From NCBI GenBank assembly GCA_965249135.1, contig OZ252220.1, positions 1,312,001 through 1,376,000 on the forward strand: a stretch of 64,000 nucleotides of DNA. Reading direction: 5' to 3'. The notes below the pieces were generated by a model. That model saw nothing but the letters and a program-made list of their open reading frames with translations. It was not told the origin of the DNA and searched no databases. Positions 1 to 64,000 of the stretch are shown in pieces (the stretch's first letter is position 1; every line of letters starts with the position of its first letter). The DNA comes from Alphaproteobacteria bacterium. Its GTDB lineage: Bacteria; Pseudomonadota; Alphaproteobacteria; GCA-2746255. Both the position numbers and the translations under genes were made by a program.

Positions 1-291
1 CTCATTCGTGAGAAGCGTGTAGCGCATACGCCCCTCGGCAAGGGTCAGAAGGTCCCCCGGCACCAGGCGTTCGAGGGCACGGGCCGGGTCGTCGCCACGA
101 ACGATCACCTGGCCGAGATGGGAAACGTCGAAGAGGGAGGCTTGGTTTCGCGTGTGCCGATGTTCGGCCAAGATTCCGGTTTCGTACTGGACGGGAAGCT
201 CGAAGCCGGCGAAGGCAACCATCTTGCCGCCCACTTTAAGATGAAGCGCATGAAGTGGCGTTCGAAGAAGATCCGCCGCCTTTGCCGTCAC
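1..291 (-). CDS. gcvT: Glycine cleavage system aminomethyltransferase T (5' part; runs off window start)
   Basis: Not in ORF track; my translation from GTG at 291: MTAKAADLLRTPLHALHLKVGGKMVAFAGFELPVQYETGILAEHRHTRNQASLFDVSHLGQ...RMRYTLLTNE; RTPLH, LPVQY and LFDVSH(M/L)GQ are GcvT signatures. Confidence 0.93.
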   Translation of the reverse strand, partial: MTAKAADLLRTPLHALHLKVGGKMVAFAGFELPVQYETGILAEHRHTRNQASLFDVSHLGQVIVRGDDPARALERLVPGDLLTLAEGRMRYTLLTNE

Positions 292-303
292 GATCGCGTC
301 TGC

Positions 304-885
304 CTATCTTCGGCCATACCACCGACGGTTATACTCAAGCTCGGCGTGACTCAGTTGAAAACCGACGAAGACGGAGTAGTCGCCGCCGTTTTTTCCGGGG
401 GCCAAGGGAATGCGTTGTTTCAACTTTTCCCTCCAGGCGGTGGCATTGGCGCCTGCCGGTATCTTCGGCGTCGTGCGAAGGTTTTCCTTCGAAATCACCA
501 CGCGACGGCGATCCGTCACGCCGACGAAATAGTTGATTTCCGGATCCTTCCCCTGGTAGGCCGGGCCACGGGCGGTGACGAATTCAAGTTCGAGATCGAC
601 GATGACGACGTCCCCGGCCCAGGAACAGTCGCCTTCGATTTCACGGATCTCGCCTTCGTAAAGGACGTCCGTGAGGTCGCCCATGGAACCTTCCTGAAAG
701 CGGGTAAGACGGGCGGCTTCGGTCAGGATGGAGATGTCCGGACAGGTGGGAATGACGGATTCCGAAACGCCGGTCATGGACTTCGAAACGTCGCTCATGG
801 TCTCCTTGATGCTGGAGCAGCCGGCGAGAAGCAGGACCAGAAGGGCGGCCAGGAACCCGCCTTGACGAAATCGAAGCACGGTCAC
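304..885 (-). CDS. Hypothetical lipoprotein
   Basis: 193 aa; basic N-terminus, hydrophobic stretch and lipobox LLLAGC; directly upstream of gcvT. Confidence 0.75.
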   Translation of the reverse strand: MTVLRFRQGGFLAALLVLLLAGCSSIKETMSDVSKSMTGVSESVIPTCPDISILTEAARLTRFQEGSMGDLTDVLYEGEIREIEGDCSWAGDVVIVDLELEFVTARGPAYQGKDPEINYFVGVTDRRRVVISKENLRTTPKIPAGANATAWREKLKQRIPLAPGKNGGDYSVFVGFQLSHAELEYNRRWYGRR

Positions 886-900
886 GAGGGCGTTCTCCGG

Positions 901-1152
901 CTAATGACCGCTGCACCAAGGCTGGCTGTGATCGCAAAAGGGAGGCTCGCCGGTTGCCTTGCAGCCGCAAAGTTCCGCCCCATCCTCGGCCCCCTCGGGC
1001 GTGAACATAAACGGGGTCATCTCTACTTGCGTATGCGAGCCATCGCAGAAGGGCTGCTTGCCGCTGCGGCCGCAGGTGCACCAGAAATAGGTCCGGCCAC
1101 CTTCAAGATCGACGAGGTAGGGGCCTTCTTTCGCCCGGACGGGTCCTGCCAT
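901..1152 (-). CDS. CDGSH iron-sulfur (NEET-type) protein, two tandem motifs
   Basis: CTCGRSGKQPFCDGSH plus a second variant motif CGCKATGEPPFCDHSQ. Confidence 0.88.
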   Translation of the reverse strand: MAGPVRAKEGPYLVDLEGGRTYFWCTCGRSGKQPFCDGSHTQVEMTPFMFTPEGAEDGAELCGCKATGEPPFCDHSQPWCSGH

Positions 1153-1324
1153 GACGTTTCTCCCCAGGTGAGACTTTTAAAGGCTCATTTTCGGCCTCGA
1201 CTCTAGAGGACTGGCCCTCGTTGCTCAAGGGGTGGAAGAGCGGTTAAGGTGAGCTTGACGCGGATCGATCCAAGAACCAATTCTTTCCGACGCCACTTTT
1301 TCCGACAAACACGTCTTCACTTTC

Positions 1325-2287
1325 ATGGCCGTCTACACCGAAGTATCCGACGAAGATCTTGAAGCGTTCGTCGCCGAATACGATTTAGGGCGCATCGTCG
1401 CCTTCAAAGGCATTGCCGAGGGCGTCGAAAACTCGAACTACCTTCTGCAAATGGATGCGGCGACGTATATCCTGACACTCTATGAAAAGCGCGTCGCACG
1501 CGAAGACCTTCCGTTCTTTCTTGCATTGATGGAACACTTGGCCGTGCACGGCGTTCCCTGCCCGCAACCCATTCACGGCAAGGATGGGAAGGCGCTTCGT
1601 AGTCTCTGCGGAAAACCCGCCGCGATCGTCAGCTTTCTGCAAGGCATGTGGCCACGGCGGATCCTACCGGATCACTGCCGGCTTTTGGGAGGCACGCTGG
1701 CAGCCATGCACCTGGCAGGCGAGCGTTTTTCCGAATCGCGCCCCAACGACCTTGGCCTTAAGGGCTGGGAAAAACTTTTCGGCGCCTGCGAAAAGAAGGC
1801 GGATGGCGTTCGCCAGGGGCTGGCTTTAGAAATCCGCGAGGAACTCGACTCCCTTTCGAAGGATTGGCCCAAGGGCTTGCCGAAGGGAATCATTCACGCC
1901 GATCTTTTTCCGGATAATGTTTTCTTCCTTGGCAACGAACTTTCCGGGTTTATCGACTTCTACTTCGCCTGCAACGATTTCTTCGCCTATGAACTCGCGA
2001 TTTGCCTGAACGCCTGGTGCTTCGAAGTAGACGGCGGCTTTAACATCACGAACGCCGGTCATCTGATCGCGTCCTACCGCGCCGTCAGGCCACTGAAGCC
2101 AGAAGAGGTCGATGCCCTTCCCGTGCTGGCCCGGGGTGCTGCCATGCGCTTTTTGCTGACCCGGCTCTACGACTGGCTCAACCAGGCGGACGGCGCGCTC
2201 GTCAGGCCAAAGGACCCGCTCGAATTCCTGCGCCGTCTGCGCTTCCACAAGGGCGTCGAAAGCCCGGTGGCTTACGGGATCGTTTAA
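1325..2287 (+). CDS. thrB: Homoserine kinase type II (APH-like)
   Basis: MAVYTEVS start, [45 protein letters not shown]. Confidence 0.95.
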
Positions 2288-2295
2288 GGGAAGGA

Positions 2296-2745
2296 ATGAT
2301 GGAGGAGGTCGTCGACATCTTCACCGATGGGGCGTGCAGCGGCAATCCTGGCCCCGGCGGCTGGGGGGCGATCCTTCGATTCGGGGACAAGACGCGCGAA
2401 ATACACGGTCATGAGGATGCTACGACGAACAACCGGATGGAACTGATGGCGGCGATCCAGGCCATCGAGGCGCTGAACCGCCCGGTGAAGGCGCGGCTAT
2501 ATACGGACAGCACCTACTTAAAGGACGGCATCACCACCTGGCTTGCCAACTGGAAGGCGAAGGGCTGGAAGACGGCGAACCGGAAGCCGGTCAAGAACCA
2601 GGATCTCTGGCAACGCCTGGAGGCGGCGCTCGCCACCCACGAGGTCGAATGGCATTGGGTAAAGGCCCATGCGGGGCACCCCGAAAACGAGCGCGCCGAC
2701 GCGCTTGCCCGCCTCGCGTGCCTTAAGGGTGGAAACGGGGATTAA
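2296..2745 (+). CDS. rnhA: Ribonuclease HI
   Basis: [42 protein letters not shown]. Confidence 0.97.
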
Positions 2746-2752
2746 CCGCCGG

Positions 2753-3235
2753 CTAGAGCTTGCCGAGGAGGTTTTCGGCGGTGCTGATGTCGAGCCCGGT
2801 GCCTTCTTCGAGCAGAAGATTCTTTACGACGCCATCTTCGACGAGCATCGCGAAGCGCCGCGAACGAAGGCCCATGCCGAATTTGCTGACGTCCCATTCG
2901 AAGCCTGCCGCCTTCGCGAAGTCGGCGTTGCCGTCCGCCAGCATGGCGATCCCGTCGCCGGCGTTTTGCGCCTTGCCCCATGAATCCATCACGAAGGCGT
3001 CGTTCACGGAGATGCAGGCAATCGTATCAACGCCCTTTGCCTTGATCGCATCGGCGTTTTGCACGAAGCCGGGCAGATGCTGGGTCGAGCAGACCGGCGT
3101 GAAGGCCCCCGGCACGCCGACGACAACGACGCGCTTGCCTTTAAAGAACTCATCCGTCGATACCTGCTGAAGCCCGTCCGCCGTCATCTGCTGAAGCGTC
3201 ACCGACGGAACCTTGTCGCCTTCCTTGATCGCCAT
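2753..3235 (-). CDS. Peroxiredoxin (Prx5/Redoxin family)
   Basis: VPGAFTPVCSTQHLPGF, ISVNDAFVM, LADGN, RSRRFAMLV. Confidence 0.93.
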   Translation of the reverse strand: MAIKEGDKVPSVTLQQMTADGLQQVSTDEFFKGKRVVVVGVPGAFTPVCSTQHLPGFVQNADAIKAKGVDTIACISVNDAFVMDSWGKAQNAGDGIAMLADGNADFAKAAGFEWDVSKFGMGLRSRRFAMLVEDGVVKNLLLEEGTGLDISTAENLLGKL

Positions 3236-3363
3236 GTCCGTTTCCTCCCACTCTCGCGTGTGCGTCTCGCGCGAGATCGCGGTTTCAGATGCCTTTAAGT
3301 TAAAGGGAATGGGGCGGGGATTTCACCCCCAATTTCCATGCGGGTTTAAGAGGACGGCCGCCG

Positions 3364-5541
3364 CTATTCCGTGCCTTCCGCCTTCTTCATGGCTTCGAGC
3401 ACGGACGCTCGCGTCAGCAGCTCGGGCAAGGGGATGCCGGTGGGGGCGGCCGGGCCATAGACGACATCGAAGGGGATCCCGAAACGGCCGAATTGGGCGA
3501 GATAGTCGGCGATTTGCTCATTGGGGCGCGTCCAGTCGGCCCGCATGGCCACCACATTCGTACCCGAAAGGCGTTCCAAGACCCTCCCCCGGTCGAGGAC
3601 CAGCGTCTTGTTGGCCTGGCAGGTGATGCACCATTTTGCCGTGACGTCGACGAAGACGAGCTTGCCATCGGCGACCAGGGTCGGGATCAAGACGACATCG
3701 AAGGGACGCCAAAGCGCATCTTCGGGGGCGGGGCTTTGCGTCGGCGCTTCGGCCGATGGCACGGGCGCCGTCAACGTCAGCGCGAAGGGCAGCAGCAGGA
3801 AGGCCGCGACGAGCGCACCAAGCAACGCCCGGGCCTTGGGGAAGCGCGCCCGTAGACCGGTCGCAAGGAGAAGACCGGCCATCAGGATGCCGACCGCGAG
3901 ACTGGTGCGTTCTCCCATCTCGCCGGCGAAGACCGTGAGCAGCCAGAGCGCCGTTGCCAGAAGGGCTGCCCCCAGAACGCGGCGCAGGATCGCCATCCAG
4001 GGGCCCGGTTTGGGAAGGCGTGTCGCAAGGCCCGGGAAGCCGGCGACGAGCAGGTAGGGGAGCGCCAGGCCGAGGCCCAAGGCGGTAAAGATCCCATAGA
4101 TCTCGAGCGGTCCCCGGGAAAGCGCAAACCCGATCGAGGTCCCGAGGAAAGGCGCCGAACAAGGCGTGGCAAGGGCGGTCGCGAAAATGCCGGTCAGGAA
4201 ATGGCCGACCATCCCTTCGCCGCCTCGGCCGGCGAGCATGGTTGCAAGGCCGCTTGGCAGCCGGATCTCGAAAAAGCCCCACAGATTGGCCGCAAAGAGG
4301 GTCAGCACGACGACCATGAGAAGAAGGAAGAGGGGTGCTTGAAACTGGAAGCCCCAACCGACGGCATGGCCTGCCCCGCGCAGCAGTGCGATCGTGGTGG
4401 CGAGCACAAGAAAGGCAAAAAGGATGCCTGCCGCCGAAGCCAGGAAGTTTTTCCGCACCACCGCGCTTGGCGCGCCGCCATGGCTTGCGATGGTGAGCAG
4501 TTTCAAGGAAAGCACCGGCAGCACACAGGGCATCAGGTTGAGGATGAGGCCGCCAAGGACGGCGAACAGGAGGATGGCGGCAAGGGTTTCGGGCCCAAGC
4601 GCGGAGGCGGAAGCGGGTGTTATGGGAAGGGTGCGCTCAATGGCACGCAAATTCGCTCCCTTCACCCCATCGACGAGGGTGAAGCGCAAATTCTGACCCA
4701 GGAGTGCTGCCTCCTTCGGCGGAACACCGCCGGGCCCTTCGACGGCTAGGTGAAAGATGGCGCGCCGCTTGGCTGCCCAGAAACGAATGTCGGGGGCACC
4801 GAAGAAAGTCCCTTCCGCGCCTTCGACGTAGAGGTCCGGCGAACGGAAGGGGGCTTCCGCCCGGCCGATGACGGAAAGAAGGCCGGAGGCTTCCGCATAT
4901 TCCGCGCGCGCGATGGCAAGGCCTCCACGCGCGCCCTCGCCGGGCACGCGGGCAAGGGCGCGCGCGATCGCCGCGCGCGCGCGCGAGGCGGCACCCGCCG
5001 CCAAGCCTGCTTCGGCAAGGTCGAGGGCGAGTTTCGCCTCGCCCGGAATGCAGATTTCGTCGCAGACGAGGTAGGTGACCTTGGCACGCAGTTCCGTGCG
5101 CTGTTTTACGTCCTCAAGGCGTGCCCGAATGGGGAACACGACCCGATCGTGGTAGCCAAGCATCTCCAGCCCCAGCACGCGGAACCGTTGCGGAGCCGGC
5201 CAGAGGAGCGAAGGGGATTGCAGGTTTTGCGAGCCGGACCAGTCCAGCTCCGGTGGATAACCGGCATCCCCCGGCGAACGCCAGTAGACCTTCCAGCCGG
5301 GCAACAATTCGAATTCGAGCCCAAGGAGAAGGTGGCTTGCATCGTCTTTCTCGGGACCGCCTGCGAGCAGCCTGAGACGCGCCGGACGCGCGTGCGCATC
5401 GAGCGGCGCCTCGCTCGTCCAGGACGACGTCGTAGCCATACTCACATTCGGCTTTGCTGCTAAAAGCCAGACGCCGCAAGCGAGCAGACCCACAAAAAGG
5501 AACCGCCGCCGAGCTTCGATCCAGGTGAACATTGGAACCAT
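3364..5541 (-). CDS. DsbD-family thiol:disulfide interchange protein (N-terminal DsbC-like domain, TM domain, C-terminal thioredoxin)
   Basis: GWKVYWRSPGDAG, LVCDEICIP, GGLILNLMPCVLPVL, ATPCSAPFLG, DVTAKWCITCQAN; start placed at ATG 5541 (ORF track extends to 5580); exact start uncertain. Confidence 0.9.
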   Translation of the reverse strand: MVPMFTWIEARRRFLFVGLLACGVWLLAAKPNVSMATTSSWTSEAPLDAHARPARLRLLAGGPEKDDASHLLLGLEFELLPGWKVYWRSPGDAGYPPELDWSGSQNLQSPSLLWPAPQRFRVLGLEMLGYHDRVVFPIRARLEDVKQRTELRAKVTYLVCDEICIPGEAKLALDLAEAGLAAGAASRARAAIARALARVPGEGARGGLAIARAEYAEASGLLSVIGRAEAPFRSPDLYVEGAEGTFFGAPDIRFWAAKRRAIFHLAVEGPGGVPPKEAALLGQNLRFTLVDGVKGANLRAIERTLPITPASASALGPETLAAILLFAVLGGLILNLMPCVLPVLSLKLLTIASHGGAPSAVVRKNFLASAAGILFAFLVLATTIALLRGAGHAVGWGFQFQAPLFLLLMVVVLTLFAANLWGFFEIRLPSGLATMLAGRGGEGMVGHFLTGIFATALATPCSAPFLGTSIGFALSRGPLEIYGIFTALGLGLALPYLLVAGFPGLATRLPKPGPWMAILRRVLGAALLATALWLLTVFAGEMGERTSLAVGILMAGLLLATGLRARFPKARALLGALVAAFLLLPFALTLTAPVPSAEAPTQSPAPEDALWRPFDVVLIPTLVADGKLVFVDVTAKWCITCQANKTLVLDRGRVLERLSGTNVVAMRADWTRPNEQIADYLAQFGRFGIPFDVVYGPAAPTGIPLPELLTRASVLEAMKKAEGTE

Positions 5542-5655
5542 TTTAACGCAATATAGGGCTTGAAAATCTTCCGATCGCAAGGATTCCTGCGGTTCACGAA
5601 AGTTTTATGCCCCCGGTAAGCTTGCGTTTACCCAATGGCGCCCAAACTATAGTCT

Positions 5656-6234
5656 ATGGAAGTGATGGAATCGACATCCCAGGGTTACCTGGTGGGTCAA
5701 CTCCTAATCGCGACCCCCCAGATTCAAGACCCGCGTTTCTCGCGGACCGTCGTTTACTTATGTGCGCATGGTCCGGAAGGCGCGATGGGGCTGGTCGTCA
5801 ACCGGCGGATCGGCATCGCGCCCCTGCCGGACCTGCTTGAACAACTTGGGATCGACGCGCTCACCGAGGGTAAGGACATCAGCCTATTCTTCGGCGGTCC
5901 CGTCGAATCCGAGCGCGGCTTCGTCCTTCATTCGGCGGAGTATCAACAGGACAGCACGCTGCGAATCGATTCGAACGTCGCATTGACGGCATCCGCCGAA
6001 ATTCTTAGAGACATCGCGGAAGGCCGCGGACCACGGAAAAGCATGGTCGCACTTGGTTACGCCGGATGGGCCCCCGGCCAGTTGGAAACCGAGATCAGGG
6101 GCAATGGCTGGCTGCACGCCTCGGCGGACGAGCTGTTGATCTTCGATGAAGATCTCGAGACGAAGTGGGAAATGGCGCTGGCGAAGATCGGCGTCGATTG
6201 GGGCATGCTTTCCGGTGAAGTTGGCAACGCCTAA
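5656..6234 (+). CDS. YqgE/AlgH family protein
   Basis: GQLLIATP, FSRTVVYLCAH, GAMGLVVN, GGPVE..RGFVLHS, GYAGWAPGQLE. Confidence 0.93.
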   Translation: MEVMESTSQGYLVGQLLIATPQIQDPRFSRTVVYLCAHGPEGAMGLVVNRRIGIAPLPDLLEQLGIDALTEGKDISLFFGGPVESERGFVLHSAEYQQDSTLRIDSNVALTASAEILRDIAEGRGPRKSMVALGYAGWAPGQLETEIRGNGWLHASADELLIFDEDLETKWEMALAKIGVDWGMLSGEVGNA

Positions 6235-6271
6235 ACCACGCTTTTTCTTCCAACCCCACTAGACGACGCGA

Positions 6272-7528
6272 TCAGGAAAAGCGCGCCTCGAGCCGCTCGA
6301 AGTCCTCGAGCGCGCCGGTCGGGCCGAGCGCGGCAAGGGTCGGCCGGCTTTCGCAAAGCCGGTTCACGACGCGGGAAATGGCCGCGCCTTCGACCGCATC
6401 GATGTGGGCGACGATCTCTTCCGGCGGCAAGGGCCGGCCGAAAACGAGCAGCTGGTTTGCCAGTTGCTCGCAACGCGCGCCTGAGCTTTCCCGCGCCATC
6501 AAAATCCCCGCCTTCAGTTGTGCCTTCGCCCGATCGATCTCTTCTTCTTTCGTTTGCGTAGCCGTCGCCTGGATGGTCTCGACGACGACGGGGAGGAGCT
6601 CGCTTACTTCCTTCGCGCCCGTGCCCGCGTAGATTCCGAACAGCCCGCCGTCGGAATAGAAGGAGGTAAAGCTGTGGATCGAATAGACGAGGCCCCGCTT
6701 CTCGCGAATCTCCTGAAAGAGCCGCGATGACATGCCGCCACCCAAGAGCGTCGTATAGACGGAAAGTGCATAGAAATCAGGGTCGAGATAGCCAAGCCCC
6801 TGAAAGCCAAGGATGAGGTGCAATTGCTCGAGTTCGCGCGCCTCCCGGCTATCGCCGCCGGCATAGCGGGCCGGCTCTAGCGTGGCATCTACCTCCGGCG
6901 CGAGTGCATCGAAGGCCTGGCCTGCCAGCTCGAGGAACTTTTCGTGTTCGACGTCGCCGGCCGCCGCCAGCACCATGCGCGAAGCCCCGTAATTTGCGTT
7001 CAAATAGCCAAGGATCGCCTCGCGCGAAAGATCACGAAGCGTTTCATAAGTCCCCAGCACCGGCCAGCCCATCGGCTGATCCGGGTAGCACGCCGCCTGA
7101 TAGCGGTCGAAGATCGCGTCGTCCGGCGTGTCTTCCGCCTGGCCGATTTCCTGGGAAACGACGGCGCGTTCGCGGGAGAGTTCGACCGCGTCGAAGGTGG
7201 AATGCTGGAGGATGTCCGCCAACAGATCGACGGCAAGGCGTATGTCGGAGCCAAGCACACGCGCATGGTAGGCGGTGTGCTCGCGCGAGGTATAGGCGTT
7301 CAGGCTGCCGCCGACGGCTTCGATCTCCTCGACGATAGCTTTAGCGGACCGCGTCTTCGTTCCCTTGAACGCCATGTGTTCAAGGAGATGGGAAGCCCCG
7401 TTTAGCTTGGCCGTTTCAAAGCGGGTGCCGACGCCCACCCACATGCCGATGGTGGCGCTTTCGACACCTTCCATGCGGTCCGTCGCCACGCGAAGGCCAT
7501 TGGGAAGCGTGGTGACCTCGGCCGTCAT
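6272..7528 (-). CDS. M16 family zinc peptidase (MPP-like)
   Basis: Inverted zincin HLLEHMAFKGT, LNAYTSRE, GGGMSSRLFQEIREKRGLVYSI. Confidence 0.93.
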   Translation of the reverse strand: MTAEVTTLPNGLRVATDRMEGVESATIGMWVGVGTRFETAKLNGASHLLEHMAFKGTKTRSAKAIVEEIEAVGGSLNAYTSREHTAYHARVLGSDIRLAVDLLADILQHSTFDAVELSRERAVVSQEIGQAEDTPDDAIFDRYQAACYPDQPMGWPVLGTYETLRDLSREAILGYLNANYGASRMVLAAAGDVEHEKFLELAGQAFDALAPEVDATLEPARYAGGDSREARELEQLHLILGFQGLGYLDPDFYALSVYTTLLGGGMSSRLFQEIREKRGLVYSIHSFTSFYSDGGLFGIYAGTGAKEVSELLPVVVETIQATATQTKEEEIDRAKAQLKAGILMARESSGARCEQLANQLLVFGRPLPPEEIVAHIDAVEGAAISRVVNRLCESRPTLAALGPTGALEDFERLEARFS

Positions 7529-8931
7529 GGGGCCCCCTTCGGGCTCGCGTTCGCCCGCACATACGCCTCGACTTCCTCGAGGTCGTTGGGAAGCGCCGTC
7601 ATGCGTTCTTCGCGTTCGAAAAGGTCGGCGAGCCGCGCAGGCAACGCCGGACGGTGCCCGGTCGCCTGTTCGACCGCATCGGGAAACTTCGCCGGGTGCG
7701 CGCTTGCCAGAGCCACCATCGGAATTTCGGCCTCACCCATCTCGGCGCGCGCCGAGGCAATTGCGATCGCCGTATGCGGATCGATCAGCATCCCGCTTTC
7801 CTCATGGACCTCTGCTATCGTGCGAAGCGTCGCTCGGTCGTCGAACCGGTGGGCGGAGAAAGTCTCAACCGCTTGATAGAAAAGGCTTTTTTCTACATCT
7901 AGCCGACCGAAGCTGCGAAAGTTCTCCATCGAGGCACGGAGTTTTTCTGGGTCGCGCCCGTACAGATCGAAAAGGAAGCGCTCGAAATTGCTCGAGATCT
8001 GAATGTCCATCGCCGGACTTAAGCTCGGCTCGACGGTGCGGACCGTCATCGCGCCTTGGGTGAAGAAACGGAAAAGAATGTCGTTCCGGTTCGTGCCGAT
8101 CACCAGCCGATGGATGGGCAGCCCCATCCGTTTCGCCACGTAGCCGGCATAAACGTTTCCGAAGTTTCCCGTCGGAACGGCGAAGGCGACGTGTTTTTGG
8201 GTTTGCCTAAGTTTGAGCGCGGCGGAAAAGTAATAGACCGTCTGGGCAAGGATCCGCGCCCAGTTGATCGAGTTCACCGAGGAGAGCGCCTGCGCATCCC
8301 GAAAGGCGGTGTCGTTGAACATTCCCTTCACGAGATCCTGGCAATCGTCGAAGGTGCCATCGATCGCAAGGTTATGGACGTTCGCGGCTTTGACCGTCGT
8401 CATCTGCCGGCGCTGGACCTCGGATATCCGTCCCTTTGGGTGCAGGATGAAGATGTCGATGGTGACGCGATCGCGGCAGGCCTCGATGGCCGCCGAGCCC
8501 GTATCGCCGGAAGTGGCGCCTACCACCGTAATGCGTTGCCTGCGGGCTTGCAGTACATGATCGAAGAGCCGGCCTACGAGTTGAAGGGCGTAGTCCTTAA
8601 ACGCAAGGGTCGGCCCGTGAAAGAGTTCCATCAGCCAGAAGTTTTGATCGAGCTTGCGGAGCGGGGCTACTTCCGGGTCGTCGAAGCCAGCATAGGCTTC
8701 GTTCACCATGCGGGTGAAATCCTCAAGCCCGATCCCGCCATTCAGGAAGGGCGTCATGACGCGGACGGCAAGCTCGGGATAGGAAAGGCCGTTTAAGCCT
8801 TCCAGCGCCGCGGAATCGAACTGAGGGAACGTCGCGGGCACGTAGAGCCCGCCGTCCCGGGCAAGCCCGGCCAGCAGGACCTCGTCGAAGGGAAGCTCGG
8901 GCGCTTCACCCCGGGTGCTGACATAACGCAA
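7525..8931 (-). CDS. thrC: Threonine synthase
   Basis: MRYVSTRG, ELFHGPTLAFKD (PLP Lys), GATSGDTGSAA, VPTGNFGN, SAHPAKF. Confidence 0.96.
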   Translation of the reverse strand: MRYVSTRGEAPELPFDEVLLAGLARDGGLYVPATFPQFDSAALEGLNGLSYPELAVRVMTPFLNGGIGLEDFTRMVNEAYAGFDDPEVAPLRKLDQNFWLMELFHGPTLAFKDYALQLVGRLFDHVLQARRQRITVVGATSGDTGSAAIEACRDRVTIDIFILHPKGRISEVQRRQMTTVKAANVHNLAIDGTFDDCQDLVKGMFNDTAFRDAQALSSVNSINWARILAQTVYYFSAALKLRQTQKHVAFAVPTGNFGNVYAGYVAKRMGLPIHRLVIGTNRNDILFRFFTQGAMTVRTVEPSLSPAMDIQISSNFERFLFDLYGRDPEKLRASMENFRSFGRLDVEKSLFYQAVETFSAHRFDDRATLRTIAEVHEESGMLIDPHTAIAIASARAEMGEAEIPMVALASAHPAKFPDAVEQATGHRPALPARLADLFEREERMTALPNDLEEVEAYVRANASPKGAP

Positions 8932-9016
8932 CTAACGTCTCCGAAATTTTCGCGCTTCGAGAACCTAGCCCCCGCCCGTCGCCCCGGCAAGCGGCCGGCG
9001 CGAATGCGTGCCACGA

Positions 9017-9721
9017 TCAGGGACGGGGGCGCCGATGGTAGAGAAAATAGATAACGAGAAGGATGACGGCCAGCGAATACCAAGTGATCGCGTAGTGCAG
9101 GTGAGCGTTGGGAAGCTCGATCCGGGACAGCAAGGCCCGCGGATAGACGCCTGCATCGCCGCCGGGGCTCGCCTCGAGAAGGATGGGCAGCGCCGGATCG
9201 ACGCCGGCCCAGCCGGCCATCGCCGGCAGGTCCACGTGGAACCAGAGATTGTTCCTCGGCTCGTTCGGTGGGGTAAACCAGCCTTTCGGCTTGTCCGTGC
9301 GGAGGGTGCCTTCGACCGTGACGATGCCGGAAGGAAGCCCAGGCAACCGTGTCGAGGGGTCCTTCCGGTCCATCGGCACCCAACCGCGGTTCACGAGAAG
9401 TGCCGCGCCATCCTCACGCTTGAGCGGCGTCATGATCTCGTAGCCGACGCTTCCCTTGCGCGTGCGGTTGCTTAAATACATTTCTTTCTCGTGAAGGAAG
9501 CTGCCCCGGACGCGGACCCGCCGGAATTCCCAGGCCTTCGGCGTCTCGATCGCGGAAGGAAGCGCCACCGGCGGCTCGGCCAAGTTGGCATCCATCTCCG
9601 CAATCAACGCCTGCTTCCAGGCGAGCCGGTCCATCTGCCAGTTGCCAAGAAGGATCAATACGCAAACCGCCGGCACGCTGAGTACGGTCGGCCACAGGGT
9701 CGGTCGAAAGGAGAAAGCCAT
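9017..9721 (-). CDS. SURF1/Shy1 cytochrome oxidase assembly protein
   Basis: LGNWQMDRLAWK, LVNRGWVP, NAHLHYAITWYSL; inside cox cluster. Confidence 0.93.
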   Translation of the reverse strand: MAFSFRPTLWPTVLSVPAVCVLILLGNWQMDRLAWKQALIAEMDANLAEPPVALPSAIETPKAWEFRRVRVRGSFLHEKEMYLSNRTRKGSVGYEIMTPLKREDGAALLVNRGWVPMDRKDPSTRLPGLPSGIVTVEGTLRTDKPKGWFTPPNEPRNNLWFHVDLPAMAGWAGVDPALPILLEASPGGDAGVYPRALLSRIELPNAHLHYAITWYSLAVILLVIYFLYHRRPRP

Positions 9722-9724
9722 CTT

Positions 9725-10099
9725 TTACGACGGGTCGTCCCGATGCTCGGGCCGGTACTTATAGTTGGCGGCGATGATCCAGCCCTTGAGCGGCGGCAGC
9801 ATCAGATAGACCCCGCCTAAGATGAGCGGGACCCAAAGCAGCCCATGGACCCAGTACGGGGGCATGTAGGCGACCTCGACGACGAGCGCCAGGCCGACGA
9901 CGAGAAAGCCCAGGAGCAGGATGATGAAAACGGCCGGCCCATCCGCGTTCTCAAAGCCGGAAAGATCAAGGCCGCAGACCGAACAACGGTCTGCGACCTT
10001 GAGATAACCCTTAAACAGCCTGCCTTTCCCACAGCGCGGGCAACGGCCGGCAAAGCCTGCGCGAATCGGAGAAACGTTCGGGGCGGAACCTTCCGTCAT
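9725..10099 (-). CDS. DUF983 family membrane protein
   Basis: GRCPRCGKGRLFKGYLKVADRCSVCG, DGPAVFII, two TM segments. Confidence 0.88.
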   Translation of the reverse strand: MTEGSAPNVSPIRAGFAGRCPRCGKGRLFKGYLKVADRCSVCGLDLSGFENADGPAVFIILLLGFLVVGLALVVEVAYMPPYWVHGLLWVPLILGGVYLMLPPLKGWIIAANYKYRPEHRDDPS

Positions 10100-10121
10100 T
10101 CGCGCGTAAATGCAACCTCCC

Positions 10122-10931
10122 TTATGCCGTTGGCCACCAGTAGACGCAGGTGAACAGGAACAACCATACGACGTCGACGAAATGCCAATACCAGGCCGCC
10201 GCCTCGAACCCGAAGTGCTGGTCCGGCTTGAAGTGGCCGAGGATCGCCCTGAGCAGCATCGCCGAGAGGAAGATCGAGCCGACGATCACATGAAAACCGT
10301 GGAACCCGGTCGCCATGAAGAAGGTCGAGGGATAGACGCCGTCGACGAAGCGGAAAGGCGCGTGGCTGTATTCGTAAGCCTGGAGGCCCGTAAAGGTGAG
10401 GCCAAGCGCGATGGTGATCGCCAGCCAGCCGATCAACTGGCCCCGGTTGCCATGGCGAAGGCCATGATGGGCGATCGTCACCGTGCCGCCGGAGGAGAGC
10501 AGGATGATCGTGTTGATGAAGGGGATGTCCCAGGGATTGAAGACGTCCATCCCATTCGGTGGCCAGACGCTGCCGATCTGTTCCGTCGGGAAGAGGGACG
10601 CGTTGAAATAGGCCCAGAAGAAGGCGGCAAAGAACAGCACCTCCGACATGATGAAGAGCGCCATGCCGAAGCGCAGGCCAACCTGCACGACCGGGGTGTG
10701 GTAGCTGCCGCTCTCACCCTCGAGGGCTACATCCGTAAACCACCGCACCATCGTGTAGAGGATGCCGAAAAAGCCCAGGATCATGACCGCCGCATCGGCA
10801 AGGGTCCGGTCGCTGTGCATGAACAGGACGCCACCACCGAACGCCAAAAACGCCGAGATGGCGCCTATGATCGGCCACGGACTTGGGTCGACCAGGTGAT
10901 AGGGATGCGGGTGCGCGTGACCATTCGTCAT
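10122..10931 (-). CDS. ctaE: Cytochrome c oxidase subunit III
   Basis: HPYHLVDPSPWP, FFMATGFHGFHV, FEAAAWYWHFVDVVWLFLF. Confidence 0.96.
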   Translation of the reverse strand: MTNGHAHPHPYHLVDPSPWPIIGAISAFLAFGGGVLFMHSDRTLADAAVMILGFFGILYTMVRWFTDVALEGESGSYHTPVVQVGLRFGMALFIMSEVLFFAAFFWAYFNASLFPTEQIGSVWPPNGMDVFNPWDIPFINTIILLSSGGTVTIAHHGLRHGNRGQLIGWLAITIALGLTFTGLQAYEYSHAPFRFVDGVYPSTFFMATGFHGFHVIVGSIFLSAMLLRAILGHFKPDQHFGFEAAAWYWHFVDVVWLFLFTCVYWWPTA

Positions 10932-10936
10932 TGGGT

Positions 10937-11590
10937 TTATCCTCCAGGGTGCCCCGTAATCTTTCGCGAATTTTTGCTTTCCTCAAGGATCCCCTGCGCT
11001 CTCGCGGCACCCGTTTCGGTGGCCGCGCGTGCAAGGCGATCCTTCGTTTCCTCGTCCCCGCCAAGGGCGCGGAAAAACGTATAGGAAAGGGTGATCGTCT
11101 CGACGTCGTCGAGGTTTGGATCCCGTAAAATCTCTGGATCGATAAAGAAGGAGACCGGCATCTCGGCGCGCTCCCCGGGTTTGAGCTTTTGCTCGTCAAA
11201 ACAGAAGCAATGGATCTTGCTGAAATAAAGCCCGGCCTTCAGCGGCGTCACGTTGAAGACGGCGGTGCCGACCAGGGTTTCTTCCGAGCGGTTCGTCGCT
11301 TCGTAGAATGCCAGCTTCTCTTCGCCGACCCAGACCTGGACCTCGCGTTGCACCGGCCGGAAGGCCCATGGCAGGTCGGGCGCGATGTCGGAGTTGAAGC
11401 GCACGGTGATCAAACGATCGAAAATCGCATCCGGGGCGGCGGTCGCCGTCTGGGTGGTGCCGCCGAAGCCCGTCACCTGACAGAACAGGCGATAGAGAGG
11501 GACGGCCGCGAAGCTCAACGCCGTCATGCTGCCAACGACGAGCGCGAGCGAGGCGAGGACCATCCGGTTGCGATGTTCTCTTTTCACCAC
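10937..11590 (-). CDS. ctaG: Cytochrome c oxidase assembly protein Cox11/CtaG
   Basis: AAVPLYRLFCQVTGFGGT, YFSKIHCFCF copper motif, ITLSYTFF. Confidence 0.95.
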   Translation of the reverse strand: MVKREHRNRMVLASLALVVGSMTALSFAAVPLYRLFCQVTGFGGTTQTATAAPDAIFDRLITVRFNSDIAPDLPWAFRPVQREVQVWVGEEKLAFYEATNRSEETLVGTAVFNVTPLKAGLYFSKIHCFCFDEQKLKPGERAEMPVSFFIDPEILRDPNLDDVETITLSYTFFRALGGDEETKDRLARAATETGAARAQGILEESKNSRKITGHPGG

Positions 11591-11721
11591 GATTCCCCCA
11601 TCCGGATGATCGAGACGACATAGATTAACGCCACCAGCCCGAGAAGGATCGCGAGAACAACGAGGTTCTTCGTTTTCAGGTTCTTCTTCGGGTTATCGCC
11701 GGTTGTCATTGTCGCTTCCAT
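11584..11721 (-). CDS. Small single-TM protein between ctaB and ctaG (CoxF-like position)
   Basis: 45 aa, below ORF-track cutoff: MEATMTTGDNPKKNLKTKNLVVLAILLGLVALIYVVSIIRMGESW; fills the gap and overlaps the ctaG start. Confidence 0.75.
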   Translation of the reverse strand: MEATMTTGDNPKKNLKTKNLVVLAILLGLVALIYVVSIIRMGESW

Positions 11722-11724
11722 GTC

Positions 11725-12648
11725 TTAAGCCGCCAAGCTCAAACCCCGATCGGCCAACAGGGCAGTAAAGAGAAGAAAGAGATAAAGAATCGAAAAGGCG
11801 AACATGTGCCGCGCCGAGCGGTCCGTTTCATCGAACCAGACGCGGACGGCGGAAGCCAGGAAGACCGCGCCTAGAAGGGCGGCGGCGCTGGCATAAAAGA
11901 GGCCGGCAAGCCCGATGAAGCTGGGTGCCAGCGTCAACGGGATCAGCAGCAGGGTGTAGAGGAGGATCTGCTTGCGGGTCTCGCGCAGGCCCGCCACCAC
12001 GGGCAGCATCGGCACGCCGGCGTTTTTGTAATCATCGCTTCGGTAGAGCGACAGCGCCCAGAAATGCGGCGGCGTCCATAGGAAGATGATGGCGAAGAGG
12101 ACAAGCGGGCTTAGGCTTACGTCGCCGGTCACCGCCGCCCAACCAATCATCGGCGGAAAGGCGCCCGCCGCGCCCCCGATGACGATGTTCTGAGGCGTGC
12201 GCCGCTTGAGCCACATCGTATAGACGAAGACGTAGAAGGCGATGGTGAGCGCAAGCAGGCCGGCCGCGACCCAGTTCACCGCCAACCCCATCATGGCGAC
12301 GGCGCCCATCGCCAGCACGACTCCGAAGCCCAGCGCCTCGTCCGGCACGATGCGTCCCATCGGCAAGGGGCGTGCGCGGGTCCGTTGCATCTTCGCGTCG
12401 ATGTCCCGGTCGTACCACATGTTGATGGCACCTGCCGCCCCCGCACCGACGGCGATGCAAAGCAGCGCCACCCCTGCCAGGACCGGATGCAGCGTGCCGG
12501 GGGCCAGCAGCAGACCGACGATGCCGGTGAAGACGACCAGCGACATGACCCGCGGCTTCAGGAGCTGGAAGAAGTCCTGAACGCGGGAGCCGCCGGCGAG
12601 CGCGGCTTCGCTTTGGATCGTCGTGGAATGCATCACACCTTTCGTCAC
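11725..12648 (-). CDS. ctaB: Protoheme IX farnesyltransferase (heme O synthase)
   Basis: [57 protein letters not shown]. Confidence 0.96.
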
Positions 12649-12693
12649 TCGGAAACTCTCAGAAGCCTCTCGCCCGGCACTTAAACGCCGCGC

Positions 12694-14310
<1,617 letters not shown>

Positions 14311-14315
14311 TTAAG

Positions 14316-15161
14316 CTATTGCTGGACTTGCGTCCGCGCGATGCGGGTTTTGCTGCCCGCGTCATCCTTGGTTGCGTATTCCTCTTTCGCCTCTTTCAGC
14401 CACGCCGCATAGGCTTCGTCCGAGACGACCTTGACCGTGATCGGCATCATGGCGTGGTTCGTACCGCAGAGTTCCGAACACTGTCCATAATAGGTGCCTT
14501 CCTTTTCGGCACGGAACCAAGTTTCGTTCAACCGGCCCGGGACCGCATCGATCTTGGCGCCGAAAGCCGGGATCGCCCACGCATGGAGCACGTCCGTCGA
14601 GGTCACCAGCACGCGGACCGTCTTGTTGACGGGCACAACCACCGCCGTGTCGGTGGCGAGCAGGCGGGGCTGCCCCTCTTCAAGCTCGTCCGCTTCGAGC
14701 ACGAAGGCATCGAAGGTGAGGTCGTCGTGATCCGGATAGACGTAGGACCAATACCATTGATGCCCGATCGCCTTGACCGTGATCTCGGCATTCTCCACCC
14801 GGTCCATGTAGTACATGAGCCGGAAGGACGGAATCGCCATGACGACGAGAATGAGAGTGGGGATCACCGTCCAGAGCACTTCCAGGGACGTGTTGTGGGT
14901 CGTCTTGGAGGAAACCGGATTCGCCTTCGCGTTGAAGCGAAGGATGATGTAGATGAGTAGCGCCAGGATGAAGACGGTGATCACGGTGACGATGACCAGG
15001 AGAAAGTCATGAAACCCGCTTAGCTGGCTCATCACCGGCGAAGCCGCATCCTGAAACCCGAACTGCCATGGCACTGGCTGGTCTGCCACCGCGTCCGCCG
15101 CCGAACCAACGCCGAAGATCACAAACGCCGCAAGAAAGAGAAGTCGCCGAGCGAAAGGCAT
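14316..15161 (-). CDS. ctaC: Cytochrome c oxidase subunit II
   Basis: GHQWYWSY, DVLHAW, CuA motif GQCSELCGTNHAMMP. Confidence 0.97.
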   Translation of the reverse strand: MPFARRLLFLAAFVIFGVGSAADAVADQPVPWQFGFQDAASPVMSQLSGFHDFLLVIVTVITVFILALLIYIILRFNAKANPVSSKTTHNTSLEVLWTVIPTLILVVMAIPSFRLMYYMDRVENAEITVKAIGHQWYWSYVYPDHDDLTFDAFVLEADELEEGQPRLLATDTAVVVPVNKTVRVLVTSTDVLHAWAIPAFGAKIDAVPGRLNETWFRAEKEGTYYGQCSELCGTNHAMMPITVKVVSDEAYAAWLKEAKEEYATKDDAGSKTRIARTQVQQ

Positions 15162-15392
15162 GGAATCCAGCCCTCCCTAACTGGTGAGATCCGAAGGAAC
15201 GAAACCGTCTCCCGGGAGCAATCCGGAAAAATCTGCGTTCACACGCACCCGAACGATCGGGTAAGTCGAGCCGGTTCGTATCGCCCCCATATGGCCAAAA
15301 TTTATAACAGAGTGCGGCGGCTTGGTAAAAAAGATTCACCTTGTCGAAGACCCCAGAAACCCTGCAGACTCGCGGATGCGAGAGGGTCTTAA

Positions 15393-15439
15393 GGCAGGGT
15401 CGCGATTTATTACAGGAAAATAATGTAATAATCGCCTGC
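15393..15439. promoter_or_regulatory. AT-rich inverted repeat in the divergent ctaC/tldD intergenic region
   Basis: TTATTACA(15407-15414)-N9-TGTAATAA(15424-15431), extended imperfectly by GCGA/TCGC and GGCAGG/CCTGCC arms. Confidence 0.45.
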
Positions 15440-15488
15440 CCCCGTCTCAGCGCCATGGCGCGGCGAAAAAACGAAAACGAGGTGCCGT

Positions 15489-16925
15489 TTGTCCGATCTG
15501 CCGACCACCGACGATATCTTCTTCGCGCAGACGACGCTCGACCGGGGCCGCGTCGAGGGCATCGTGGACGATGCGTTGAAGGGCGCCGACGACGGCGAGC
15601 TCTTCTTAGAGTTCCGGCAGTCGGAAAGCCTTGTCTTCGACGACGGAAGGCTGAAAAGCGCCAGCTTCGATTCTTCTCACGGCTTCGGGCTTCGGGCGAT
15701 CGCCAAGGAGGCGGTCGGCTACGCCCATGCCACGGATCTCGATGAGGCGACGATGCGGCGTGCCGCGGAGACGGTGAAGGCGGTCCGGGAAGGCCATGGC
15801 GGCACGCTGATGGCCGCACCCTCGAGCACGAACCGGCACCGCTATTCCGACCAGAACCCCCTGGACCGGGTCGATTTCGAGCGCAAGGTCCGATTGCTCG
15901 CCGAAATCGACGCCTATGCCCGTCAAAAGGACCCGCGGGTCCGCCAGGTCACGGCTTCGCTGGCCGGCGAATGGCAGGCCGTCGAAATCCTGCGCCCGGG
16001 CGGCGAGCGAGCGAGCGATTTGCGCCCCTTGATTCGCTTGAACGTGTTCGTCGTCGTCGGCGAGGGCGAGCGGATGGAGAGCGGCAGCCATGGGGCGGGC
16101 GGACGCGCCGCCTATGACGAGTGGCTCGATCCGGCGAACTGGCGGCACCAGGTGGACGAGGCGCTGCGCCAGGCGCTCGTCAACCTCGAATCCGTGCCGG
16201 CGCCGGCCGGCGAGATGCCGGTCGTGCTGGGACCGGGCTGGCCCGGCATCCTGCTGCACGAGGCGATCGGCCACGGCCTGGAAGGCGACTTCAATCGGAA
16301 GAAGACGTCCGCCTTTTCCGGCCTGATCGGAGAACGGGTGACAAGAGAGGGTGTCACCGTCATCGACGACGGCACGATCGAGAACCGTCGTGGCTCGCTT
16401 ACCATCGATGACGAGGGCACGCCCACCGAACGGACGGTCCTGATCGAGGACGGCATCCTGAAGGGCTACATGCAGGACCGCCAGAACGCCGCCCTCATGG
16501 GTTTGCCGCCTACCGGCAACGGGCGCAGGGAAAGTTTCGCCCACAAGCCGATGCCGCGCATGACGAACACCTACATGCTGGCCGGCACCGACACACCGGA
16601 AGAAATCTTACGTTCCGTGAAGAAGGGCCTCTATGCGATCAATTTCGGTGGCGGCCAAGTCGACATCACCTCGGGCAAATTCGTCTTCTCGGCGACGGAA
16701 GCCTATTTGATCGAGGATGGCCGCATCACCACGCCCGTCAAGGGAGCGACGCTGATCGGCAACGGGCCGGACGTGCTTAAGAAGGTCTCCATGATCGGCA
16801 ACGACCTCAAACTCGATCCCGGGATCGGCACCTGCGGCAAGGAAGGACAGGGAGTGCCGGTCGGCGTCGGCCAGCCGACCCTTCTCATCGACCGGCTCAC
16901 CGTCGGCGGCACGGCGTCCGGTTAG
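15489..16925 (+). CDS. tldD: Metalloprotease TldD
   Basis: GPGWPGILLHEAIGHGLEGDFNRK, PMPRMTNTYM, GGGQVDITSGKFVF, CGKEGQGVPVGVGQPT. Confidence 0.96.
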   Translation: MSDLPTTDDIFFAQTTLDRGRVEGIVDDALKGADDGELFLEFRQSESLVFDDGRLKSASFDSSHGFGLRAIAKEAVGYAHATDLDEATMRRAAETVKAVREGHGGTLMAAPSSTNRHRYSDQNPLDRVDFERKVRLLAEIDAYARQKDPRVRQVTASLAGEWQAVEILRPGGERASDLRPLIRLNVFVVVGEGERMESGSHGAGGRAAYDEWLDPANWRHQVDEALRQALVNLESVPAPAGEMPVVLGPGWPGILLHEAIGHGLEGDFNRKKTSAFSGLIGERVTREGVTVIDDGTIENRRGSLTIDDEGTPTERTVLIEDGILKGYMQDRQNAALMGLPPTGNGRRESFAHKPMPRMTNTYMLAGTDTPEEILRSVKKGLYAINFGGGQVDITSGKFVFSATEAYLIEDGRITTPVKGATLIGNGPDVLKKVSMIGNDLKLDPGIGTCGKEGQGVPVGVGQPTLLIDRLTVGGTASG

Positions 16926-16943
16926 GAACACCGCCCCTCACCT

Positions 16944-18293
16944 CTAATAGGCGCATTCCTCATAGATCGGATCGATCGCGCCGCCCCATGCGTGGGCGTA
17001 GCGTTCGAGCAGATGCTCGGCGGCAGTGACGCCGGTTTCCGCCGTCTCGGCGAGGACGTCGAGGAAGTGGCTTTCGTCACGGCCCTCCCCATCCTTGCGC
17101 GCGCGCCGGGCAAGGCCTGTGCGCGCAATCGCGATCGCTTGCTTTGCCACCTCCTGGATGGTTCGCCCATGGATGCGCGCCTTCAGCGCGTCGCGGGCGA
17201 CCACTTTGCCTAACGCTTGCTGTTCCTCGATCGTCCAGTCCTTCACAAGCTCGAGCGCGGCCGCCTTGGCTTCCCCATCATATAAAAGCCCCACCCAAAA
17301 GGCCGGCAACGCACAAAGCTGTGCCCCACCACCGGCGCCGGCGCCGCGCATCTCGAGGAAACGCTTCATGCGGACGTCGGGGAAGGCGGTCGTCAGATGG
17401 TCCTCCCAGTCGGTAAGCGTCGGCGCCTCGCCCGGAAGCGCAGGCAGCTTGCGATCGAGAAAGTCACGAAAACTTTGCCCCGCCGCGTTGACGTATTTTC
17501 CGTCTCGGATGACGAAGTACATCGGCACGTCGAGCATGTAATCGACGTAGCGTTCGAACCCCATGGAGGAATCAAAAACGAAGGGAAGGAATCCACAACG
17601 GTCGGGGTCCGTGTGCATCCACACATGGGAGCGGGTGCTCAAATACCCGTTTGGGCGGCCTTCAACGAAGGGGGAATTTGCGTATAGCGCCGTGATCACC
17701 GGCTGCAGTGCCATGGAGATGCAAAACTTCTCGATCATGTCCACTTCGGATCCGAAGTCGAGGTTCACCTGCACGGTGCAGGTGCGCAACATCATGTCGA
17801 GGCCAAGCTTGCCCCTCGTCGGCATGTAGTCGCGCATGATCCGGTAACGCCGTTTCGGCATCCAGGGCATCGCCTCACGGGGCCACTTCGGCAGGAAGCC
17901 GAGATTGAGAAGGCCGAGGCCCAAGGATTCGGTGACGGAGCGAAGCTGGGCGCGATGGTCGGCGACTTCGACACAGGTCTCATGCAGGTTTCGCAAGGGC
18001 GCGCCGGAAAGCTCGATCTGCCCGCCCGGCTCCAGCGTGATCGAACCAAAGCCGGGCTTGGTAAGAGCGATCGGGTTTCCCTCTTCCAGGATCGGTTGCC
18101 AGTCGAAGCGTTGCATGCCCTCCAGGATGGCGCGTATACCATCGGGCCCCTCGTAAGGCACCGGCATGAGATCGTCTTTGCGGAAGACAAACTTCTCGTG
18201 CTCGGTTCCGATCCGCCAGTCTTCGGGCGGCTTGCATCCTTCGATGAAATAATCGACGAGTTCGGATTTGTCGGCTACGGCAAGCGCGGTCAT
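16944..18293 (-). CDS. gshA: Glutamate--cysteine ligase (alphaproteobacterial/plant type)
   Basis: WRIGTEHEKF, ITLEPGGQIELSGAP, MMLRTCTVQVNLDF, DHLTTAFPDVRMKRFLEMRGA; start set to ATG 18293 (ORF-track extension overlaps rsmE). Confidence 0.93.
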   Translation of the reverse strand: MTALAVADKSELVDYFIEGCKPPEDWRIGTEHEKFVFRKDDLMPVPYEGPDGIRAILEGMQRFDWQPILEEGNPIALTKPGFGSITLEPGGQIELSGAPLRNLHETCVEVADHRAQLRSVTESLGLGLLNLGFLPKWPREAMPWMPKRRYRIMRDYMPTRGKLGLDMMLRTCTVQVNLDFGSEVDMIEKFCISMALQPVITALYANSPFVEGRPNGYLSTRSHVWMHTDPDRCGFLPFVFDSSMGFERYVDYMLDVPMYFVIRDGKYVNAAGQSFRDFLDRKLPALPGEAPTLTDWEDHLTTAFPDVRMKRFLEMRGAGAGGGAQLCALPAFWVGLLYDGEAKAAALELVKDWTIEEQQALGKVVARDALKARIHGRTIQEVAKQAIAIARTGLARRARKDGEGRDESHFLDVLAETAETGVTAAEHLLERYAHAWGGAIDPIYEECAY

Positions 18294-18312
18294 GGTTTCT
18301 CGTTTCGCCTTT

Positions 18313-19071
18313 TTAAGATCTCTTTTCTTCAAAGCGAAAGTTGGGGCGCCTTTCCCAGTCGCCGAGCACCGCCTGCCAACAGGTAAGGGCCGCGATGGCG
18401 GCGGTATCGGCACGCAGAACCCGGGGGCCCAGACTTGCGGAGGTAACAAAAGGAAGTTGACGAAGCGCGTCAAGTTCACCGCGCACGAAGCCCCCCTCGG
18501 GCCCCGTCAGCAGCGCCCATGCGCCGGGTCCGGCACGGCCCAGAACTTCCAGGATGGGTGGGCCGCCGCCAGTTTCGTCGCAAAGGAGCAGACGGCGCGC
18601 AGAAGGCCAATGCTTAAGCGCCTGGCCTAAGGGTTCCGCCTCATCGATCTTCGGTATGGAGAGGCGCTCGGTTTGTTCCGCCGCCTCGGTGGCGTAGGCT
18701 TCAAGGCGCTTCACGTTCACCCGTTTCGTTTCCGTTCGTTCCGTGATCACGGGCTTGAAATGCGTGACGCCTAGTTCCGTTGCTTTTTCGACGAGAGTAT
18801 CGATGCGGTTCCGTTTGAGGGCTGCGAAAAGAAACCAGAGGTCGGGAAGCGTGTCTTGGGGACGGCAGCATTTTTGCGGAGCGACAAGCATGCGCTTCTT
18901 CGAGCGTTTTTCGATGACCGCTTCCCACTCGCCATCGCGGCCATTGAAGAGACGGATACGATCGCGCAGCCCAAGCTGCATCACATGAACCAGATAGTGG
19001 GTCTGCTCGGGCCCCAACTCAAAGGACGCACCCTTCTTAAGCCCATCGTCGACGTACAACCGGACGGCCAT
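18313..19071 (-). CDS. rsmE: 16S rRNA m3U1498 methyltransferase
   Basis: HYLVHVM, LFNGRDGEW, EKATELGV, EAAEQTER, TGPEGGF, LGPRVLRADTA. Confidence 0.95.
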   Translation of the reverse strand: MAVRLYVDDGLKKGASFELGPEQTHYLVHVMQLGLRDRIRLFNGRDGEWEAVIEKRSKKRMLVAPQKCCRPQDTLPDLWFLFAALKRNRIDTLVEKATELGVTHFKPVITERTETKRVNVKRLEAYATEAAEQTERLSIPKIDEAEPLGQALKHWPSARRLLLCDETGGGPPILEVLGRAGPGAWALLTGPEGGFVRGELDALRQLPFVTSASLGPRVLRADTAAIAALTCWQAVLGDWERRPNFRFEEKRS

Positions 19072-19129
19072 GGCCTTGCTTGCCCTCTTGCCCTTAAGAT
19101 GAACCGGTGAAACCACTAGACCTTAGCCG

Positions 19130-20050
19130 ATGACGGAGCCCACCAAAACCGATGCGACGGAGGGGCCCAGTGCGAGCTGGGTTGATCGCATCCGGCCGGC
19201 CTTTCTTCGACCTTACCTGAAGCTTGCCCGTCTTGATCGGCCGATCGGCATCTGGCTTTTGTTTTTCCCTTGCCTGTGGGGGGTGGCGCTGGCCTCGCCC
19301 GGCTTGCCGGACGTATCCCTGCTTCTGCTTTTTGGGCTAGGCGCCATCGTCATGCGAAGCGCGGGCTGCACGTTCAACGACATCGTGGACAGGGACTTCG
19401 ACGCGAAGGTCGAACGCACGCAAGGCAGGCCTTTGCCGTCGGGCGCCGTTTCGGTAGCAAACGCCAGCCGTTTCTTAGGAGCCCTTCTGCTTGCCGGTTT
19501 CGGCGTGCTGCTTTGCTTCAACCGGTTCACGGTTCTGCTGGCCGCAGCCTCGCTCGCGCTGGTTCTTCTCTATCCCTATGCGAAGCGCTTCACCTATTGG
19601 CCCCAATTCGTGCTTGGCCTCACCTTCAACTGGGGAGCGTTGCTGGGCTGGACGGCGGTGAAAGGGGAGATGGATGCGGCCGCACTCGCCCTTTATGGGG
19701 GCGCCGTCTTCTGGACGCTTGCCTATGACACCATCTATGCCCATCAGGACAAGGCGGACGACCTTCGGATCGGCGTCAAATCGACGGCGCTGCGACTGGG
19801 CGAGCGATCGAAGCCGTTTCTTTTCGCATCTTACGGGGTGGCACTTTTTCTATTCGCCGTGGCTGGGGGGCTGGCCGATCTTCCCTGGTTTTTCTACGCC
19901 GGCCTCGGGGGGCTCGCGGCCCAATTCGTCTGGCAGGTGGTGGATTTAAAGATCGACCGGCCGGCCGATTGTCTTGCCAAGTTCAAATCGAACCAGTGGG
20001 CGGGGCTGATCCTGGCGCTCGCCATCCTTGGGGCAAGGATCACCGCCTAA
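19130..20050 (+). CDS. ubiA: 4-hydroxybenzoate polyprenyltransferase
   Basis: LARLDRPIGIWLL, NDIVDRDFDAKVERTQGRPLPSG, YDTIYAHQDKADD. Confidence 0.95.
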   Translation: MTEPTKTDATEGPSASWVDRIRPAFLRPYLKLARLDRPIGIWLLFFPCLWGVALASPGLPDVSLLLLFGLGAIVMRSAGCTFNDIVDRDFDAKVERTQGRPLPSGAVSVANASRFLGALLLAGFGVLLCFNRFTVLLAAASLALVLLYPYAKRFTYWPQFVLGLTFNWGALLGWTAVKGEMDAAALALYGGAVFWTLAYDTIYAHQDKADDLRIGVKSTALRLGERSKPFLFASYGVALFLFAVAGGLADLPWFFYAGLGGLAAQFVWQVVDLKIDRPADCLAKFKSNQWAGLILALAILGARITA

Positions 20051-20088
20051 GAGAGGCCCAAGCGCGCTTCGCCCCTCCGTAGGGCCCC

Positions 20089-21243
20089 TCAATAGGGAAC
20101 GGCGATCCGCCCGATGCGCTCGCGGGCGATGACGATCTTCTGGATCTGGGCAGTGCCGTCGCCGATCTCGAGGCCTATGACGTCGCGCAGGCGTTGCTGA
20201 TGGGCCATGTCCTTCGAATAGCCGGAGTGGCCGTGGAGCAGCAGGCATTGGTGAAGGGTGTCGAAGGCAAGTTTCGGCGCCCACCATTTGCACATCGCCG
20301 CTTCCGAGGTGTGCGGCAGGCCCCGATCGCGCAACCAAAGCGTCTTGTAGCAAAGGAGCCGGCAGGCCTCGTAATGGGTCTCCGCCTCGGCCAGTGGAAA
20401 GGTGACCCCTTCGAACTTGGCAAGCGGCGCGCCGAAGGCCTCGCGCTCCTGAATGTAGGCCCAGGTCTCATCGAGAGAGGCGCGCGCGGCGCCTAAGCAT
20501 TGCAAGCCGATGAGCGCGCGGGAGAAATCGAAGCCCTGCATGATCTGGGTGAAGCCGGCGTCTTCCTCGCCGAGCAGGGCGTCGCCTTCGACTTTTACGT
20601 CGTCGAAGAAAAGGGAGCCGCGGCCTACGATCGTCGAGCCCAGATCGTCGAACCGGGTGCGGGTGATGCCGGGCTGGTCAAGCTCGACGAGGAAGGCGCT
20701 CACCCCCTTCGCGCCCGCCTTCTCGCTCCCCGTTCGGCCGAAGACGATGGCGATGTCGGCCTGATCGGCGGCCGAGACCGAGGTCTTCTCGCCGTTAAGC
20801 AAATAGCCGTTTCCGGAACGCTTAGCCTTCAACTTTAATTTCGCCGCGTCCGAGCCCACGCCCGGCTCGGTCAGAGCGAGTGCGATGAGCGCTTCGCCGC
20901 GGGCGATTTTCGGTACCCATTCTTTCGCGACGTCGGGCTTGGCATGTTCGGCAAGCAAGCCGGCGAGAAGGGATCCCAGCAGCGGCAGGTAGGAAAGGTT
21001 GAAATCCCCAAACGCGACGCCTTCCGTGATGAGGCCGGTGGTCACCGAGCTGGCCGTCATGCCGCCAAGGCTTTCCGGCACGTTCGGCGCCATCATGCCG
21101 AGCGCGCCCATCTCGCGAGCCAATGCGCGGTCGAACACGCCTTCCTTTTCGCGCTTCATGTAATCGGGGCTCAAGCGCTCGCGGGCGAAGCGCAGCACGC
21201 TTTCGTAAAGGGCGGCCTGCTCGTCGGTGAAGGAAAAATCCAC
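20089..21243 (-). CDS. aliB: Acyl-CoA dehydrogenase, cyclohexanecarboxyl-CoA dehydrogenase-like (AliB/BadJ)
   Basis: ACAD motifs (ALTEPGVGSDA, EIGDGTAQIQK); GEKTSVSAADQAD, MQGFDFSRALIGLQCLG and AAMCKWWAPK match my recollection of the AliB subfamily. Confidence 0.8.
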   Translation of the reverse strand: MDFSFTDEQAALYESVLRFARERLSPDYMKREKEGVFDRALAREMGALGMMAPNVPESLGGMTASSVTTGLITEGVAFGDFNLSYLPLLGSLLAGLLAEHAKPDVAKEWVPKIARGEALIALALTEPGVGSDAAKLKLKAKRSGNGYLLNGEKTSVSAADQADIAIVFGRTGSEKAGAKGVSAFLVELDQPGITRTRFDDLGSTIVGRGSLFFDDVKVEGDALLGEEDAGFTQIMQGFDFSRALIGLQCLGAARASLDETWAYIQEREAFGAPLAKFEGVTFPLAEAETHYEACRLLCYKTLWLRDRGLPHTSEAAMCKWWAPKLAFDTLHQCLLLHGHSGYSKDMAHQQRLRDVIGLEIGDGTAQIQKIVIARERIGRIAVPY

Positions 21244-21311
21244 TCCGCCTCTCCAAGGTCCGGTCCTGCCGGGAAACCGCTATAGTAAATCGATAGGCTC
21301 GCTATTTCAAC

Positions 21312-21325
21312 CTTACGTTAGTTAG
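21312..21325. promoter_or_regulatory. Candidate TetR operator, copy 1 (CTTACGTTAGTTAG)
   Basis: In the divergent aliB/fadH intergenic region; 11/14 identical to CTAATGCTAGTTAG in the tetR promoter. Confidence 0.45.
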
Positions 21326-21344
21326 ATTTTAGGACCCCCGCCCC

Positions 21345-23378
21345 ATGCCTTCTGCGAGTCCCTATCCGCACCTGCTTCGGCCCCTCGACCTTGGCTTTGC
21401 GCGGCTCAAGAACCGGGTCGTCATGGGCTCCATGCACACTCGGCTCGAGGCCGAGGAGCGGGGCTTCGAGAAGCTGGCCGCCTTCTACGCGGAGCGCGCC
21501 CGGGCCGAGGTCGGGCTCATCGTCACCGGCGGCTTCGCGCCGAACCCGGACAGCATCCTTGGCCCCGGCTGTGCGAAGCTTACGACGGAAGAAGAAGTCG
21601 CCGAGCACCGCAAGGTAACGCAGGCCGTACACGGGCACGGCGGCGTTATCTGCCTGCAGATCCTCCACCCGGGGCGCTATTCGCAGCTCGATTATTCACT
21701 CGCGCCGTCGGCCATTCGCTCGCCGATCAGCAAGGTGACCCCAAAGGCGATGACGGAAGCGGAAATCGAGCGGACGATCCAGGATTTTGCCGATTGCACG
21801 GTGCTCGCCCGACGGGCCGGCTATGACGGCGTCGAGATCATGGGTTCGGAAGGCTACCTCATCAACCAGTTCACGACGCGCCACGTGAACCACCGGACGG
21901 ACGGCTGGGGGGGAACGATCGAGAACCGCATTCGTTTCCCGCTGGAGATCGTGCGTCGCACGCGCAAAGCCGTGGGCGATGTCTTCATCATCATCTACCG
22001 GCTTTCGATGATCGACCTCGTCGAAGACGGCAACACGCAAGAAGAGATCATCTTCCAGGGCCGGGAAATCGAAAAGGCGGGTGCGACGCTCATCAATTCC
22101 GGCATCGGTTGGCACGAGGCGCGCATCCCGACGATCGCCCAGATGGTCCCGCGCGCCACCTTCGTAGACGTCATCGCCGCCGTGAAGCAAGCGCTTTCCA
22201 TTCCCGTCGTGGCGACGAACCGGATCAACACGCCGGAGATCGCGGAAAGCATTCTGGCGAAGGGCCAGGCCGACCTTGTCTCGATGGCGCGGCCTTTCCT
22301 CGCGGACGAGGCCTTCGTGCAAAAGGCGATGGAGGGCCGGGCGGACGAAATCAACACCTGCATCGCGTGCAACGAAGCCTGCCTCGATTACATCTTTACG
22401 GAGCGGCCGGCGTCCTGCCTGGTCAATCCGAGAGCCGGCCGCGAGTTGGAGATCCGCATCACGCCTGCCAAGGAAATCAAGAAGATCGCCGTCGTCGGCG
22501 CCGGGCCCGCCGGGCTTGCCTTTGCCATCACGGCAGCCGAACGAGGGCACAAGGTGACGCTTTTCGAGGCCGGCCCCGACATCGGCGGGCAGTTGAACCT
22601 CGCCGTCAATATCCCCGGCAAGGAAGAGTTCTTCGAGACGCTACGCTACTACCGGAAGATGATCGAAAAGCACGGCGTCGATGTGCGCGTGAACACGCGG
22701 GCCGAAGCCAATGAGCTGATCAAGGGAAACTACGTCGAGGTCGTCCTTTCGACCGGCGTCAAGGCACGCGCGCCAAAGATCGAGGGCATCGATCACCCGA
22801 TGGTGCTTTCCTATGAAGAAGTCATCGGCCAGGGGAAGGCGGTCGGCCAGCGGGTGGCGATCATCGGCGCCGGCGGCATCGGCTTCGACGTCGCCGAATA
22901 TTTGACGACGCCGGAAGGCCCGCCGGAAAGCCAGGACATCGATGCCTTCCTCGGCGCCTGGGGGATCGACAAGAACGTTGCAACCGCGGGTGGCCTTAAA
23001 CGTCCGGTGCCGGAGAAGATCGCCCGCGAGGTTTATCTCCTGCAGCGCAAGACGACAATGCATGGCCGAAACCTTGGCCGGTCGACCGGCTGGATTCACC
23101 GGCTCACCATCGAGAAACGGAACGTGCACACGATCGGCGGCGTCACCTACCGGAAGATCGACGATCACGGGCTCCACATCACGGTGGACGGCGAGGATCG
23201 GCTGTTGGAAGTGGACAACGTCGTCGTCTGCGCCGGTCAGGAACCGAACCGCGACCTTCACGGCGCGCTCACCACGGCCGGCATCTCGTCCCATCTGATC
23301 GGTGGCGCCGAAGAGGCGATCGAGTTGGATGCGAGCCGCGCCATCGATATCGGCACGCGGCTGGCCGCCCGCGTCTAG
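21345..23378 (+). CDS. fadH: NADPH-dependent 2,4-dienoyl-CoA reductase
   Basis: NRVVMGSMHTRLE, GVEIMGSEGYLINQF, GIGWHEARIPTIA, CIACNEACLD Fe-S motif, CLVNPRAG, STGWIHR. Confidence 0.93.
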   Translation: MPSASPYPHLLRPLDLGFARLKNRVVMGSMHTRLEAEERGFEKLAAFYAERARAEVGLIVTGGFAPNPDSILGPGCAKLTTEEEVAEHRKVTQAVHGHGGVICLQILHPGRYSQLDYSLAPSAIRSPISKVTPKAMTEAEIERTIQDFADCTVLARRAGYDGVEIMGSEGYLINQFTTRHVNHRTDGWGGTIENRIRFPLEIVRRTRKAVGDVFIIIYRLSMIDLVEDGNTQEEIIFQGREIEKAGATLINSGIGWHEARIPTIAQMVPRATFVDVIAAVKQALSIPVVATNRINTPEIAESILAKGQADLVSMARPFLADEAFVQKAMEGRADEINTCIACNEACLDYIFTERPASCLVNPRAGRELEIRITPAKEIKKIAVVGAGPAGLAFAITAAERGHKVTLFEAGPDIGGQLNLAVNIPGKEEFFETLRYYRKMIEKHGVDVRVNTRAEANELIKGNYVEVVLSTGVKARAPKIEGIDHPMVLSYEEVIGQGKAVGQRVAIIGAGGIGFDVAEYLTTPEGPPESQDIDAFLGAWGIDKNVATAGGLKRPVPEKIAREVYLLQRKTTMHGRNLGRSTGWIHRLTIEKRNVHTIGGVTYRKIDDHGLHITVDGEDRLLEVDNVVVCAGQEPNRDLHGALTTAGISSHLIGGAEEAIELDASRAIDIGTRLAARV

Positions 23379-23497
23379 GCCCTTTCCCCGCGCTCGTGGC
23401 GAGCCCTCGCCTTGGGCTTGCAAAGCCTCGTCCTGCCATGCAAAAATTTGTCCGGACAAATTTTCCGCCGCCAACCGCTTCATCTTGGGAGAATGCC

Positions 23498-24016
23498 ATG
23501 GTCGCCGAAGCAAAGCCCGTCGGGCCGAATCGCACCCGTGAATCCTATGGCCGCTATTTCGAGGACTTCCGGGTCGGAGACATCTACGAACACCGGCCTG
23601 GACGGACGATCACGGATTACGACAACACCTCCTTCACGCTGCTTACGATGAACACGCATCCCCTCCACTTCGACGCGGCCTATGCGGCGAAGAGCGAGTT
23701 CGGGAAACCCCTCGTCAACAGCGCGCTTACGCTTGCCATCGTGCTCGGCATGAGCGTGAGCGATGTAAGTCAGAAGGCGATCGCTAATCTCGGCTGGAAG
23801 GAGATCCGTCTGCTCAAGCCGGTCTTCGTCGGCGACACGATCTATGCGGAATCGGAGGTGCTGGAAGCGCGGGCAAGCAAAAAGCGCCCCGTGGCGGGCG
23901 TCGTCACCGTCCGGACGACCGGCAAGAAGGCGGACGGCACCATCTTCATGGTCTTCGAGCGAAGCGCCCTCGTTCCGAAGCGCGGACATTCCGTCGACGA
24001 CCAAGCGGATTACTAA
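23498..24016 (+). CDS. MaoC-family (R)-hydratase, itaconyl-CoA hydratase (Ich/RipB)-like
   Basis: GRYFEDFRVGDIYEHRPGRTIT..DN..FTLLTMNTHPLHFD, ANLGW, PVFVGDTIYAESEV; start at ATG 23498 after GGGAG. Confidence 0.8.
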   Translation: MVAEAKPVGPNRTRESYGRYFEDFRVGDIYEHRPGRTITDYDNTSFTLLTMNTHPLHFDAAYAAKSEFGKPLVNSALTLAIVLGMSVSDVSQKAIANLGWKEIRLLKPVFVGDTIYAESEVLEARASKKRPVAGVVTVRTTGKKADGTIFMVFERSALVPKRGHSVDDQADY

Positions 24017-24031
24017 TCAGGGAAGGAAATC

Positions 24032-25177
24032 ATGATGAGCGAAAGCGATACGCTGGTCCTCGACGCCATCGACAAATTCCTCGAGCGGGACGTGCGGCCC
24101 CGCGTCCTTGAGCTTGAGCAGAACGACATCTATCCGGAAGAAATCGTGGAGAAGATGAAGGCGCTTGGCCTTTTCGGCGCGATGATCCCGAGTGAATATG
24201 GTGGCCTTGGCCTCAAGGCGACGCTGTACGCCGAGATCGTCGAGCGCATCAGCAGCGTCTGGATGACGCTTGCCGGCATCTTCAACTCGCACCTGATCAT
24301 GGCGACCGCCGTGCTTCGTTACGGCACGGAGGACCAGAAGAAGACCTTCTTGCCGCGTTTTGCAACCGGCGAGTTTCGCGGCGGTCTCGCCCTCACCGAG
24401 CCGGATGGCGGCACGGACCTTCAGGCGATCCGCACGACGGCCCGGCGCGAGGGCGATGTTTATGTCGTGAACGGCGCGAAAAGCTGGATTACGAACGGCG
24501 CCGAGGGCTCCTGCTTCGCGCTGCTCGTCAAGACGGACCCGAAGGCGGAGCCGCGCATGCGCGGGATCAGCCTTCTGCTTGCCGAAAAGGGGCCGGGTTT
24601 CCATGTCGGCAAGAAGCTCAAGAAGCTTGGCTACCGCGGCGTGGATACGGTCGAGATGAGTTTCGAGGATTACCGCATCCCCACCGACCGCCTGATCGGC
24701 GGCGAGGAAGGCCACGGCCTCAACCAAGCGCTTTCGGGACTCGAGATCGGACGCGTCAACGTCGCCGCCCGCGGCGTCGGCGTCGCCAAGGCCGCGCTCG
24801 ACGAGGCGCTCGCCTATGCGCAAGTGCGCAAGACCTTCGGCAAGCCGATCGCCCAGCATCAGGCGATCCAGTTGAAGCTCGCCGACATGGCGACCCGCGT
24901 CGAGGCGGCCAGGCTCTTGACCCGGTGGGCGGCGGAAGCCTTCGACGCCGGCGAGCGTTGCGACATGGAGGTCGGCATGGCGAAGCTTTTCGCCAGCGAA
25001 GCGGCGATTGAGAACTCCCTTGAGGCGATGCGCATCCACGGCGCCTATGGCTATTCCAAGGAATTCAATTTGGAGCGCTATTACCGCGACGCGCCGCTAC
25101 TGGCGATCGGCGAGGGCACGAACGAAATCCAGCGCCTCGTCATCGCCCGGCAGCTTGTCGAGCGGAACCCCGTTTAA
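24032..25177 (+). CDS. Acyl-CoA dehydrogenase
   Basis: LALTEPDGGTDLQAIRT, GAKSWITN, KLGYRGVDT, HGAYGYSKE, IGEGTNEIQR. Confidence 0.92.
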   Translation: MMSESDTLVLDAIDKFLERDVRPRVLELEQNDIYPEEIVEKMKALGLFGAMIPSEYGGLGLKATLYAEIVERISSVWMTLAGIFNSHLIMATAVLRYGTEDQKKTFLPRFATGEFRGGLALTEPDGGTDLQAIRTTARREGDVYVVNGAKSWITNGAEGSCFALLVKTDPKAEPRMRGISLLLAEKGPGFHVGKKLKKLGYRGVDTVEMSFEDYRIPTDRLIGGEEGHGLNQALSGLEIGRVNVAARGVGVAKAALDEALAYAQVRKTFGKPIAQHQAIQLKLADMATRVEAARLLTRWAAEAFDAGERCDMEVGMAKLFASEAAIENSLEAMRIHGAYGYSKEFNLERYYRDAPLLAIGEGTNEIQRLVIARQLVERNPV

Positions 25178-25190
25178 GAGGCGAGAAAAG

Positions 25191-26378
25191 ATGCTGCCCC
25201 TGGATGGTTTTCGCATTCTCGCCGTCGAGCAATATGGCGCCGGCCCCTTCGGGACGATGCTGCTGGGCGATCTTGGCGCCGAAATCATCAAGATCGAGAA
25301 CCCCGCCGAAGGCGGCGACATGGCGCGCGCCGTCGGCCCCTATTTTCTCGACTCCGGCGACAGCGAGTTCTTCCAGAGCTTCAACCGCAACAAGAAAAGC
25401 CTGACGCTGAACCTGAAGACGGCCGAGGGGCGCAAGACGCTGCACGACCTCGTGCGCACGGCGGACGGGCTGCTCGACAATCTGCGCGGCGACTTGCCGG
25501 AAAAACTCGGCCTCACCTACGCCGCGCTTCGCAACGTGAATCCCCGCATCGTCTGCGCCCATCTCTCGGCCTATGGGCGCGAGGGGGAACGCGCCGCCTG
25601 GCCCGGCTACGACTATCTCATGCAGGCAGAGTCCGGCTGTTTGCGCCTCACCGGCGAGCCGGACGGGCCACCGTCCCGCTGCGGCGTTTCCATCGTCGAC
25701 ATGATGACGGGTATCACGGCCAGCTTCGCGCTGCTTTCCGGCATGCTGGGCGCGCGCGTAAGCGGCCATGGCTTCGATCTCGACGCAAGCCTCTTCGATA
25801 CGGCGCTCCACAACCTTTCCTATCTTGCGACCTGGTACCTGAACGAGGGCGTGAACCAGGGCCGCAAAGCGCGCTCGAGCCATCCCTCGCTGACGCCGAG
25901 CCAGCTTTTCCGCACGAAGGACGGCTGGATCTTCATCATGTGCAACAAGGAGAAGTTCTGGCCCATTCTGGCCCGCGCCGTCGATCGTCCGGAATGGGCG
26001 GAAGACCCGGCCTTTCGCACCTTCGCCGACCGCCTGAAGCAACGGCGGAAATTGACGGAAATGCTGGACGCGGCATTGCAGGCGCGAACGACGGCGGCCT
26101 GGCTTGCCCATTTCGCAGGCCGCGTGCCGGCGGCGCCCGTCTACGACGTGCAACAAGCCCTCGACAATCCTTTCGTCAAGGCAAACGGCAATATCGGCAC
26201 CTTCCCCCACCCGACGCGGGAAGGCTTCGAGATGCTGCTCGGCCCCATCCGCGTCGGCGGCGAGGCGCCCCGCGCCGAACCGGCGCCGGCGCTCGGCGCG
26301 GACACAGACGCGCTCCTCGAAGGGCTCGGCTACGACAAGGCGCGGATCGCAGGCTTGCGCGAGAAGGGGATAATCTGA
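25191..26378 (+). CDS. Family III CoA-transferase (CaiB/BaiF)
   Basis: GAGPFGTMLLGDLGAEIIKIE, NRNKKSLTLNLK, GYDYLMQAESG, IVDMMTG; start at ATG 25191. Confidence 0.92.
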   Translation: MLPLDGFRILAVEQYGAGPFGTMLLGDLGAEIIKIENPAEGGDMARAVGPYFLDSGDSEFFQSFNRNKKSLTLNLKTAEGRKTLHDLVRTADGLLDNLRGDLPEKLGLTYAALRNVNPRIVCAHLSAYGREGERAAWPGYDYLMQAESGCLRLTGEPDGPPSRCGVSIVDMMTGITASFALLSGMLGARVSGHGFDLDASLFDTALHNLSYLATWYLNEGVNQGRKARSSHPSLTPSQLFRTKDGWIFIMCNKEKFWPILARAVDRPEWAEDPAFRTFADRLKQRRKLTEMLDAALQARTTAAWLAHFAGRVPAAPVYDVQQALDNPFVKANGNIGTFPHPTREGFEMLLGPIRVGGEAPRAEPAPALGADTDALLEGLGYDKARIAGLREKGII

Positions 26379-27178
26379 TGGCGCGGCGTGCGCCCGCGCT
26401 AGAACCGGGCGTGCCGCGCTACCGCGCCGTCGCCGCGGCGCTGGGCCGGGCGATTGCCAGCGGCGAGCACGCCGTCGGCGCGATGCTGCCGCCCGAGAAG
26501 ACGCTGTGTGCCACCTTCGGCGTCAGCCGGCACACGATCCGCGAGGCCATTCGGCTGATCGAATCGGAAGGCCTAGTGACGCGCCGCCAGGGCTCCGGCA
26601 CGACCGTGCGCCGTGCCGGGTCCGATGCGCGCTACGTCCAGTCCCTGGATTCCCTCGACGAGCTTTTGCAATACGCCGCCGAAACGAGGCTTCGCGTTCA
26701 CAAGACGCGCGAGATCGTCGTCGGAAGCGAAGCGGAACGCCGGCTGCTTGGCGCCGCCCTCGGCGAACGCTGGCTTCGCATCGAAGCGATACGCCTTGCC
26801 GGCGCCAGGGCCGGCGCCAGGGCCGGCGCCAGGAAGGATCTGCCGATCGCCTGGACGACGCTTTATCTGCCGGAACGATTCCGCGTCCTTCGCGAAACGA
26901 TCGGCGACGCCCATGAGGCCTGCGGGGCCCGCGAGGCCGTCTATCGCTTGATCGAGAAGCGTTTCGGGACGCGGATCGCCGAGGTCGAACAGGAAATCGG
27001 CGCCGCCGTCATCGAAGGCGGGATGGCGGAAAGGCTTGGCGTCGATCCCGGCACGCCCGGCCTTCGCATCACGCGGCGCTATCTCGACGTGGCCGGCGTG
27101 CCGCTGGAGGTCGCCGTGAACCTGCACCCGGCCGAGCGGTTCGCCTACCGGATGCGGCTACGGCGCGAGCGCGCCTAG
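26378..27178 (+). CDS. GntR (HutC/UTRA) family transcriptional regulator
   Basis: PRYRAVAAAL, LPPEKTLCATFGVSRHTIREAIRLIESEGLVTRRQGSGT HTH plus UTRA; ATG overlaps upstream TGA. Confidence 0.9.
   Translation: MARRAPALEPGVPRYRAVAAALGRAIASGEHAVGAMLPPEKTLCATFGVSRHTIREAIRLIESEGLVTRRQGSGTTVRRAGSDARYVQSLDSLDELLQYAAETRLRVHKTREIVVGSEAERRLLGAALGERWLRIEAIRLAGARAGARAGARKDLPIAWTTLYLPERFRVLRETIGDAHEACGAREAVYRLIEKRFGTRIAEVEQEIGAAVIEGGMAERLGVDPGTPGLRITRRYLDVAGVPLEVAVNLHPAERFAYRMRLRRERA
26798..26833 (+). repeat. 12-bp tandem repeat x3 (GCCGGCGCCAGG) encoding AGAR x3 inside the GntR gene
   Basis: Three exact copies at 26798, 26810, 26822. Confidence 0.9.
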
Positions 27179-29352
27179 CGGTAGTGCAGGACGCGGTATT
27201 TGTCGAACTCGATCCGCTTGCCCGGTGGAATGACGACGGTCGTCATCGGATCGCGGATGATGGCCGGGCCTTCGACGACGTTGCCGGCGGCAAGCGCCTC
27301 CATCTGCCAGACTTGAAAGTCCTGCCAGGCGTCTCGATGGAACACCTTGCGCGTCTCGACATACGCCGAATCGGTGGGCTTGGCCCCGGCCAGGGGGTGT
27401 TCGATGATCGCCGGCTGAGGCTTCGGGGCTACCGCCTGAATGTAAAGCTCGGTGATCGAATAGCCGGCGTCCGGGAAACGCGCGCCTTCCGGATAGATCT
27501 TCGTATACATGTCTTCGAAGGCGGCGACGATGCGATCGACGTCGGCCGCCGATTTCAGCGTGCCGAAATCGAGCGGCGTATCGAAGCTTTCGAGCTGGCC
27601 GAGATAGCGGACATAGGTGCCATAGCGGAAGGAAAGCTGTTTTAGGTCGACGCCTTCCTGCGCCATCTCGTCCTTGGCCGCCTGCTCAAGGCCGCGCCAG
27701 GACGCATCGAGCCGCTTCGCCATTTCCGCTTTCTCCGTTTCCTCCATGCCGTTCGGCACGAGTTCGACGAAGCCGCGATGGTAGCGATGCATGTATTCGG
27801 CGCAGGCCGCGCCGAAGGCCGAGAAGCCGGCTGCCCAGGGGAAGGTGATGACGTTGGCCAGGTCGATCCCTTCCGAATAGCCCCACATGTGGACGGGCCC
27901 GGCGCCGCCATAGCACAGCAAGGTGAAGTCGCGGGGGTTGTAGCCCTTCGAGGTGATCATCGTCGACGCCAGGTCGCGCATTTGCGTGTTGATGACCTCA
28001 AGCACGCCGCTGCCCGCCTCGTAGACGTCGAGGCCCAGCGGCTTCGCGATCACGCGCTCGAGTTCCGCATGGGCCCGGTCCTTGTCGAGCTTGACCTTGC
28101 CGCCCAGGAAATAGTCGGGATCGACGTAACCGAGGACGACATTGACGTCGGTGACGGTCAGGCGGTCGTATTTGTAGCAGATGCCGACATCGGCGCCGGC
28201 CGATTCGGGACCGACGCGCAGGCGCTTATAGGCGTCGATCTCGATCGCCGAACCGGCGCCGGAACCCGCCGAATCGATCGCCACCATCGGCAGCGCCAGG
28301 CGGTGCCCGGCGAAGTCGGCGTCCTTGCGAATGCCCAGCATGCCGTTGACCAGCAGACCCACGTCGAAGCTGGTGCCGCCCATGTCCGCCGTGATCGCGT
28401 TCTTGATGCCGAGCTTGTCGGCAAAAATCTGGGCGCCCATGAGCCCGCCGATGGGCCCGGAGATGATCGTCTCGTAAAGGCGCGGATAGTCCATGTTGAC
28501 GGCGCCGCCATAGGAAAGCAGCGTCAACAGCCGGCCGTCATAACCTTCCTTGACCGCCGCGTTCTCGACGCTGAGAAGGGATTCGCGCGTCAGTTCGGCC
28601 GCGAAGCATTGGATCAACAGGCTTTTCAGGCGATTGTTCTCGCGCGAAACCGGCGCGACGTCGGCGGAACAGACGACCGGAATCTTGCGCCCGCTTTTTT
28701 CGACGATCGCCTCGGCGATCCGCCGCGCGGTGTTCTCGTTCTCCGGGTTGACGTAGGAATTCAGGAACATGATGCCGATCACCTCGACGCCACCGGCGAG
28801 GAGGCGTTCCACGCCCTTGCGGACGTGGTCCTCGTTGACCGGGATCATGACCTCACCGGCGCCCATGTGGGACTGCATGAAATAGCTGCCGCCCGAGATG
28901 CGCTCGCTGATGCCGATGACGTTGCGCGGATCGACCATCGGGCGCGTGTGCTCGTGCAATTGCTGATGCAGGATTTCGGCCTGGGTCTGGCCAAGATAGG
29001 TGAGCCCGCCTTCCATGACGCTTATATGTTCGAACCCACGCGTCACCAGAAGGCCTACCTTGCGGCCGGTGCCGGTGAGAAGCGTGTTCAGCATGCCGGT
29101 GCCGGCGTAGATGGCGACGGAAGCTTGGCTGTGCACGTCCGTCGATTTCAGCCCCAGGGTCAGCGCCGCGTCTTCGACGGATTCGAGGTAGCTCGACGCC
29201 TCGTCTTTCCGGTTCGTCAGCGACTTGCCGATCGTGAAGTCGCCATCCGGCTTGACGAGGATCGTGTCCGTCATCGTTCCGCCTGCGTCAAGCGCGAGGA
29301 TGTAATTTTTTCCGTTCCCAGAAGAACCCGGTGACGCGGCGCCATTCGCCAT
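27175..29352 (-). CDS. Acetone-carboxylase-family beta (ATP-binding, AcxA/hydantoinase A-like) subunit
   Basis: LALDAGGTMTDT, YAGTGMLNTLL, ETIISGPIGG, ADMGGTSFD, GSGAGS, YGGAGPVH, GPAII; start ATG 29352 after GGGAG. Confidence 0.88.
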   Translation of the reverse strand: MANGAASPGSSGNGKNYILALDAGGTMTDTILVKPDGDFTIGKSLTNRKDEASSYLESVEDAALTLGLKSTDVHSQASVAIYAGTGMLNTLLTGTGRKVGLLVTRGFEHISVMEGGLTYLGQTQAEILHQQLHEHTRPMVDPRNVIGISERISGGSYFMQSHMGAGEVMIPVNEDHVRKGVERLLAGGVEVIGIMFLNSYVNPENENTARRIAEAIVEKSGRKIPVVCSADVAPVSRENNRLKSLLIQCFAAELTRESLLSVENAAVKEGYDGRLLTLLSYGGAVNMDYPRLYETIISGPIGGLMGAQIFADKLGIKNAITADMGGTSFDVGLLVNGMLGIRKDADFAGHRLALPMVAIDSAGSGAGSAIEIDAYKRLRVGPESAGADVGICYKYDRLTVTDVNVVLGYVDPDYFLGGKVKLDKDRAHAELERVIAKPLGLDVYEAGSGVLEVINTQMRDLASTMITSKGYNPRDFTLLCYGGAGPVHMWGYSEGIDLANVITFPWAAGFSAFGAACAEYMHRYHRGFVELVPNGMEETEKAEMAKRLDASWRGLEQAAKDEMAQEGVDLKQLSFRYGTYVRYLGQLESFDTPLDFGTLKSAADVDRIVAAFEDMYTKIYPEGARFPDAGYSITELYIQAVAPKPQPAIIEHPLAGAKPTDSAYVETRKVFHRDAWQDFQVWQMEALAAGNVVEGPAIIRDPMTTVVIPPGKRIEFDKYRVLHYR

Positions 29353-29408
29353 GGATAAAGTCTCCCTGTTCGAAAAAACGTCCGGCAATCGGACGCATCG
29401 GGCTTTTT

Positions 29409-29975
29409 TTAAGCTTTGCCCTTGGCCCAGCCGGCCGTTAATTCATGTGTCCGGTCCTGGTACCAGTCCGGCTTCGCATCGGAAAGTGGCCGCTCGACAA
29501 AATCCCGGTAGAAACGGTCGAGATCGGGCAGCATCTCGAAGACGATCGGGTAGCCCGGCGGCACGACCTCGACCGCAAGCTGCGCCGCGCAGCCCGGGCA
29601 ATAGAATTCACGAATAACGACCCACTCCGGATCGGGACACGCTTGGGAGGGGTAGTAGATCTCCTCGATCTCCTCCGGCGTCTCGCGCAGGCGAATAAGG
29701 GCGCTTAGTTTCCAATTCGCCCGGTAGTCGCCGAATTCCTGGCCGCAGTCGCATTTCACGACGCGATCGCCGTTTTCCTTACGCACGATGTAAAGATGAT
29801 CGGCAATCCGAAGAAGAATCGTATCGTCCCACGGCATGCGTTCCTGCAGGGCTTCGAGATAGGTCCAGAACCGTTCCGGGTCCTTTTGATCCATCTTGAG
29901 GAGCGAACGCGCGTCCTCGCGGCTGATCGTGCCTTCGATGAGCTGTTCGACGAGCCCTTTGTCCACCTTCGCCAT
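29409..29975 (-). CDS. Acetone-carboxylase-family gamma (Zn-binding, AcxC-like) subunit
   Basis: KDPERFWTYL, VKCDCGQEFGDYRANWKL, REFYCPGC (four Zn cysteines), PGYPIV..PDLDRFYRD. Confidence 0.9.
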   Translation of the reverse strand: MAKVDKGLVEQLIEGTISREDARSLLKMDQKDPERFWTYLEALQERMPWDDTILLRIADHLYIVRKENGDRVVKCDCGQEFGDYRANWKLSALIRLRETPEEIEEIYYPSQACPDPEWVVIREFYCPGCAAQLAVEVVPPGYPIVFEMLPDLDRFYRDFVERPLSDAKPDWYQDRTHELTAGWAKGKA

Positions 29976-29985
29976 GGGTCTGCTC

Positions 29986-32220
29986 CTAAACCGCGAAGTC
30001 GGAATCGAGGGACCAGAAGCCGCGGAATTCGCGATCGAACTTCGCGAAACTCATCGAGCCGCGGTACATGTCCGCGACCGCCTGGCTGAAATCACGGTCC
30101 AGCACCTTGCGGCGCTCGTCCCGCCACCATTCGGAAACCGGGCGCGCCTTGGCAAGCCGCTGCGCGCGGATCGCGGTGCGCTTTTCCTTCGTCGCCGCCT
30201 CGTCGAGCGTCCACGTGCCGTCGTCGCCCTGGCTCGCGACGATGCCATAGACGCGGGCCGCGTGCGCGTAAGGCACCCAGCTCATGTCGAGGTCCTCGAG
30301 GATGAGCTTCGTGTCCCGCTCGATCGGGTCGCCCCAACCGCCCGACGCACCGGCCGCGTTGGCCCACAAATCGTTGTGCCGCATCTCGAGTTCCGGCGGG
30401 TCGTAGTTCCAGACTTTCAGGTCGTCGACCTTGAGCGTGCCGTCCGCGGCCTGCTCGATCAACTCAAGGGCGTTGCGCGGCGTCTCGCCGCTGTCTTGAA
30501 TGATCGTGTCAATATTCGTGCCCTGAGCCGTAACGGTGAAGGCGTTCGGCGGCGGGTAGCCGCCGCTCATGCCGATGCCGAGGAAGGTCGTGATCGCGGT
30601 GCCGCCGCCGCTGTGACTGACGCCCAGGCGCTGGCCAGGCTCGACCATCCAATGGACGGAGGACTGACCGAGGCCGCCGCGATACTTCCCATGGCCACAG
30701 AAGCCCGGCAGCAGCGACCGGCCAAAGTAGAAGAAGGGCGGGATCAGATATTCGAATTCCTCGGCATTGCCGACATTCGAGAGCTGCGTCCACTCGGCCC
30801 AGCACATGGGCTCGCCGTCGCGGTAGCAGTAGGCGCCCTGGGAGACGCCGCCGACCCATTCGAAATTCGTGAAGCCGTAAGGCGTGCCGTCCTCGAGCAC
30901 GCCGGAGCCCTGCACGCCCTCCCAGTCGCCGTCCGTCGTGAAGGCCTCTTCCATGTAGCCGCGGGCAAACATGGCGCGGTTCATCGCGTTGAAGGCGAGG
31001 CTGTTCATCATGACGGATTGTGCCCAGATGACGGCGCTGCTGGCGAATTCGTTGTCCGGGTTGTAGAGGCAGCCTTTCGGATACTTGCTCTCGACGGCAA
31101 GGTTGATCGCCGCCGTCACCTTCGTGTTGTGGGAGAAGGTGTTCACCATGCTGAGATAAAGCGCGCAATCGGCGCCGCCCGGAAAGCCGTTGAAGGCGTG
31201 ATAGCCCCAGCGCGACGTGCCCTCCATGTCGACGACGACGCGGCCGCGATCGTCGATATCCAGGCTCTGGCGCACATGGAGCAGATGGTCCCGATCGGCG
31301 TGCGGCCAGATCTGTTGCATGCCTTTGTATTTCGCGATCCGGAAGGCACAGCCATTCTGCGTACCGGGAATCATGAGGGAATGGATGTTGTCCATGATCC
31401 GCTGGCGGCTTTCTTCGATGATTTCGCGAATCGCGCGGCGATAGTAATCGTAGCCGAACTCATCGATGATTTCGTGGATGGCCTTGTGAACCATCGCGCA
31501 GCCGGCAAGACGCATCTTGTCGTCGAGGATGTTGAGCGCCGCCGCCCGCGTGCGCCGTTTCCAAAGCGAATTCCACCAGGTCGCCTGACGAAGATTCTCG
31601 CCCGTCTTCATCGGTGGGAAGACGAACCCGTCCATGAAGGTGTCGACGCAGAAGCTTGGCCAGCTGCCGGCGACCGGCGCGCCGGCCTCCATGATGTGGT
31701 TGAGGCCGACCGCCCAGCCGACGACTTCGCCCTCGACGACGATCGGCACGTAACAATAGGTGTCGCCCGGATGGGGAGCGCCGCCCGTCAGGCCGTCATC
31801 CGTCATGAAGACGTCGCCGTCATTGATGCCGGGATTGTCCTCGTAGCCTTCTTCGATCATGTAGCGCACGGCCACCGGCATCGCCGCGCAATGGGAGAAG
31901 AAGCCGAGCGAGAGGGCCAGCGAATCGCCTTCCGGCGTCGTCAGCGCCCAGAGCGATTCGCCCATCTCGCGGCCGCCGGGGCTGGCGGCGACGTAACGGG
32001 CCACCTCGCGCGCCGCCAGCACGCAGGAATGAATGCGCGAATAGAACCGCTCGTATTTGACCGGGTCCGAATCGCGAAGCGTAAGCTCGGTGACACCGTA
32101 ATAATGGCCGGTCTCTTCCGTAAGCCGGTCCCGCTGCTCCAGCATCTCGCGCAGCGTAAGGCCGCCTTCTCCGGAAGCGGCTGCCTCTTCGCGCCGAATG
32201 GGCTTCGTGACTACGTTCAT
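29986..32220 (-). CDS. Acetone-carboxylase-family alpha (metal-binding, AcxB/hydantoinase B-like) subunit
   Basis: AASPGGREMGE, GFFSH, NPGINDGDVF, HPGD, NHIME, GHGKYRGG, GGWGDPIERD; N-terminal 'TGHYYG..LTLRDSDP' typical of AcxB rather than generic HyuB. Confidence 0.88.
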   Translation of the reverse strand: MNVVTKPIRREEAAASGEGGLTLREMLEQRDRLTEETGHYYGVTELTLRDSDPVKYERFYSRIHSCVLAAREVARYVAASPGGREMGESLWALTTPEGDSLALSLGFFSHCAAMPVAVRYMIEEGYEDNPGINDGDVFMTDDGLTGGAPHPGDTYCYVPIVVEGEVVGWAVGLNHIMEAGAPVAGSWPSFCVDTFMDGFVFPPMKTGENLRQATWWNSLWKRRTRAAALNILDDKMRLAGCAMVHKAIHEIIDEFGYDYYRRAIREIIEESRQRIMDNIHSLMIPGTQNGCAFRIAKYKGMQQIWPHADRDHLLHVRQSLDIDDRGRVVVDMEGTSRWGYHAFNGFPGGADCALYLSMVNTFSHNTKVTAAINLAVESKYPKGCLYNPDNEFASSAVIWAQSVMMNSLAFNAMNRAMFARGYMEEAFTTDGDWEGVQGSGVLEDGTPYGFTNFEWVGGVSQGAYCYRDGEPMCWAEWTQLSNVGNAEEFEYLIPPFFYFGRSLLPGFCGHGKYRGGLGQSSVHWMVEPGQRLGVSHSGGGTAITTFLGIGMSGGYPPPNAFTVTAQGTNIDTIIQDSGETPRNALELIEQAADGTLKVDDLKVWNYDPPELEMRHNDLWANAAGASGGWGDPIERDTKLILEDLDMSWVPYAHAARVYGIVASQGDDGTWTLDEAATKEKRTAIRAQRLAKARPVSEWWRDERRKVLDRDFSQAVADMYRGSMSFAKFDREFRGFWSLDSDFAV

Positions 32221-32372
32221 GGATGCCCCCTTCGCTCCCCCGAGCGGCCGGGCGCCGCCCGAAAACCAAGGCGCTCATGCTCCCACAAATGGGGGAAGGC
32301 GGCAAGGCATCCTGCGCGAGGGGCGCACGCTTTAAGCTTGCGATACTTAAGGAAATTTACCACTTTGGCCCG

Positions 32373-33548
32373 ATGGCGAGCGCGGCAAGCCCGTTGTTTT
32401 CCCCCTTCGAGCTCAGAGGCATCCGGCTTTTGAACCGCCTCGTTCTCTCGCCGATGGTCGTCTACTACGCCAAGGACGGCTTCTCGAACGACCTGCTTTT
32501 CTCCCATCTTTCGAAATTCGTGATCGGCGGCTTCGGCCTGGTGTTCACGGAAGCCGCCGCCGTCGAGGAGCGCGGCCGCATCAGCCATGGCGATCTCGGC
32601 ATCTGGAAGGACGAACACATCGCGCCTTTGCGCCGTTTTACGGATTTCGCCCGCGCCCATGGGGCGCTTTCCGGATTGCAGCTTGCCCATGCCGGCCACA
32701 AGGGGAGCTACCAGCGCGCCTATGAGGGCTATCGGCCGTTGGGAGAGAAGGACGCCCAACGCGGCGATCCTCCTTTCGAAACGATCGCGCCTTCACCGAT
32801 GGCTTACGGAGCAGGCGTGCCGGCCCCGCGCGCCATGACGCTTGCCGACATCGCAGACGTGCAGGAAGCCTGGCGCAAGGCGGCGCTCCGCGGCGTTGCG
32901 GCCGGCTTCGACGTGCTCGAGATTCACGGAGCGCATGGTTATTTGATCCATGAATTTCTTTCGCCGCTTACCAACGAACGAAGCGACGGTTACGGCGGCG
33001 ACCTTAAGGGACGCATGCGGTTTGGGCTGGAAATCGCGGAGAGCCTTCGCGAGGTGTGGCCCGACGACAAGCCGGTTTCCTTTCGGTTCTCCGTCATCGA
33101 CGGCGTCGACAAGGGGTGGGGAATCCAGGATTCGATTGCGTTCGTAAACGAATTAAAGAAGATCGGCATCGATCTGGTGGACTGCACGTCGGGCGGCACC
33201 GCGAAGCTTACGCGCGAAGACGCGCTTCCCCGCGAGCCCGGCTTTCACGTGCCATTGGCCGAAATCTTGCGCAAGGAAACCGGCATGGCGACGATCGTCG
33301 TCGGGCTGATCACGGAACCGGCCCAGGCAGACGCCATCCTGCGCGATGGGCGGGCCGACCTGATCGCCATTGGACGGGCGGCGCTGGACGATCCGAACTG
33401 GCCCTTGCATGCCTCCCTCGAGCTTGGTTCAAAGCTCGACTATTCGGCCTGGCCGCCGGAATATGGCTGGTGGCTGGAACGCCGCGCGAAGACGGCCGCG
33501 AAGATGGCCGCGAAGATGGAAGTCGAGCCGAAGACGAACAAGAAGTGA
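32373..33548 (+). CDS. Old Yellow Enzyme, YqjM/XenA-like NADH:flavin oxidoreductase
   Basis: NRLVLSPM, EAAAVEERGRIS, QLAHAGHK, EIHGAHGYLIHEFLSP, GRAALDDPNW; start ATG 32373. Confidence 0.9.
   Translation: MASAASPLFSPFELRGIRLLNRLVLSPMVVYYAKDGFSNDLLFSHLSKFVIGGFGLVFTEAAAVEERGRISHGDLGIWKDEHIAPLRRFTDFARAHGALSGLQLAHAGHKGSYQRAYEGYRPLGEKDAQRGDPPFETIAPSPMAYGAGVPAPRAMTLADIADVQEAWRKAALRGVAAGFDVLEIHGAHGYLIHEFLSPLTNERSDGYGGDLKGRMRFGLEIAESLREVWPDDKPVSFRFSVIDGVDKGWGIQDSIAFVNELKKIGIDLVDCTSGGTAKLTREDALPREPGFHVPLAEILRKETGMATIVVGLITEPAQADAILRDGRADLIAIGRAALDDPNWPLHASLELGSKLDYSAWPPEYGWWLERRAKTAAKMAAKMEVEPKTNKK
33486..33519 (+). repeat. Imperfect 12-bp tandem repeat x3 (GCGAAGA(C/T)GGCC) at the OYE C-terminus
   Basis: Units at 33486, 33498, 33510 encode AKTA-AKMA-AKME. 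Confidence 0.7.
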
Positions 33549-33556
33549 CTAAAGTT

Positions 33557-35515
33557 TTATGCCTTCGCCTTCGCGCGCAATTCCTCAAGCGCGGCCGGGT
33601 TCACGAGCGAGCTTAAGTCGCCCGGCTCAACGCCTAGATAGGTGGCGCGCACGACGCGGCGCATGATCTTCATCGAGCGCGTCTTCGGAAGGTCGGAAAC
33701 GAAGACGACGTCCTTGGGGCGGAACGCCTTGCCGTGGCCGGTGACGACCGCCTCGATCAAGGTGGTCTTTAAGTCCTCGTCCGCCGTTATGCCTTCGCCC
33801 GGCACGCAGACGCAGACGACGGCCGATCCTTTGATTTCGTCCGGCACGCCGATGGCGGCGGCCTCGCGAATGAGGCCGGTTTCCAGCACGATGCCCTCGA
33901 TCTCGGCCGGGCCCGTCCGCTTGCCGGCGACTTTAAGGGTATCGTCCGAGCGGCCAAGGACGTACCACATGCCGTCTTCGTCGATCGCCGACCAGTCGCC
34001 ATGCCGCCACAGACCTGGAAAGGTGCGCCAGTAGGTGTCGAGGTAGCGTTCCGGATCCTTCCACAGCCCCCGGGTGAGACCGATCGAGGGAAGGTTCATC
34101 ACCAGCTCGCCGACCTGGCCGGATGCGATCGGCTTTCCCTCCTCATCGACGACGCTGGCCCCCATCGCCGGCAGGGGGGCGTTGAAGGAGCGGGGCTTCA
34201 AGGGGCGGGTGACGATGCTGCCGATGATCCCACCACCGATTTCGGTGCCGCCGGAATAATTCAGGATCGGTACCTTCTGCTTGCAGACATGGGCGAAGAA
34301 CCAGTGCCATGCATCCGGCGTCCACGGCTCGCCGGTGGTGACCGTGATGCGAAGCCGGGAGAGATCGTAGTGTTCGACGACGTCCGTCCCTTGCGCCATG
34401 AAGATGCGGACGATGGTCGGCGCGATCCCCAAATAGCTGACCCGATAGTCCTGCATCAGGCGCCAGATGCGCCCCTGGTCCGGATAGTCGGGCGTGCCTT
34501 CGGCCAGGATGAGCGTGGCACCCATCGCACCGGCGAGCAGGATCTGGAAGGGACCGACGATCCAGCCCATGTCCGTCATCCAAAGCAGGCGATCGCTTTC
34601 CTTGAAGTCCTGACAGAGCACGAGGTCGATGATGATCTTCGTATAAAGGCCGCAATGGGTATGGACGGTTCCCTTCGGCTTGCCGGTCGTGCCGGAGGTA
34701 TGGACGACCATGAGGGTGGCTTCCGCATCCACGGGTTCCGTCGGCGCCTCCATCGGCGCATCGGCCAGAAGTTCGTGCCACCAATGGTCGCGTGTCTTGT
34801 CCCATGGCACCGGATCGTCGAGATGTTTGAAGACGACGACGTCGGTGACGCTTGGGATGTCGGCAAGGGCCGCATCGAGGGTCGCCTTCATCGGCACGCG
34901 TTTGCCGCGACGAAGGGCGCCATCCACCGCGATCACCGCCTTCGCCTCGCAATCATTGAGACGCACGGCGATCGCCTGCTTGCCGAAGCCGGAGAAGAGC
35001 GGCACGACGATGCCGCCTATCTTGGCGATGGCAAGGAAGGCGGCCGCGACCTCGAGGCCGAGCGGCATGAAAAGGCCGATCGCATCCCCCGGTCCAAGCC
35101 CCAATCGGCGAAGTGCGGTGGCAAGGCGCGAGACTTCCGCGTCGTATTCCGCATAGGTCCATTTGCGCTTGCGCCCATCCTCGCCTTCCCAGACGAGCGC
35201 ATCCTTGTTCCAGATTGCCGTATCGCGGTGCTTGTCGAGCGCGTTCAGCACGACGTTCGTCGTGCCGCCGACGCACCAACGCGCGTGCTCGATGCCTCCT
35301 GAGGTGTCGAGAATCTGCGTATAGGGTTGAAAGAAGCGAATGCCGTAATGGCGGATGACGGCGTCGTTGAACCATTCCGGGTCTTCGTTCGAGCGCGCAA
35401 GCAGCGCCGCAAAGTCGGGCAGGTTTTCCGCCCGCAGAAAGGCGGTGAGGTTGCTTTTCTCCTGGATCTCCGGCGATGGCCGCCAGGCGATCGGTTCCGT
35501 TGCAAAATCTTCCAC
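33557..35515 (-). CDS. AMP-forming acyl-CoA synthetase (acetate/acetoacetate-CoA ligase-like)
   Basis: HTSGTTGKPKG, TDMGWIVGP, TGEPW, SGGTEIGG, GRSDDTLKVAGKR, LPKTRSMKIMRR. Confidence 0.92.
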   Translation of the reverse strand: MEDFATEPIAWRPSPEIQEKSNLTAFLRAENLPDFAALLARSNEDPEWFNDAVIRHYGIRFFQPYTQILDTSGGIEHARWCVGGTTNVVLNALDKHRDTAIWNKDALVWEGEDGRKRKWTYAEYDAEVSRLATALRRLGLGPGDAIGLFMPLGLEVAAAFLAIAKIGGIVVPLFSGFGKQAIAVRLNDCEAKAVIAVDGALRRGKRVPMKATLDAALADIPSVTDVVVFKHLDDPVPWDKTRDHWWHELLADAPMEAPTEPVDAEATLMVVHTSGTTGKPKGTVHTHCGLYTKIIIDLVLCQDFKESDRLLWMTDMGWIVGPFQILLAGAMGATLILAEGTPDYPDQGRIWRLMQDYRVSYLGIAPTIVRIFMAQGTDVVEHYDLSRLRITVTTGEPWTPDAWHWFFAHVCKQKVPILNYSGGTEIGGGIIGSIVTRPLKPRSFNAPLPAMGASVVDEEGKPIASGQVGELVMNLPSIGLTRGLWKDPERYLDTYWRTFPGLWRHGDWSAIDEDGMWYVLGRSDDTLKVAGKRTGPAEIEGIVLETGLIREAAAIGVPDEIKGSAVVCVCVPGEGITADEDLKTTLIEAVVTGHGKAFRPKDVVFVSDLPKTRSMKIMRRVVRATYLGVEPGDLSSLVNPAALEELRAKAKA

Positions 35516-35547
35516 GCGTGGCGTCCTTCTTTACTTGCCCGATCCGC

Positions 35548-36651
35548 TCACGCCGCCCCGGATGTCTCCAGCGCCGGATAGTCCGTGTAGCCCTTCGCAT
35601 CCCCCCCATAGAAGGTGGCAGGGTCCGCTTCGGCGAGGGCCGCCCCCAGCTCAAGCCGATGGACAAGATCGGGGTTGGCGAGAAAGGGGCGTGCGAAGGC
35701 GACCAGATCGGCGCGGCTTTCCGCGATGGCGGCCTCGGCGCGCGCGCCGTCATAGCCGCCATTCGCCAGATAGGGCCCATTGAAGGCCTCGCGCATGGCC
35801 GGCCAGTCGAAGGCGGCGGCTTCGCCGACCAGGTTCACCTCGACGACGTGGAGATAGGCGAGCTTCTGCCTGCCAAGCATGGAGGCGATGGCCGGGAAGG
35901 TCGTCTCGGGCGCGCTGTCCTTTATATCGTTGAAGGCATTGACCGGCGAAAGCCGCACACCGATGCGGTCCGCACCCCACACATCTGCGACGGCTTCGAC
36001 CACGTCGTGCAGAAGCCGCGCGCGGTTTATCAGCGAACCACCGTAACGGTCTTCCCGGTGGTTCGTGCCGTCGCGCAGGAACTGGTCGAGCAGGTAGCCA
36101 TTCGCCGCGTGGATTTCGACGCCGTCGAAGCCCGCCTGCTTGGCGTTTTCGGCGGCCTTTCGGAATTGCGCGAGGATGCCGGGGATCTCGTCGGTGTTAA
36201 GCGCCCTGGGCGTCACGAAAGGTTGCGGGCCGTCATAGGTGATCGCCTCTCCTTGCGCGCGGATGGCGGAAGGGGCTACGGGAAGCTCGCCGTCCGGCTG
36301 AAGCGAAGGGTGCGAGATGCGCCCGACATGCCAAAGCTGCAGGAAGATGCGCCCGCCTTCCTCATGCACGGCGTCCGTCACGCCCCGCCAGCCCGCCACC
36401 TGTTCCGCCGAATGGATGCCAGGCGTCGCCGGATAGCCGAACCCTTGCGTCGAGATTTGCGTTGCCTCCGTGATGATCAGCGCCGCATTTGCGCGCTGCC
36501 GGTAATAGGTGACGTTTAAGTCTTGGGGCACGTTGCCGGGCCCGGCGCGGTTCCGCGTCATCGGCGCCATGACGATGCGATGGGGAAGTTTGAGCGGTCC
36601 CAATTGCAGCGGCGTGAAAAGATGGGGAAAGGGCTGCTTCGTCATCGTCAT
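35548..36651 (-). CDS. Old Yellow Enzyme, classical NemA-like alkene (ene) reductase
   Basis: IVMAPMTRNRA, QLWHVGRISH, EIHAANGYLLDQFL, FLANPDLV, KGYTDYP. Confidence 0.93.
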   Translation of the reverse strand: MTMTKQPFPHLFTPLQLGPLKLPHRIVMAPMTRNRAGPGNVPQDLNVTYYRQRANAALIITEATQISTQGFGYPATPGIHSAEQVAGWRGVTDAVHEEGGRIFLQLWHVGRISHPSLQPDGELPVAPSAIRAQGEAITYDGPQPFVTPRALNTDEIPGILAQFRKAAENAKQAGFDGVEIHAANGYLLDQFLRDGTNHREDRYGGSLINRARLLHDVVEAVADVWGADRIGVRLSPVNAFNDIKDSAPETTFPAIASMLGRQKLAYLHVVEVNLVGEAAAFDWPAMREAFNGPYLANGGYDGARAEAAIAESRADLVAFARPFLANPDLVHRLELGAALAEADPATFYGGDAKGYTDYPALETSGAA

Positions 36652-37400
36652 GCCGCCGTGTAGCCGCCGTCGACGACGAACTCGGCGCCATCGACGTAGG
36701 AGGATTCGTCGGAAGCAAGGAAAAGAACCACGTTTGCCACTTCCTCCGGCTTACCGGCGCGGCCTAAGATGGTCGGGCCAAGGATATGCTTTTCCAGTTC
36801 CGGATCGTCGCTGATGGCGGCCGTCATCGGCGTCTCAATAAGGCCCGGGTGCACGGAATTCGAACGGATGTTGTGGGCTGCGTATTCCACGGCGACGGAT
36901 TTCGTAATCAACCGCACGCCGCCTTTCGAGGCCTGGTAGGCGGCCGCGTTGGCGACCCCGATCATGCCGTACATCGAGGAGATGTTGATGATGGAGCCGG
37001 CTCCTGCCTTCTTCATGGCAGGCAGGATGGCCTTGCAGCCAAGAAAGACGCCCCGCAGATTGACCGCAAGGGTGCGATCGAATTCGTCGGCGGAGGTTTC
37101 CTGGATCGGTTTGTAGATGAGGATGCCGGCATTGTTGACCAGCACGTCGACCTTGCCGTACTCGCCGATCGCCTTGTCGACGACGGCTTGCCATTCGCCT
37201 TCGCTGGTCACGTCCAAGGGTAGGAAGATGGCCTCGCCGCCTTCTTGCTTGATGGCCTCGACGACGGCCTTGCCTTCCTTGTCGGCGATGTCGGTGACGA
37301 CGACCTTCGCCCCTTCGCTCGCCAGGACCTGCGCATCGGCCTTGCCCATGCCCATGGCGCCGCCCGTAACCAGCGCGACCTTGCCTTCTACGCGCCCCAT
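36648..37400 (-). CDS. SDR, cyclopentanol/cyclic-alcohol dehydrogenase (CpnA)-like
   Basis: MGRVEGKVALVTGGAMGMG, NNAG, S-YxxSK, VHPGLIETPMT, LGPTILGRA, VVDGGYTA; closely matches my recollection of Comamonas CpnA. Confidence 0.8.
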   Translation of the reverse strand: MGRVEGKVALVTGGAMGMGKADAQVLASEGAKVVVTDIADKEGKAVVEAIKQEGGEAIFLPLDVTSEGEWQAVVDKAIGEYGKVDVLVNNAGILIYKPIQETSADEFDRTLAVNLRGVFLGCKAILPAMKKAGAGSIINISSMYGMIGVANAAAYQASKGGVRLITKSVAVEYAAHNIRSNSVHPGLIETPMTAAISDDPELEKHILGPTILGRAGKPEEVANVVLFLASDESSYVDGAEFVVDGGYTAA

Positions 37401-37450
37401 GTCTTCCCCCCTTATCCGTTCTTTTTTAGCGTTGGCCCTGTCTTAAAACT

Positions 37451-38386
37451 TCAAGCGCTCCGCCGGACGATGTTCGGCATGCTGACGACGTCCTGGCATT
37501 CGCCATAGCCGATCCGGCCGTCCATGTTCCATTCCATCAGCGTGGCGAAATCGCAGGTGTTCGGCCAACACATCCACGGGAATCCCGTCATCGCACTGCC
37601 CGTGAAGTGGTAGGTCCGATCTTGGACGTCGGTCACCTCGACGTTCATGCCGACCTGCATGAGGCCATCCCGCGTCGAGTGGCCCTTGCCGCTCTTTAGC
37701 CCGTAGACCTTTCCGTTCTCCAGCACGTAGCCATGGGCAAACGGGCTCAACACCTCGGCATTTAAGGGATCGAAGCCGAAGATGCAGTGGATGGTCATCT
37801 CGCGGCCGAAGCTCACATGGAACCAGCTGGCGGAAGGGTAGTCGGCTTCCGGCCGCGGTCCCCAACTGTGATCCATCGTCGAGACGGAATCGATCTTGTA
37901 GCTTTTGCCTTTTACCTTGAGCGTGCCCTTGAAATGGCCCGTCTGGTCGAAGTGGCCCTTGATCGGCTTTTCCTTCGGCGCGTTGGGGTCCATCTCCGGG
38001 TCCGTGATGTCATAGGGCGGCATGAGCCCTTCGAACTCGACGTGAAACTCGGTGTCGTTCTTTCCCTTATAGGTCAACAGATAGTCCATCGGCGGGTTCA
38101 CGGCCTTTACGGAAAGGCCGTTGCCGAGCGCGTAGTCCCCAACCTTCTCCGGCAAGGGCAGGTGGGCGTGCTCGTCGTAGTAGAGCGCCTCGATGCGGTG
38201 CTTCGGGAAGCCCTGGACGACCTGGACGCTGGAAAGCACGACGCCAAGGGTGGGACGCGAGAGAAAATAGATGCCGACGTTGATCTTCTCTTCCGGGATA
38301 TTGAAGCCGAAGAAGTTCGTCTCCGCCCAAAGCGGATCGCCATCCGCCGGGATGTGAAATTCCATGATGTCGTTTACCGAGATCAT
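37451..38386 (-). CDS. Uncharacterised 311-aa protein, probable CrtC/AttH/tocopherol-cyclase-like double beta-barrel
   Basis: WAETNFFGF, GHFDQTGHFKGTLKVKG, MDHSWGPRP, GYGECQD; beta-rich and soluble; GGGGAGG RBS; tightly spaced within the badI operon. Confidence 0.6.
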   Translation of the reverse strand: MISVNDIMEFHIPADGDPLWAETNFFGFNIPEEKINVGIYFLSRPTLGVVLSSVQVVQGFPKHRIEALYYDEHAHLPLPEKVGDYALGNGLSVKAVNPPMDYLLTYKGKNDTEFHVEFEGLMPPYDITDPEMDPNAPKEKPIKGHFDQTGHFKGTLKVKGKSYKIDSVSTMDHSWGPRPEADYPSASWFHVSFGREMTIHCIFGFDPLNAEVLSPFAHGYVLENGKVYGLKSGKGHSTRDGLMQVGMNVEVTDVQDRTYHFTGSAMTGFPWMCWPNTCDFATLMEWNMDGRIGYGECQDVVSMPNIVRRSA

Positions 38387-38425
38387 GTTTGCCTCCCCTG
38401 TTTCGCTTCGTTTTCAGTCTCGAAG

Positions 38426-39208
38426 CTATTTCATGAATTTACGGAAATCCGCCTTCCGTTTTTCCAGGAAGGCCTTCACGCCTTCCTGAGATTCTTCGGT
38501 CCCATAGTAAAGGGCGAGGGCCTGCATGCCCAGATTGGCGATGCCGGCGATGTTATCCGTGTCCGCATTGAAGGAACGCTTCGCAATGGCGATCGCGGTT
38601 GGGGACTTGTCCATGATTTCCGCGCACCATTGATCCACTTCTTCGTCCAGCTTGTCGTGGGGCACGACGACATTCACAAGCCCCATCTCAAGGGCCTCCT
38701 TAGCCGTGTAACGCCGGCACAGGTACCAGATCTCGCGCGCCTTCTTCTCGCCGACGAGGCGGGCAAGGTAGGCGGTGCCGTAGCCGGGATCGACGGAACC
38801 CATCTTCGGGCCGACCTGGCCGAACTGGGCCTTCTCGGATGCAATGGTGAGATCGCAGAGCGTGGCGAGCACGTTGCCGCCGCCGATCGCATAGCCCTGA
38901 ACGCGGGCGATGACCGGTTTCGGTGCGATGCGGATGGCGTTTTGAAATTCCTCGATCGGCATGCCGATCGTGCCCTTGCCTTCGTAAGCACCTTCATGGC
39001 CAGACTGATCGCCGCCCGCGCAGAAGGCCTTGTCGCCGGCGCCCGTCAACACGATGACGCCGATCGACTTGTCCCAGCTTGCGCTCGCAAAGGCGTCGAT
39101 CAGTTCATCGACGGTGACGGCGCGAAAGGCGTTCATGCGGTCGGGGCGGTTGATGGTGATCCGCGCCACGCCCGCGTTTACCTCGTAAAGAATGTCCTCA
39201 TAGGCCAT
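38426..39208 (-). CDS. badI: 2-ketocyclohexanecarboxyl-CoA hydrolase (MenB-like crotonase)
   Basis: YEDILYE, AFCAGGDQSGHEGAYEGKGTIG, IGGGNVLATLCD, FGQVGPKMGSVDPGYGTA, GEKKAREIWY; matches recalled R. palustris BadI. Confidence 0.9.
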   Translation of the reverse strand: MAYEDILYEVNAGVARITINRPDRMNAFRAVTVDELIDAFASASWDKSIGVIVLTGAGDKAFCAGGDQSGHEGAYEGKGTIGMPIEEFQNAIRIAPKPVIARVQGYAIGGGNVLATLCDLTIASEKAQFGQVGPKMGSVDPGYGTAYLARLVGEKKAREIWYLCRRYTAKEALEMGLVNVVVPHDKLDEEVDQWCAEIMDKSPTAIAIAKRSFNADTDNIAGIANLGMQALALYYGTEESQEGVKAFLEKRKADFRKFMK

Positions 39209-39350
39209 GATCGCGTCCTTTCTTCCCTCTTGCCATTCTAGCGGGCAATGGGGCCTCGGAAACCCTCTTCCGGCCCCCGATGGCCGCCGAAAGGACCCCT
39301 TAAAAATCCAAGTTTTCTGCCGTTTTTCCGCCTTTCGCCGGAGGATGGGC

Positions 39351-39391
39351 TTGACAGGCCGCGTCCCTGGGGCCTAGCTAATGCTAGTTAG
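39351..39391 (+). promoter_or_regulatory. Sigma70-type promoter of the tetR operon with overlapping palindromic operator (copy 2)
   Basis: TTGACA at 39351-39356, 17 nt, CTAGCT; imperfect palindrome CTAGCTA-ATGC-TAGTTAG at 39374-39391. Confidence 0.6.
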
Positions 39392-39403
39392 AAAACAGGC
39401 GGC

Positions 39404-40042
39404 GTGCAAATGAATTCACTCAAGGAAAAGAAGGTGGCGACGGCGCGCAAATCCGTCGTCTCGCGGCGCGAGATCCTCGACGCCGCGGCGGCGCTTCTGC
39501 GCACGAAGGGCTACTACGCGACGACCCTTCGCGACATCGCGTCTGCCGTCGGCATGAAGGCGGGCAGCGTCTACTACCACTTCGATTCGAAGGAACAGAT
39601 TCTCGAAGAAGTGCTGGACATCGGCATTCAGTCCGTCTTCGACGCGGTGCGCGCGGGCGTCGATGCGCTGCCGAAGACGGCGCCCTGGCGTGAGCGCTTT
39701 CGGGTCGCGTTGCACGCACACCTTGCTTCGCTCTTTCAGTTGGGAGACTACACGTCTGCGAACATTCGCGTCTTCGGTCAGGCGCCGCGCCACATCCACG
39801 AACGCCACATGCGCATTCGCCGGGCTTACGAAGATTATTGGAAGGACATGTACCGCGAAGCCCAGGCGGCGGGGGAAATTCGCGGTGAGGTGAATCTGAC
39901 GGCGCTTCGCCTGCTGGTCTTCGGCGCCATGAACTGGGCGGTCGAATGGTACCGGCCGGGCAAGGAAACCATCGCGACCTTGGCCCAGGAATATACGCGC
40001 ATCCTTTGCGACGGCATTACGCCCAAGAAGACTTCCAAATAG
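39404..40042 (+). CDS. TetR family regulator (AtuR/KstR2-like C-terminal domain)
   Basis: ILDAAAALLRTKGYYATTLRDIASAVGMKAGSVYYHFDSKEQIL; GAMNWAVEWYRP. Confidence 0.92.
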   Translation: MQMNSLKEKKVATARKSVVSRREILDAAAALLRTKGYYATTLRDIASAVGMKAGSVYYHFDSKEQILEEVLDIGIQSVFDAVRAGVDALPKTAPWRERFRVALHAHLASLFQLGDYTSANIRVFGQAPRHIHERHMRIRRAYEDYWKDMYREAQAAGEIRGEVNLTALRLLVFGAMNWAVEWYRPGKETIATLAQEYTRILCDGITPKKTSK

Positions 40043-40050
40043 AAGTCGCA

Positions 40051-40074
40051 ATCCCGAACGTCATCCCGAACGTC
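40051..40074 (+). repeat. Exact 12-bp tandem duplication ATCCCGAACGTC x2 (intergenic)
   Basis: Copies at 40051-40062 and 40063-40074. Confidence 0.85.
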
Positions 40075-40097
40075 TGGGGCAGCAACCGGAAACAACC

Positions 40098-41699
40098 ATG
40101 GCTTTGATCGAAACAAAAATCGATACGCGCTCCGATGAATTTCGGAAGAACAAGGCGGCCTATGAGGCGATGGTCGAAACCCTTCGCGAACGCCAAGCCT
40201 ATGCGGTTGCGGGCGGCCGCGACAAGCAGATCGCGCGCAACTATGAGCGCGGTAAATTCCTGCCCCGCGAGCGGATCGACATGCTGGTCGATCCCCATAC
40301 GTCCTTCCTGGAATTCTCGACGCTCGCCGCCTGGGGCAAATACAACAACGAAGCGCAAAGTGCCGCCATCGTGACCGGGATCGGCATCGTCTGCGACGTG
40401 CCTTGCGTGATTATCGCGAACGACCCGACGGTCAAAGGGGGCACGCTCTTTCCGGAGACCGTGAAGAAGCACATCCGCGCTCAGGACATCGCCACCCAGC
40501 ACAAATTGCCGATGATCTACCTGGTCGATTGCGGCGGCGCCTTCCTCCCCCACCAGGACGGGGTCTTCCCGGGCCGCGACCATTTCGGGCACACCTTCTA
40601 CAACCAGGCCCGCAGCTCCGCCCATGGCCTGCCCCAGCTTTCCGCCGTCTTCGGCAGCTCGACGGCGGGCGGCGCCTACATCCCGGCCCTTTCCGATTAC
40701 GTCGTCATGGTCAAGGGAGCGGGCCGCATTCACCTCGGCGGCCCCCAGATCGTGCGGGCGGCGATCAAGGAAATCGTCGACCGGGACACGCTCGGCGGCG
40801 CCGAGGTGCACACGCGCATCTCCGGCGTGTCGGACGATTTCACCGAAGGCGAGGCGGAGGCGCTTGCCAAGCTTCGCTCGGCCGTCGCCAGGCTGAACTG
40901 GCAACGGACGTCGCACCTAAAGATGCAAACGCCAAAACCGCCCCGTTACCCGGCGGAAGAGATGCTCGGCATCGTGCCCCAGGATCGCATGCAGGTCTTC
41001 GACATGAACGAGATCCTAAACCGTCTCATCGACAACAGCGACTTCGAGGCGTTCAAACCGCATTTCGGCGAGGAACTCATCTGCGGGTTCGCCCATCTTC
41101 ACGGGCATCCGATCGGCGTGCTCGCCAATAACGGAGTCCTTTTTTCGGAATGCGCCTTGAAGGGGACCCATTTCATCGAACGATGCTGCCAGCGAAACAT
41201 TCCGCTTGTTTTCCTCCACAACGTCACCGGTTTCATGGTCGGCACGAAGGCCGAGGAAGGCGGCATCGCAAAACACAGCGCAAAACTCGTCTACGCGGTC
41301 GCCAACGCCCGGGTGCCTCGGCTTTCCGTCATCATCGGCAGTTCCTGCGGGGCCGGAAATTACGGCATGTGCGGGTCCGGCATGCGGCCGAATTTCCTGT
41401 TCGCCTGGCCCACGGCCTATGTCGCGACGATGTCGGCGGACACCGCCGTCATCGTCATGCAGGACGTAAAAAAAGCCAGCATGGGTGCAAGCAAGGTGAC
41501 GGAGAAGGAATTGGCGGCCATCGAGCAACGGACCCGCAAGCAATATGCCGAACAGGCGGATCCCTACTACATCACGGCGCGGGTCTGGGACGACGGTTTG
41601 ATCGAGCCCACGAAGACCCGCGACGTACTCGGCCTTTGCTTAAGCCTCGGGGCGGCGCTGGAGCCGGAGACGGGCTACCACCCCGTCTACCGGATGTGA
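40098..41699 (+). CDS. Biotin-dependent acyl-CoA carboxylase carboxyltransferase (MccB/LiuB/AtuC family, divergent)
   Basis: RGKFLPRERID, ANDPTVKGG, DCGGAFLPHQ, TAGGAYIP, TGFMVG, GAGNYGMCG, ARVWDDGLI. Confidence 0.9.
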   Translation: MALIETKIDTRSDEFRKNKAAYEAMVETLRERQAYAVAGGRDKQIARNYERGKFLPRERIDMLVDPHTSFLEFSTLAAWGKYNNEAQSAAIVTGIGIVCDVPCVIIANDPTVKGGTLFPETVKKHIRAQDIATQHKLPMIYLVDCGGAFLPHQDGVFPGRDHFGHTFYNQARSSAHGLPQLSAVFGSSTAGGAYIPALSDYVVMVKGAGRIHLGGPQIVRAAIKEIVDRDTLGGAEVHTRISGVSDDFTEGEAEALAKLRSAVARLNWQRTSHLKMQTPKPPRYPAEEMLGIVPQDRMQVFDMNEILNRLIDNSDFEAFKPHFGEELICGFAHLHGHPIGVLANNGVLFSECALKGTHFIERCCQRNIPLVFLHNVTGFMVGTKAEEGGIAKHSAKLVYAVANARVPRLSVIIGSSCGAGNYGMCGSGMRPNFLFAWPTAYVATMSADTAVIVMQDVKKASMGASKVTEKELAAIEQRTRKQYAEQADPYYITARVWDDGLIEPTKTRDVLGLCLSLGAALEPETGYHPVYRM

Positions 41700-41704
41700 A
41701 CGCG

Positions 41705-42495
41705 ATGGCGTACGAGACGATCCGATACGAGACGGACGACCGCGGTGTGTGCCGGCTGACGCTGGCGCGTGCCTCCGTTCACAACGCGATGAATGCGGAG
41801 CTCATCGCAGAAATGAGGGACGCGGCGAAGCGGATCGCGAAGGACGAAAGTGTGCGCGCCGTCGTGCTGACCGGCGAGGGGGAAAGCTTCTGCGCCGGTG
41901 GGGATTTGCGCTGGATGCAGGCGAACGTGAATGCGACGCGCGAAGAGCGCATGGCGGCGGCGGGCGAGATCGCGGAGATGCTGTTTGCGCTGGATACGTT
42001 GCCCAAGCCGCTCATCGGGCGGATCAACGGACCGGCCTATGGCGGGGGGACGGGTTTAATCTCCGTCTGCGACGTGGCCATTGGGGTCGCAGGCGCCCGG
42101 TTCGGGCTGACGGAAGTCCGGCTTGGCCTCGTGCCGGCGACGATTTCGCCTTACGTCGTCCGGCGAATGGGGCATGCGAATGCGCGGCGGGTCTTTTTCA
42201 GCGGCCGGCTTTTCCAGGCAGACGAGGCAAAGGCGCTCAACCTCTTAAGCGAGGTCGTCGCGCCCGAAAATCTGGACGCGGCCGTTGATGCAGAGCTTGC
42301 GGCATGCCTTCAAGCCGCCCCCGGCGCGATTGCCGCCACCAAGCGCCTCGTCGATTACGTGGCTCGCCATGGACCGGAAGAGAACCGCACCGCGACGCTA
42401 AACGCACTTGCCGATGTCTGGGAGACGGAGGAAGGCAAGGAAGGGATTGGCACGTTCCTTAAGAAGCAGACGCCTTGGTGGCGGAAGGGAACGTC

Positions 42496-42499
<4 letters not shown>
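41705..42499 (+). CDS. Methylglutaconyl-CoA hydratase-like crotonase (LiuC/AtuE family)
   Basis: VHNAMN, SFCAGGDLRWM, AYGGGTGL, LTEVRLGLVPATISPYV; start ATG 41705. Confidence 0.87.
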
Positions 42500-44496
<1,997 letters not shown>

Positions 44497-44517
44497 GCGC
44501 AGGCGCGAGGTAGGGAA

Positions 44518-45669
44518 ATGGAATCGATCTATCAGACGGAAGAGCTGGAACTTTTCCGGGAGCAGTTGCGCCGCTTCATCGAAGAAGAAGTCGAGCCCTT
44601 CGGCGAGGCGTGGGAGGAAACGGGCATGGTGCCTCGCGAGGTCTTAAGAAAGCTTGGCAGCCTCGGTTTCCTAGGCCTCGCCTACTCGGAAAAGTATGGG
44701 GGAGCGGGGCTCGATACGGTGGCGACCGCCATCTTCGCCGAAGAGATGGGCCGTTGCACCTTCGGCGGTTTCCCCGCGACCGTGCTTGTCCATACGGACA
44801 TGGGATCGCCCCATCTCGCCAACGCAGGCTCGGAAGCGCAATTGAAGAAGTACATGCCGCGAATCACGTCCGGCGAATCGATCGCGGCGATCGCGGTCAC
44901 GGAACCGGATGCGGGTTCGGACGTCGCCAATCTTCGCACCCGCGCCGTCCGGGAAGGCGACGTTTACGTGCTTAACGGCACGAAGATGTTCATCACGAAC
45001 GGGATCCATGGCGACCTTTTCTTCGTGGCGGCCCGCACGGACCGCCAAGCGAAGGGATCGCGCGGGATTTCGATGTTCATCGTCGAGAAGGGAACGCCGG
45101 GCTTTCGGGCCGGCCGGCCGCTCAAGAAGCAAGGCTGGTGGTGTTCGGACACGGCCGAACTCATCTTCGAGGACTGCCCCGTGCCGGCCGAGAATCTGCT
45201 GGGCCAAGAGAACGAGGGTTTCTACGCCATCATGAAGAACTTCCAGAACGAGCGCGTCGTGCTTGGCGCCATGGCGATCGGCGCCTCAGACAAGGCGTTG
45301 GAATTGACCCTGGATTACGTCACCACGCGGCGCGCCTTCGGTGGCGTGCTGTTCGACCTGCAGACGATCCGCCAGAAGCTGGCCGAGCTGGCCGGCAAGG
45401 TCGAGGCGGGGCGTCAGCTCGTCTACCACGCCGCCTGGCTGGACGCGGCCGGCCGCGATTGCGTGAAGGAAGTCTCGATGGTAAAGGCGCTGTGCGGCGA
45501 GCTCGTCAACGAGGTCATGTATGCCTGCCAGCAGTTCCATGGGGGGGCTGGATACTTACGCGAAACGCCGATCGAACGCATGGTGCGCGATTCCCGCGTG
45601 CTGGCGATCGGCGGCGGGGCGACGGAGGTGATGCTGGAAGAAGTCGCCAAACGCATGATAACGAACTAG
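44518..45669 (+). CDS. Acyl-CoA dehydrogenase (AtuD/long-chain-like)
   Basis: AVTEPDAGSDVA, GTKMFITNG, GWWCSDTAEL, IMKNFQNER, AIGGGATEVM. Confidence 0.9.
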   Translation: MESIYQTEELELFREQLRRFIEEEVEPFGEAWEETGMVPREVLRKLGSLGFLGLAYSEKYGGAGLDTVATAIFAEEMGRCTFGGFPATVLVHTDMGSPHLANAGSEAQLKKYMPRITSGESIAAIAVTEPDAGSDVANLRTRAVREGDVYVLNGTKMFITNGIHGDLFFVAARTDRQAKGSRGISMFIVEKGTPGFRAGRPLKKQGWWCSDTAELIFEDCPVPAENLLGQENEGFYAIMKNFQNERVVLGAMAIGASDKALELTLDYVTTRRAFGGVLFDLQTIRQKLAELAGKVEAGRQLVYHAAWLDAAGRDCVKEVSMVKALCGELVNEVMYACQQFHGGAGYLRETPIERMVRDSRVLAIGGGATEVMLEEVAKRMITN

Positions 45670-45688
45670 GTGGCAAAGGGAACCTAAG

Positions 45689-46567
45689 GTGTCAAACGAA
45701 CCATCGGATCCGAACGTCTGGCGCATCGGCCAGTCCGACGAGGAGCTAAGTGCGGCGCCCACCGTCTATAAGGACGACCTCTTCAAGGGCAAGGTCGTGC
45801 TGGTGTCCGGCGCCGGCAGTGGGCTCGGCCGGGGGATTGCAGCACTGTTTGCGCGCCTCGGCGCCCACCTCGTCATCTGCGGACGGGACGAGGAACGCTT
45901 GGCCTCTGCCGCTCGTTTCCTTGCCGGCCTCGGCGCCACCGTGCATGCGAAGATCATGACGATCCGCGACACCGACCAGGTCGAGGAACTGATGGACGAG
46001 GTCTGGGATCGCTTCGGCCGCCTCGACGTGCTGGTTAACAATGCGGGCGGTCAGTATCCGCAAGCTGCGATCGATTTTGCAGACAAGGGCTGGGACGCGG
46101 TCGTGGGCACGAATTTGAGCGGCACCTGGTACATGATGCAGCGCGCAGCACGGCGCTGGCGCGACAACAGCCAGCAGGGAAACATCGTCAACATCGTCGC
46201 CATCCATGAGCGCGGCATGCCGGGCATCGCCCACACGGGCGCCGCGCGTGCCGCCGTTACGAATTTATCGAAGACGCTTGCCGTCGAGTGGGCACCGCTT
46301 GGCATTCGCGTCAACTGCGTGGCACCCGGCACCGTCGCCACGCCGGGCTTTCGCCAGTACCCGCCGGAAGGCGTCGAAAGCTTCCAGCAATGCAACGTGC
46401 AGCGGCATCCGGGCGACATGCACGACGTCGCCCAGGCGGTCGTTTATCTCGCTGCCGAGTCGGGCAAGTTCATCACCGGCGACGTGATCCATGTGGATGC
46501 CGGTCAACGCATGTGGGGCGAGAGCTGGCCGGCCGGCAAACCGGACTATTTCAAGGTCGGCGTGTAA
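45689..46567 (+). CDS. SDR, AtuB/peroxisomal enoyl-CoA reductase-like
   Basis: DDLFKGKVVLVSGAGSGLG, NNAGGQY, GIAHTGAARAAV (His in place of catalytic Tyr), VEWAPLGIRVN. Confidence 0.8.
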   Translation: MSNEPSDPNVWRIGQSDEELSAAPTVYKDDLFKGKVVLVSGAGSGLGRGIAALFARLGAHLVICGRDEERLASAARFLAGLGATVHAKIMTIRDTDQVEELMDEVWDRFGRLDVLVNNAGGQYPQAAIDFADKGWDAVVGTNLSGTWYMMQRAARRWRDNSQQGNIVNIVAIHERGMPGIAHTGAARAAVTNLSKTLAVEWAPLGIRVNCVAPGTVATPGFRQYPPEGVESFQQCNVQRHPGDMHDVAQAVVYLAAESGKFITGDVIHVDAGQRMWGESWPAGKPDYFKVGV

Positions 46568-46570
46568 GCG

Positions 46571-47692
46571 ATGTTGTTCAGCGCGCTTTCCGGCATCCGG
46601 GTGCTCGACCTCGCCCAGTACATCCCCGGACCCTATGCGACGCTGATGCTCGCCGATTTCGGGGCGGACGTGCTTAAACTCGAGCCGCCAGAGGGCGATC
46701 CCATGCGCCGGATGGCGCCTTTGGACAAGGACGGCATCTCGCTTACCTACAAGGCGTTCAACCGCAATAAAAGATCGGTCGCGCTCGATCTGAAAACCGA
46801 CATCGGCAAGCGGTCCTTCGAGGGTTTGCTCGAAGGCGCGGACGTGTTGCTTGAATCCTTCCGGCCGGACGTGATGGCCCGGCTTGGTTTTTCGCGGGAA
46901 CGCATCGCTGCGATCAATCCCCGCCTCATCCACTGTGCGCTGACCGGCTATGGGCAGGCGGGGCCGCTTGGGCACGCCTCCGGCCACGACGTGAATTACA
47001 TGGCGCTGATGGGCGGCCTCGATGCCTCGGGTGTTGAGGCGCGCCCGGTCCTTGCCTTTCCTCCCGTCGCCGACCACGCGTCCGCCATGCACACGGCAAT
47101 TACCCTGCTCGCCGCCCTCATCGCCCGCGAAAAGACCGGCTTTGGTGCCTTCCTTGACGTGAGCATCGCCGAGGCCGTCCTTCCCTGGCAACGGATGGTG
47201 TTCGCGGCCATGGAGGCGGCAGGCGAGGACGTCCGGCGGACCGGACATCTCTTGAATGGCGGCGCCGCCTGTTACCAGGTCTATGAGACGAAGGACAAGG
47301 GCTTCGTCACCTTGGGCGCGCTCGAAGAAAAGTTCTGGCGGAATTTCTGCGAGGCGATAGAGAGGCCGGATTGGACGGCGCGGCAGTTCGAGCCGATGCC
47401 GCAAACAAGCCTGATTGTGGCGTTGCGGGAGAAGTTCGCGTCGGCCACACTGGCCGAGTGGGAGGCCTTGCTTTCTAAGTGCGATTGCTGCTTCCAGGTG
47501 GTGACCCCTGCTTCGGCGTTGCCTGCACATCCCCAGCTTCGCGCCCGCGGTTTCCTGAAGGAGGCGCAACAGGATGGAAGAGCCTTCACGGAAATCCTTT
47601 TCCCGGCCCGCGTCGACGATAAGCCGCCGGACGTGCGAAGGGAGTGGCGGGAGGTGAACGCCGAAGAAGCGCTTCATGGGTGGAAGCCGTAG
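46571..47692 (+). CDS. CaiB/BaiF family protein, alpha-methylacyl-CoA racemase-like
   Basis: IPGPYATLMLADFGADV, NRNKRS, ESFRPDVMARLG, GHDVNY (AMACR-type GHDINY), LGALEEKFW. Confidence 0.82.
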   Translation: MLFSALSGIRVLDLAQYIPGPYATLMLADFGADVLKLEPPEGDPMRRMAPLDKDGISLTYKAFNRNKRSVALDLKTDIGKRSFEGLLEGADVLLESFRPDVMARLGFSRERIAAINPRLIHCALTGYGQAGPLGHASGHDVNYMALMGGLDASGVEARPVLAFPPVADHASAMHTAITLLAALIAREKTGFGAFLDVSIAEAVLPWQRMVFAAMEAAGEDVRRTGHLLNGGAACYQVYETKDKGFVTLGALEEKFWRNFCEAIERPDWTARQFEPMPQTSLIVALREKFASATLAEWEALLSKCDCCFQVVTPASALPAHPQLRARGFLKEAQQDGRAFTEILFPARVDDKPPDVRREWREVNAEEALHGWKP

Positions 47693-47716
47693 AAGAAACA
47701 TCGAAGGATAAGCGGC

Positions 47717-48904
47717 GTGGCGGGCAAATCCGAAATCGAGCCTTTTACGATTCACGTCGAGGACGCCGTCCTCGAAGATTTGAAGGGGCGGCTTAAGCGG
47801 ACGCGCTGGCCAAGCGCACCGAAGAATGCTGGTTGGGAATCCGGCACGCCGGTCGCCTATATGAAGGAGCTCGTCGATTACTGGCTGCACGCCTATGACT
47901 GGCGGAAGTGGGAGGCCGAGTTCAACCGTTTCGATCATTTTCGCGTGGCCGTGAGCGACGAGCGCATCCACTTCATCCATGAAAAGGGAAGTGGGCGTAA
48001 GCCGCTGCCGCTGATCCTAAGCCATGGCTGGCCGGGCTCTTTCTTTGAATTTTTGGAAGTGATCGAGCCGCTTGCCCATCCGGAACGCTGCGGCGGCGAC
48101 ATCGAAGACGCCTTTGACGTCATCGTCCCTTCCCTTCCTGGCTACGGCTTCTCTTCCATTCCGGAAAACCCGCCGGGTCCGCGCGCAACGGCCGAACTTT
48201 GGCACGAACTGATGACGGAGAAGCTTGGGTTTGCAAGCTACGCCGCCCAAGGCGGCGACTGGGGGGCGTTCATCACCGCCTGGCTTGCCTTCAATCACGC
48301 GGAAGAACTCGTCGGCATCCACTTGAACCGCATCGGCCCCGATAGCGGGCCCGAGGTGAGCGATCCCTCCATGAGCGAGGAAGAGAAGGCCTGGATCGAG
48401 GCCGTCCGCAAGCGGCGGAAAGAGGTTGCCGCCTATAGCCAGCAGCACACGACGCGTCCCCAGAGTCTGGCCTATGGGCTGAATGATTCGCCGGCCGGGC
48501 TTGCCGCCTGGATCGTCGAGAAGTTCTATGCCTGGAGCGACATCGGCGGCGATATCGAATCCGTCTACACGAAAGACCAGCTGTTAACGAACGTGATGAT
48601 TTACTGGGTGACGGGAACGATCAACTCCGCGAACTGGTTCTATCGCGCCGTACAGCTTGCCGGGGACCGGCGGCTGCCCGAGGGAAAGCGCATCGAGGTG
48701 CCGACCGGTTTCGCCTATTTCCCGGTCGACCTTCACCCCCAGCCGCCGCGGTCCTGGTGGGAGCGGGCCTACAACCTCACCCGCTGGACGGAGATGGGAA
48801 AGGGTGGCCACTTCGCCGCGCTGGAACGGCCCCAGGCGCTGGTCGAAGAAATCCGGGCCTTCTTCCGGCCCTTACGCGGGAAGCCTGCGGAAACCCTTCG
48901 TTAA
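47717..48904 (+). CDS. Epoxide hydrolase (microsomal-type, EHN domain)
   Basis: YDWRKWEAEFN, HGWPGSFFEF, SLPGYGFS, QGGDWG nucleophile, GGHFAALE. Confidence 0.92.
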   Translation: MAGKSEIEPFTIHVEDAVLEDLKGRLKRTRWPSAPKNAGWESGTPVAYMKELVDYWLHAYDWRKWEAEFNRFDHFRVAVSDERIHFIHEKGSGRKPLPLILSHGWPGSFFEFLEVIEPLAHPERCGGDIEDAFDVIVPSLPGYGFSSIPENPPGPRATAELWHELMTEKLGFASYAAQGGDWGAFITAWLAFNHAEELVGIHLNRIGPDSGPEVSDPSMSEEEKAWIEAVRKRRKEVAAYSQQHTTRPQSLAYGLNDSPAGLAAWIVEKFYAWSDIGGDIESVYTKDQLLTNVMIYWVTGTINSANWFYRAVQLAGDRRLPEGKRIEVPTGFAYFPVDLHPQPPRSWWERAYNLTRWTEMGKGGHFAALERPQALVEEIRAFFRPLRGKPAETLR

Positions 48905-48972
48905 CTTCATTTAAAGACCCTCCGCAAAAAACTGGGTGAGGAAAACTGCAAGGAATTCGCGCCCTTTTGCGG

Positions 48973-50173
48973 ATGGACATTCTCCGACACCTTCTTATCG
49001 CGCTCACCTACACGGCGTTTGCCGTGGCACTCGCGGTGACGCTTCCCTACACCTTCCCGAATCTGGCAGGAGGCGACGCGCTCCTTATCGGCGGGTTCTT
49101 CTTCGTGATCTCCGCCATTCTGCACGAAGTTTTTGCCCGCTTCGAACGCGACGGGACGATGGGTACCCAACTCGCCGCCTTCGACGAGCTAAGGGACGAA
49201 TTGACGGAAGAGCTTCAGCGCGCGCCGGGAAGTCAGCCACGTTCATGCGCTGGTCGAGGACAGCCGCGGCAAGTCGCCGAAAAAGATGGGGGACATCGTC
49301 GCCGAGGTCCGCACCTTGCAAAAGCTTGTCGAAAAACTTTCCTCAAAAGGACAAGACGAGGTCGCCGAGGCACCGCCCAAGCGCATCGAAAAGCGCCCCG
49401 CCAAGAAACCCAGCATCGCCGCCAACGTCATCCACATGGGCCCGGAGGCCGTTCTCGAGCTGGTACAGGACGCGCTGCGCAGGGATCGCATCGATCTTTT
49501 CCTGCAGCCCATCGTCGCCCTGCCGCAACGCCAGCCGAAATTTTACGAGGCATTCTCACGCATTCGCGCGGACGATGGATCCTTCATCACGCCGGATCTT
49601 TATCTGAAGGTTGCCGAGGAACAGGGGCTGATGACGCCGATCGACAATCTGCTTCTGTTCCGCTGCGTCCAGATCGTTCGCAGCCAACGCAACCAGGGAC
49701 CCGGCGGCTTCTTCATTAACATTTCGAAGCACACGCTTTCCGATCAGTCCTTCTTACGGGAATTCATCGATTTCCTGGAATCGAACGCCGAGCTTGCGCC
49801 GTACCTTATTTTCGAATTCGCCCAAGCGGACCTTTCCATGCAAGACGGGGAGATTGCCGATGAACTGCAACGGCTCGCGCGGCTTGGTTTCCGCTTCTCG
49901 ATCGATCAGGTTCGTTCGCTGAATTTCAATATGGACGAGTTGCATGCGCGTCGATTCAAATTCATCAAGATCGATATCGAAACCCTGATTTCAGAGAAGC
50001 GCGAGAAGGGGCATCCGAACGCGATCAAAGGCATTCGCGACGCCTTCTTCCGAAACGGGATCGATCTCATCGTCGAGAAGATCGAAGACGACGCGACCCT
50101 GATCGACCTTCTGGAAGATCACATCGACTATGGCCAAGGCTATCTTTTCGGCGAACCGAAGCTTCGCCGTTAG
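48973..50173 (+). pseudogene. TipF-like degenerate EAL protein (2 TM + coiled coil + EAL) split by a +1 frameshift near 49225
   Basis: N-terminal TM/coiled-coil frame (..ELTEELQRA) continues in the +1 frame (REVSHVHALVEDSRGKSPKKMGDIV..) into EAL with LQPIVALPQRQPKFYEAFSRI, IVEKIE, GQGYLFGEP; no DDFGTG motif; could be a sequencing error. Confidence 0.75.
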
Positions 50174-50243
50174 CCGCTTCTTTTCTTTTTTCGCCGGGCA
50201 TGGCAGAACGTGCGGGAGCTGCGCCTAGACCGACGATTAGCCC

Positions 50244-51122
50244 ATGGCCATTCGCCTTCTTTCCGGCATCCGGGAACTTAGCAAGTCTTACGACGGTTTC
50301 ATCCTCGACCTATGGGGCGTCGTGCACGACGGCTACGCCCCCTTCCCCGGCGCCATCGAGGTCCTTCGGAAGCTGAAGGAAGCGGGAAAGCCCACACTTT
50401 TGCTCTCGAACGCGCCGCGGCGTCAGGCGGTCGTGAGCCAAGCGTTGGGGGAAATGGGAATCGCGCCGGACCTCTACGGCCACGTCCATTCCTCCGGCGA
50501 GGAAGCCTGGCAGGCGCTGCATGGGCGCACGGACCCCTGGTTCGCGGCTCTGGGCCCCGCTTGTTTTCATCTTGGACCTCGGCGCGATCGCGGCATGCTG
50601 GAAGGACTCGCGCTTAGGGAAGTGAAAACCCCGGAGGCGGCGGACTTCATCCTGAACACCGGCATCGACTGCGACGAGGAGACCCTCGCCGATTACGAGG
50701 ACCTGCTGGCGCGGGGAGCCCGGAACGGCGTGCCGATGGTCTGCGCGAACGCCGACCGCGAGGCCCTGCGCGGCGAGGTGCGGGTCATCTGCGCCGGCGC
50801 GCTTTCCCAGCGCTACGAGGCACTTGGCGGAAAGGTGCGCGCCTTCGGCAAGCCGGACCCGGCGATGTTCGAAAGCGCGCTCCGCCTGCTTGGCATTTCA
50901 AAACGCACGCGCGCACTCACCATCGGGGATTCGCTTGCCACCGATATCCGGGGGTCGGAGCGGGCCGGGATCGACGCCGTGCTGGTGACCGGGGGTTTGC
51001 ATGCCGCCGAGCTTGGCCTCGATGGGCGCCAGGAAGAACTGCCAACACGCGATCGCCTGGCCGCCCTGCTCGCCCGTGAAAACCTGCACCCGATCGCCGC
51101 GATCCCACGCCTTCGCTGGTAG
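50244..51122 (+). CDS. HAD-superfamily IIA hydrolase (TIGR01459-like)
   Basis: ILDLWGVVHDG, LSNAPR, CANAD, GKPDP, IGDSLATDIRG. Confidence 0.9.
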   Translation: MAIRLLSGIRELSKSYDGFILDLWGVVHDGYAPFPGAIEVLRKLKEAGKPTLLLSNAPRRQAVVSQALGEMGIAPDLYGHVHSSGEEAWQALHGRTDPWFAALGPACFHLGPRRDRGMLEGLALREVKTPEAADFILNTGIDCDEETLADYEDLLARGARNGVPMVCANADREALRGEVRVICAGALSQRYEALGGKVRAFGKPDPAMFESALRLLGISKRTRALTIGDSLATDIRGSERAGIDAVLVTGGLHAAELGLDGRQEELPTRDRLAALLARENLHPIAAIPRLRW

Positions 51123-51173
51123 CGGCGATAAAGCGGGCAAGGACGGTGGAAAAGCCCTTGCCCGCTTGGCCGG

Positions 51174-51593
51174 TCAGTGAAGGAAGAGCGTCGGCAGATG
51201 GGGCACGCCTATTTCCATAAGCATCGCCACCTCGGCGCCGATCCCAACCAAGAAAGCGGCGGTGCGGATCCAGGGAATGCCGAGGATGTGGACGGTGGCC
51301 TGGACAAGCCTCGCCACCACGAAAATCTCGGCACCCAGCGCCGTCGTTTCATTGGAAACGCCGAACATCGTGCCGGCGACGATGATGGCGAAGGGAATCA
51401 GGTTCTCCATCAGATTCAGATGGGCCCGGTCTGCACGCTGCGCCCAGGCCGGAAGGGGCGCGTCTTCCGGCGTTGGATGTCCGACATAGCGCCGGATTCC
51501 CCACACCTGGACCTTTCCGATAACGGGGAGCATCGCCATGACAATGGCAACGACCGCTAGCTGCAACAAACAGATGAATTCGATGGGAGCCAT
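51174..51593 (-). CDS. MAPEG family membrane protein
   Basis: WAQRADRAHLNLMENLIPFA, ARLVQATVHILGIPWIRT; several TM segments. Confidence 0.85.
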   Translation of the reverse strand: MAPIEFICLLQLAVVAIVMAMLPVIGKVQVWGIRRYVGHPTPEDAPLPAWAQRADRAHLNLMENLIPFAIIVAGTMFGVSNETTALGAEIFVVARLVQATVHILGIPWIRTAAFLVGIGAEVAMLMEIGVPHLPTLFLH

Positions 51594-51706
51594 TGTGCGT
51601 CCCTCCAGTTATTTTCTAAAAATATCCGCCAACTCGTACTGAAACTAGGATGCCGCATCACCTTAAGGGGTTTCGCACGAAAACCAAATTTCCGGGGGGC
51701 GAAGGC

Positions 51707-52948
51707 TTAAGTGCGGTAATCCGCGTTGATTTCGATATAGCCATGGGTGAGATCGCAGGTCCAAACCGTTGCGCTCCCCTGGCCGATACCGACATCGACG
51801 GCAATGTCGATGGCCCGTCCCTTCATATGCCGGGCCACGGGCGCTTCTTTGTAACCGGGAGCCTCGGCGCCCCCTTTCGCCACCCGAATGCCGCCGATCC
51901 GGATGTCGAGTTTCTTTCGATCCGCCCGTTCGCCCGCCTTGCCGACCGCCATGACGATCCGTCCCCAGTTCGGATCTTGGCCCGCGATCGCCGTCTTGAC
52001 GAGGGGCGAGTTTGCAATCGACAGACCGATCGCGCGCGCCGCCTTCTCGGAAGCAGCCCCCTTGACGGTGATCGTCACGAACTTGCTCGCCCCCTCGCCG
52101 TCCCGGATGATTTGCTGGGCAAGGTCGACCATGACGGCCTCGAGCGCCTGCTTGAAGCCGCGTAAATGCGGATCCGATACCGAGCGCACCGCCTTGTGCG
52201 GCTTGCTCTTGCCGGTTGCGCAAAGAAAGACGGAATCGCTCGTCGAGGTGTCGCTGTCGACGGTGATCGAATTAAAGGAGCGCGCGTTCGAGGCGACGAG
52301 AAGCTTCCGCAAGACCGCCGGCGGAATCTTCGCATCCGTAAAGAGGAAGGCCAGCATCGTCGCCATGTTCGGCGCGATCATGCCGGAGCCTTTCGCAAAC
52401 GCGGCGATCTTAACGGACGTGCCACCGATGCGGGCTGTGGCACTCGCGCCTTTCGGATGGGTGTCCGTCGTGAGGATCGCGCTGGCGGCCCGCTTCCAGT
52501 GGCCGGGTGCGAGCTTATCCACCAAGGCAGGCAAGGTCTTTACGATGCGTTGCACGGGCAAAGCTTCCCCGATGACGCCGGTGGAAGCCAGGAAGACCTC
52601 TTTTTCCGGACAATCGAGCAGGCGGGCTACCGTCTTTGCCGTCCGGGCGACCGCCTTTTCCCCAGCCAGCCCGGTGAAGGTGTTCGCGTTGCCGGCATTG
52701 ACGACGATCGCCCGAACGCGCCCGCCGCCGATCCGCTTGCGGCACCACTCGACGGAGGCCGAAGCTAAGCGGGAGCGCGTGAAGACACCGGCCACCGCCG
52801 ATCCCGGCGCCAGCGCAGCCAGCATCAGATCGTTCCGCCCACGGTAGCGAATCCCGCAAGCCATGCCGCCCAACCGGACGCCCGGAATGGACGGCAGCTT
52901 CGGGAATTCCCGTGGGGCCAATGGCGAACGCTTTAACTTCCCGGCCAT
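51707..52948 (-). CDS. argJ: Bifunctional ornithine acetyltransferase/N-acetylglutamate synthase
   Basis: [59 protein letters not shown]. Confidence 0.96.
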
Positions 52949-53061
52949 CTTCGTATCGGTTGCAATTGTTGGGAAACCGGCATCCTACAGATCAGGGATT
53001 TGAGAACAAGTGCAGAAAACGGCCCCCTTCTTGGGATTCGTCAAGGTCCGCCCAGCCCAGA

Positions 53062-53106
53062 CCCGTTGACAGCCCCCGTTGACAGCCTTCGGCTTGCACC
53101 CTATTT
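53062..53106 (+). promoter_or_regulatory. Putative sigma70 promoter of secA with duplicated -35 (CCCGTTGACAGCC x2)
   Basis: Exact 13-bp tandem at 53062-53074 and 53075-53087; GTTGAC(53078)-N17-CTATTT(53101) resembles the alphaproteobacterial CTTGAC-N17-CTATAT consensus. Confidence 0.6.
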
Positions 53107-53164
53107 CTCGGTTAAGAGCGCGCACCTTAAAATCCATTCTCCAACCCGATCGAGAGAAGCCCCG

Positions 53165-55891
<2,727 letters not shown>

Positions 55892-55895
55892 AGCC

Positions 55896-56852
55896 TCAGT
55901 CGAGGCCTTTCCTTCCCATTTCGAGGAACTTCTCGCGGCGCTGCGCACGAAGCACGCCGCCTTCGAGCTCGGCAAGCCCGGCCAATTCCTTCTCAACGGC
56001 GTTGCCCACCGCGTTGATGATCTGACGCTGCTGGCGATGGGCGCCGCCAAGGGGCTCGTTGATGACCTTGTCGACGAGACCAAGCTCGAGGAGGTCCTGG
56101 GCGGTGAGTTTGAGCGCTTCGGATGCCTCTTTCGCCGCCTCGCCACTCCGCCAGAGAATGGAGGCGCAGCCTTCCGGCGAGATCACGGAATAGATGGCGT
56201 GTTCCAGCATCAGCACCGTATCGGCCGAAGCGATGGCGATCGCCCCGCCGGAGCCTCCCTCGCCGATGATGACGCTGACGAAGGGCACGCGAAGGCCAAG
56301 CCCCGCCTCGATGCAACGCGCGATCGCCTCGGCCTGGCCGCGCTCTTCCGCGTCCACGCCCGGATAGGCGCCCGGCGTGTCCACGAAGCTCAACACCGGA
56401 AGCTGGAAGTGATCGGCCATGTGGAAAAGGCGTTGCGCCTTCCGATAGCCTTCGGGCCGCGCCATGCCGAAATTATGACGGACGCGGGAGTCTGTGTCCG
56501 ACCCCTTCTCGTGACCGATGACGACGACGGAGCGTCCACGGAAGCGCCCGAGGCCACCCAGTATCGCCGGGTCTTCGCCGTACAGGCGGTCGCCGGCAAG
56601 GGGCGTCCATTCCGCGACCAGCTCGCTCAAATAGTCGCAAAAATGCGGGCGCTGGGGATGGCGGGCGACCTGCACCTTCTGCCAGGGCGTCAGCTTCGAA
56701 TAGATCTGCTGGATGAGCCGTTCGACCTTGGCCTGAAGTTTCCCGATCTCGTCTGCGGGATTGACGCCGTCGCTGCCTGCGCGATGGCGAAGCACCTCGA
56801 TCATGCCTTCGAGTTCGGCAATCGGCTTCTCGAAATCGAGGAAATGCTGCAT
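55896..56852 (-). CDS. accA: Acetyl-CoA carboxylase carboxyltransferase alpha
   Basis: FLDFEKPIAELE, ARHPQRP, NFGMARPEGYRKA, DTPGAYPG, GEGGSGGA, SPEGCASILW. Confidence 0.97.
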   Translation of the reverse strand: MQHFLDFEKPIAELEGMIEVLRHRAGSDGVNPADEIGKLQAKVERLIQQIYSKLTPWQKVQVARHPQRPHFCDYLSELVAEWTPLAGDRLYGEDPAILGGLGRFRGRSVVVIGHEKGSDTDSRVRHNFGMARPEGYRKAQRLFHMADHFQLPVLSFVDTPGAYPGVDAEERGQAEAIARCIEAGLGLRVPFVSVIIGEGGSGGAIAIASADTVLMLEHAIYSVISPEGCASILWRSGEAAKEASEALKLTAQDLLELGLVDKVINEPLGGAHRQQRQIINAVGNAVEKELAGLAELEGGVLRAQRREKFLEMGRKGLD

Positions 56853-56863
56853 CCGCCGGCCGG

Positions 56864-57850
56864 TCAGCCTGCCGTGGGGGTGGCGATTTGTTCCGCCTTC
56901 TTCACGAGGACCTGGGCCTGCTTGATCGAGGCGATGTCGATCAGCCGGCCGTCAAGGGCGACGGCGCCCTGGCCTTCCTTCTGCGCCTTCTCCATCGCGT
57001 CCAGAATGCGTTTGGCCTTGTCGATCTCCTTCTTAGAAGGGCTGAACACTTCGTTGGCGAGGGGAACCTGGGCGGGATGAATCGCCCACTTGCCTTCACA
57101 ACCAAGAACGCAGGCGCGGCTGGATTGGGCGCGAAAGCCAAGCGCGTCCGAAAAATCGCCGAACGGCCCATCGACCGGCCTCAAGCCGTTCGCCCGCGCC
57201 GCCACCACCATGCGGGCGATCGCGTAATGCCACATGTCGCCCCAATGCACCTCGCGATTGCCCGCCTCGTCCGGGTCCGTGAGCACGATGTAGTCCGGAT
57301 TGGGGCCGCCGATGTTCGTCGTCTTCGCCTTCGTCGAGGCCGCATAATCAGCAACCCCGAAATGCAGCGATTCGTTGCGCGGGCTGGCCGCCGCGATCGC
57401 GTCCACGTTCATCATGCCAAGCGCGGTTTCGATGATGATTTCGAAGCCGATCCGTTTCGTGAACCCTTTCGCCTGCTCGATCTGCGTCACCATCATGTCG
57501 ACGGCATAGACGTCCGCCGCGGTGCCGACCTTCGGAATCATGATGAGGTCCAGTTTGTCGCCTGCCCGTTCGACGACGTCGACGACGTCGCGATACATGT
57601 AATGCGTATCGAGCCCATTGATACGAACGGAAACCGTCTTCGCACTCCAATCGACATCGTTCAGTGCCTGGATGATATTTTCCCGCGCCTGCGGTTTATC
57701 GTCAGGCGCCACCGCGTCTTCCAGGTCGAGAAAAATGACGTCCGCCTCACCCTTCGCCGCCTTTTCGAAGAATTTCGGCGAGCTTCCGGGCACGGCAAGC
57801 TCCGAGCGGTTGAGACGGGGTGTGGCTTCCTCGACGATCGTAAAGCTCAT
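56864..57850 (-). CDS. mcl: L-malyl-CoA/beta-methylmalyl-CoA lyase (CitE family)
   Basis: RLNRSELAVPGS, FLDLEDAVAPDDK, RINGLDTHYMYRD, IETALG, DGPFGDF, GCEGKWAIHP; resembles recalled Methylobacterium MclA. Confidence 0.88.
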   Translation of the reverse strand: MSFTIVEEATPRLNRSELAVPGSSPKFFEKAAKGEADVIFLDLEDAVAPDDKPQARENIIQALNDVDWSAKTVSVRINGLDTHYMYRDVVDVVERAGDKLDLIMIPKVGTAADVYAVDMMVTQIEQAKGFTKRIGFEIIIETALGMMNVDAIAAASPRNESLHFGVADYAASTKAKTTNIGGPNPDYIVLTDPDEAGNREVHWGDMWHYAIARMVVAARANGLRPVDGPFGDFSDALGFRAQSSRACVLGCEGKWAIHPAQVPLANEVFSPSKKEIDKAKRILDAMEKAQKEGQGAVALDGRLIDIASIKQAQVLVKKAEQIATPTAG

Positions 57851-57966
57851 GGTTTCCTCGTTCGATTGAAGGGGGTGAGCGGCGTGGGATCAGGTGCTTC
57901 CTTCCAGGAAAACGGATTGATTCCGTTCCTTGCCTCGAAAGTCAACTCCATCCCCTCAATCCCCGG

Positions 57967-58911
57967 TCAGCGGGGGTTCGCAAGCGGATGGTGGGCGTCG
58001 ACGAGGCGCCGAAGCCGCTCGCGCAGCACATGGGTGTAAATCTGAGTCGTCGCGATGTCGGCATGTCCCAGCATCTGTTGCACACTTCTCAGGTCCGCGC
58101 CATGGGCCAGAAGGTGGCTGGCGAAGGCATGGCGAAGCACGTGAGGCGAAACCCTGGCCGGGTCGATCCCGGCCTCAGCCGCCAGTTCCTTCAAGAGCTG
58201 CAGGAAGCGCTGGCGCGTAAGATGCCCGGTTTGGCTGCGAGAGGGAAACACCCATTTCGATTGGCCCGCGTCGCCTAAAAAAAACTTGCGCGCCGCGCGA
58301 TAGGCTTTGAGCGCCGCCACCGCCGGCTCGCCCAAGGGGACCATCCGTTCCTTGTCGCCCTTGCCGCGCACGACGAGAAACCGTTTGTCGCCGGTGATCG
58401 CCGAGAGGGGAAGGGCGACGAGCTCCGAGACCCGAAGTCCCGTCGCGTAAAGAATCTCCAGCAGCGCCTGGATGCGAAGCCCCTTTGCACCGGTCTTTCC
58501 CCGCGTCGCCTTGAGCAGGGCCTCGACTTCTTTTTCCGTTAGATATTTGGGGAGCCGCCTTCCCAGTTTCGGGCTGTCGAGCTTGGCGCTTGGATCGTCG
58601 GGCCGCATCCCTTCCGCATAAAGAAAGCGGTAGAACTGGCGCAACGTCGAAAGACGGCGCGCCGCCGTCCGCGGGGAGAGGCCGGCCTTCTCGATGGCCC
58701 CCAAATAGGCGCGCAAATCGTCGCTTGCAGCCTTGTCGATCGTCCTGCCCTGCTTGTCGAGAAAGCGGGCGAAGTCCCTCAGGTCGCGGTGGTAGGAATC
58801 GAGCGTGTTTTTTGAGACGCCCCGTTCGGCCAACAGCATCTCGAGGAAAACTTCCAGCGCGCGGGCGGCGGCGTTCGTTTCGTGATCCTGTCCGTCCGTC
58901 ATCCCGCTCAT
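57967..58911 (-). CDS. xerD: Site-specific tyrosine recombinase XerD
   Basis: AERGVSKNTLDSY, LYATGLRVSEL, GKGDKERMVP, SPHVLRHAFASHLL, LGHADIATTQIYTH. Confidence 0.95.
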   Translation of the reverse strand: MSGMTDGQDHETNAAARALEVFLEMLLAERGVSKNTLDSYHRDLRDFARFLDKQGRTIDKAASDDLRAYLGAIEKAGLSPRTAARRLSTLRQFYRFLYAEGMRPDDPSAKLDSPKLGRRLPKYLTEKEVEALLKATRGKTGAKGLRIQALLEILYATGLRVSELVALPLSAITGDKRFLVVRGKGDKERMVPLGEPAVAALKAYRAARKFFLGDAGQSKWVFPSRSQTGHLTRQRFLQLLKELAAEAGIDPARVSPHVLRHAFASHLLAHGADLRSVQQMLGHADIATTQIYTHVLRERLRRLVDAHHPLANPR

Positions 58912-60740
58912 AGCCCCTTCATCAGGCTCGCTTCAACGCCAAGCCGTCGCGCTTCTTGCTCAAGGCCGACCCGTTTGAGCGCCGTGATGACGGCTTCCAG
59001 CGTGATCGGCGCCGCCTCCCCCGGCCCGCCCTCGCCAAGGCTCAAGAGGGCGAGCAGCACCGTCTCGCCGATGCGCGCTGCCGAAGCGGCCTCGGCCAGC
59101 CCGTGCCAGATGGCAAGCGCAGGGACGACCGCGATCGTGCGCGGCGCATCGCCGAGCGCAAGCACCCATTCGGCGCTGCCCACCGGCTCGCCGATGGCGG
59201 CGAGGAGTCCGAACAGAAGCGCTGCTTCTTGTTTTTGTTCCGTCGTATCGCCGACAACCTTCCACCAGGCGGCCAGCCGTTCCGCCTCCCAGGTGAGATT
59301 GCCCCCGCCATCGGCCAGCTTGACGAAGGGCCAAAGCCGATCCCGCATCACCTCGGCGTTCGCGTTCTCATAGGCGGTCCGCTGGACGACGGCGAGCCAG
59401 GCGAAGGCCTCCGGCGCCTGATCCGCCAGCAGCAGCGCCTTGCCGGCATCCACCGCGAACCAGGCGAGGTCCGGCTTGGGGGCAATGGCGAGCAGGGTGG
59501 GAAGGTTGACCCGAACGGCTGTCGCATAAGCGGCCCCGCTTGCGTCCGCCGCCTTGGCCTCCTTCCAAAGACGCTGCAGGAGTTCCGCCCGTTGGCTCGA
59601 ATCCGTTCGCTCCCGCGCCGCGCGATAGAGAAGCGCACGACCCTTCGCCTCATCGGAGGCGGCATTCTCGGCGTCGCGAATCTCTTCCGAGCGGAAGGAA
59701 ACGCTGCGGTAAAGCTCGCCCAGCTCATCCGGTGTAAGCGTGCCCAGCGCCTCGGCCCGCTCGCCTGCGTTCAAGCGAAGCACGATCGGCGCATTCGGGT
59801 TCATGGCAAGGGCGCGAAGGATGGCAGGCGACGTCGTCGTACCGGCATCCGGCGGCACCTGACGGCCGGCCTCGCGGATCATGACGGCTTCAAGGGGCGA
59901 TGGATCCGGCAGGTTGAAGACCTGCACGTCGTCCTTGCCGAGAATCGCATCGACCAGTTGAAAGAAGGCGGGCGTGCTCTTCTCCGGCATCTCGCGCAAA
60001 AGCGCAAGGCCCAGCTGGACCGCCTGGGCTTCCTTCGCGATGGCCTCGCAGAAAATCAGCATCCGCTGCCAATGGGCGCCTTGGTAATCGCGGACCCGTT
60101 TTCGTACCTCCTTGCAGGCCGTCTCGGCATCGCCGACAAGGAAGATACTTTCGACATAGGCAATGGCCATCGATTCATCCATGGCATGGGCAGGGATGAT
60201 TCGCGCAAGCTCGATGATCGCCTTTGAGGAGCCCATCGCCGTCAGCCGTTCGAAGCGAAGCGGCAACAAATTCACCTGCAGTTCACCATCGCCGGGGGCG
60301 GTTGCCGTCGAAAGCAGAAGGCGGCGTTGCAAGGCCTGCATGGTGGGAGAACGCGCGGCAGAAGGAAGCTTGGGCAGCAAGCGCACGAGGAGATTGCGAT
60401 GCGTTCCTTCCCACATCGCGATACCGAAGCCACCGGCCTCTTCATCGAGAAGACCGACGGAATTCGGATCCACCCTTTCAAGGGGAGCGACGTCCACGGT
60501 TGCGGGATCGCCGGTTTCTTCGGCTTCTTTTTCGCTCGCTTCGCTTTCAGGCGCGATGGTCTCGGCTTTTTCCTCTGGTCTAAGGCTCGGCGGTTCGGCG
60601 GCGGCGGCCGGCGAAAGGGAAATCGGGCCCTCGGCGCGGGCCGCCTGGAAAGAGCCTGCGGCGGCGCCTAGCACAACCCCAAGCGTTATTGCGGCAAGGA
60701 TGAAAAAGCCGGAGGCGCGTCTATTTCGGAAAGCGCTCAT
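58908..60740 (-). CDS. Conserved hypothetical exported alpha-helical protein upstream of xerD
   Basis: Signal-peptide-like N-terminus, acidic linker, GGFGIAMWEGT, RIGETVLLAL, LKRVGLEQEARRLGVEA; start probably ATG 60740 (ORF track gives 60803). Confidence 0.75.
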   Translation of the reverse strand: MSAFRNRRASGFFILAAITLGVVLGAAAGSFQAARAEGPISLSPAAAAEPPSLRPEEKAETIAPESEASEKEAEETGDPATVDVAPLERVDPNSVGLLDEEAGGFGIAMWEGTHRNLLVRLLPKLPSAARSPTMQALQRRLLLSTATAPGDGELQVNLLPLRFERLTAMGSSKAIIELARIIPAHAMDESMAIAYVESIFLVGDAETACKEVRKRVRDYQGAHWQRMLIFCEAIAKEAQAVQLGLALLREMPEKSTPAFFQLVDAILGKDDVQVFNLPDPSPLEAVMIREAGRQVPPDAGTTTSPAILRALAMNPNAPIVLRLNAGERAEALGTLTPDELGELYRSVSFRSEEIRDAENAASDEAKGRALLYRAARERTDSSQRAELLQRLWKEAKAADASGAAYATAVRVNLPTLLAIAPKPDLAWFAVDAGKALLLADQAPEAFAWLAVVQRTAYENANAEVMRDRLWPFVKLADGGGNLTWEAERLAAWWKVVGDTTEQKQEAALLFGLLAAIGEPVGSAEWVLALGDAPRTIAVVPALAIWHGLAEAASAARIGETVLLALLSLGEGGPGEAAPITLEAVITALKRVGLEQEARRLGVEASLMKGL

Positions 60741-60861
60741 CCGGCAGCACCTTCTCGATCGCGACGGCAGGCGATGGAATGTCCCAATTCGCAAATGCCA
60801 CAAACCCGCCGAGAAGAATAAGCAGGATCAACAGCAGCGCGATCCGTAAGATCCGATTCAT
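60721..60861 (-). CDS. Small single-TM conserved hypothetical protein
   Basis: 46 aa, not in track: MNRILRIALLLILLILLGGFVAFANWDIPSPAVAIEKVLPDERFPK. Confidence 0.72.
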   Translation of the reverse strand: MNRILRIALLLILLILLGGFVAFANWDIPSPAVAIEKVLPDERFPK

Positions 60862-61042
60862 AAAGGATGATGAGCGCACTTTACGTTCTCCGGCCTTCGA
60901 ACCGGCGCCAGGAGGGCCGGTCTGGCTTCCGCTGGCGGCGGGTTTTCGACATGTGGTAGGCTTCGCCCATGGCGATATTGCGACATCGCGCCCCCTATTT
61001 CAACGTTATCCATCACCGCTGCGGCCCGGATTTCCTGGGAAA

Positions 61043-61624
61043 ATGACCAGAAAACCCCCTGGCGCGGCGGGCCCTGCGATCGTCCTTATTGGCCTGATGG
61101 GGGTCGGCAAATCCTCCGTCGGCCGCCGCCTGGCGGCCCGTCGCGGGCTCGGCTTCCTCGATACGGATGCGGAGATCGAAAAGGCGGCCGGTTGCACGAT
61201 CGAAGAAATCTTCGAGAACCATGGCGAGGCGCATTTTAGGAAAGGCGAACGCCGGGTGATCGCGCGGCTCTTATCCGGTCCGCCGCACGTGCTGGCGACA
61301 GGGGGCGGCGCGTTTCTCGATCCCGAGACCCGGGCCTTGATTCGAGAACGCGGCATCTCGATCTGGCTGGAGGCAGGGCTCGACCTTCTGGTCGCCCGTG
61401 TCAGCCGACGGCCAGACCGGCCCTTGTTGAAAAAAGGCGATCCTCGCGCCATCCTTGCGAAGCTGATTGCGGAGCGCTATCCCATTTACGCGGAAGCCGA
61501 CCTTAAGGTCGAGGTGAAGGACGAACCCATCGAGGCCACCGTCGAGAGGGTGGCGAAAGTCCTGGCCACTCACGAGAAAGGAACGCAGGCCAGCCCCCGG
61601 GAAAGCGGGAAGAAAACCACATGA
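61043..61624 (+). CDS. aroK: Shikimate kinase
   Basis: LIGLMGVGKSSVG P-loop, DTDAEIE, GEAHFRKGE, ATGGGA, RPLL, RYPIY; start ATG 61043. Confidence 0.95.
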   Translation: MTRKPPGAAGPAIVLIGLMGVGKSSVGRRLAARRGLGFLDTDAEIEKAAGCTIEEIFENHGEAHFRKGERRVIARLLSGPPHVLATGGGAFLDPETRALIRERGISIWLEAGLDLLVARVSRRPDRPLLKKGDPRAILAKLIAERYPIYAEADLKVEVKDEPIEATVERVAKVLATHEKGTQASPRESGKKTT

Positions 61625-62742
61625 ACCAGACCGTGAAGAAACCCGCCACCGTCCGAGTCGAACTCGGCGCACGTAGTTATGATATCCTCGTCGGACCAGG
61701 CCTGTTAGCACAAGCAGGCACGCACCTTCGCCCGCTTCTCGAGGAAGAACGCGTTTTCATCGTCACGGACGAGACGGTTGCCGGCCTCTATCTCGACGGC
61801 CTTACGGCGACGCTTAATGAGGGGGGAATCGAAACGACGCCCATCGTGCTTCCGGCAGGCGAACAAACGAAGGATCTCGCGCATCTTGAATTTCTCACCG
61901 ACCGTCTGCTCGACGCGCACGTGGAACGCCGATCGATGCTTCTTGCGCTTGGCGGCGGCGTGATCGGCGACTTGACCGGATTCGCAGCCAGCCTCACGCT
62001 TCGCGGGATCGACTTCGTTCAGATGCCGACGACGCTGCTTGCCCAAGTCGACAGCGCCGTCGGCGGCAAGACGGGGATCAACACACCCAAGGGAAAAAAT
62101 CTGCTTGGGAGTTTCTACCAACCGCGGCTGGTTCTTTCGGACACGGCGACGCTTACGACCTTGCCGCGACGGGAACTCCTCGCCGGCTATGCGGAAGTCG
62201 TTAAATACGGTCTCATTCGCGATGCGAAATTCTTCGCCTGGCTGGAAGCGAACGGGCCCGAGGCCCTTGAAGGAAAGCCGAATGCATTGACCCAGGCGAT
62301 CGTCAAGGCGTGCGAGACGAAGGCGGCGATTGTCGCCGCCGACGAACGCGAAGCAGGTGCGCGGGCCCTTCTCAATCTCGGCCATACCTTCGGCCACGCG
62401 CTTGAGGCCGCGAACGATTTCGACCACACGCTGCATCATGGCGAAGCCGTCGCCATCGGCATGTGCCTTGCCTTCGAGCTGTCGGTGCGTCTTGGCCTGT
62501 GCCCGGCCTCGGATGCCGAGCGCGTCCGCAACCACCTGGCCGGCATTGGCCTGCCGACGACGCTGGCGCAAGCCGGCCGCGGCAAGTGGGAGGTGCCCGC
62601 GCTTCTTCACCACATGCGCCAGGACAAGAAGGTGCGCCAAGGCCGGGTCCGCTTCGTGCTGGCCCGGAGAATCGGCGAGACGTTCCTTGCCGAGGACATC
62701 GCCACCGAAGACGTCGAGCACTTCCTGGAGGAGGCCGCTTAA
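61621..62742 (+). CDS. aroB: 3-dehydroquinate synthase
   Basis: ALGGGVIGDLTGF, PTTLLAQVDSAVGGKTGIN, LNLGHTFGHALE, HGEAVAIG, QDKK. Confidence 0.97.
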   Translation: MNQTVKKPATVRVELGARSYDILVGPGLLAQAGTHLRPLLEEERVFIVTDETVAGLYLDGLTATLNEGGIETTPIVLPAGEQTKDLAHLEFLTDRLLDAHVERRSMLLALGGGVIGDLTGFAASLTLRGIDFVQMPTTLLAQVDSAVGGKTGINTPKGKNLLGSFYQPRLVLSDTATLTTLPRRELLAGYAEVVKYGLIRDAKFFAWLEANGPEALEGKPNALTQAIVKACETKAAIVAADEREAGARALLNLGHTFGHALEAANDFDHTLHHGEAVAIGMCLAFELSVRLGLCPASDAERVRNHLAGIGLPTTLAQAGRGKWEVPALLHHMRQDKKVRQGRVRFVLARRIGETFLAEDIATEDVEHFLEEAA

Positions 62743-62743
62743 G

Positions 62744-64000
62744 ATGCAGGACGTCGTTCTTCTTTCACTCGGCGCGATCCTAATTCTTCTTATTCTTTCC
62801 GCCTTCTTCTCCGGCTCGGAGACGGCGCTTACCGCAGCCTCGCGCCTCCGCCTCTACCAACTGGAACGCGGCGGCAACGGCCGGGCCCGCATCGTCAACC
62901 GGCTGCGCGAACGAAAAGAACGGTTGATCGGCGCGATCCTGCTGGGCAACAACCTGGTGAACATCCTGGCTTCTGCGCTGGCGACCAGCCTTCTGATCGG
63001 CTGGTTCGGCGAGACGGGTGTCATCTATGCGACGCTTGTCATGACGACGCTGGTGCTGGTCTTTGCCGAGGTGCTGCCGAAAACCTATGCCATTCACAAC
63101 GCCACCCGAACCGCCCTTTTGGTGGCGCCGGTACTGCGATGGATCGTGCGCATCTTCTCGCCCATCACCCACGCCGTGCAATGGATCGTCGCGGGAACGC
63201 TTCGTATCTTCGGCGTGCGTATCTCCACCGATCGCAGCCTCGCCGTCATGACGGAAGAACTCTTGGGCGCCATCGAGCTAAGGGGTGGCAAGGGAGCGAC
63301 GCTGCGTCAAGAACGCGCGATGCTTCGCAGCATTCTCGATCTTGCCAGCGTGACGGTCAGCGAAATCCTGATTCACCGCAAGAGCGTCTTCATGGTGAGC
63401 GCGGACGAGCCGCCAGAGGAAATCCTCACCCAGGTTCTTTCGAGCAACCACACGCGGATCCCGCTGTGGAGGGAGACACCGGACAACACCGTCGGTGTCC
63501 TGCATGCGAAAGCCATGCTGCGTGCCGTGCACGAGCGAAAGGGAAGCCTCGAAGGCTTGGATGCCGTCCAAATCGCCGTAAAGCCGTGGTTCATCCCGGA
63601 ATCGACGACGCTGCTTTCGCAATTGCAGGCGTTTCGCCAGCGCCACGAGCACATGGCGCTGGTCGTCGACGAATACGGAGCGTTCCTTGGAATCGTGACG
63701 CTGGAGGACATCCTCGAGGAGATCGTCGGGGAAATCTCGGACGAGCACGACGTGGCGATCCCCGGTATTTGGCCCCAGCCGGACGGAGCGGTCGTGGCCC
63801 GGGGAACGACGACGCTGCGCGACCTCAACCGCGAATTCGACTGGCAGTTGCCGGACGAGCCGGCGGCGACCGTGGCTGGTCTTTTGCTTCATGAAGCGCG
63901 CCAGATTCCGGACGTCGGCCAGACCTTTGAATTCCACGGTTTCCGTTTCGAGATCCTGCGGCGCTATCGAAATCAGATCACTTCCGTTCGCATCGTGCCG
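62744..64000 (+). CDS. HlyC/CorC (CNNM) family CBS-domain transporter (runs off window end)
   Basis: Not in track; MQDVVLL..SAFFSGSETALTAASR, ILLGNNLVNI, FAEVLPKTYA, HTRIPLW, VVDEYGAFLGIVTLEDILEEIVGEISDEHD. Confidence 0.93.
   Translation, partial: MQDVVLLSLGAILILLILSAFFSGSETALTAASRLRLYQLERGGNGRARIVNRLRERKERLIGAILLGNNLVNILASALATSLLIGWFGETGVIYATLVMTTLVLVFAEVLPKTYAIHNATRTALLVAPVLRWIVRIFSPITHAVQWIVAGTLRIFGVRISTDRSLAVMTEELLGAIELRGGKGATLRQERAMLRSILDLASVTVSEILIHRKSVFMVSADEPPEEILTQVLSSNHTRIPLWRETPDNTVGVLHAKAMLRAVHERKGSLEGLDAVQIAVKPWFIPESTTLLSQLQAFRQRHEHMALVVDEYGAFLGIVTLEDILEEIVGEISDEHDVAIPGIWPQPDGAVVARGTTTLRDLNREFDWQLPDEPAATVAGLLLHEARQIPDVGQTFEFHGFRFEILRRYRNQITSVRIVP

Follow-up and report, generated by a model that had tools for sequence, protein, structure and literature searches.

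A gene cluster in an alphaproteobacterial genome suggests that a ketone larger than acetone is degraded without oxygen

The genes of interest in a 64,000-nucleotide stretch of DNA from an Alphaproteobacteria bacterium (GCA_965249135.1, OZ252220.1:1312001-1376000; the whole stretch is referred to as the window) probably form two catabolic modules lying side by side, the second of which would activate a ketone by the logic of an Apc-type carboxylase and its CoA ligase. This second module most likely takes a substrate bigger than acetone or butanone, and the locus suggests that such a ketone is broken down without oxygen. Module 1 is a conserved backbone (aliB, fadH, badI, tetR and a methylcrotonyl-CoA carboxylase, or MCC, operon) that would act on alicyclic or branched acyl-CoAs by an Ali/Bad- or Mrc-like route. 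Module 2 (27175-38386) is nested within module 1 in this genome and in two close relatives, which puts the ligase gene after badI in a single run of genes; the boundary between the modules was drawn from a single congeneric genome (G113). Because of this arrangement the modules may meet at 2-oxo-cycloalkane-carboxyl-CoA; alternatively, the BadI substrate may be a different beta-ketoacyl-CoA.

The genes present, their clade, the conserved ligands, the ligase motif and the synteny are observed, whereas the reactions of module 2 and their substrates are inferred and would proceed as follows. The OYE ene-reductases and the SDR would turn an enone or a secondary alcohol into a saturated, enolisable ketone, with an AttH-fold protein perhaps hydrating a side-chain or ring alkene. 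An ATP-, Mn- and Zn-dependent, non-canonical carboxylase of the acetone carboxylase (Acx) family would then place CO2 on the alpha-carbon to give a beta-keto acid, which would be converted to the beta-ketoacyl-CoA by a dedicated ligase, ACS-like but with a changed acyl pocket. Finally, the C-C bond adjoining the keto group would be cleaved.

Table 1. Features of the locus, with positions counted from the first nucleotide of the window
Feature	Position	Strand	Matches
AliB/BadJ cyclohexanecarboxyl-CoA dehydrogenase equivalog	20089..21243	-	TIGR03207, 578.5 bits (cut-off 575.35)
FadH-type 2,4-dienoyl-CoA reductase, OYE + Pyr_redox_2	21345..23378	+	PF00724, PF07992
MaoC (R)-hydratase, acyl-CoA dehydrogenase, family-III CoA-transferase (dicarboxyl-CoA-like set)	23396..26378	+	Pfam
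Carboxylase beta subunit, Hydantoinase_A N/middle/C, nucleotide-binding	27175..29388	-	PF01968, PF19278, PF05378
Carboxylase gamma subunit, Acetone_carb_G	29409..29975	-	PF08882, 133.8 bits
Carboxylase alpha subunit, Hydantoinase_B, non-canonical Acx clade	29986..32220	-	PF02538
OYE ene-reductase 2, NamA/YqjM-like	32373..33548 (ORF opens 32223)	+	PF00724, 223 bits
ACS-like acyl-CoA ligase, AMP type	33557..35515	-	PF00501, PF13193, PF16177
OYE ene-reductase 1, NemA type	35548..36651	-	PF00724, 283.7 bits; NF007899, 403.2 bits (cut-off 403)
SDR, secondary-alcohol / cyclic-alcohol dehydrogenase type	36648..37400	-	PF13561, PF00106
DUF7064/DUF7065 protein	37451..38386	-	PF23212, PF23213
BadI-like 2-ketocyclohexanecarboxyl-CoA hydrolase, MenB/BadI crotonase	38426..39208	-	TIGR03210, 463.5 bits (cut-off 467.6)
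TetR regulator, divergent from badI	39404..40042	+	PF00440, PF17932
MCC (Liu-type) operon	40098..48904	+	Pfam

All genes named in an earlier, sequence-only reading of the window are present at the coordinates it gave, as long open reading frames that are GC-rich at third codon positions and match their families strongly, and the tight minus-strand run from badI to the ligase gene is real, with successive gaps of 39, 50, -4 and 32 nt. The second OYE gene also exists, but it lies on the plus strand and diverges from the carboxylase operon; its start is probably at 32373, and its relatives align from residue 51, a Met. The gene left as unknown in that run encodes the DUF7064/DUF7065 protein. The AliB/BadJ equivalog, the FadH-type reductase and the TetR-controlled MCC operon (39404-48904 with its regulator) had been overlooked. 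This operon encodes a carboxyltransferase, an enoyl-CoA hydratase, a biotin carboxylase-BCCP, an acyl-CoA dehydrogenase, an SDR, a family-III CoA-transferase and an epoxide hydrolase. Its carboxyltransferase is closer to MCC beta (3u9r_B, 595.8 bits) than to geranyl-CoA carboxylase beta (5ikl_B, 424.9 bits), and the operon has the only MCC-like pair of the genome (2.12 Mb, 98.75% complete).

The assignment of the three-subunit enzyme to the Acx family, and not to the lactamase type, is borne out by its gamma subunit and its metal ligands. The alpha, beta and gamma subunits score 369.8, 548.3 and 149.8 bits against those of the Xanthobacter enzyme (5svb_A, 5svb_B and 5svb_C). The Mn ligands of the alpha subunit (Glu89, His150, Asp153 and His175) align with identical residues in 5svb_A and are invariant across 16 clade members, and the CxC...CPxC zinc cysteines of the gamma subunit align as well; the Mn ligands and the gamma Cys4 zinc site of acetone carboxylase are named in PMC5543143. 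The gamma subunit is the single match in the whole genome, which makes this its sole Acx-family enzyme. Conserved catalytic ligands, a lone family member and acetone carboxylase as the closest of the solved structures would all suit a plain acetone or butanone carboxylase with an acetoacetyl-CoA-forming ligase, the neighbours reflecting catabolic gene clustering in a small genome, and the accessible text of PMC13714315 documents acetone carboxylation in marine bacteria. We nevertheless consider this improbable. The alpha subunit is 30–37% identical to 12 outgroup sequences from the canonical side (two of which were checked and score 1123–1234 bits against the crystallised Xanthobacter enzyme) and groups in a separate clade with 100% support. 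Gene order differs too, being alpha-gamma-beta in every clade locus that shows at least two subunits and beta-alpha-gamma in 10 of 10 outgroup loci tested. One genome (G566) retains a canonical Acx in addition to a ligase-linked clade copy, and PMC13714315, in the part accessible, leaves its deeper AcxB clades without an assigned substrate. Judged by these comparisons, the window enzyme appears not to be a canonical acetone carboxylase and to belong to a separate, widespread and uncharacterised clade. The clade seems to be functionally mixed, because 6 of its 14 loci from outside the genus carry a gene of the FAA-hydrolase family instead of a ligase gene.

The ligase likewise argues against acetone. 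It falls short of the thresholds of the acetate-, propionate- and acetoacetate-CoA ligase models, reaching 385.6 (cut-off 639) and 299.8 (cut-off 520.9) with the acetoacetate-CoA ligase models. It reads NYSGGTEIG where Acs has WWQTETG, and S/T-G replaces the WW of the genome's own Acs-like paralogue in all five Acx-linked ligases that were aligned. We take the Trp of this motif to be what limits Acs to acetate, and on that assumption the acyl pocket of the ligase would be altered. The proposed functional tie between carboxylase and ligase is supported by recurrent adjacency in unrelated lineages, and it appears to be the best-supported link in the locus. A ligase orthologue (42–56% identity) adjoins the carboxylase in 4 of the 14 non-genus clade loci (L018, L025, L026 and L122) and in five of five genus genomes, and one also stands beside a third Acx lineage (L142). 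All three gammaproteobacterial genomes with a clade carboxylase of non-FAH type have a ligase orthologue, compared with neither of two genomes without such a carboxylase. In the nearest non-genus relative (L005) the orthologue lies 87 kb from the carboxylase. An enzyme that could perform the final cleavage stands beside the carboxylase-ligase pair in several cases: L122 has a thiolase, L018 a MenB-like crotonase, and G000, G272 and G405 each have a BadI-like gene.

OYE 2 remains a neighbour of the carboxylase across the genus and also in G566 (51% identity), and an OYE gene adjoins the carboxylase in L027; this linkage recurs across lineages and also speaks against acetone, for which no ene-reductase is needed. 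The SDR, labelled CpnA-like in the earlier reading, is probably of a generic secondary-alcohol type. Its equivalog matches are all sub-threshold, the best NCBIfam match being ChcB1 (265 bits, cut-off 400), and its PDB neighbours include hydroxysteroid, R-alcohol and cyclohexanol dehydrogenases (the cyclohexanol dehydrogenase 4ure at 174 bits). The DUF7064/DUF7065 protein, which has four paralogues in the genome, is modelled with an AttH/CrtC-type beta-barrel fold (AF2, pLDDT 95.1). Its first Foldseek match is 25-phosphosteroid lyase (9g4c; E 6.6e-13, TMq 0.70), followed by kievitone hydratase, pericyclases and AttH, and the protein is likely a hydratase or lyase whose substrate would be an alkene or a tertiary alcohol.

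The sequence-only reading had joined these genes to badI in a single route, in which a cyclic alcohol or enone would yield a cycloalkanone, then a 2-oxocycloalkanecarboxylate and its CoA ester, with BadI hydrolysing the ring to a dicarboxyl-CoA of pimeloyl or adipyl type. Its claims about the carboxylase family, the non-canonical type, the tie to the ligase and the absence of a Baeyer-Villiger monooxygenase are supported, but the coupling to BadI is weakened, and we regard the complete route as unlikely. The genes for BadI, the DUF7064 protein, the SDR, an OYE and the ligase do form one tight same-strand run, and badI and the ligase gene directly adjoin in G272 and G405. The crotonase is BadI-like, scoring 334–366 bits with MenB models, below its TIGR03210 score, and falling outside the MenB group at a split with 99/99 support; genes of the MenB/BadI family occur only rarely, in 4 of the 81 genomes sampled from gammaproteobacteria (E <= 1e-80). 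The neighbours resemble enzymes handling dicarboxyl-CoAs: the set at 23396..26378 has sub-threshold NCBIfam matches to RipB/Ich, glutaryl-CoA dehydrogenase and succinate-glutarate CoA-transferase, travels with the carboxylase in G405 and shows synteny in L003, and L122 contributes a PcaF-type thiolase. In the genome itself no PcaF equivalog was found (best score 385, cut-off 597), and the absence of a Baeyer-Villiger monooxygenase extends from the window to the whole genome, where searches with PF00743 and PF00296 gave no match and no recognisable alternative ketone activation. A literature search returned neither a "cyclohexanone carboxylase" nor acetone carboxylase joined with cyclohexanone and carboxylation.

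Comparison with G113 separates the two modules. There contig C5 carries badI, aliB, fadH and the TetR-MCC operon, while the carboxylase-OYE-ligase-OYE-SDR-DUF7064 block lies on contig C1, more than 150 kb away even if the contigs abut. The AliB orthologue of G113 (82.6% identical) is 5 kb from badI, with the FadH-type reductase kept next to both, and the divergent badI/tetR pair is found in G113, G272 and G405. In the window the AliB equivalog lies 17 kb from badI, and because it offers a conventional source of substrate, the ordinary cyclohexanecarboxyl-CoA route can account for BadI. The possibility that BadH, BadK, AliA and a Baeyer-Villiger monooxygenase encoded elsewhere explain badI thus applies in part, through the AliB equivalog and an AliA-like ligase elsewhere in the genome that stays sub-threshold (708 bits, cut-off 792); the highest BadH score was 227.5, far short of the cut-off of 431, and BadK was not found next to badI. 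BadI-like genes in G402, G534 and G707 (65–68% identical) follow an SDR gene, accompanied by ECH in G402 and G534, and lie away from any carboxylase. Among the 14 non-genus carboxylase loci only the unrelated L018 has a MenB/BadI-family gene, situated between the SDR and ligase genes, which favours the cycloalkanone route by position, but it groups with MenB at 99/99 support. G566 has no BadI/MenB match at E <= 1e-60 despite its carboxylase-ligase pair and a PcaF-type thiolase. Carboxylation of a ring methylene has 3-pentanone, in cell extracts, as its sole family precedent in the accessible text of PMC13677872. The link from carboxylase to BadI therefore appears weaker than that from carboxylase to ligase.

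A special case of the preferred two-module explanation, which is in direct competition with the cyclic route and which we hold to be possible but doubtful, is that no ring is present at carboxylation and the substrate is an acyclic omega-1 oxo acid or an isoprenoid methyl ketone. Levulinate would give 3-oxoadipate, or 5-oxohexanoate would give 3-oxopimelate, and a thiolase or, in the window, hydrolysis by the BadI-like enzyme would then split the beta-ketoacyl-CoA. Locus L122 has the order OYE, 3-oxoadipyl-CoA thiolase equivalog (PcaF type, 682.8 bits, cut-off 597), carboxylase, ligase, SDR, and the ligase repeatedly has dicarboxylate-type family-III CoA-transferases next to it (L026, L141, L142 and the window). 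The AttH-fold protein is similar to enzymes whose substrates have isoprenoid side chains, the MCC operon is adjacent, and the characterised family members covered by the accessible text of PMC13677872 all carboxylate acyclic ketones, mostly methyl ketones. Against this, the case is drawn wholly from neighbouring genes, the cluster in the window has no thiolase, and the MCC operon is part of the backbone rather than of the carboxylase block and, since the genome has no other MCC, may be there just for leucine catabolism. A literature search found no tie between Acx-type enzymes and these acyclic substrates.

Among known systems, the Ali-Bad pathway of Rhodopseudomonas and the Mrc pathway of Castellaniella defragrans, with ring hydrolysis by BadI and MrcE respectively, resemble module 1 in having a BadI-like crotonase near AliB, FadH, MaoC and acyl-CoA dehydrogenases, and MrcC of the Castellaniella monoterpene ring-cleavage cluster is of the same enzyme class as the FadH-type reductase (PMC4109377). 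The window differs in lacking a BadH equivalog and a BadK gene beside badI, and in the Acx-family block between fadH and badI, which is described for neither pathway. AcxABC of Xanthobacter autotrophicus Py2 (PDB 5svb, 5svc and 5m45) has the same three subunit families with conserved Mn and Zn ligands; the window carboxylase departs from it in alpha-subunit sequence, clade and gene order, stands with a dedicated ligase and OYEs, and has a clade relative that coexists with canonical Acx. The family substrates in the accessible text of PMC13677872 are methyl or small ketones only, such as acetone and butanone, extending in cell extracts of Rhodococcus to 2-hexanone and 3-pentanone, which counts against the preferred explanation. 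The Apc homologue Acr of Rhodococcus aetherivorans, which carboxylates aliphatic ketones, has Apc-type subunits with an essential epsilon subunit, whereas the window enzyme has the three-subunit Acx-type architecture. ApcABCDE of Aromatoleum aromaticum (PDB 5l9w) is more distant in sequence (127.5 bits between the alpha subunit and Apc delta, 316.7 between the beta subunit and Apc gamma), and the window enzyme has neither a second kinase-type subunit nor an epsilon subunit. The window ligase, a member of the ACS family, is likened to benzoylacetate-CoA ligase (Bal) by pathway role and not by sequence. According to the accessible text of PMC5214803, apcA-E share an operon with Bal, in a pathway running from alcohol dehydrogenase through carboxylase and ligase to thiolysis; module 2 would follow the same logic, and by this analogy the locus appears to be a variant of the known carboxylase-plus-ligase scheme.

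Every gene named in the sequence-only reading, which had proposed that cyclic ketones are opened independently of O2 by an acetone carboxylase (Acx)-like carboxylase, a CoA ligase and BadI, is present in the window at the place assigned to it. The host genome is a single contig of 2,118,282 bp (98.75% complete) whose closest named relatives are uncultured Rhodospirillaceae and Alphaproteobacteria MAGs. The GC content of the window is about 62%, and coding frames are clear from third-position GC. The genes running from badI to the ligase are spaced by 39, 50, −4 and 32 nt, and a scan of 26300–40200 returned no promoter-like sites and 12 terminator-like ones where chance would give 13.5, a count that carries no information on operon limits. 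The flanks at 9017–15161, 53000–55891 and 57967–58911 hold ordinary housekeeping genes (an aa3 cytochrome c oxidase cluster with ctaB, ctaG and SURF1; secA; argJ; accA; an XerC/D-type recombinase), so the catabolic island extends from approximately 20 to 49 kb of the window.

Genes of the carboxylase block and the adjoining badI, in window coordinates
Feature	Coordinates	Strand
BadI-like crotonase	38426–39208	−
DUF7064/DUF7065 protein	37451–38386	−
SDR	36648–37400	−
NemA-type OYE	35548–36651	−
ACS-like ligase	33557–35515	−
Second OYE	ORF 32223–33548, start probably 32373	+
Carboxylase alpha	29986–32220	−
Carboxylase gamma	29409–29975	−
Carboxylase beta	27175–29388	−

An ORF located 3′ of the carboxylase beta gene (26573–27127, minus strand) has no family match and a low-complexity translation rich in Ala, Gly, Arg and Asp, with 51–54% full-length identity in relatives; it may encode a genuine small protein under rapid evolution, or be a shadow of something else. 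DNA nearly identical to 29986–39208 is present in runs of 10 studies under 10 different organism labels (0.26–1.00 of sampled words shared, none of the runs recorded as RNA), and the source bacterium may live with a host or be a frequent co-isolate.

The subunit set of an Acx-type enzyme is complete, with Hydantoinase_B (PF02538) in alpha, Hydantoinase_A (PF01968, PF19278, PF05378) in beta and Acetone_carb_G (PF08882) in gamma, all scoring far over their cut-offs. The best solved match of each subunit is the Xanthobacter acetone carboxylase (369.8 bits for alpha, 548.3 for beta and 149.8 for gamma), with acetophenone carboxylase, caprolactamase/5-oxoprolinase and N-methylhydantoinase ranking below it. 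According to excerpts of PMC5543143, the Mn ligands of Acx are His150, His175, Asp153 and Glu89 of alpha, and the zinc site of gamma consists of Cys74, 76, 124 and 127. The window subunits have identical residues at the Mn ligands and at the gamma Cys4 zinc site (phmmer alignments to 5svb_A and 5svb_C), and the alpha Mn ligands are invariant in an alignment of 16 diverse relatives. The subunit matches and conserved ligands together make it very probable that the enzyme is functional as an Acx-type carboxylase rather than as a lactamase-type hydrolase, which bears out the family originally claimed for it, and we are confident that it would act as an ATP-dependent ketone carboxylase.

The position of the enzyme within the family is not the canonical one. 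A search of 5.8 billion proteins yielded 205 homologues at E ≤ 1e-100; the best 120 of these 205 are 52–99% identical to the window alpha subunit, and the labels of those with a source name (hydantoinase B, N-methylhydantoinase B, acetone carboxylase alpha subunit) indicate no characterised enzyme among them. Homologues 58–63% identical come from the cultured species Paenibacillus validus, Aneurinibacillus terranovensis and Kyrpidia spormannii. Among 401 genomes of its own class, this carboxylase type was found only in the window's genome and three congeners, five others having a copy just 32–33% identical, and among 401 genomes of the class of the gammaproteobacterial MAG G401 it was found in three (G401, G534 and G566). 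The alpha tree comprised 30 full-length sequences, 18 from the clade and 12 from the canonical-side outgroup, after removal of duplicate records and of the partial sequences L003, L008, L024, L026, L028, L029, L031 and L032. Clade and outgroup fall on opposite sides of a branch with 100% SH-aLRT support, the window alpha subunit being 30–37% identical to the outgroup alphas. Two outgroup members match the crystallised Xanthobacter enzyme with 1234 and 1123 bits, and the outgroup side therefore represents the acetone carboxylases proper. The subunit order is alpha-gamma-beta in the window and in all clade loci showing two or more subunits, whereas all 10 canonical-side loci tested, like the intermediate lineage L142, read beta-alpha-gamma. 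Judged by clade and operon order, the window enzyme is not a canonical acetone carboxylase (AcxABC), and plain acetone carboxylation, the activity of its best solved match, is improbable. The alpha-gamma-beta clade is a widespread and uncharacterised part of the Acx family. Some genomes hold several members: G566 has one canonical and one clade copy, G534 a divergent outgroup copy beside its clade copy, and G401 three Acx-family operons with alpha identities of 70%, 60% and 45%. From this paralogy we infer that paralogues within one genome would have different substrates.

A sister sub-clade of alpha-gamma-beta carboxylases (100% support; L020, L023, L031, L032, L120 and L121, with L019 and L030 grouping along) has an FAA-hydrolase-family gene directly 3′ of the carboxylase in the six named loci. 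A Zn-ADH/quinone-oxidoreductase-like gene comes next in four of the six (L020, L023, L031 and L121), luciferase-like monooxygenases are encoded near all six, and GntR regulators are found in L023 and L120. This sub-clade looks like another uncharacterised ketone-carboxylase system, in which a C–C hydrolase may take the free beta-keto acid as its substrate. Two Xanthobacter genomes contain only a 218-residue stretch (L006, 2868–3521; L007, 1760–2413), with neither gamma nor beta adjoining and 79% identical to residues 22–239 of the window alpha subunit, which may be the remnant of a clade gene in a genus known for canonical Acx. At L027 (738–2259) a clade carboxylase precedes an OYE and a PrpD-family gene; the Toprim-like gene and Tn3 transposase fragment that adjoin this module hint that it is mobile.

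The functional link with the best support in the locus, as judged from gene neighbourhoods and motifs, is that between carboxylase and ligase. The ligase belongs to the ACS family and falls under the NCBIfam cut-offs for acetate-, propionate- and acetoacetate-CoA ligases, with 547.3 and 536.5 bits to the Acs models NF001208 (cut-off 657) and TIGR02188 (724.95) and 385.6 and 299.8 bits to the acetoacetate-CoA ligase models NF002937 (639) and TIGR01217 (520.9). Its acyl-pocket motif reads NYSGGTEIG, compared with HWWQTETG in the genome's Acs-like paralogue (31% identical), and S/T-G stands in place of WW in all five aligned ligases adjoining clade carboxylases (window, L018, L025, L026 and L122). 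The Trp of the WWQTETG motif is, we assume, what limits Acs to acetate. Orthologues (42–56% identical) adjoin the carboxylase in all 5 genus genomes and, beyond the genus, in 4 of the 14 clade loci whose flanks could be used (L018, L025, L026 and L122), as well as at L142, in a separate beta-alpha-gamma lineage. In genome-wide searches, orthologues were found in G401, G402 and G566, the carriers of non-FAH-type clade carboxylases, and only Acs-like matches (35–36% identical) in G534 and G707, which have no such carboxylase. G401 contains two copies of the special ligase (L141 and L142), each preceded by a family-III CoA-transferase gene. We lean towards a carboxylase–ligase module acting on a ketone larger than butanone, an explanation of which cyclic and acyclic substrates are both sub-cases; the reactions considered below are what gene content, clade membership, conserved ligands, the ligase motif and synteny, all directly observed, would suggest.

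In the cyclic case, the neighbouring OYEs and SDR would supply cycloalkanones, which the Acx-family enzyme of this genus would carboxylate; the dedicated ligase and then the BadI-like hydrolase would open the ring without oxygen, the route feeding 2-oxo-cycloalkane-carboxyl-CoA, the same node as in the Ali/Bad pathway. Such a route, which is that of the sequence-only reading, now seems rather unlikely. In its favour, the lack of a Baeyer–Villiger monooxygenase noted in the window extends to the whole genome, which contains neither FMO-like (PF00743) nor luciferase-like (PF00296) monooxygenases; its Pyr_redox_3 matches are weak (≤52 bits) and of a kind also seen in 14 of 14 control genomes, so that no recognisable Baeyer–Villiger enzyme is encoded. 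The BadI assignment of the crotonase is good but marginal, the score to TIGR03210 being just under the cut-off (463.5 bits against 467.6), scores to the MenB models being 365.9 (cut-off 380) and 333.9 (cut-off 342.7), and a 99/99 split in the tree separating the protein from MenB. Bad/Ali genes elsewhere, named at the outset as a competing account of badI, are partly there: an AliB/BadJ equivalog (20089–21243; 578.5 bits, cut-off 575.35) lies in the window 17 kb from badI, together with a FadH-type reductase gene, but an AliA-like ligase reaches only 708 bits (cut-off 792) and stands alone beside a transporter about 270 kb off, outside any bad cluster, and the genome has no BadH equivalog (best 227.5, cut-off 431).

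Comparison within the genus bears most directly on the coupling of carboxylase and BadI. In G113, whose alpha subunit is 77% identical to that of the window, contig C5 carries ubiA, aliB, an ACAD gene, fadH, an unidentified gene and the divergent pair badI/tetR, beyond which lies the MCC operon, and contig C1 carries carboxylase, OYE, ligase, OYE, SDR and DUF7064, adjoining bipA. The stable partners of badI are therefore aliB, fadH and tetR-MCC, and the carboxylase block is a separate unit. Of the four genomes compared, the block lies between fadH and badI in the window's genome and in the congeners G272 and G405. What stands of the proposed coupling is that badI and the ligase belong to a single run of genes on one strand in the window and are direct neighbours in G272 and G405, and that MenB/BadI-family genes are scarce overall (4 of 81 sampled gammaproteobacterial genomes at E ≤ 1e-80), but the expected co-occurrence largely fails outside the genus, where a MenB/BadI-family gene was found in the operon of only one of 14 loci (L018) and this crotonase groups with MenB in the tree. 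The same grouping weakens the idea of two independent BadI recruitments. Despite its carboxylase–ligase pair, G566 has no MenB/BadI match at E ≤ 1e-60. BadI-like genes 65–68% identical follow an SDR gene in G402, G534 and G707, apart from any carboxylase, with an ECH gene present too in G402 and G534. The presence of aliB and fadH in the window, the split in G113 and the near-absence of MenB/BadI genes from carboxylase operons outside the genus all weaken the tie between badI and the carboxylase.

The enzyme that cleaves the activated product may differ among loci. In G566 the carboxylase–ligase pair has as neighbours an OYE and a 3-oxoadipyl-CoA-thiolase equivalog (682.8 bits, cut-off 597), the latter a PcaF-type thiolase. 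Two further observations favour coupling to BadI: the window's genome has no PcaF-type counterpart (best 384.6 in a genome search), and the beta-ketoacyl-CoA-cleaving enzyme is a different one in each of three ligase-linked loci, being a PcaF thiolase in one, a MenB-like crotonase in another and a BadI-like hydrolase in the third. By extension, the cyclic reading would have the alpha-gamma-beta clade (>100 protein clusters) consist of ketone carboxylases for ketones well beyond acetone, each with its own C–C-cleaving enzyme, whether BadI-like, MenB-like, PcaF thiolase or FAA-family hydrolase; with this clade-wide extension included, the cyclic reading is doubtful. Neighbours of dicarboxylate type (family-III CoA-transferases, a glutaryl-CoA-dehydrogenase-like ACAD, an Ich-like MaoC, and a PcaF thiolase in L122) suit a ring-opened dicarboxyl-CoA and a carboxylated omega-1 oxo acid alike.

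The latter would belong to an acyclic pathway, in which the substrate would be an oxo acid or an isoprenoid methyl ketone, a prospect we hold with little confidence. Every genus genome examined has the plus-strand OYE beside its carboxylase, as does G566 (51% identical), and in L027 an OYE directly follows the carboxylase. The SDR is a generic representative of the secondary-alcohol type. The AF2 model of the DUF7064 protein (pLDDT 95.1, pTM 0.92) is an AttH/CrtC-type barrel; Foldseek finds 25-phosphosteroid lyase as the closest solved relative (E 6.6e-13, TMq 0.70), followed by kievitone hydratase, AttH and fungal pericyclases, with a probability of 1.00 at 11–15% identity to solved members of the fold. 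The model thus places the protein in the AttH/CrtC hydratase-lyase superfamily fold. The substrates of these relatives are alkenes or tertiary alcohols, often within isoprenoid chains. Reportedly, carboxylation of isoprenoid ketones has been described (Rontani-type reports); in the literature searched we found no link between Acx enzymes and isoprenoid ketones, and its titles and abstracts gave only unrelated reports for acetone carboxylase with terpenes. The 2.1-Mb genome encodes the window DUF7064/DUF7065 copy and four paralogues (466342–469440 and 132213–133127 of its contig), three of the five in tandem; the surroundings of those at 466–469 kb are uninformative. Between the window's genome and G113, no gene of the block is better conserved than this window copy (91.5% identity versus 75–82% for its neighbours).

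The carboxyltransferase of the right-hand operon scores 595.8 bits to MCC beta (3u9r_B) versus 424.9 to GCC beta (5ikl_B), and the operon holds the sole MCC-like pair of the genome. By these scores it is of MCC/Liu type, not a geranyl-CoA carboxylase (Atu), and the idea of an Atu-like operon marking a terpene pathway is rejected on these grounds. It may serve leucine and isovalerate catabolism besides branched end-products.

Ketones are chemically inert, and ATP-dependent carboxylation is the main known way of activating them besides Baeyer–Villiger oxygenation. To our knowledge, the ketones for which this carboxylation is characterised are limited to acetone, butanone, acetophenone and a few short alkanones. 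The literature searched contained no report of a cyclohexanone carboxylase or of cyclohexanone carboxylation by an acetone carboxylase. A clade this large and widespread, with a distinct gene order, a ligase partner and ene-reductase neighbours, would widen the chemistry of ketone carboxylation and offer new biocatalysts for C–C bond formation. It is also relevant to environmental surveys in which acxB homologues are tallied as acetone carboxylases. In the excerpts of PMC13714315, 13 marine AcxB homologues fall in three deeper clades whose substrates the authors left unassigned, and those of PMC13677872 describe canonical enzymes as restricted to acetone and butanone and a Rhodococcus Apc-type enzyme as taking longer alkanones.

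The carboxylase–ligase logic of the original interpretation stands, in a non-canonical Acx clade, but its oxygen-free ring-opening pathway has become a less likely, if attractive, possibility; if it is true, alicyclic ketones would have their first carboxylative ring-opening route that needs no oxygen. The solid part is a new variant of the Apc-Bal type of carboxylase–ligase logic in an uncharacterised, widespread clade: the pairing in the window mirrors the operon that apcA-E share with benzoylacetate-CoA ligase, as excerpted from PMC5214803. The enzyme set of the window also resembles that of the Castellaniella mrc ring-cleavage cluster, for which excerpts of PMC4109377 list an ACAD, a dienoyl-CoA reductase, MaoC hydratases and the BadI-like MrcE. 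Compared with Baeyer–Villiger ring cleavage, a cycloalkanone route of this kind would be its carboxylative, oxygen-free counterpart.

What the first reader, a model, noticed from the sequence alone, without database searches (positions are those of the whole stretch)
27175..32220. Divergent acetone-carboxylase-family enzyme with alpha-gamma-beta gene order and a remodelled active-site region
Seen: transcription order alpha (744 aa), gamma (188 aa, with a C-terminal tail), beta; canonical acxABC is beta-alpha-gamma. The alpha subunit keeps likely metal/catalytic residues (E in REMGE, H in GFFSH, H and D in HPGD, H in NHIME), but neighbouring residues differ strongly from my recollection of Xanthobacter AcxB (SPIVEQEGE -> SPGGREMGE; GIIIH -> GFFSH; NNDSLIGNVHPCD -> TDDGLTGGAPHPGD; GSMATG -> GSWPSF). 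No AcxR-type sigma54 activator is adjacent. Inference: a new-specificity clade for a bulkier ketone.
Basis: partly seen in the sequence, partly recalled or inferred. Interest (0 to 1): 0.75.

Follow-up and report, generated by a model that had tools for sequence, protein, structure and literature searches.

The report
Divergent ketone carboxylase beside ring-opening genes
Three genes encode an intact but strongly divergent relative of acetone carboxylase that sits beside genes for opening six-membered carbon rings, so it may add CO2 to a cyclic ketone such as cyclohexanone rather than to acetone, a reaction not yet described.

Summary
Three minus-strand genes at 27175-32220 encode alpha (744 aa), gamma (188 aa) and beta (725 aa from the likely ATG) of an acetone-carboxylase-type enzyme, in the order alpha-gamma-beta. 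Identity to canonical acetone carboxylase is 32/45/38 %.

All four metal ligands (E88, H150, D153, H175), the gamma Cys4 site and the beta adenine-stacking Phe are kept. The residues around them differ, and those differences are fixed across 120 relatives.

In trees, alpha falls in a well-supported clade inside a large uncharacterised group that excludes the canonical acetone carboxylases. No sigma-54 activator is present; GntR- and TetR-family regulators flank the genes.

The "bulkier ketone" idea is only indirectly supported. The conserved neighbours are:
- an old-yellow-enzyme (OYE) ene-reductase;
- an acetyl-CoA-synthetase-like ligase with an altered acyl pocket;
- a BadI-type 2-ketocyclohexanecarboxyl-CoA hydrolase;
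- further off, an AliB-type dehydrogenase.

This suggests cyclic ketone -> 2-oxocyclohexanecarboxylate -> CoA ester -> ring hydrolysis. The BadI link is seen only in close relatives. Pocket volume could not be computed, and acetone remains a live rival. My reading: a new variant of a known enzyme kind, of moderate-to-good interest, and directly testable.

The parts
29986..32220 (-). alpha subunit (744 aa), Hydantoinase_B-type, carries the predicted Mn/Fe site (E88, H150, D153, H175)
   Evidence: PDB 5svb_A E 2.2e-109. The AF2 model has pLDDT 93 and TM 0.92-0.93 to 5m45_A/5svc_A. The ligands are 100 % conserved in 120 clade sequences.
29409..29975 (-). gamma subunit (188 aa), Acetone_carb_G, Cys4 Zn-ribbon plus a clade-specific C-terminal tail of about 20 aa
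   Evidence: 5svb_C E 8.4e-43. Alignment A2 shows the cysteines and the tail motif PDWY.D.T conserved in the window and L001-L004.
27175..29352 (-). beta subunit (725 aa from the likely ATG; the ORF runs on to a TTG at 29388), Hydantoinase_A-type ATP-binding subunit
   Evidence: 5svb_B E 3.5e-163. One search gives the start by comparison with L001/L002 and shows F427 = XaAC F405, T413 = S391 and E600 = N578.
26381..27178 (+). GntR/UTRA (HutC-type) regulator, convergent with beta (start codon not fixed). The 184-aa minus-strand ORF at 26573-27127 is its antisense artefact.
   Evidence: Pfam GntR E 3.2e-21 and UTRA E 3.9e-15. Orthologues lie after beta in L001 and L002. The antisense ORF is only 55 % identical between genomes whose beta subunits are 92 % identical.
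32221..32373 (.). 153-bp divergent intergenic region between alpha and the OYE gene; presumed promoters
   Evidence: Sequence read. No sigma-54-like -24/-12 match here.
32374..33548 (+). old-yellow-enzyme (YqjM/NamA-like) ene-reductase, divergent from alpha
   Evidence: Pfam Oxidored_FMN E 8.5e-66. NamA 314 bits against a cutoff of 431. Same position and orientation in L001 and L007.
33557..35515 (-). Acs-like acyl-CoA ligase (ACAS_N + AMP-binding), candidate beta-keto-acid-CoA ligase
   Evidence: below all equivalog cutoffs. One search shows the motif NYSGGTEIG opposite DTWWQTETG of an acetate-CoA ligase. Orthologues lie next to alpha in L001 and L007. Eight contig-length matches with alpha relatives.
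35548..36651 (-). second OYE (N-ethylmaleimide-reductase-like)
   Evidence: NF007899 403.2 bits against a cutoff of 403.
36648..37400 (-). short-chain dehydrogenase, candidate alicyclic alcohol dehydrogenase
   Evidence: Best NCBIfam hit is 4-hydroxycyclohexanecarboxylate dehydrogenase ChcB1, 265 against a cutoff of 400.
37451..38386 (-). DUF7064/DUF7065 protein of unknown function in the same operon
   Evidence: Atlas neighbours are DUF7064/7065 clusters, some with the Tocopherol_cycl Pfam family on 11-21 % of members.
38426..39208 (-). BadI-type 2-ketocyclohexanecarboxyl-CoA hydrolase (crotonase family)
   Evidence: TIGR03210 463.5 bits against a cutoff of 467.6. 75-78 % identical to many proteins that NCBI/JGI name BadI. 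The orthologue lies directly upstream of the ligase in L007.
39404..40042 (+). TetR-family regulator (TetR_C_24 type)
   Evidence: The same type sits next to the cluster in L007 and next to beta in L004.
20089..21243 (-). AliB-type cyclohexanecarboxyl-CoA dehydrogenase at the edge of the same catabolic island
   Evidence: TIGR03207 578.5 bits, above the cutoff of 575.35.
40098..44496 (+). methylcrotonyl/geranyl-CoA-carboxylase-like pair (carboxyltransferase 40098-41699; biotin carboxylase/BCCP 42475-44496)
   Evidence: Pfam Carboxyl_trans, CPSase_L_D2 and BT_MCC_alpha. The carboxyltransferase orthologue is in L007.

Best explanation
The three genes encode a working ATP-dependent, biotin-independent ketone carboxylase of the acetone-carboxylase architecture (alpha-beta-gamma). 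It belongs to a separate, uncharacterised clade.

**Mechanism, by analogy with the Xanthobacter enzyme**
- Beta binds ATP and phosphorylates the ketone enolate and bicarbonate.
- The two intermediates travel through an internal channel to a Mn/Fe site in alpha (E88, H150, D153, H175), where the C-C bond forms and a beta-keto acid is released.
- Gamma is a Zn-ribbon structural subunit.

**What is shown and what is inferred**
- Shown here: conservation of these parts. Catalysis itself is inferred.
- My further inference from the neighbours is that the substrate is an alicyclic six-ring ketone: cyclohexanone or a substituted or terpenoid cyclohexanone.

**Proposed pathway**
1. The SDR and the OYE reductases deliver the saturated ketone from the alcohol or enone.
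2. The carboxylase makes 2-oxocyclohexane-1-carboxylate.
3. The adjacent Acs-like ligase traps this labile acid as its CoA ester.
4. The BadI-type hydrolase opens the ring to a pimeloyl-CoA-type product for beta-oxidation.

**Regulation and odds**
- Expression is probably controlled by the flanking GntR- or TetR-family repressors rather than by a sigma-54 activator.
- My odds are about 0.85 that it is a functional ketone carboxylase of a distinct clade, and about 0.4 that the substrate is alicyclic.
For: **Enzyme identity and conserved catalytic parts**
- Full-length similarity of all three subunits to PDB acetone carboxylase, and a structural match at TM 0.92-0.93.
- The four Mn ligands named in PMC5543143, including E89, shown essential in PMC12250083, are 100 % conserved in 120 clade sequences.
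- The gamma Cys4 site is kept. Beta F405 is kept.
- Compensated interface pair: the XaAC cross-subunit pair alpha-E85/beta-N578, which gates the metal site, reads alpha-R84/beta-E600 in the window. Beta has Glu at this position in 4 of 4 clade betas. Alpha has Arg in all 120 clade alphas. This argues that the allosteric switch is maintained.

**Distinct clade under selection**
- Trees place it apart from the canonical group.
- 14 positions are fixed-different and 92 are invariant in both groups.
- Two of the four outer-sphere tryptophans that PMC10865871 says restrict access to the metal (W408, W438) are Asn and Gly here.

**Gene context**
- BadI-type hydrolase at 463.5 bits against a cutoff of 467.6, and AliB-type dehydrogenase above its cutoff.
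- In L007 the operon is simply BadI-ligase, next to OYE and alpha. That is the minimal set for ketone -> keto acid -> CoA ester -> ring opening.
- The ligase has Ser-Gly where acetate-CoA ligase has Trp-Trp.
- Alpha and ligase relatives share the same longest-contig length in 8 cases, down to 53 % alpha identity.
Against: **No direct evidence**
- There is no biochemical data, and no pocket volume was computed.

**The BadI link is narrow**
- The BadI association is seen only in the window and one 90 %-identical MAG (L007). These are not independent observations.
- L001 (89 %) is cut before that position.
- L004 (70 % identity) has TetR, two other crotonases (31-32 % to BadI) and an SDR, but no BadI orthologue or ligase in its 17.5 kb.
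- The BadI homologue list was saturated by 75-78 % relatives. It shared no contig length with alpha relatives apart from the window-like genome, so it could not test co-occurrence.
- BadI and AliB could belong to an ordinary cyclohexanecarboxylate pathway that merely lies nearby.

**Acetone is not excluded**
- A neighbouring Acs/acetoacetate-ligase-like gene fits acetone -> acetoacetate -> acetoacetyl-CoA equally well.
- PMC13677872 shows that a highly divergent homologue still carboxylates acetone.

**Weak points in the supporting data**
- The contig-length match is a proxy, not an observed adjacency.
- The fixed residue changes include both larger and smaller side chains.
Confidence: 0.42

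Rival explanations
1. It is an acetone (and butanone) carboxylase isoenzyme with a rearranged operon. The neighbouring ligase activates acetoacetate, and the alicyclic-CoA genes are unrelated neighbours.
For: - All catalytic parts of the acetone enzyme are conserved.
- The ligase matches acetoacetate-CoA ligase models, though below their cutoffs (NF002937 385.6 against 639).
- PMC13677872 (abstract and passages) shows that an Apc-like, very divergent enzyme is an acetone carboxylase.
- JGI names several clade members 'acetone carboxylase alpha subunit'. These are automatic names.
Against: - The clade is separated from the canonical group by several well-supported branches.
- 14 positions are fixed-different, including residues next to the ligands.
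- No sigma-54 AcxR is present.
- The ligase is in one operon with a BadI-type ring hydrolase in two genomes.
- PMC13714315 (passage) states that deeper-branching AcxB clades are of uncertain specificity.
Confidence: 0.25
2. It carboxylates another non-cyclic ketone, for example a longer aliphatic or isoprenoid methyl ketone. The product feeds the island's acyl-CoA dehydrogenases, dienoyl-CoA reductase and the methylcrotonyl/geranyl-CoA-carboxylase-like enzyme.
For: - The island holds an MCC/GCC-like carboxylase, three acyl-CoA dehydrogenases, a FadH-like reductase, an epoxide hydrolase and a DUF7064/65 protein. The Atlas neighbours of that DUF protein partly carry the tocopherol-cyclase Pfam family.
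- The ligase pocket residue change fits acyl groups larger than acetate.
- Homologous carboxylases accept C5-C6 ketones (PMC13677872).
Against: - This reading leaves the BadI-type hydrolase in the ligase operon unexplained.
- There is no thiolase or 3-oxoacyl-CoA-specific enzyme next to the ligase.
- That branched-chain handling enzymes imply terpenoid substrates is my own inference.
Confidence: 0.2
3. It is not a carboxylase but an ATP-dependent hydrolase of the hydantoinase/oxoprolinase/caprolactamase kind, acting on a cyclic amide.
For: - The Pfam families are shared with those enzymes.
- NCBIfam caprolactamase alpha gives 344 bits for the beta-type subunit.
- The PDB caprolactamase and N-methylhydantoinase are distant structural matches.
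Against: - A gamma subunit is present. PMC13677872 (passage) states that this subunit is specific to Acx/Apc carboxylases.
- The best sequence and structure matches are acetone carboxylase by a wide margin (369.8 against 52.8 bits for alpha; TM 0.93 against 0.66).
- Scores for the CapA/CapB equivalogs are far below their cutoffs.
- No amine or amide-handling genes are nearby.
Confidence: 0.05

Closest known systems
Acetone carboxylase AcxABC of Xanthobacter autotrophicus Py2 (PDB 5svb/5svc/5m45) and its close relatives (here M. extorquens CM4 pCMU01 and C. sphaeroides loci)
   Same: - Same three subunit types.
- Same fold (TM 0.92-0.93).
- Same four metal ligands, the gamma Cys4 Zn site and the beta adenine-stacking Phe.
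- The mechanism is presumably the same.
   Different: - Identity is only 32/38/45 % for alpha/beta/gamma.
- Gene order is alpha-gamma-beta, not beta-alpha-gamma.
- GntR- and TetR-family regulators flank the genes instead of a sigma-54 AcxR.
- Alpha lacks the roughly 30-aa C-terminal extension (744 against 776 aa). Gamma has an extra tail.
- The Mn-proximal segment PIVEQE reads PGGREM.
- There is a one-residue insertion before H150.
- H155->Y, M187->W, G190->F, R194->T, W408->N, W438->G.
- The interface pair E85/N578 becomes R84/E600.
- It forms a separate clade.
Deeper-branching AcxB-like clades of unknown specificity noted in PMC13714315
   Same: That paper's passage describes AcxB homologues that branch outside the validated clade yet lie closer to acetone carboxylase than to hydantoinase or acetophenone carboxylase. 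This is the same situation as here.
   Different: I did not see its Fig. 2a or supplements, so I cannot say whether this exact clade is in that tree. The paper assigns no function or gene context to those clades.
Acetophenone carboxylase Apc (PDB 5l9w) and the Rhodococcus Acr acetone carboxylase (PMC13677872)
   Same: Same superfamily, ATP-dependent ketone carboxylation, and a gamma-type small subunit. Acr shows that the substrate range can extend to C5-C6 ketones.
   Different: - Those enzymes have two HydA-type subunits plus an epsilon subunit. The window has one HydA-type gene and no epsilon candidate.
- Sequence matches are far weaker (127.5 bits for alpha; ApcD model 150 against a cutoff of 1500).
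- TM is 0.79.
BadI pathway of cyclohexanecarboxylate / benzoate degradation (Rhodopseudomonas palustris type; named from NCBIfam TIGR03210/TIGR03207)
   Same: The window has a BadI-type hydrolase and an AliB-type dehydrogenase. The proposed product of carboxylase plus ligase is exactly BadI's substrate.
   Different: In the known pathway (recalled) the 2-keto-CoA ester is made from cyclohexanecarboxyl-CoA by dehydrogenase, hydratase and dehydrogenase steps, not by carboxylating a free ketone.

Membership tests
Acetone carboxylase (AcxABC type) | Three subunits: HydB-type alpha, HydA-type beta, Acetone_carb_G gamma | tested here: met
   Pfam; PDB matches to all three chains of 5svb.
Acetone carboxylase (AcxABC type) | Alpha metal ligands Glu89, His150, Asp153, His175 (PMC5543143) | tested here: met
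   Window E88, H150, D153, H175. All are 100 % conserved in 120 clade sequences.
Acetone carboxylase (AcxABC type) | Gamma Cys4 Zn site (Cys74, 76, 124, 127 in XaAC) | tested here: met
   All four cysteines align.
Acetone carboxylase (AcxABC type) | Beta nucleotide-site residues Phe405 and Ser391 | tested here: met
   F427 is conserved; S391 is Thr413, a conservative change.
Acetone carboxylase (AcxABC type) | Alpha groups with experimentally validated acetone carboxylases in a tree | tested here: not met
   the window clade (16 rows, support 100) lies in a 37-row group (99) that excludes the canonical group (6 rows, 100). Only the Xanthobacter-like references (L009, L010) stood in for validated enzymes.
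Acetone carboxylase (AcxABC type) | acxABC gene order (beta-alpha-gamma) with an adjacent sigma-54 activator AcxR | tested here: not met
   The window and L001-L004 have alpha-gamma-beta. No sigma-54 activator or promoter was found. The canonical layout is seen in L009 and L010.
Acetone carboxylase (AcxABC type) | Acetone/butanone-dependent ATP hydrolysis and acetoacetate formation | not testable with these tools
   Needs an enzyme assay.
Acetophenone carboxylase / heterodecameric Acr type | Two HydA-type subunits plus an epsilon subunit; NCBIfam Apc equivalogs | tested here: not met
   Only one HydA-type gene. ApcD 150 against 1500, ApcC 332 against 1500, ApcB 51 against 250.
Hydantoinase / 5-oxoprolinase / caprolactamase (two-subunit ATP-dependent hydrolases) | HydA + HydB only, no gamma; match to CapA/CapB or related equivalogs | tested here: not met
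   A gamma gene is present. CapA 344 against 1000 and CapB 61 against 1000. PDB caprolactamase 52.8 bits for alpha.
BadI, 2-ketocyclohexanecarboxyl-CoA hydrolase (neighbour gene 38426-39208) | Score at or above the TIGR03210 equivalog cutoff | tested here: inconclusive
   463.5 against 467.6 bits. It scores better than the MenB models and is 75-78 % identical to many proteins named BadI by their sources.

The most novel reading that the evidence does not exclude
This is the first ATP-dependent alicyclic-ketone (cyclohexanone-type) carboxylase. Together with a dedicated 2-oxocyclohexanecarboxylate-CoA ligase and a BadI-type hydrolase, it defines an oxygenase-independent route from cyclohexanol/cyclohexenone/cyclohexanone (or monoterpene ketones) to pimeloyl-CoA. 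This route would differ from both the Baeyer-Villiger route and the 1,3-dione route. The wide alpha-gamma-beta clade (Cycloclasticus, Paenibacillus, Paradesulfitobacterium, many MAGs) would then mark this capacity in nature.
Probability: 0.35. Interest if true: 0.8.

Novelty: new variant of a known kind. Interest (0 to 1): 0.6.

Why it matters
Characterised acetone carboxylases of this three-subunit type accept only acetone and butanone (PMC13677872, passage). Automatic annotation nevertheless calls many relatives 'acetone carboxylase'.

If this clade acts on cyclic ketones, three things follow:
- It would add a new CO2-fixing C-C bond-forming reaction and a new ring-cleavage route for alicyclic compounds such as solvents, naphthenic compounds and monoterpenes.
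- It would correct a widespread misannotation in marine and groundwater metagenomes.
- It would give biocatalysis a biotin-free way to make cyclic beta-keto acids.

The compensated alpha-R84/beta-E600 pair also offers a natural test of the proposed allosteric switch of acetone carboxylase.

Tried and rejected
- **Close relatives on plasmids.** 79 plasmid records matched, all at 33.3 % identity or less. They served only as canonical references.
- **Genome-contig scan.** Contexts of the 52-65 % relatives could not be fetched.
- **BadI co-occurrence by contig length.** The top 120 BadI hits were all 62-98 % relatives of a very large family. None shared a contig length with alpha relatives apart from the window-like genome, so the test was uninformative.
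- **The 184-aa ORF after beta as a possible fourth subunit.** Rejected. It has no family, is low-complexity, is 55 % conserved where neighbours are about 90 %, and lies antisense to a GntR gene.
- **Plus-strand ORFs that I first called in L004 (11526-12560, 13141-15042).** Rejected as spurious. The real genes lie on the other strand.
- **Canonical AcxB among the 50 %-cluster representatives.** Only a 295-aa fragment (P0194) stands for it. P0154 and P0157, tested against the PDB, were not it.
- **Net side-chain size at the 14 fixed-different positions.** The changes go both ways, with no clear sign of enlargement.
- **Literature searches** (PMC open-access plus bioRxiv):
  - 'acetone carboxylase-like': 0 papers.
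  - 'cyclohexanone' + 'acetone carboxylase': 1 paper, by its title and abstract about root-nodule metabolomics of Paraburkholderia.
  - 'cyclohexanone carboxylase', 'carboxylation of cyclohexanone', 'cyclic ketone carboxylase': 0 occurrences among the 20 listed of 31 papers; those listed were synthetic or medicinal chemistry.
  - 'acetone carboxylase' + 'monoterpene': 0 papers.
  - 'acetone carboxylase' + 'pimeloyl-CoA': 1 genome paper.
- **The DUF7064/65 protein.** It was not folded, because I had no homologue alignment left to support a model.

Full report
**What is in the sequence**

Three adjacent minus-strand ORFs fill the reported interval exactly: 29986-32220 (744 aa), 29409-29975 (188 aa) and 27175-29388 (737 aa from a TTG). 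Pfam assigns them to Hydantoinase_B, Acetone_carb_G and the three Hydantoinase_A domains. They are therefore the alpha, gamma and beta subunits of an acetone-carboxylase-type enzyme, transcribed in that order. The gaps are 10 and about 56 nt, which fits one operon. Comparison with orthologues puts the beta start at the ATG 12 codons downstream (27175-29352, 725 aa).

**Comparison with solved structures and curated models**

- The best PDB matches for all three proteins are the Xanthobacter autotrophicus acetone carboxylase chains: alpha E 2.2e-109, beta 3.5e-163, gamma 8.4e-43.
- Acetophenone carboxylase, caprolactamase and N-methylhydantoinase match far more weakly.
- All NCBIfam equivalog models for acetophenone carboxylase and caprolactamase score far below their cutoffs.
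- An AlphaFold2 model of alpha (56-sequence alignment, pLDDT 93, pTM 0.90) superposes on 5m45_A/5svc_A at TM 0.92-0.93. The values for Apc delta and caprolactamase are 0.79 and 0.66.

**Reference for 'canonical'**

I could not use remembered sequences, so I took annotated plasmid loci.
- M. extorquens CM4 pCMU01 (L009) and C. sphaeroides (L010) both show a sigma-54 regulator followed by beta, alpha and gamma.
- The L009 alpha matches 5svb_A over residues 1-776 at 1620 bits, so its numbering equals the crystal structure's.
- Against L009 the window proteins are 32 % (alpha), 38 % (beta) and 45 % (gamma) identical.

**Conserved catalytic parts**

- The passages of PMC5543143 that I read name alpha His150, Asp153, His175 and Glu89 as the Mn ligands.
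- PMC12250083 shows that a carboxylate at position 89 is essential.
- These ligands align with window E88, H150, D153 and H175. All four are 100 % conserved in the window plus 119 full-length relatives of 52-99 % identity.
- The gamma Zn cysteines are kept.
- Beta Phe405, which stacks on adenine, is kept (F427). Ser391 is Thr.

**Remodelled but conserved surroundings**

- The Mn-proximal segment PIVEQE is PG[G/S]REM.
- A proline is inserted before H150 in every clade member.
- Clade-fixed changes include H155->Y, M187->W, G190->F, Q193-R194->D-T and G196->M.
- In all, 14 positions are fixed in both groups but differ, and 92 are invariant in both.
- PMC10865871 describes four tryptophans as limiting access to the metal. 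W401 and W479 are kept, but W408 is Asn and W438 is Gly here.
- The cross-subunit contact alpha-Glu85/beta-Asn578, which PMC5543143 links to opening of the metal site, reads alpha-Arg84/beta-Glu600 in the window. Beta has Glu at this position in all four clade betas examined, and alpha has Arg in all 120 clade alphas. This looks like a compensated pair, and it argues for a working enzyme that keeps the same switch.
- Alpha lacks the canonical C-terminal extension of about 30 aa.
- Gamma carries a tail of about 20 aa that is conserved in the clade and absent from beta-alpha-gamma-type gammas.

**Phylogeny**

- A search of 1.84 billion cluster representatives found 2513 relatives (158 at E <= 1e-30). 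The window's own 50 % cluster is followed by a 46 % neighbour and then by about 40 full-length clusters at 29-42 %.
- A FastTree of 99 alphas and an IQ-TREE (LG+G4, SH-aLRT) of 67 alphas rooted on Apc-like sequences agree.
- The window protein sits in a 16-row clade (support 100), inside a 37-row group (99).
- The canonical references sit in a separate 6-row group (100), together with a haloarchaeal homologue.
- Limits of this test:
  - the rows were my own selection of full-length representatives (640-830 aa);
  - 67 of the 99 rows were re-used in the second tree, plus four plasmid references;
  - only SH-aLRT or SH-like supports were computed;
  - the Aromatoleum, R. capsulatus and Helicobacter enzymes were not available to me.
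- PMC13714315 (passage) independently notes deeper AcxB-like clades of uncertain specificity.

**Gene order and regulators**

- The order alpha-gamma-beta holds in the window and in all four related loci that show it: L001 and L002 at about 90 % identity, L003 and L004 at about 70 %.
- L008 (a Sinorhizobium paralogue clade), L009 and L010 are beta-alpha-gamma.
- No sigma-54 activator domain occurs among the 51 ORFs scanned, and no -24/-12 match lies upstream of alpha.
- A GntR/UTRA regulator instead converges on beta. It is conserved in L001 and L002.
- A TetR_C_24-type regulator lies nearby in the window, L007 and L004.

**Neighbourhood**

The genes lie in a catabolic island of about 29 kb (roughly 20-49 kb), between a cytochrome-oxidase operon and housekeeping genes.
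- Divergent from alpha is an OYE ene-reductase (true start 32374).
- Beyond it, a minus-strand operon encodes, in order:
  - a BadI-type hydrolase (TIGR03210 463.5 against a cutoff of 467.6);
  - a DUF7064/65 protein;
  - an SDR;
  - a second OYE;
  - an Acs-like ligase.
- An AliB-type cyclohexanecarboxyl-CoA dehydrogenase scores above its equivalog cutoff at 20089-21243.
- In the related MAG the operon is reduced to BadI-ligase, directly beside OYE and alpha (L007).
- The ligase has NYSGGTEIG opposite the DTWWQTETG motif of an acetate-CoA ligase. From memory, not from a call: the second Trp of that motif closes the acetate pocket in acetyl-CoA synthetases, and its replacement by Gly admits larger acids.
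- Relatives of alpha and of the ligase share the same longest-contig length in eight cases: 164108, 28540, 24723, 16493, 8577, 11095, 204626 and 56603 bp. This suggests, by proxy only, that the pairing extends down to about 53 % alpha identity.

**Interpretation**

The simplest reading that uses all conserved neighbours has four steps:
1. An enone or alcohol is converted to a saturated alicyclic ketone (OYE, SDR).
2. The ketone is carboxylated to a 2-oxocyclohexane-1-carboxylate.
3. This unstable acid is trapped as a CoA ester.
4. The ring is opened by the BadI-type hydrolase.

The MCC/GCC-like carboxylase, the epoxide hydrolase and the DUF7064/65 protein hint at methyl-branched (terpenoid) versions, but that is inference. 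My literature searches listed no biological report of such a carboxylase.

**Against this reading**

- The BadI link rests on the window and one 90 %-identical genome.
- L004 has other crotonases and no ligase in view.
- The BadI search could not test co-occurrence.
- A ligase next to the carboxylase also suits acetoacetate.
- A divergent homologue has recently been shown to be an acetone carboxylase (PMC13677872).
- Pocket and channel sizes were not computed, and the ketone is first handled in beta, not in alpha.

**What stayed unchecked**

- Contexts of distant clade members.
- The closed metagenome and viral contig collections.
- The figures and supplements of PMC13714315 and PMC13677872, which may already show this clade.

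**Verdict**

This is a new variant of a known enzyme kind with a concrete, testable substrate hypothesis.

Noticed in passing
L005 2814-3524 and L006 1706-2416 (Xanthobacter sp. contigs): Both hold only a 236-aa N-terminal piece of an alpha-like gene, 79 % identical to window alpha residues 22-239. tblastn found no gamma, beta or rest of alpha nearby, so this is probably a truncated remnant.
   Followed up: partly
L010 7327-7830 (C. sphaeroides plasmid gamma subunit): In the alignment this canonical-type gamma keeps only one of the four Zn-binding cysteines (VVKSHAG and CPLSG instead of C.C and CP.C), although its source annotates it as acetone carboxylase gamma.
   Followed up: no
L008 6980-9172 (Sinorhizobium meliloti pSymB alpha-like gene): This separate beta-alpha-gamma paralogue clade has Gln at the position of metal ligand His150. 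It also carries the Arg/Glu version of the alpha-85/beta-578 interface pair.
   Followed up: no
window 26573-27127 (-): A 184-aa, Ala/Gly/Arg-rich ORF with good GC3 is an antisense artefact of the GntR/UTRA regulator gene on the plus strand.
   Followed up: yes
window 33557-35515 versus alpha 29986-32220, compared with L001/L007 and the P0006-cluster contigs: The identities are mosaic. In L001/L007 alpha is 89-90 % identical but the ligase only 75-76 %. Contigs matched by length (11095 and 204626 bp) carry a 91-92 % ligase with an alpha from the 77 % cluster. This suggests that modules have been exchanged between cluster versions.
   Followed up: no
window 37451-38386 (-): A DUF7064/DUF7065 protein of unknown function sits inside the BadI-ligase operon. 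It is absent from L001-L007. Its ESM Atlas neighbours are DUF7064/65 clusters, a few with the tocopherol-cyclase Pfam family on 11-21 % of members.
   Followed up: partly
window 40098-44496 (+), with a 179-aa ORF at 41749-42288 in between: An MCC/GCC-like carboxyltransferase and biotin carboxylase are split by a family-less 179-aa ORF. They are followed by an acyl-CoA dehydrogenase, an SDR, a family III CoA-transferase and an epoxide hydrolase. This is an unusual set, not the standard Liu or Atu order as I recall it.
   Followed up: no
L004 10870-14847: The 70 %-identical gammaproteobacterial cluster is followed by a TetR gene, a crotonase whose best hit is the 'oxepin-CoA hydrolase, alternative type' model (161 against a cutoff of 300), an SDR that also matches the BadH model (169 bits against a 431 cutoff, below several generic SDR models), and an EchA19-like crotonase. 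This may be a different downstream module for the same kind of enzyme.
   Followed up: partly
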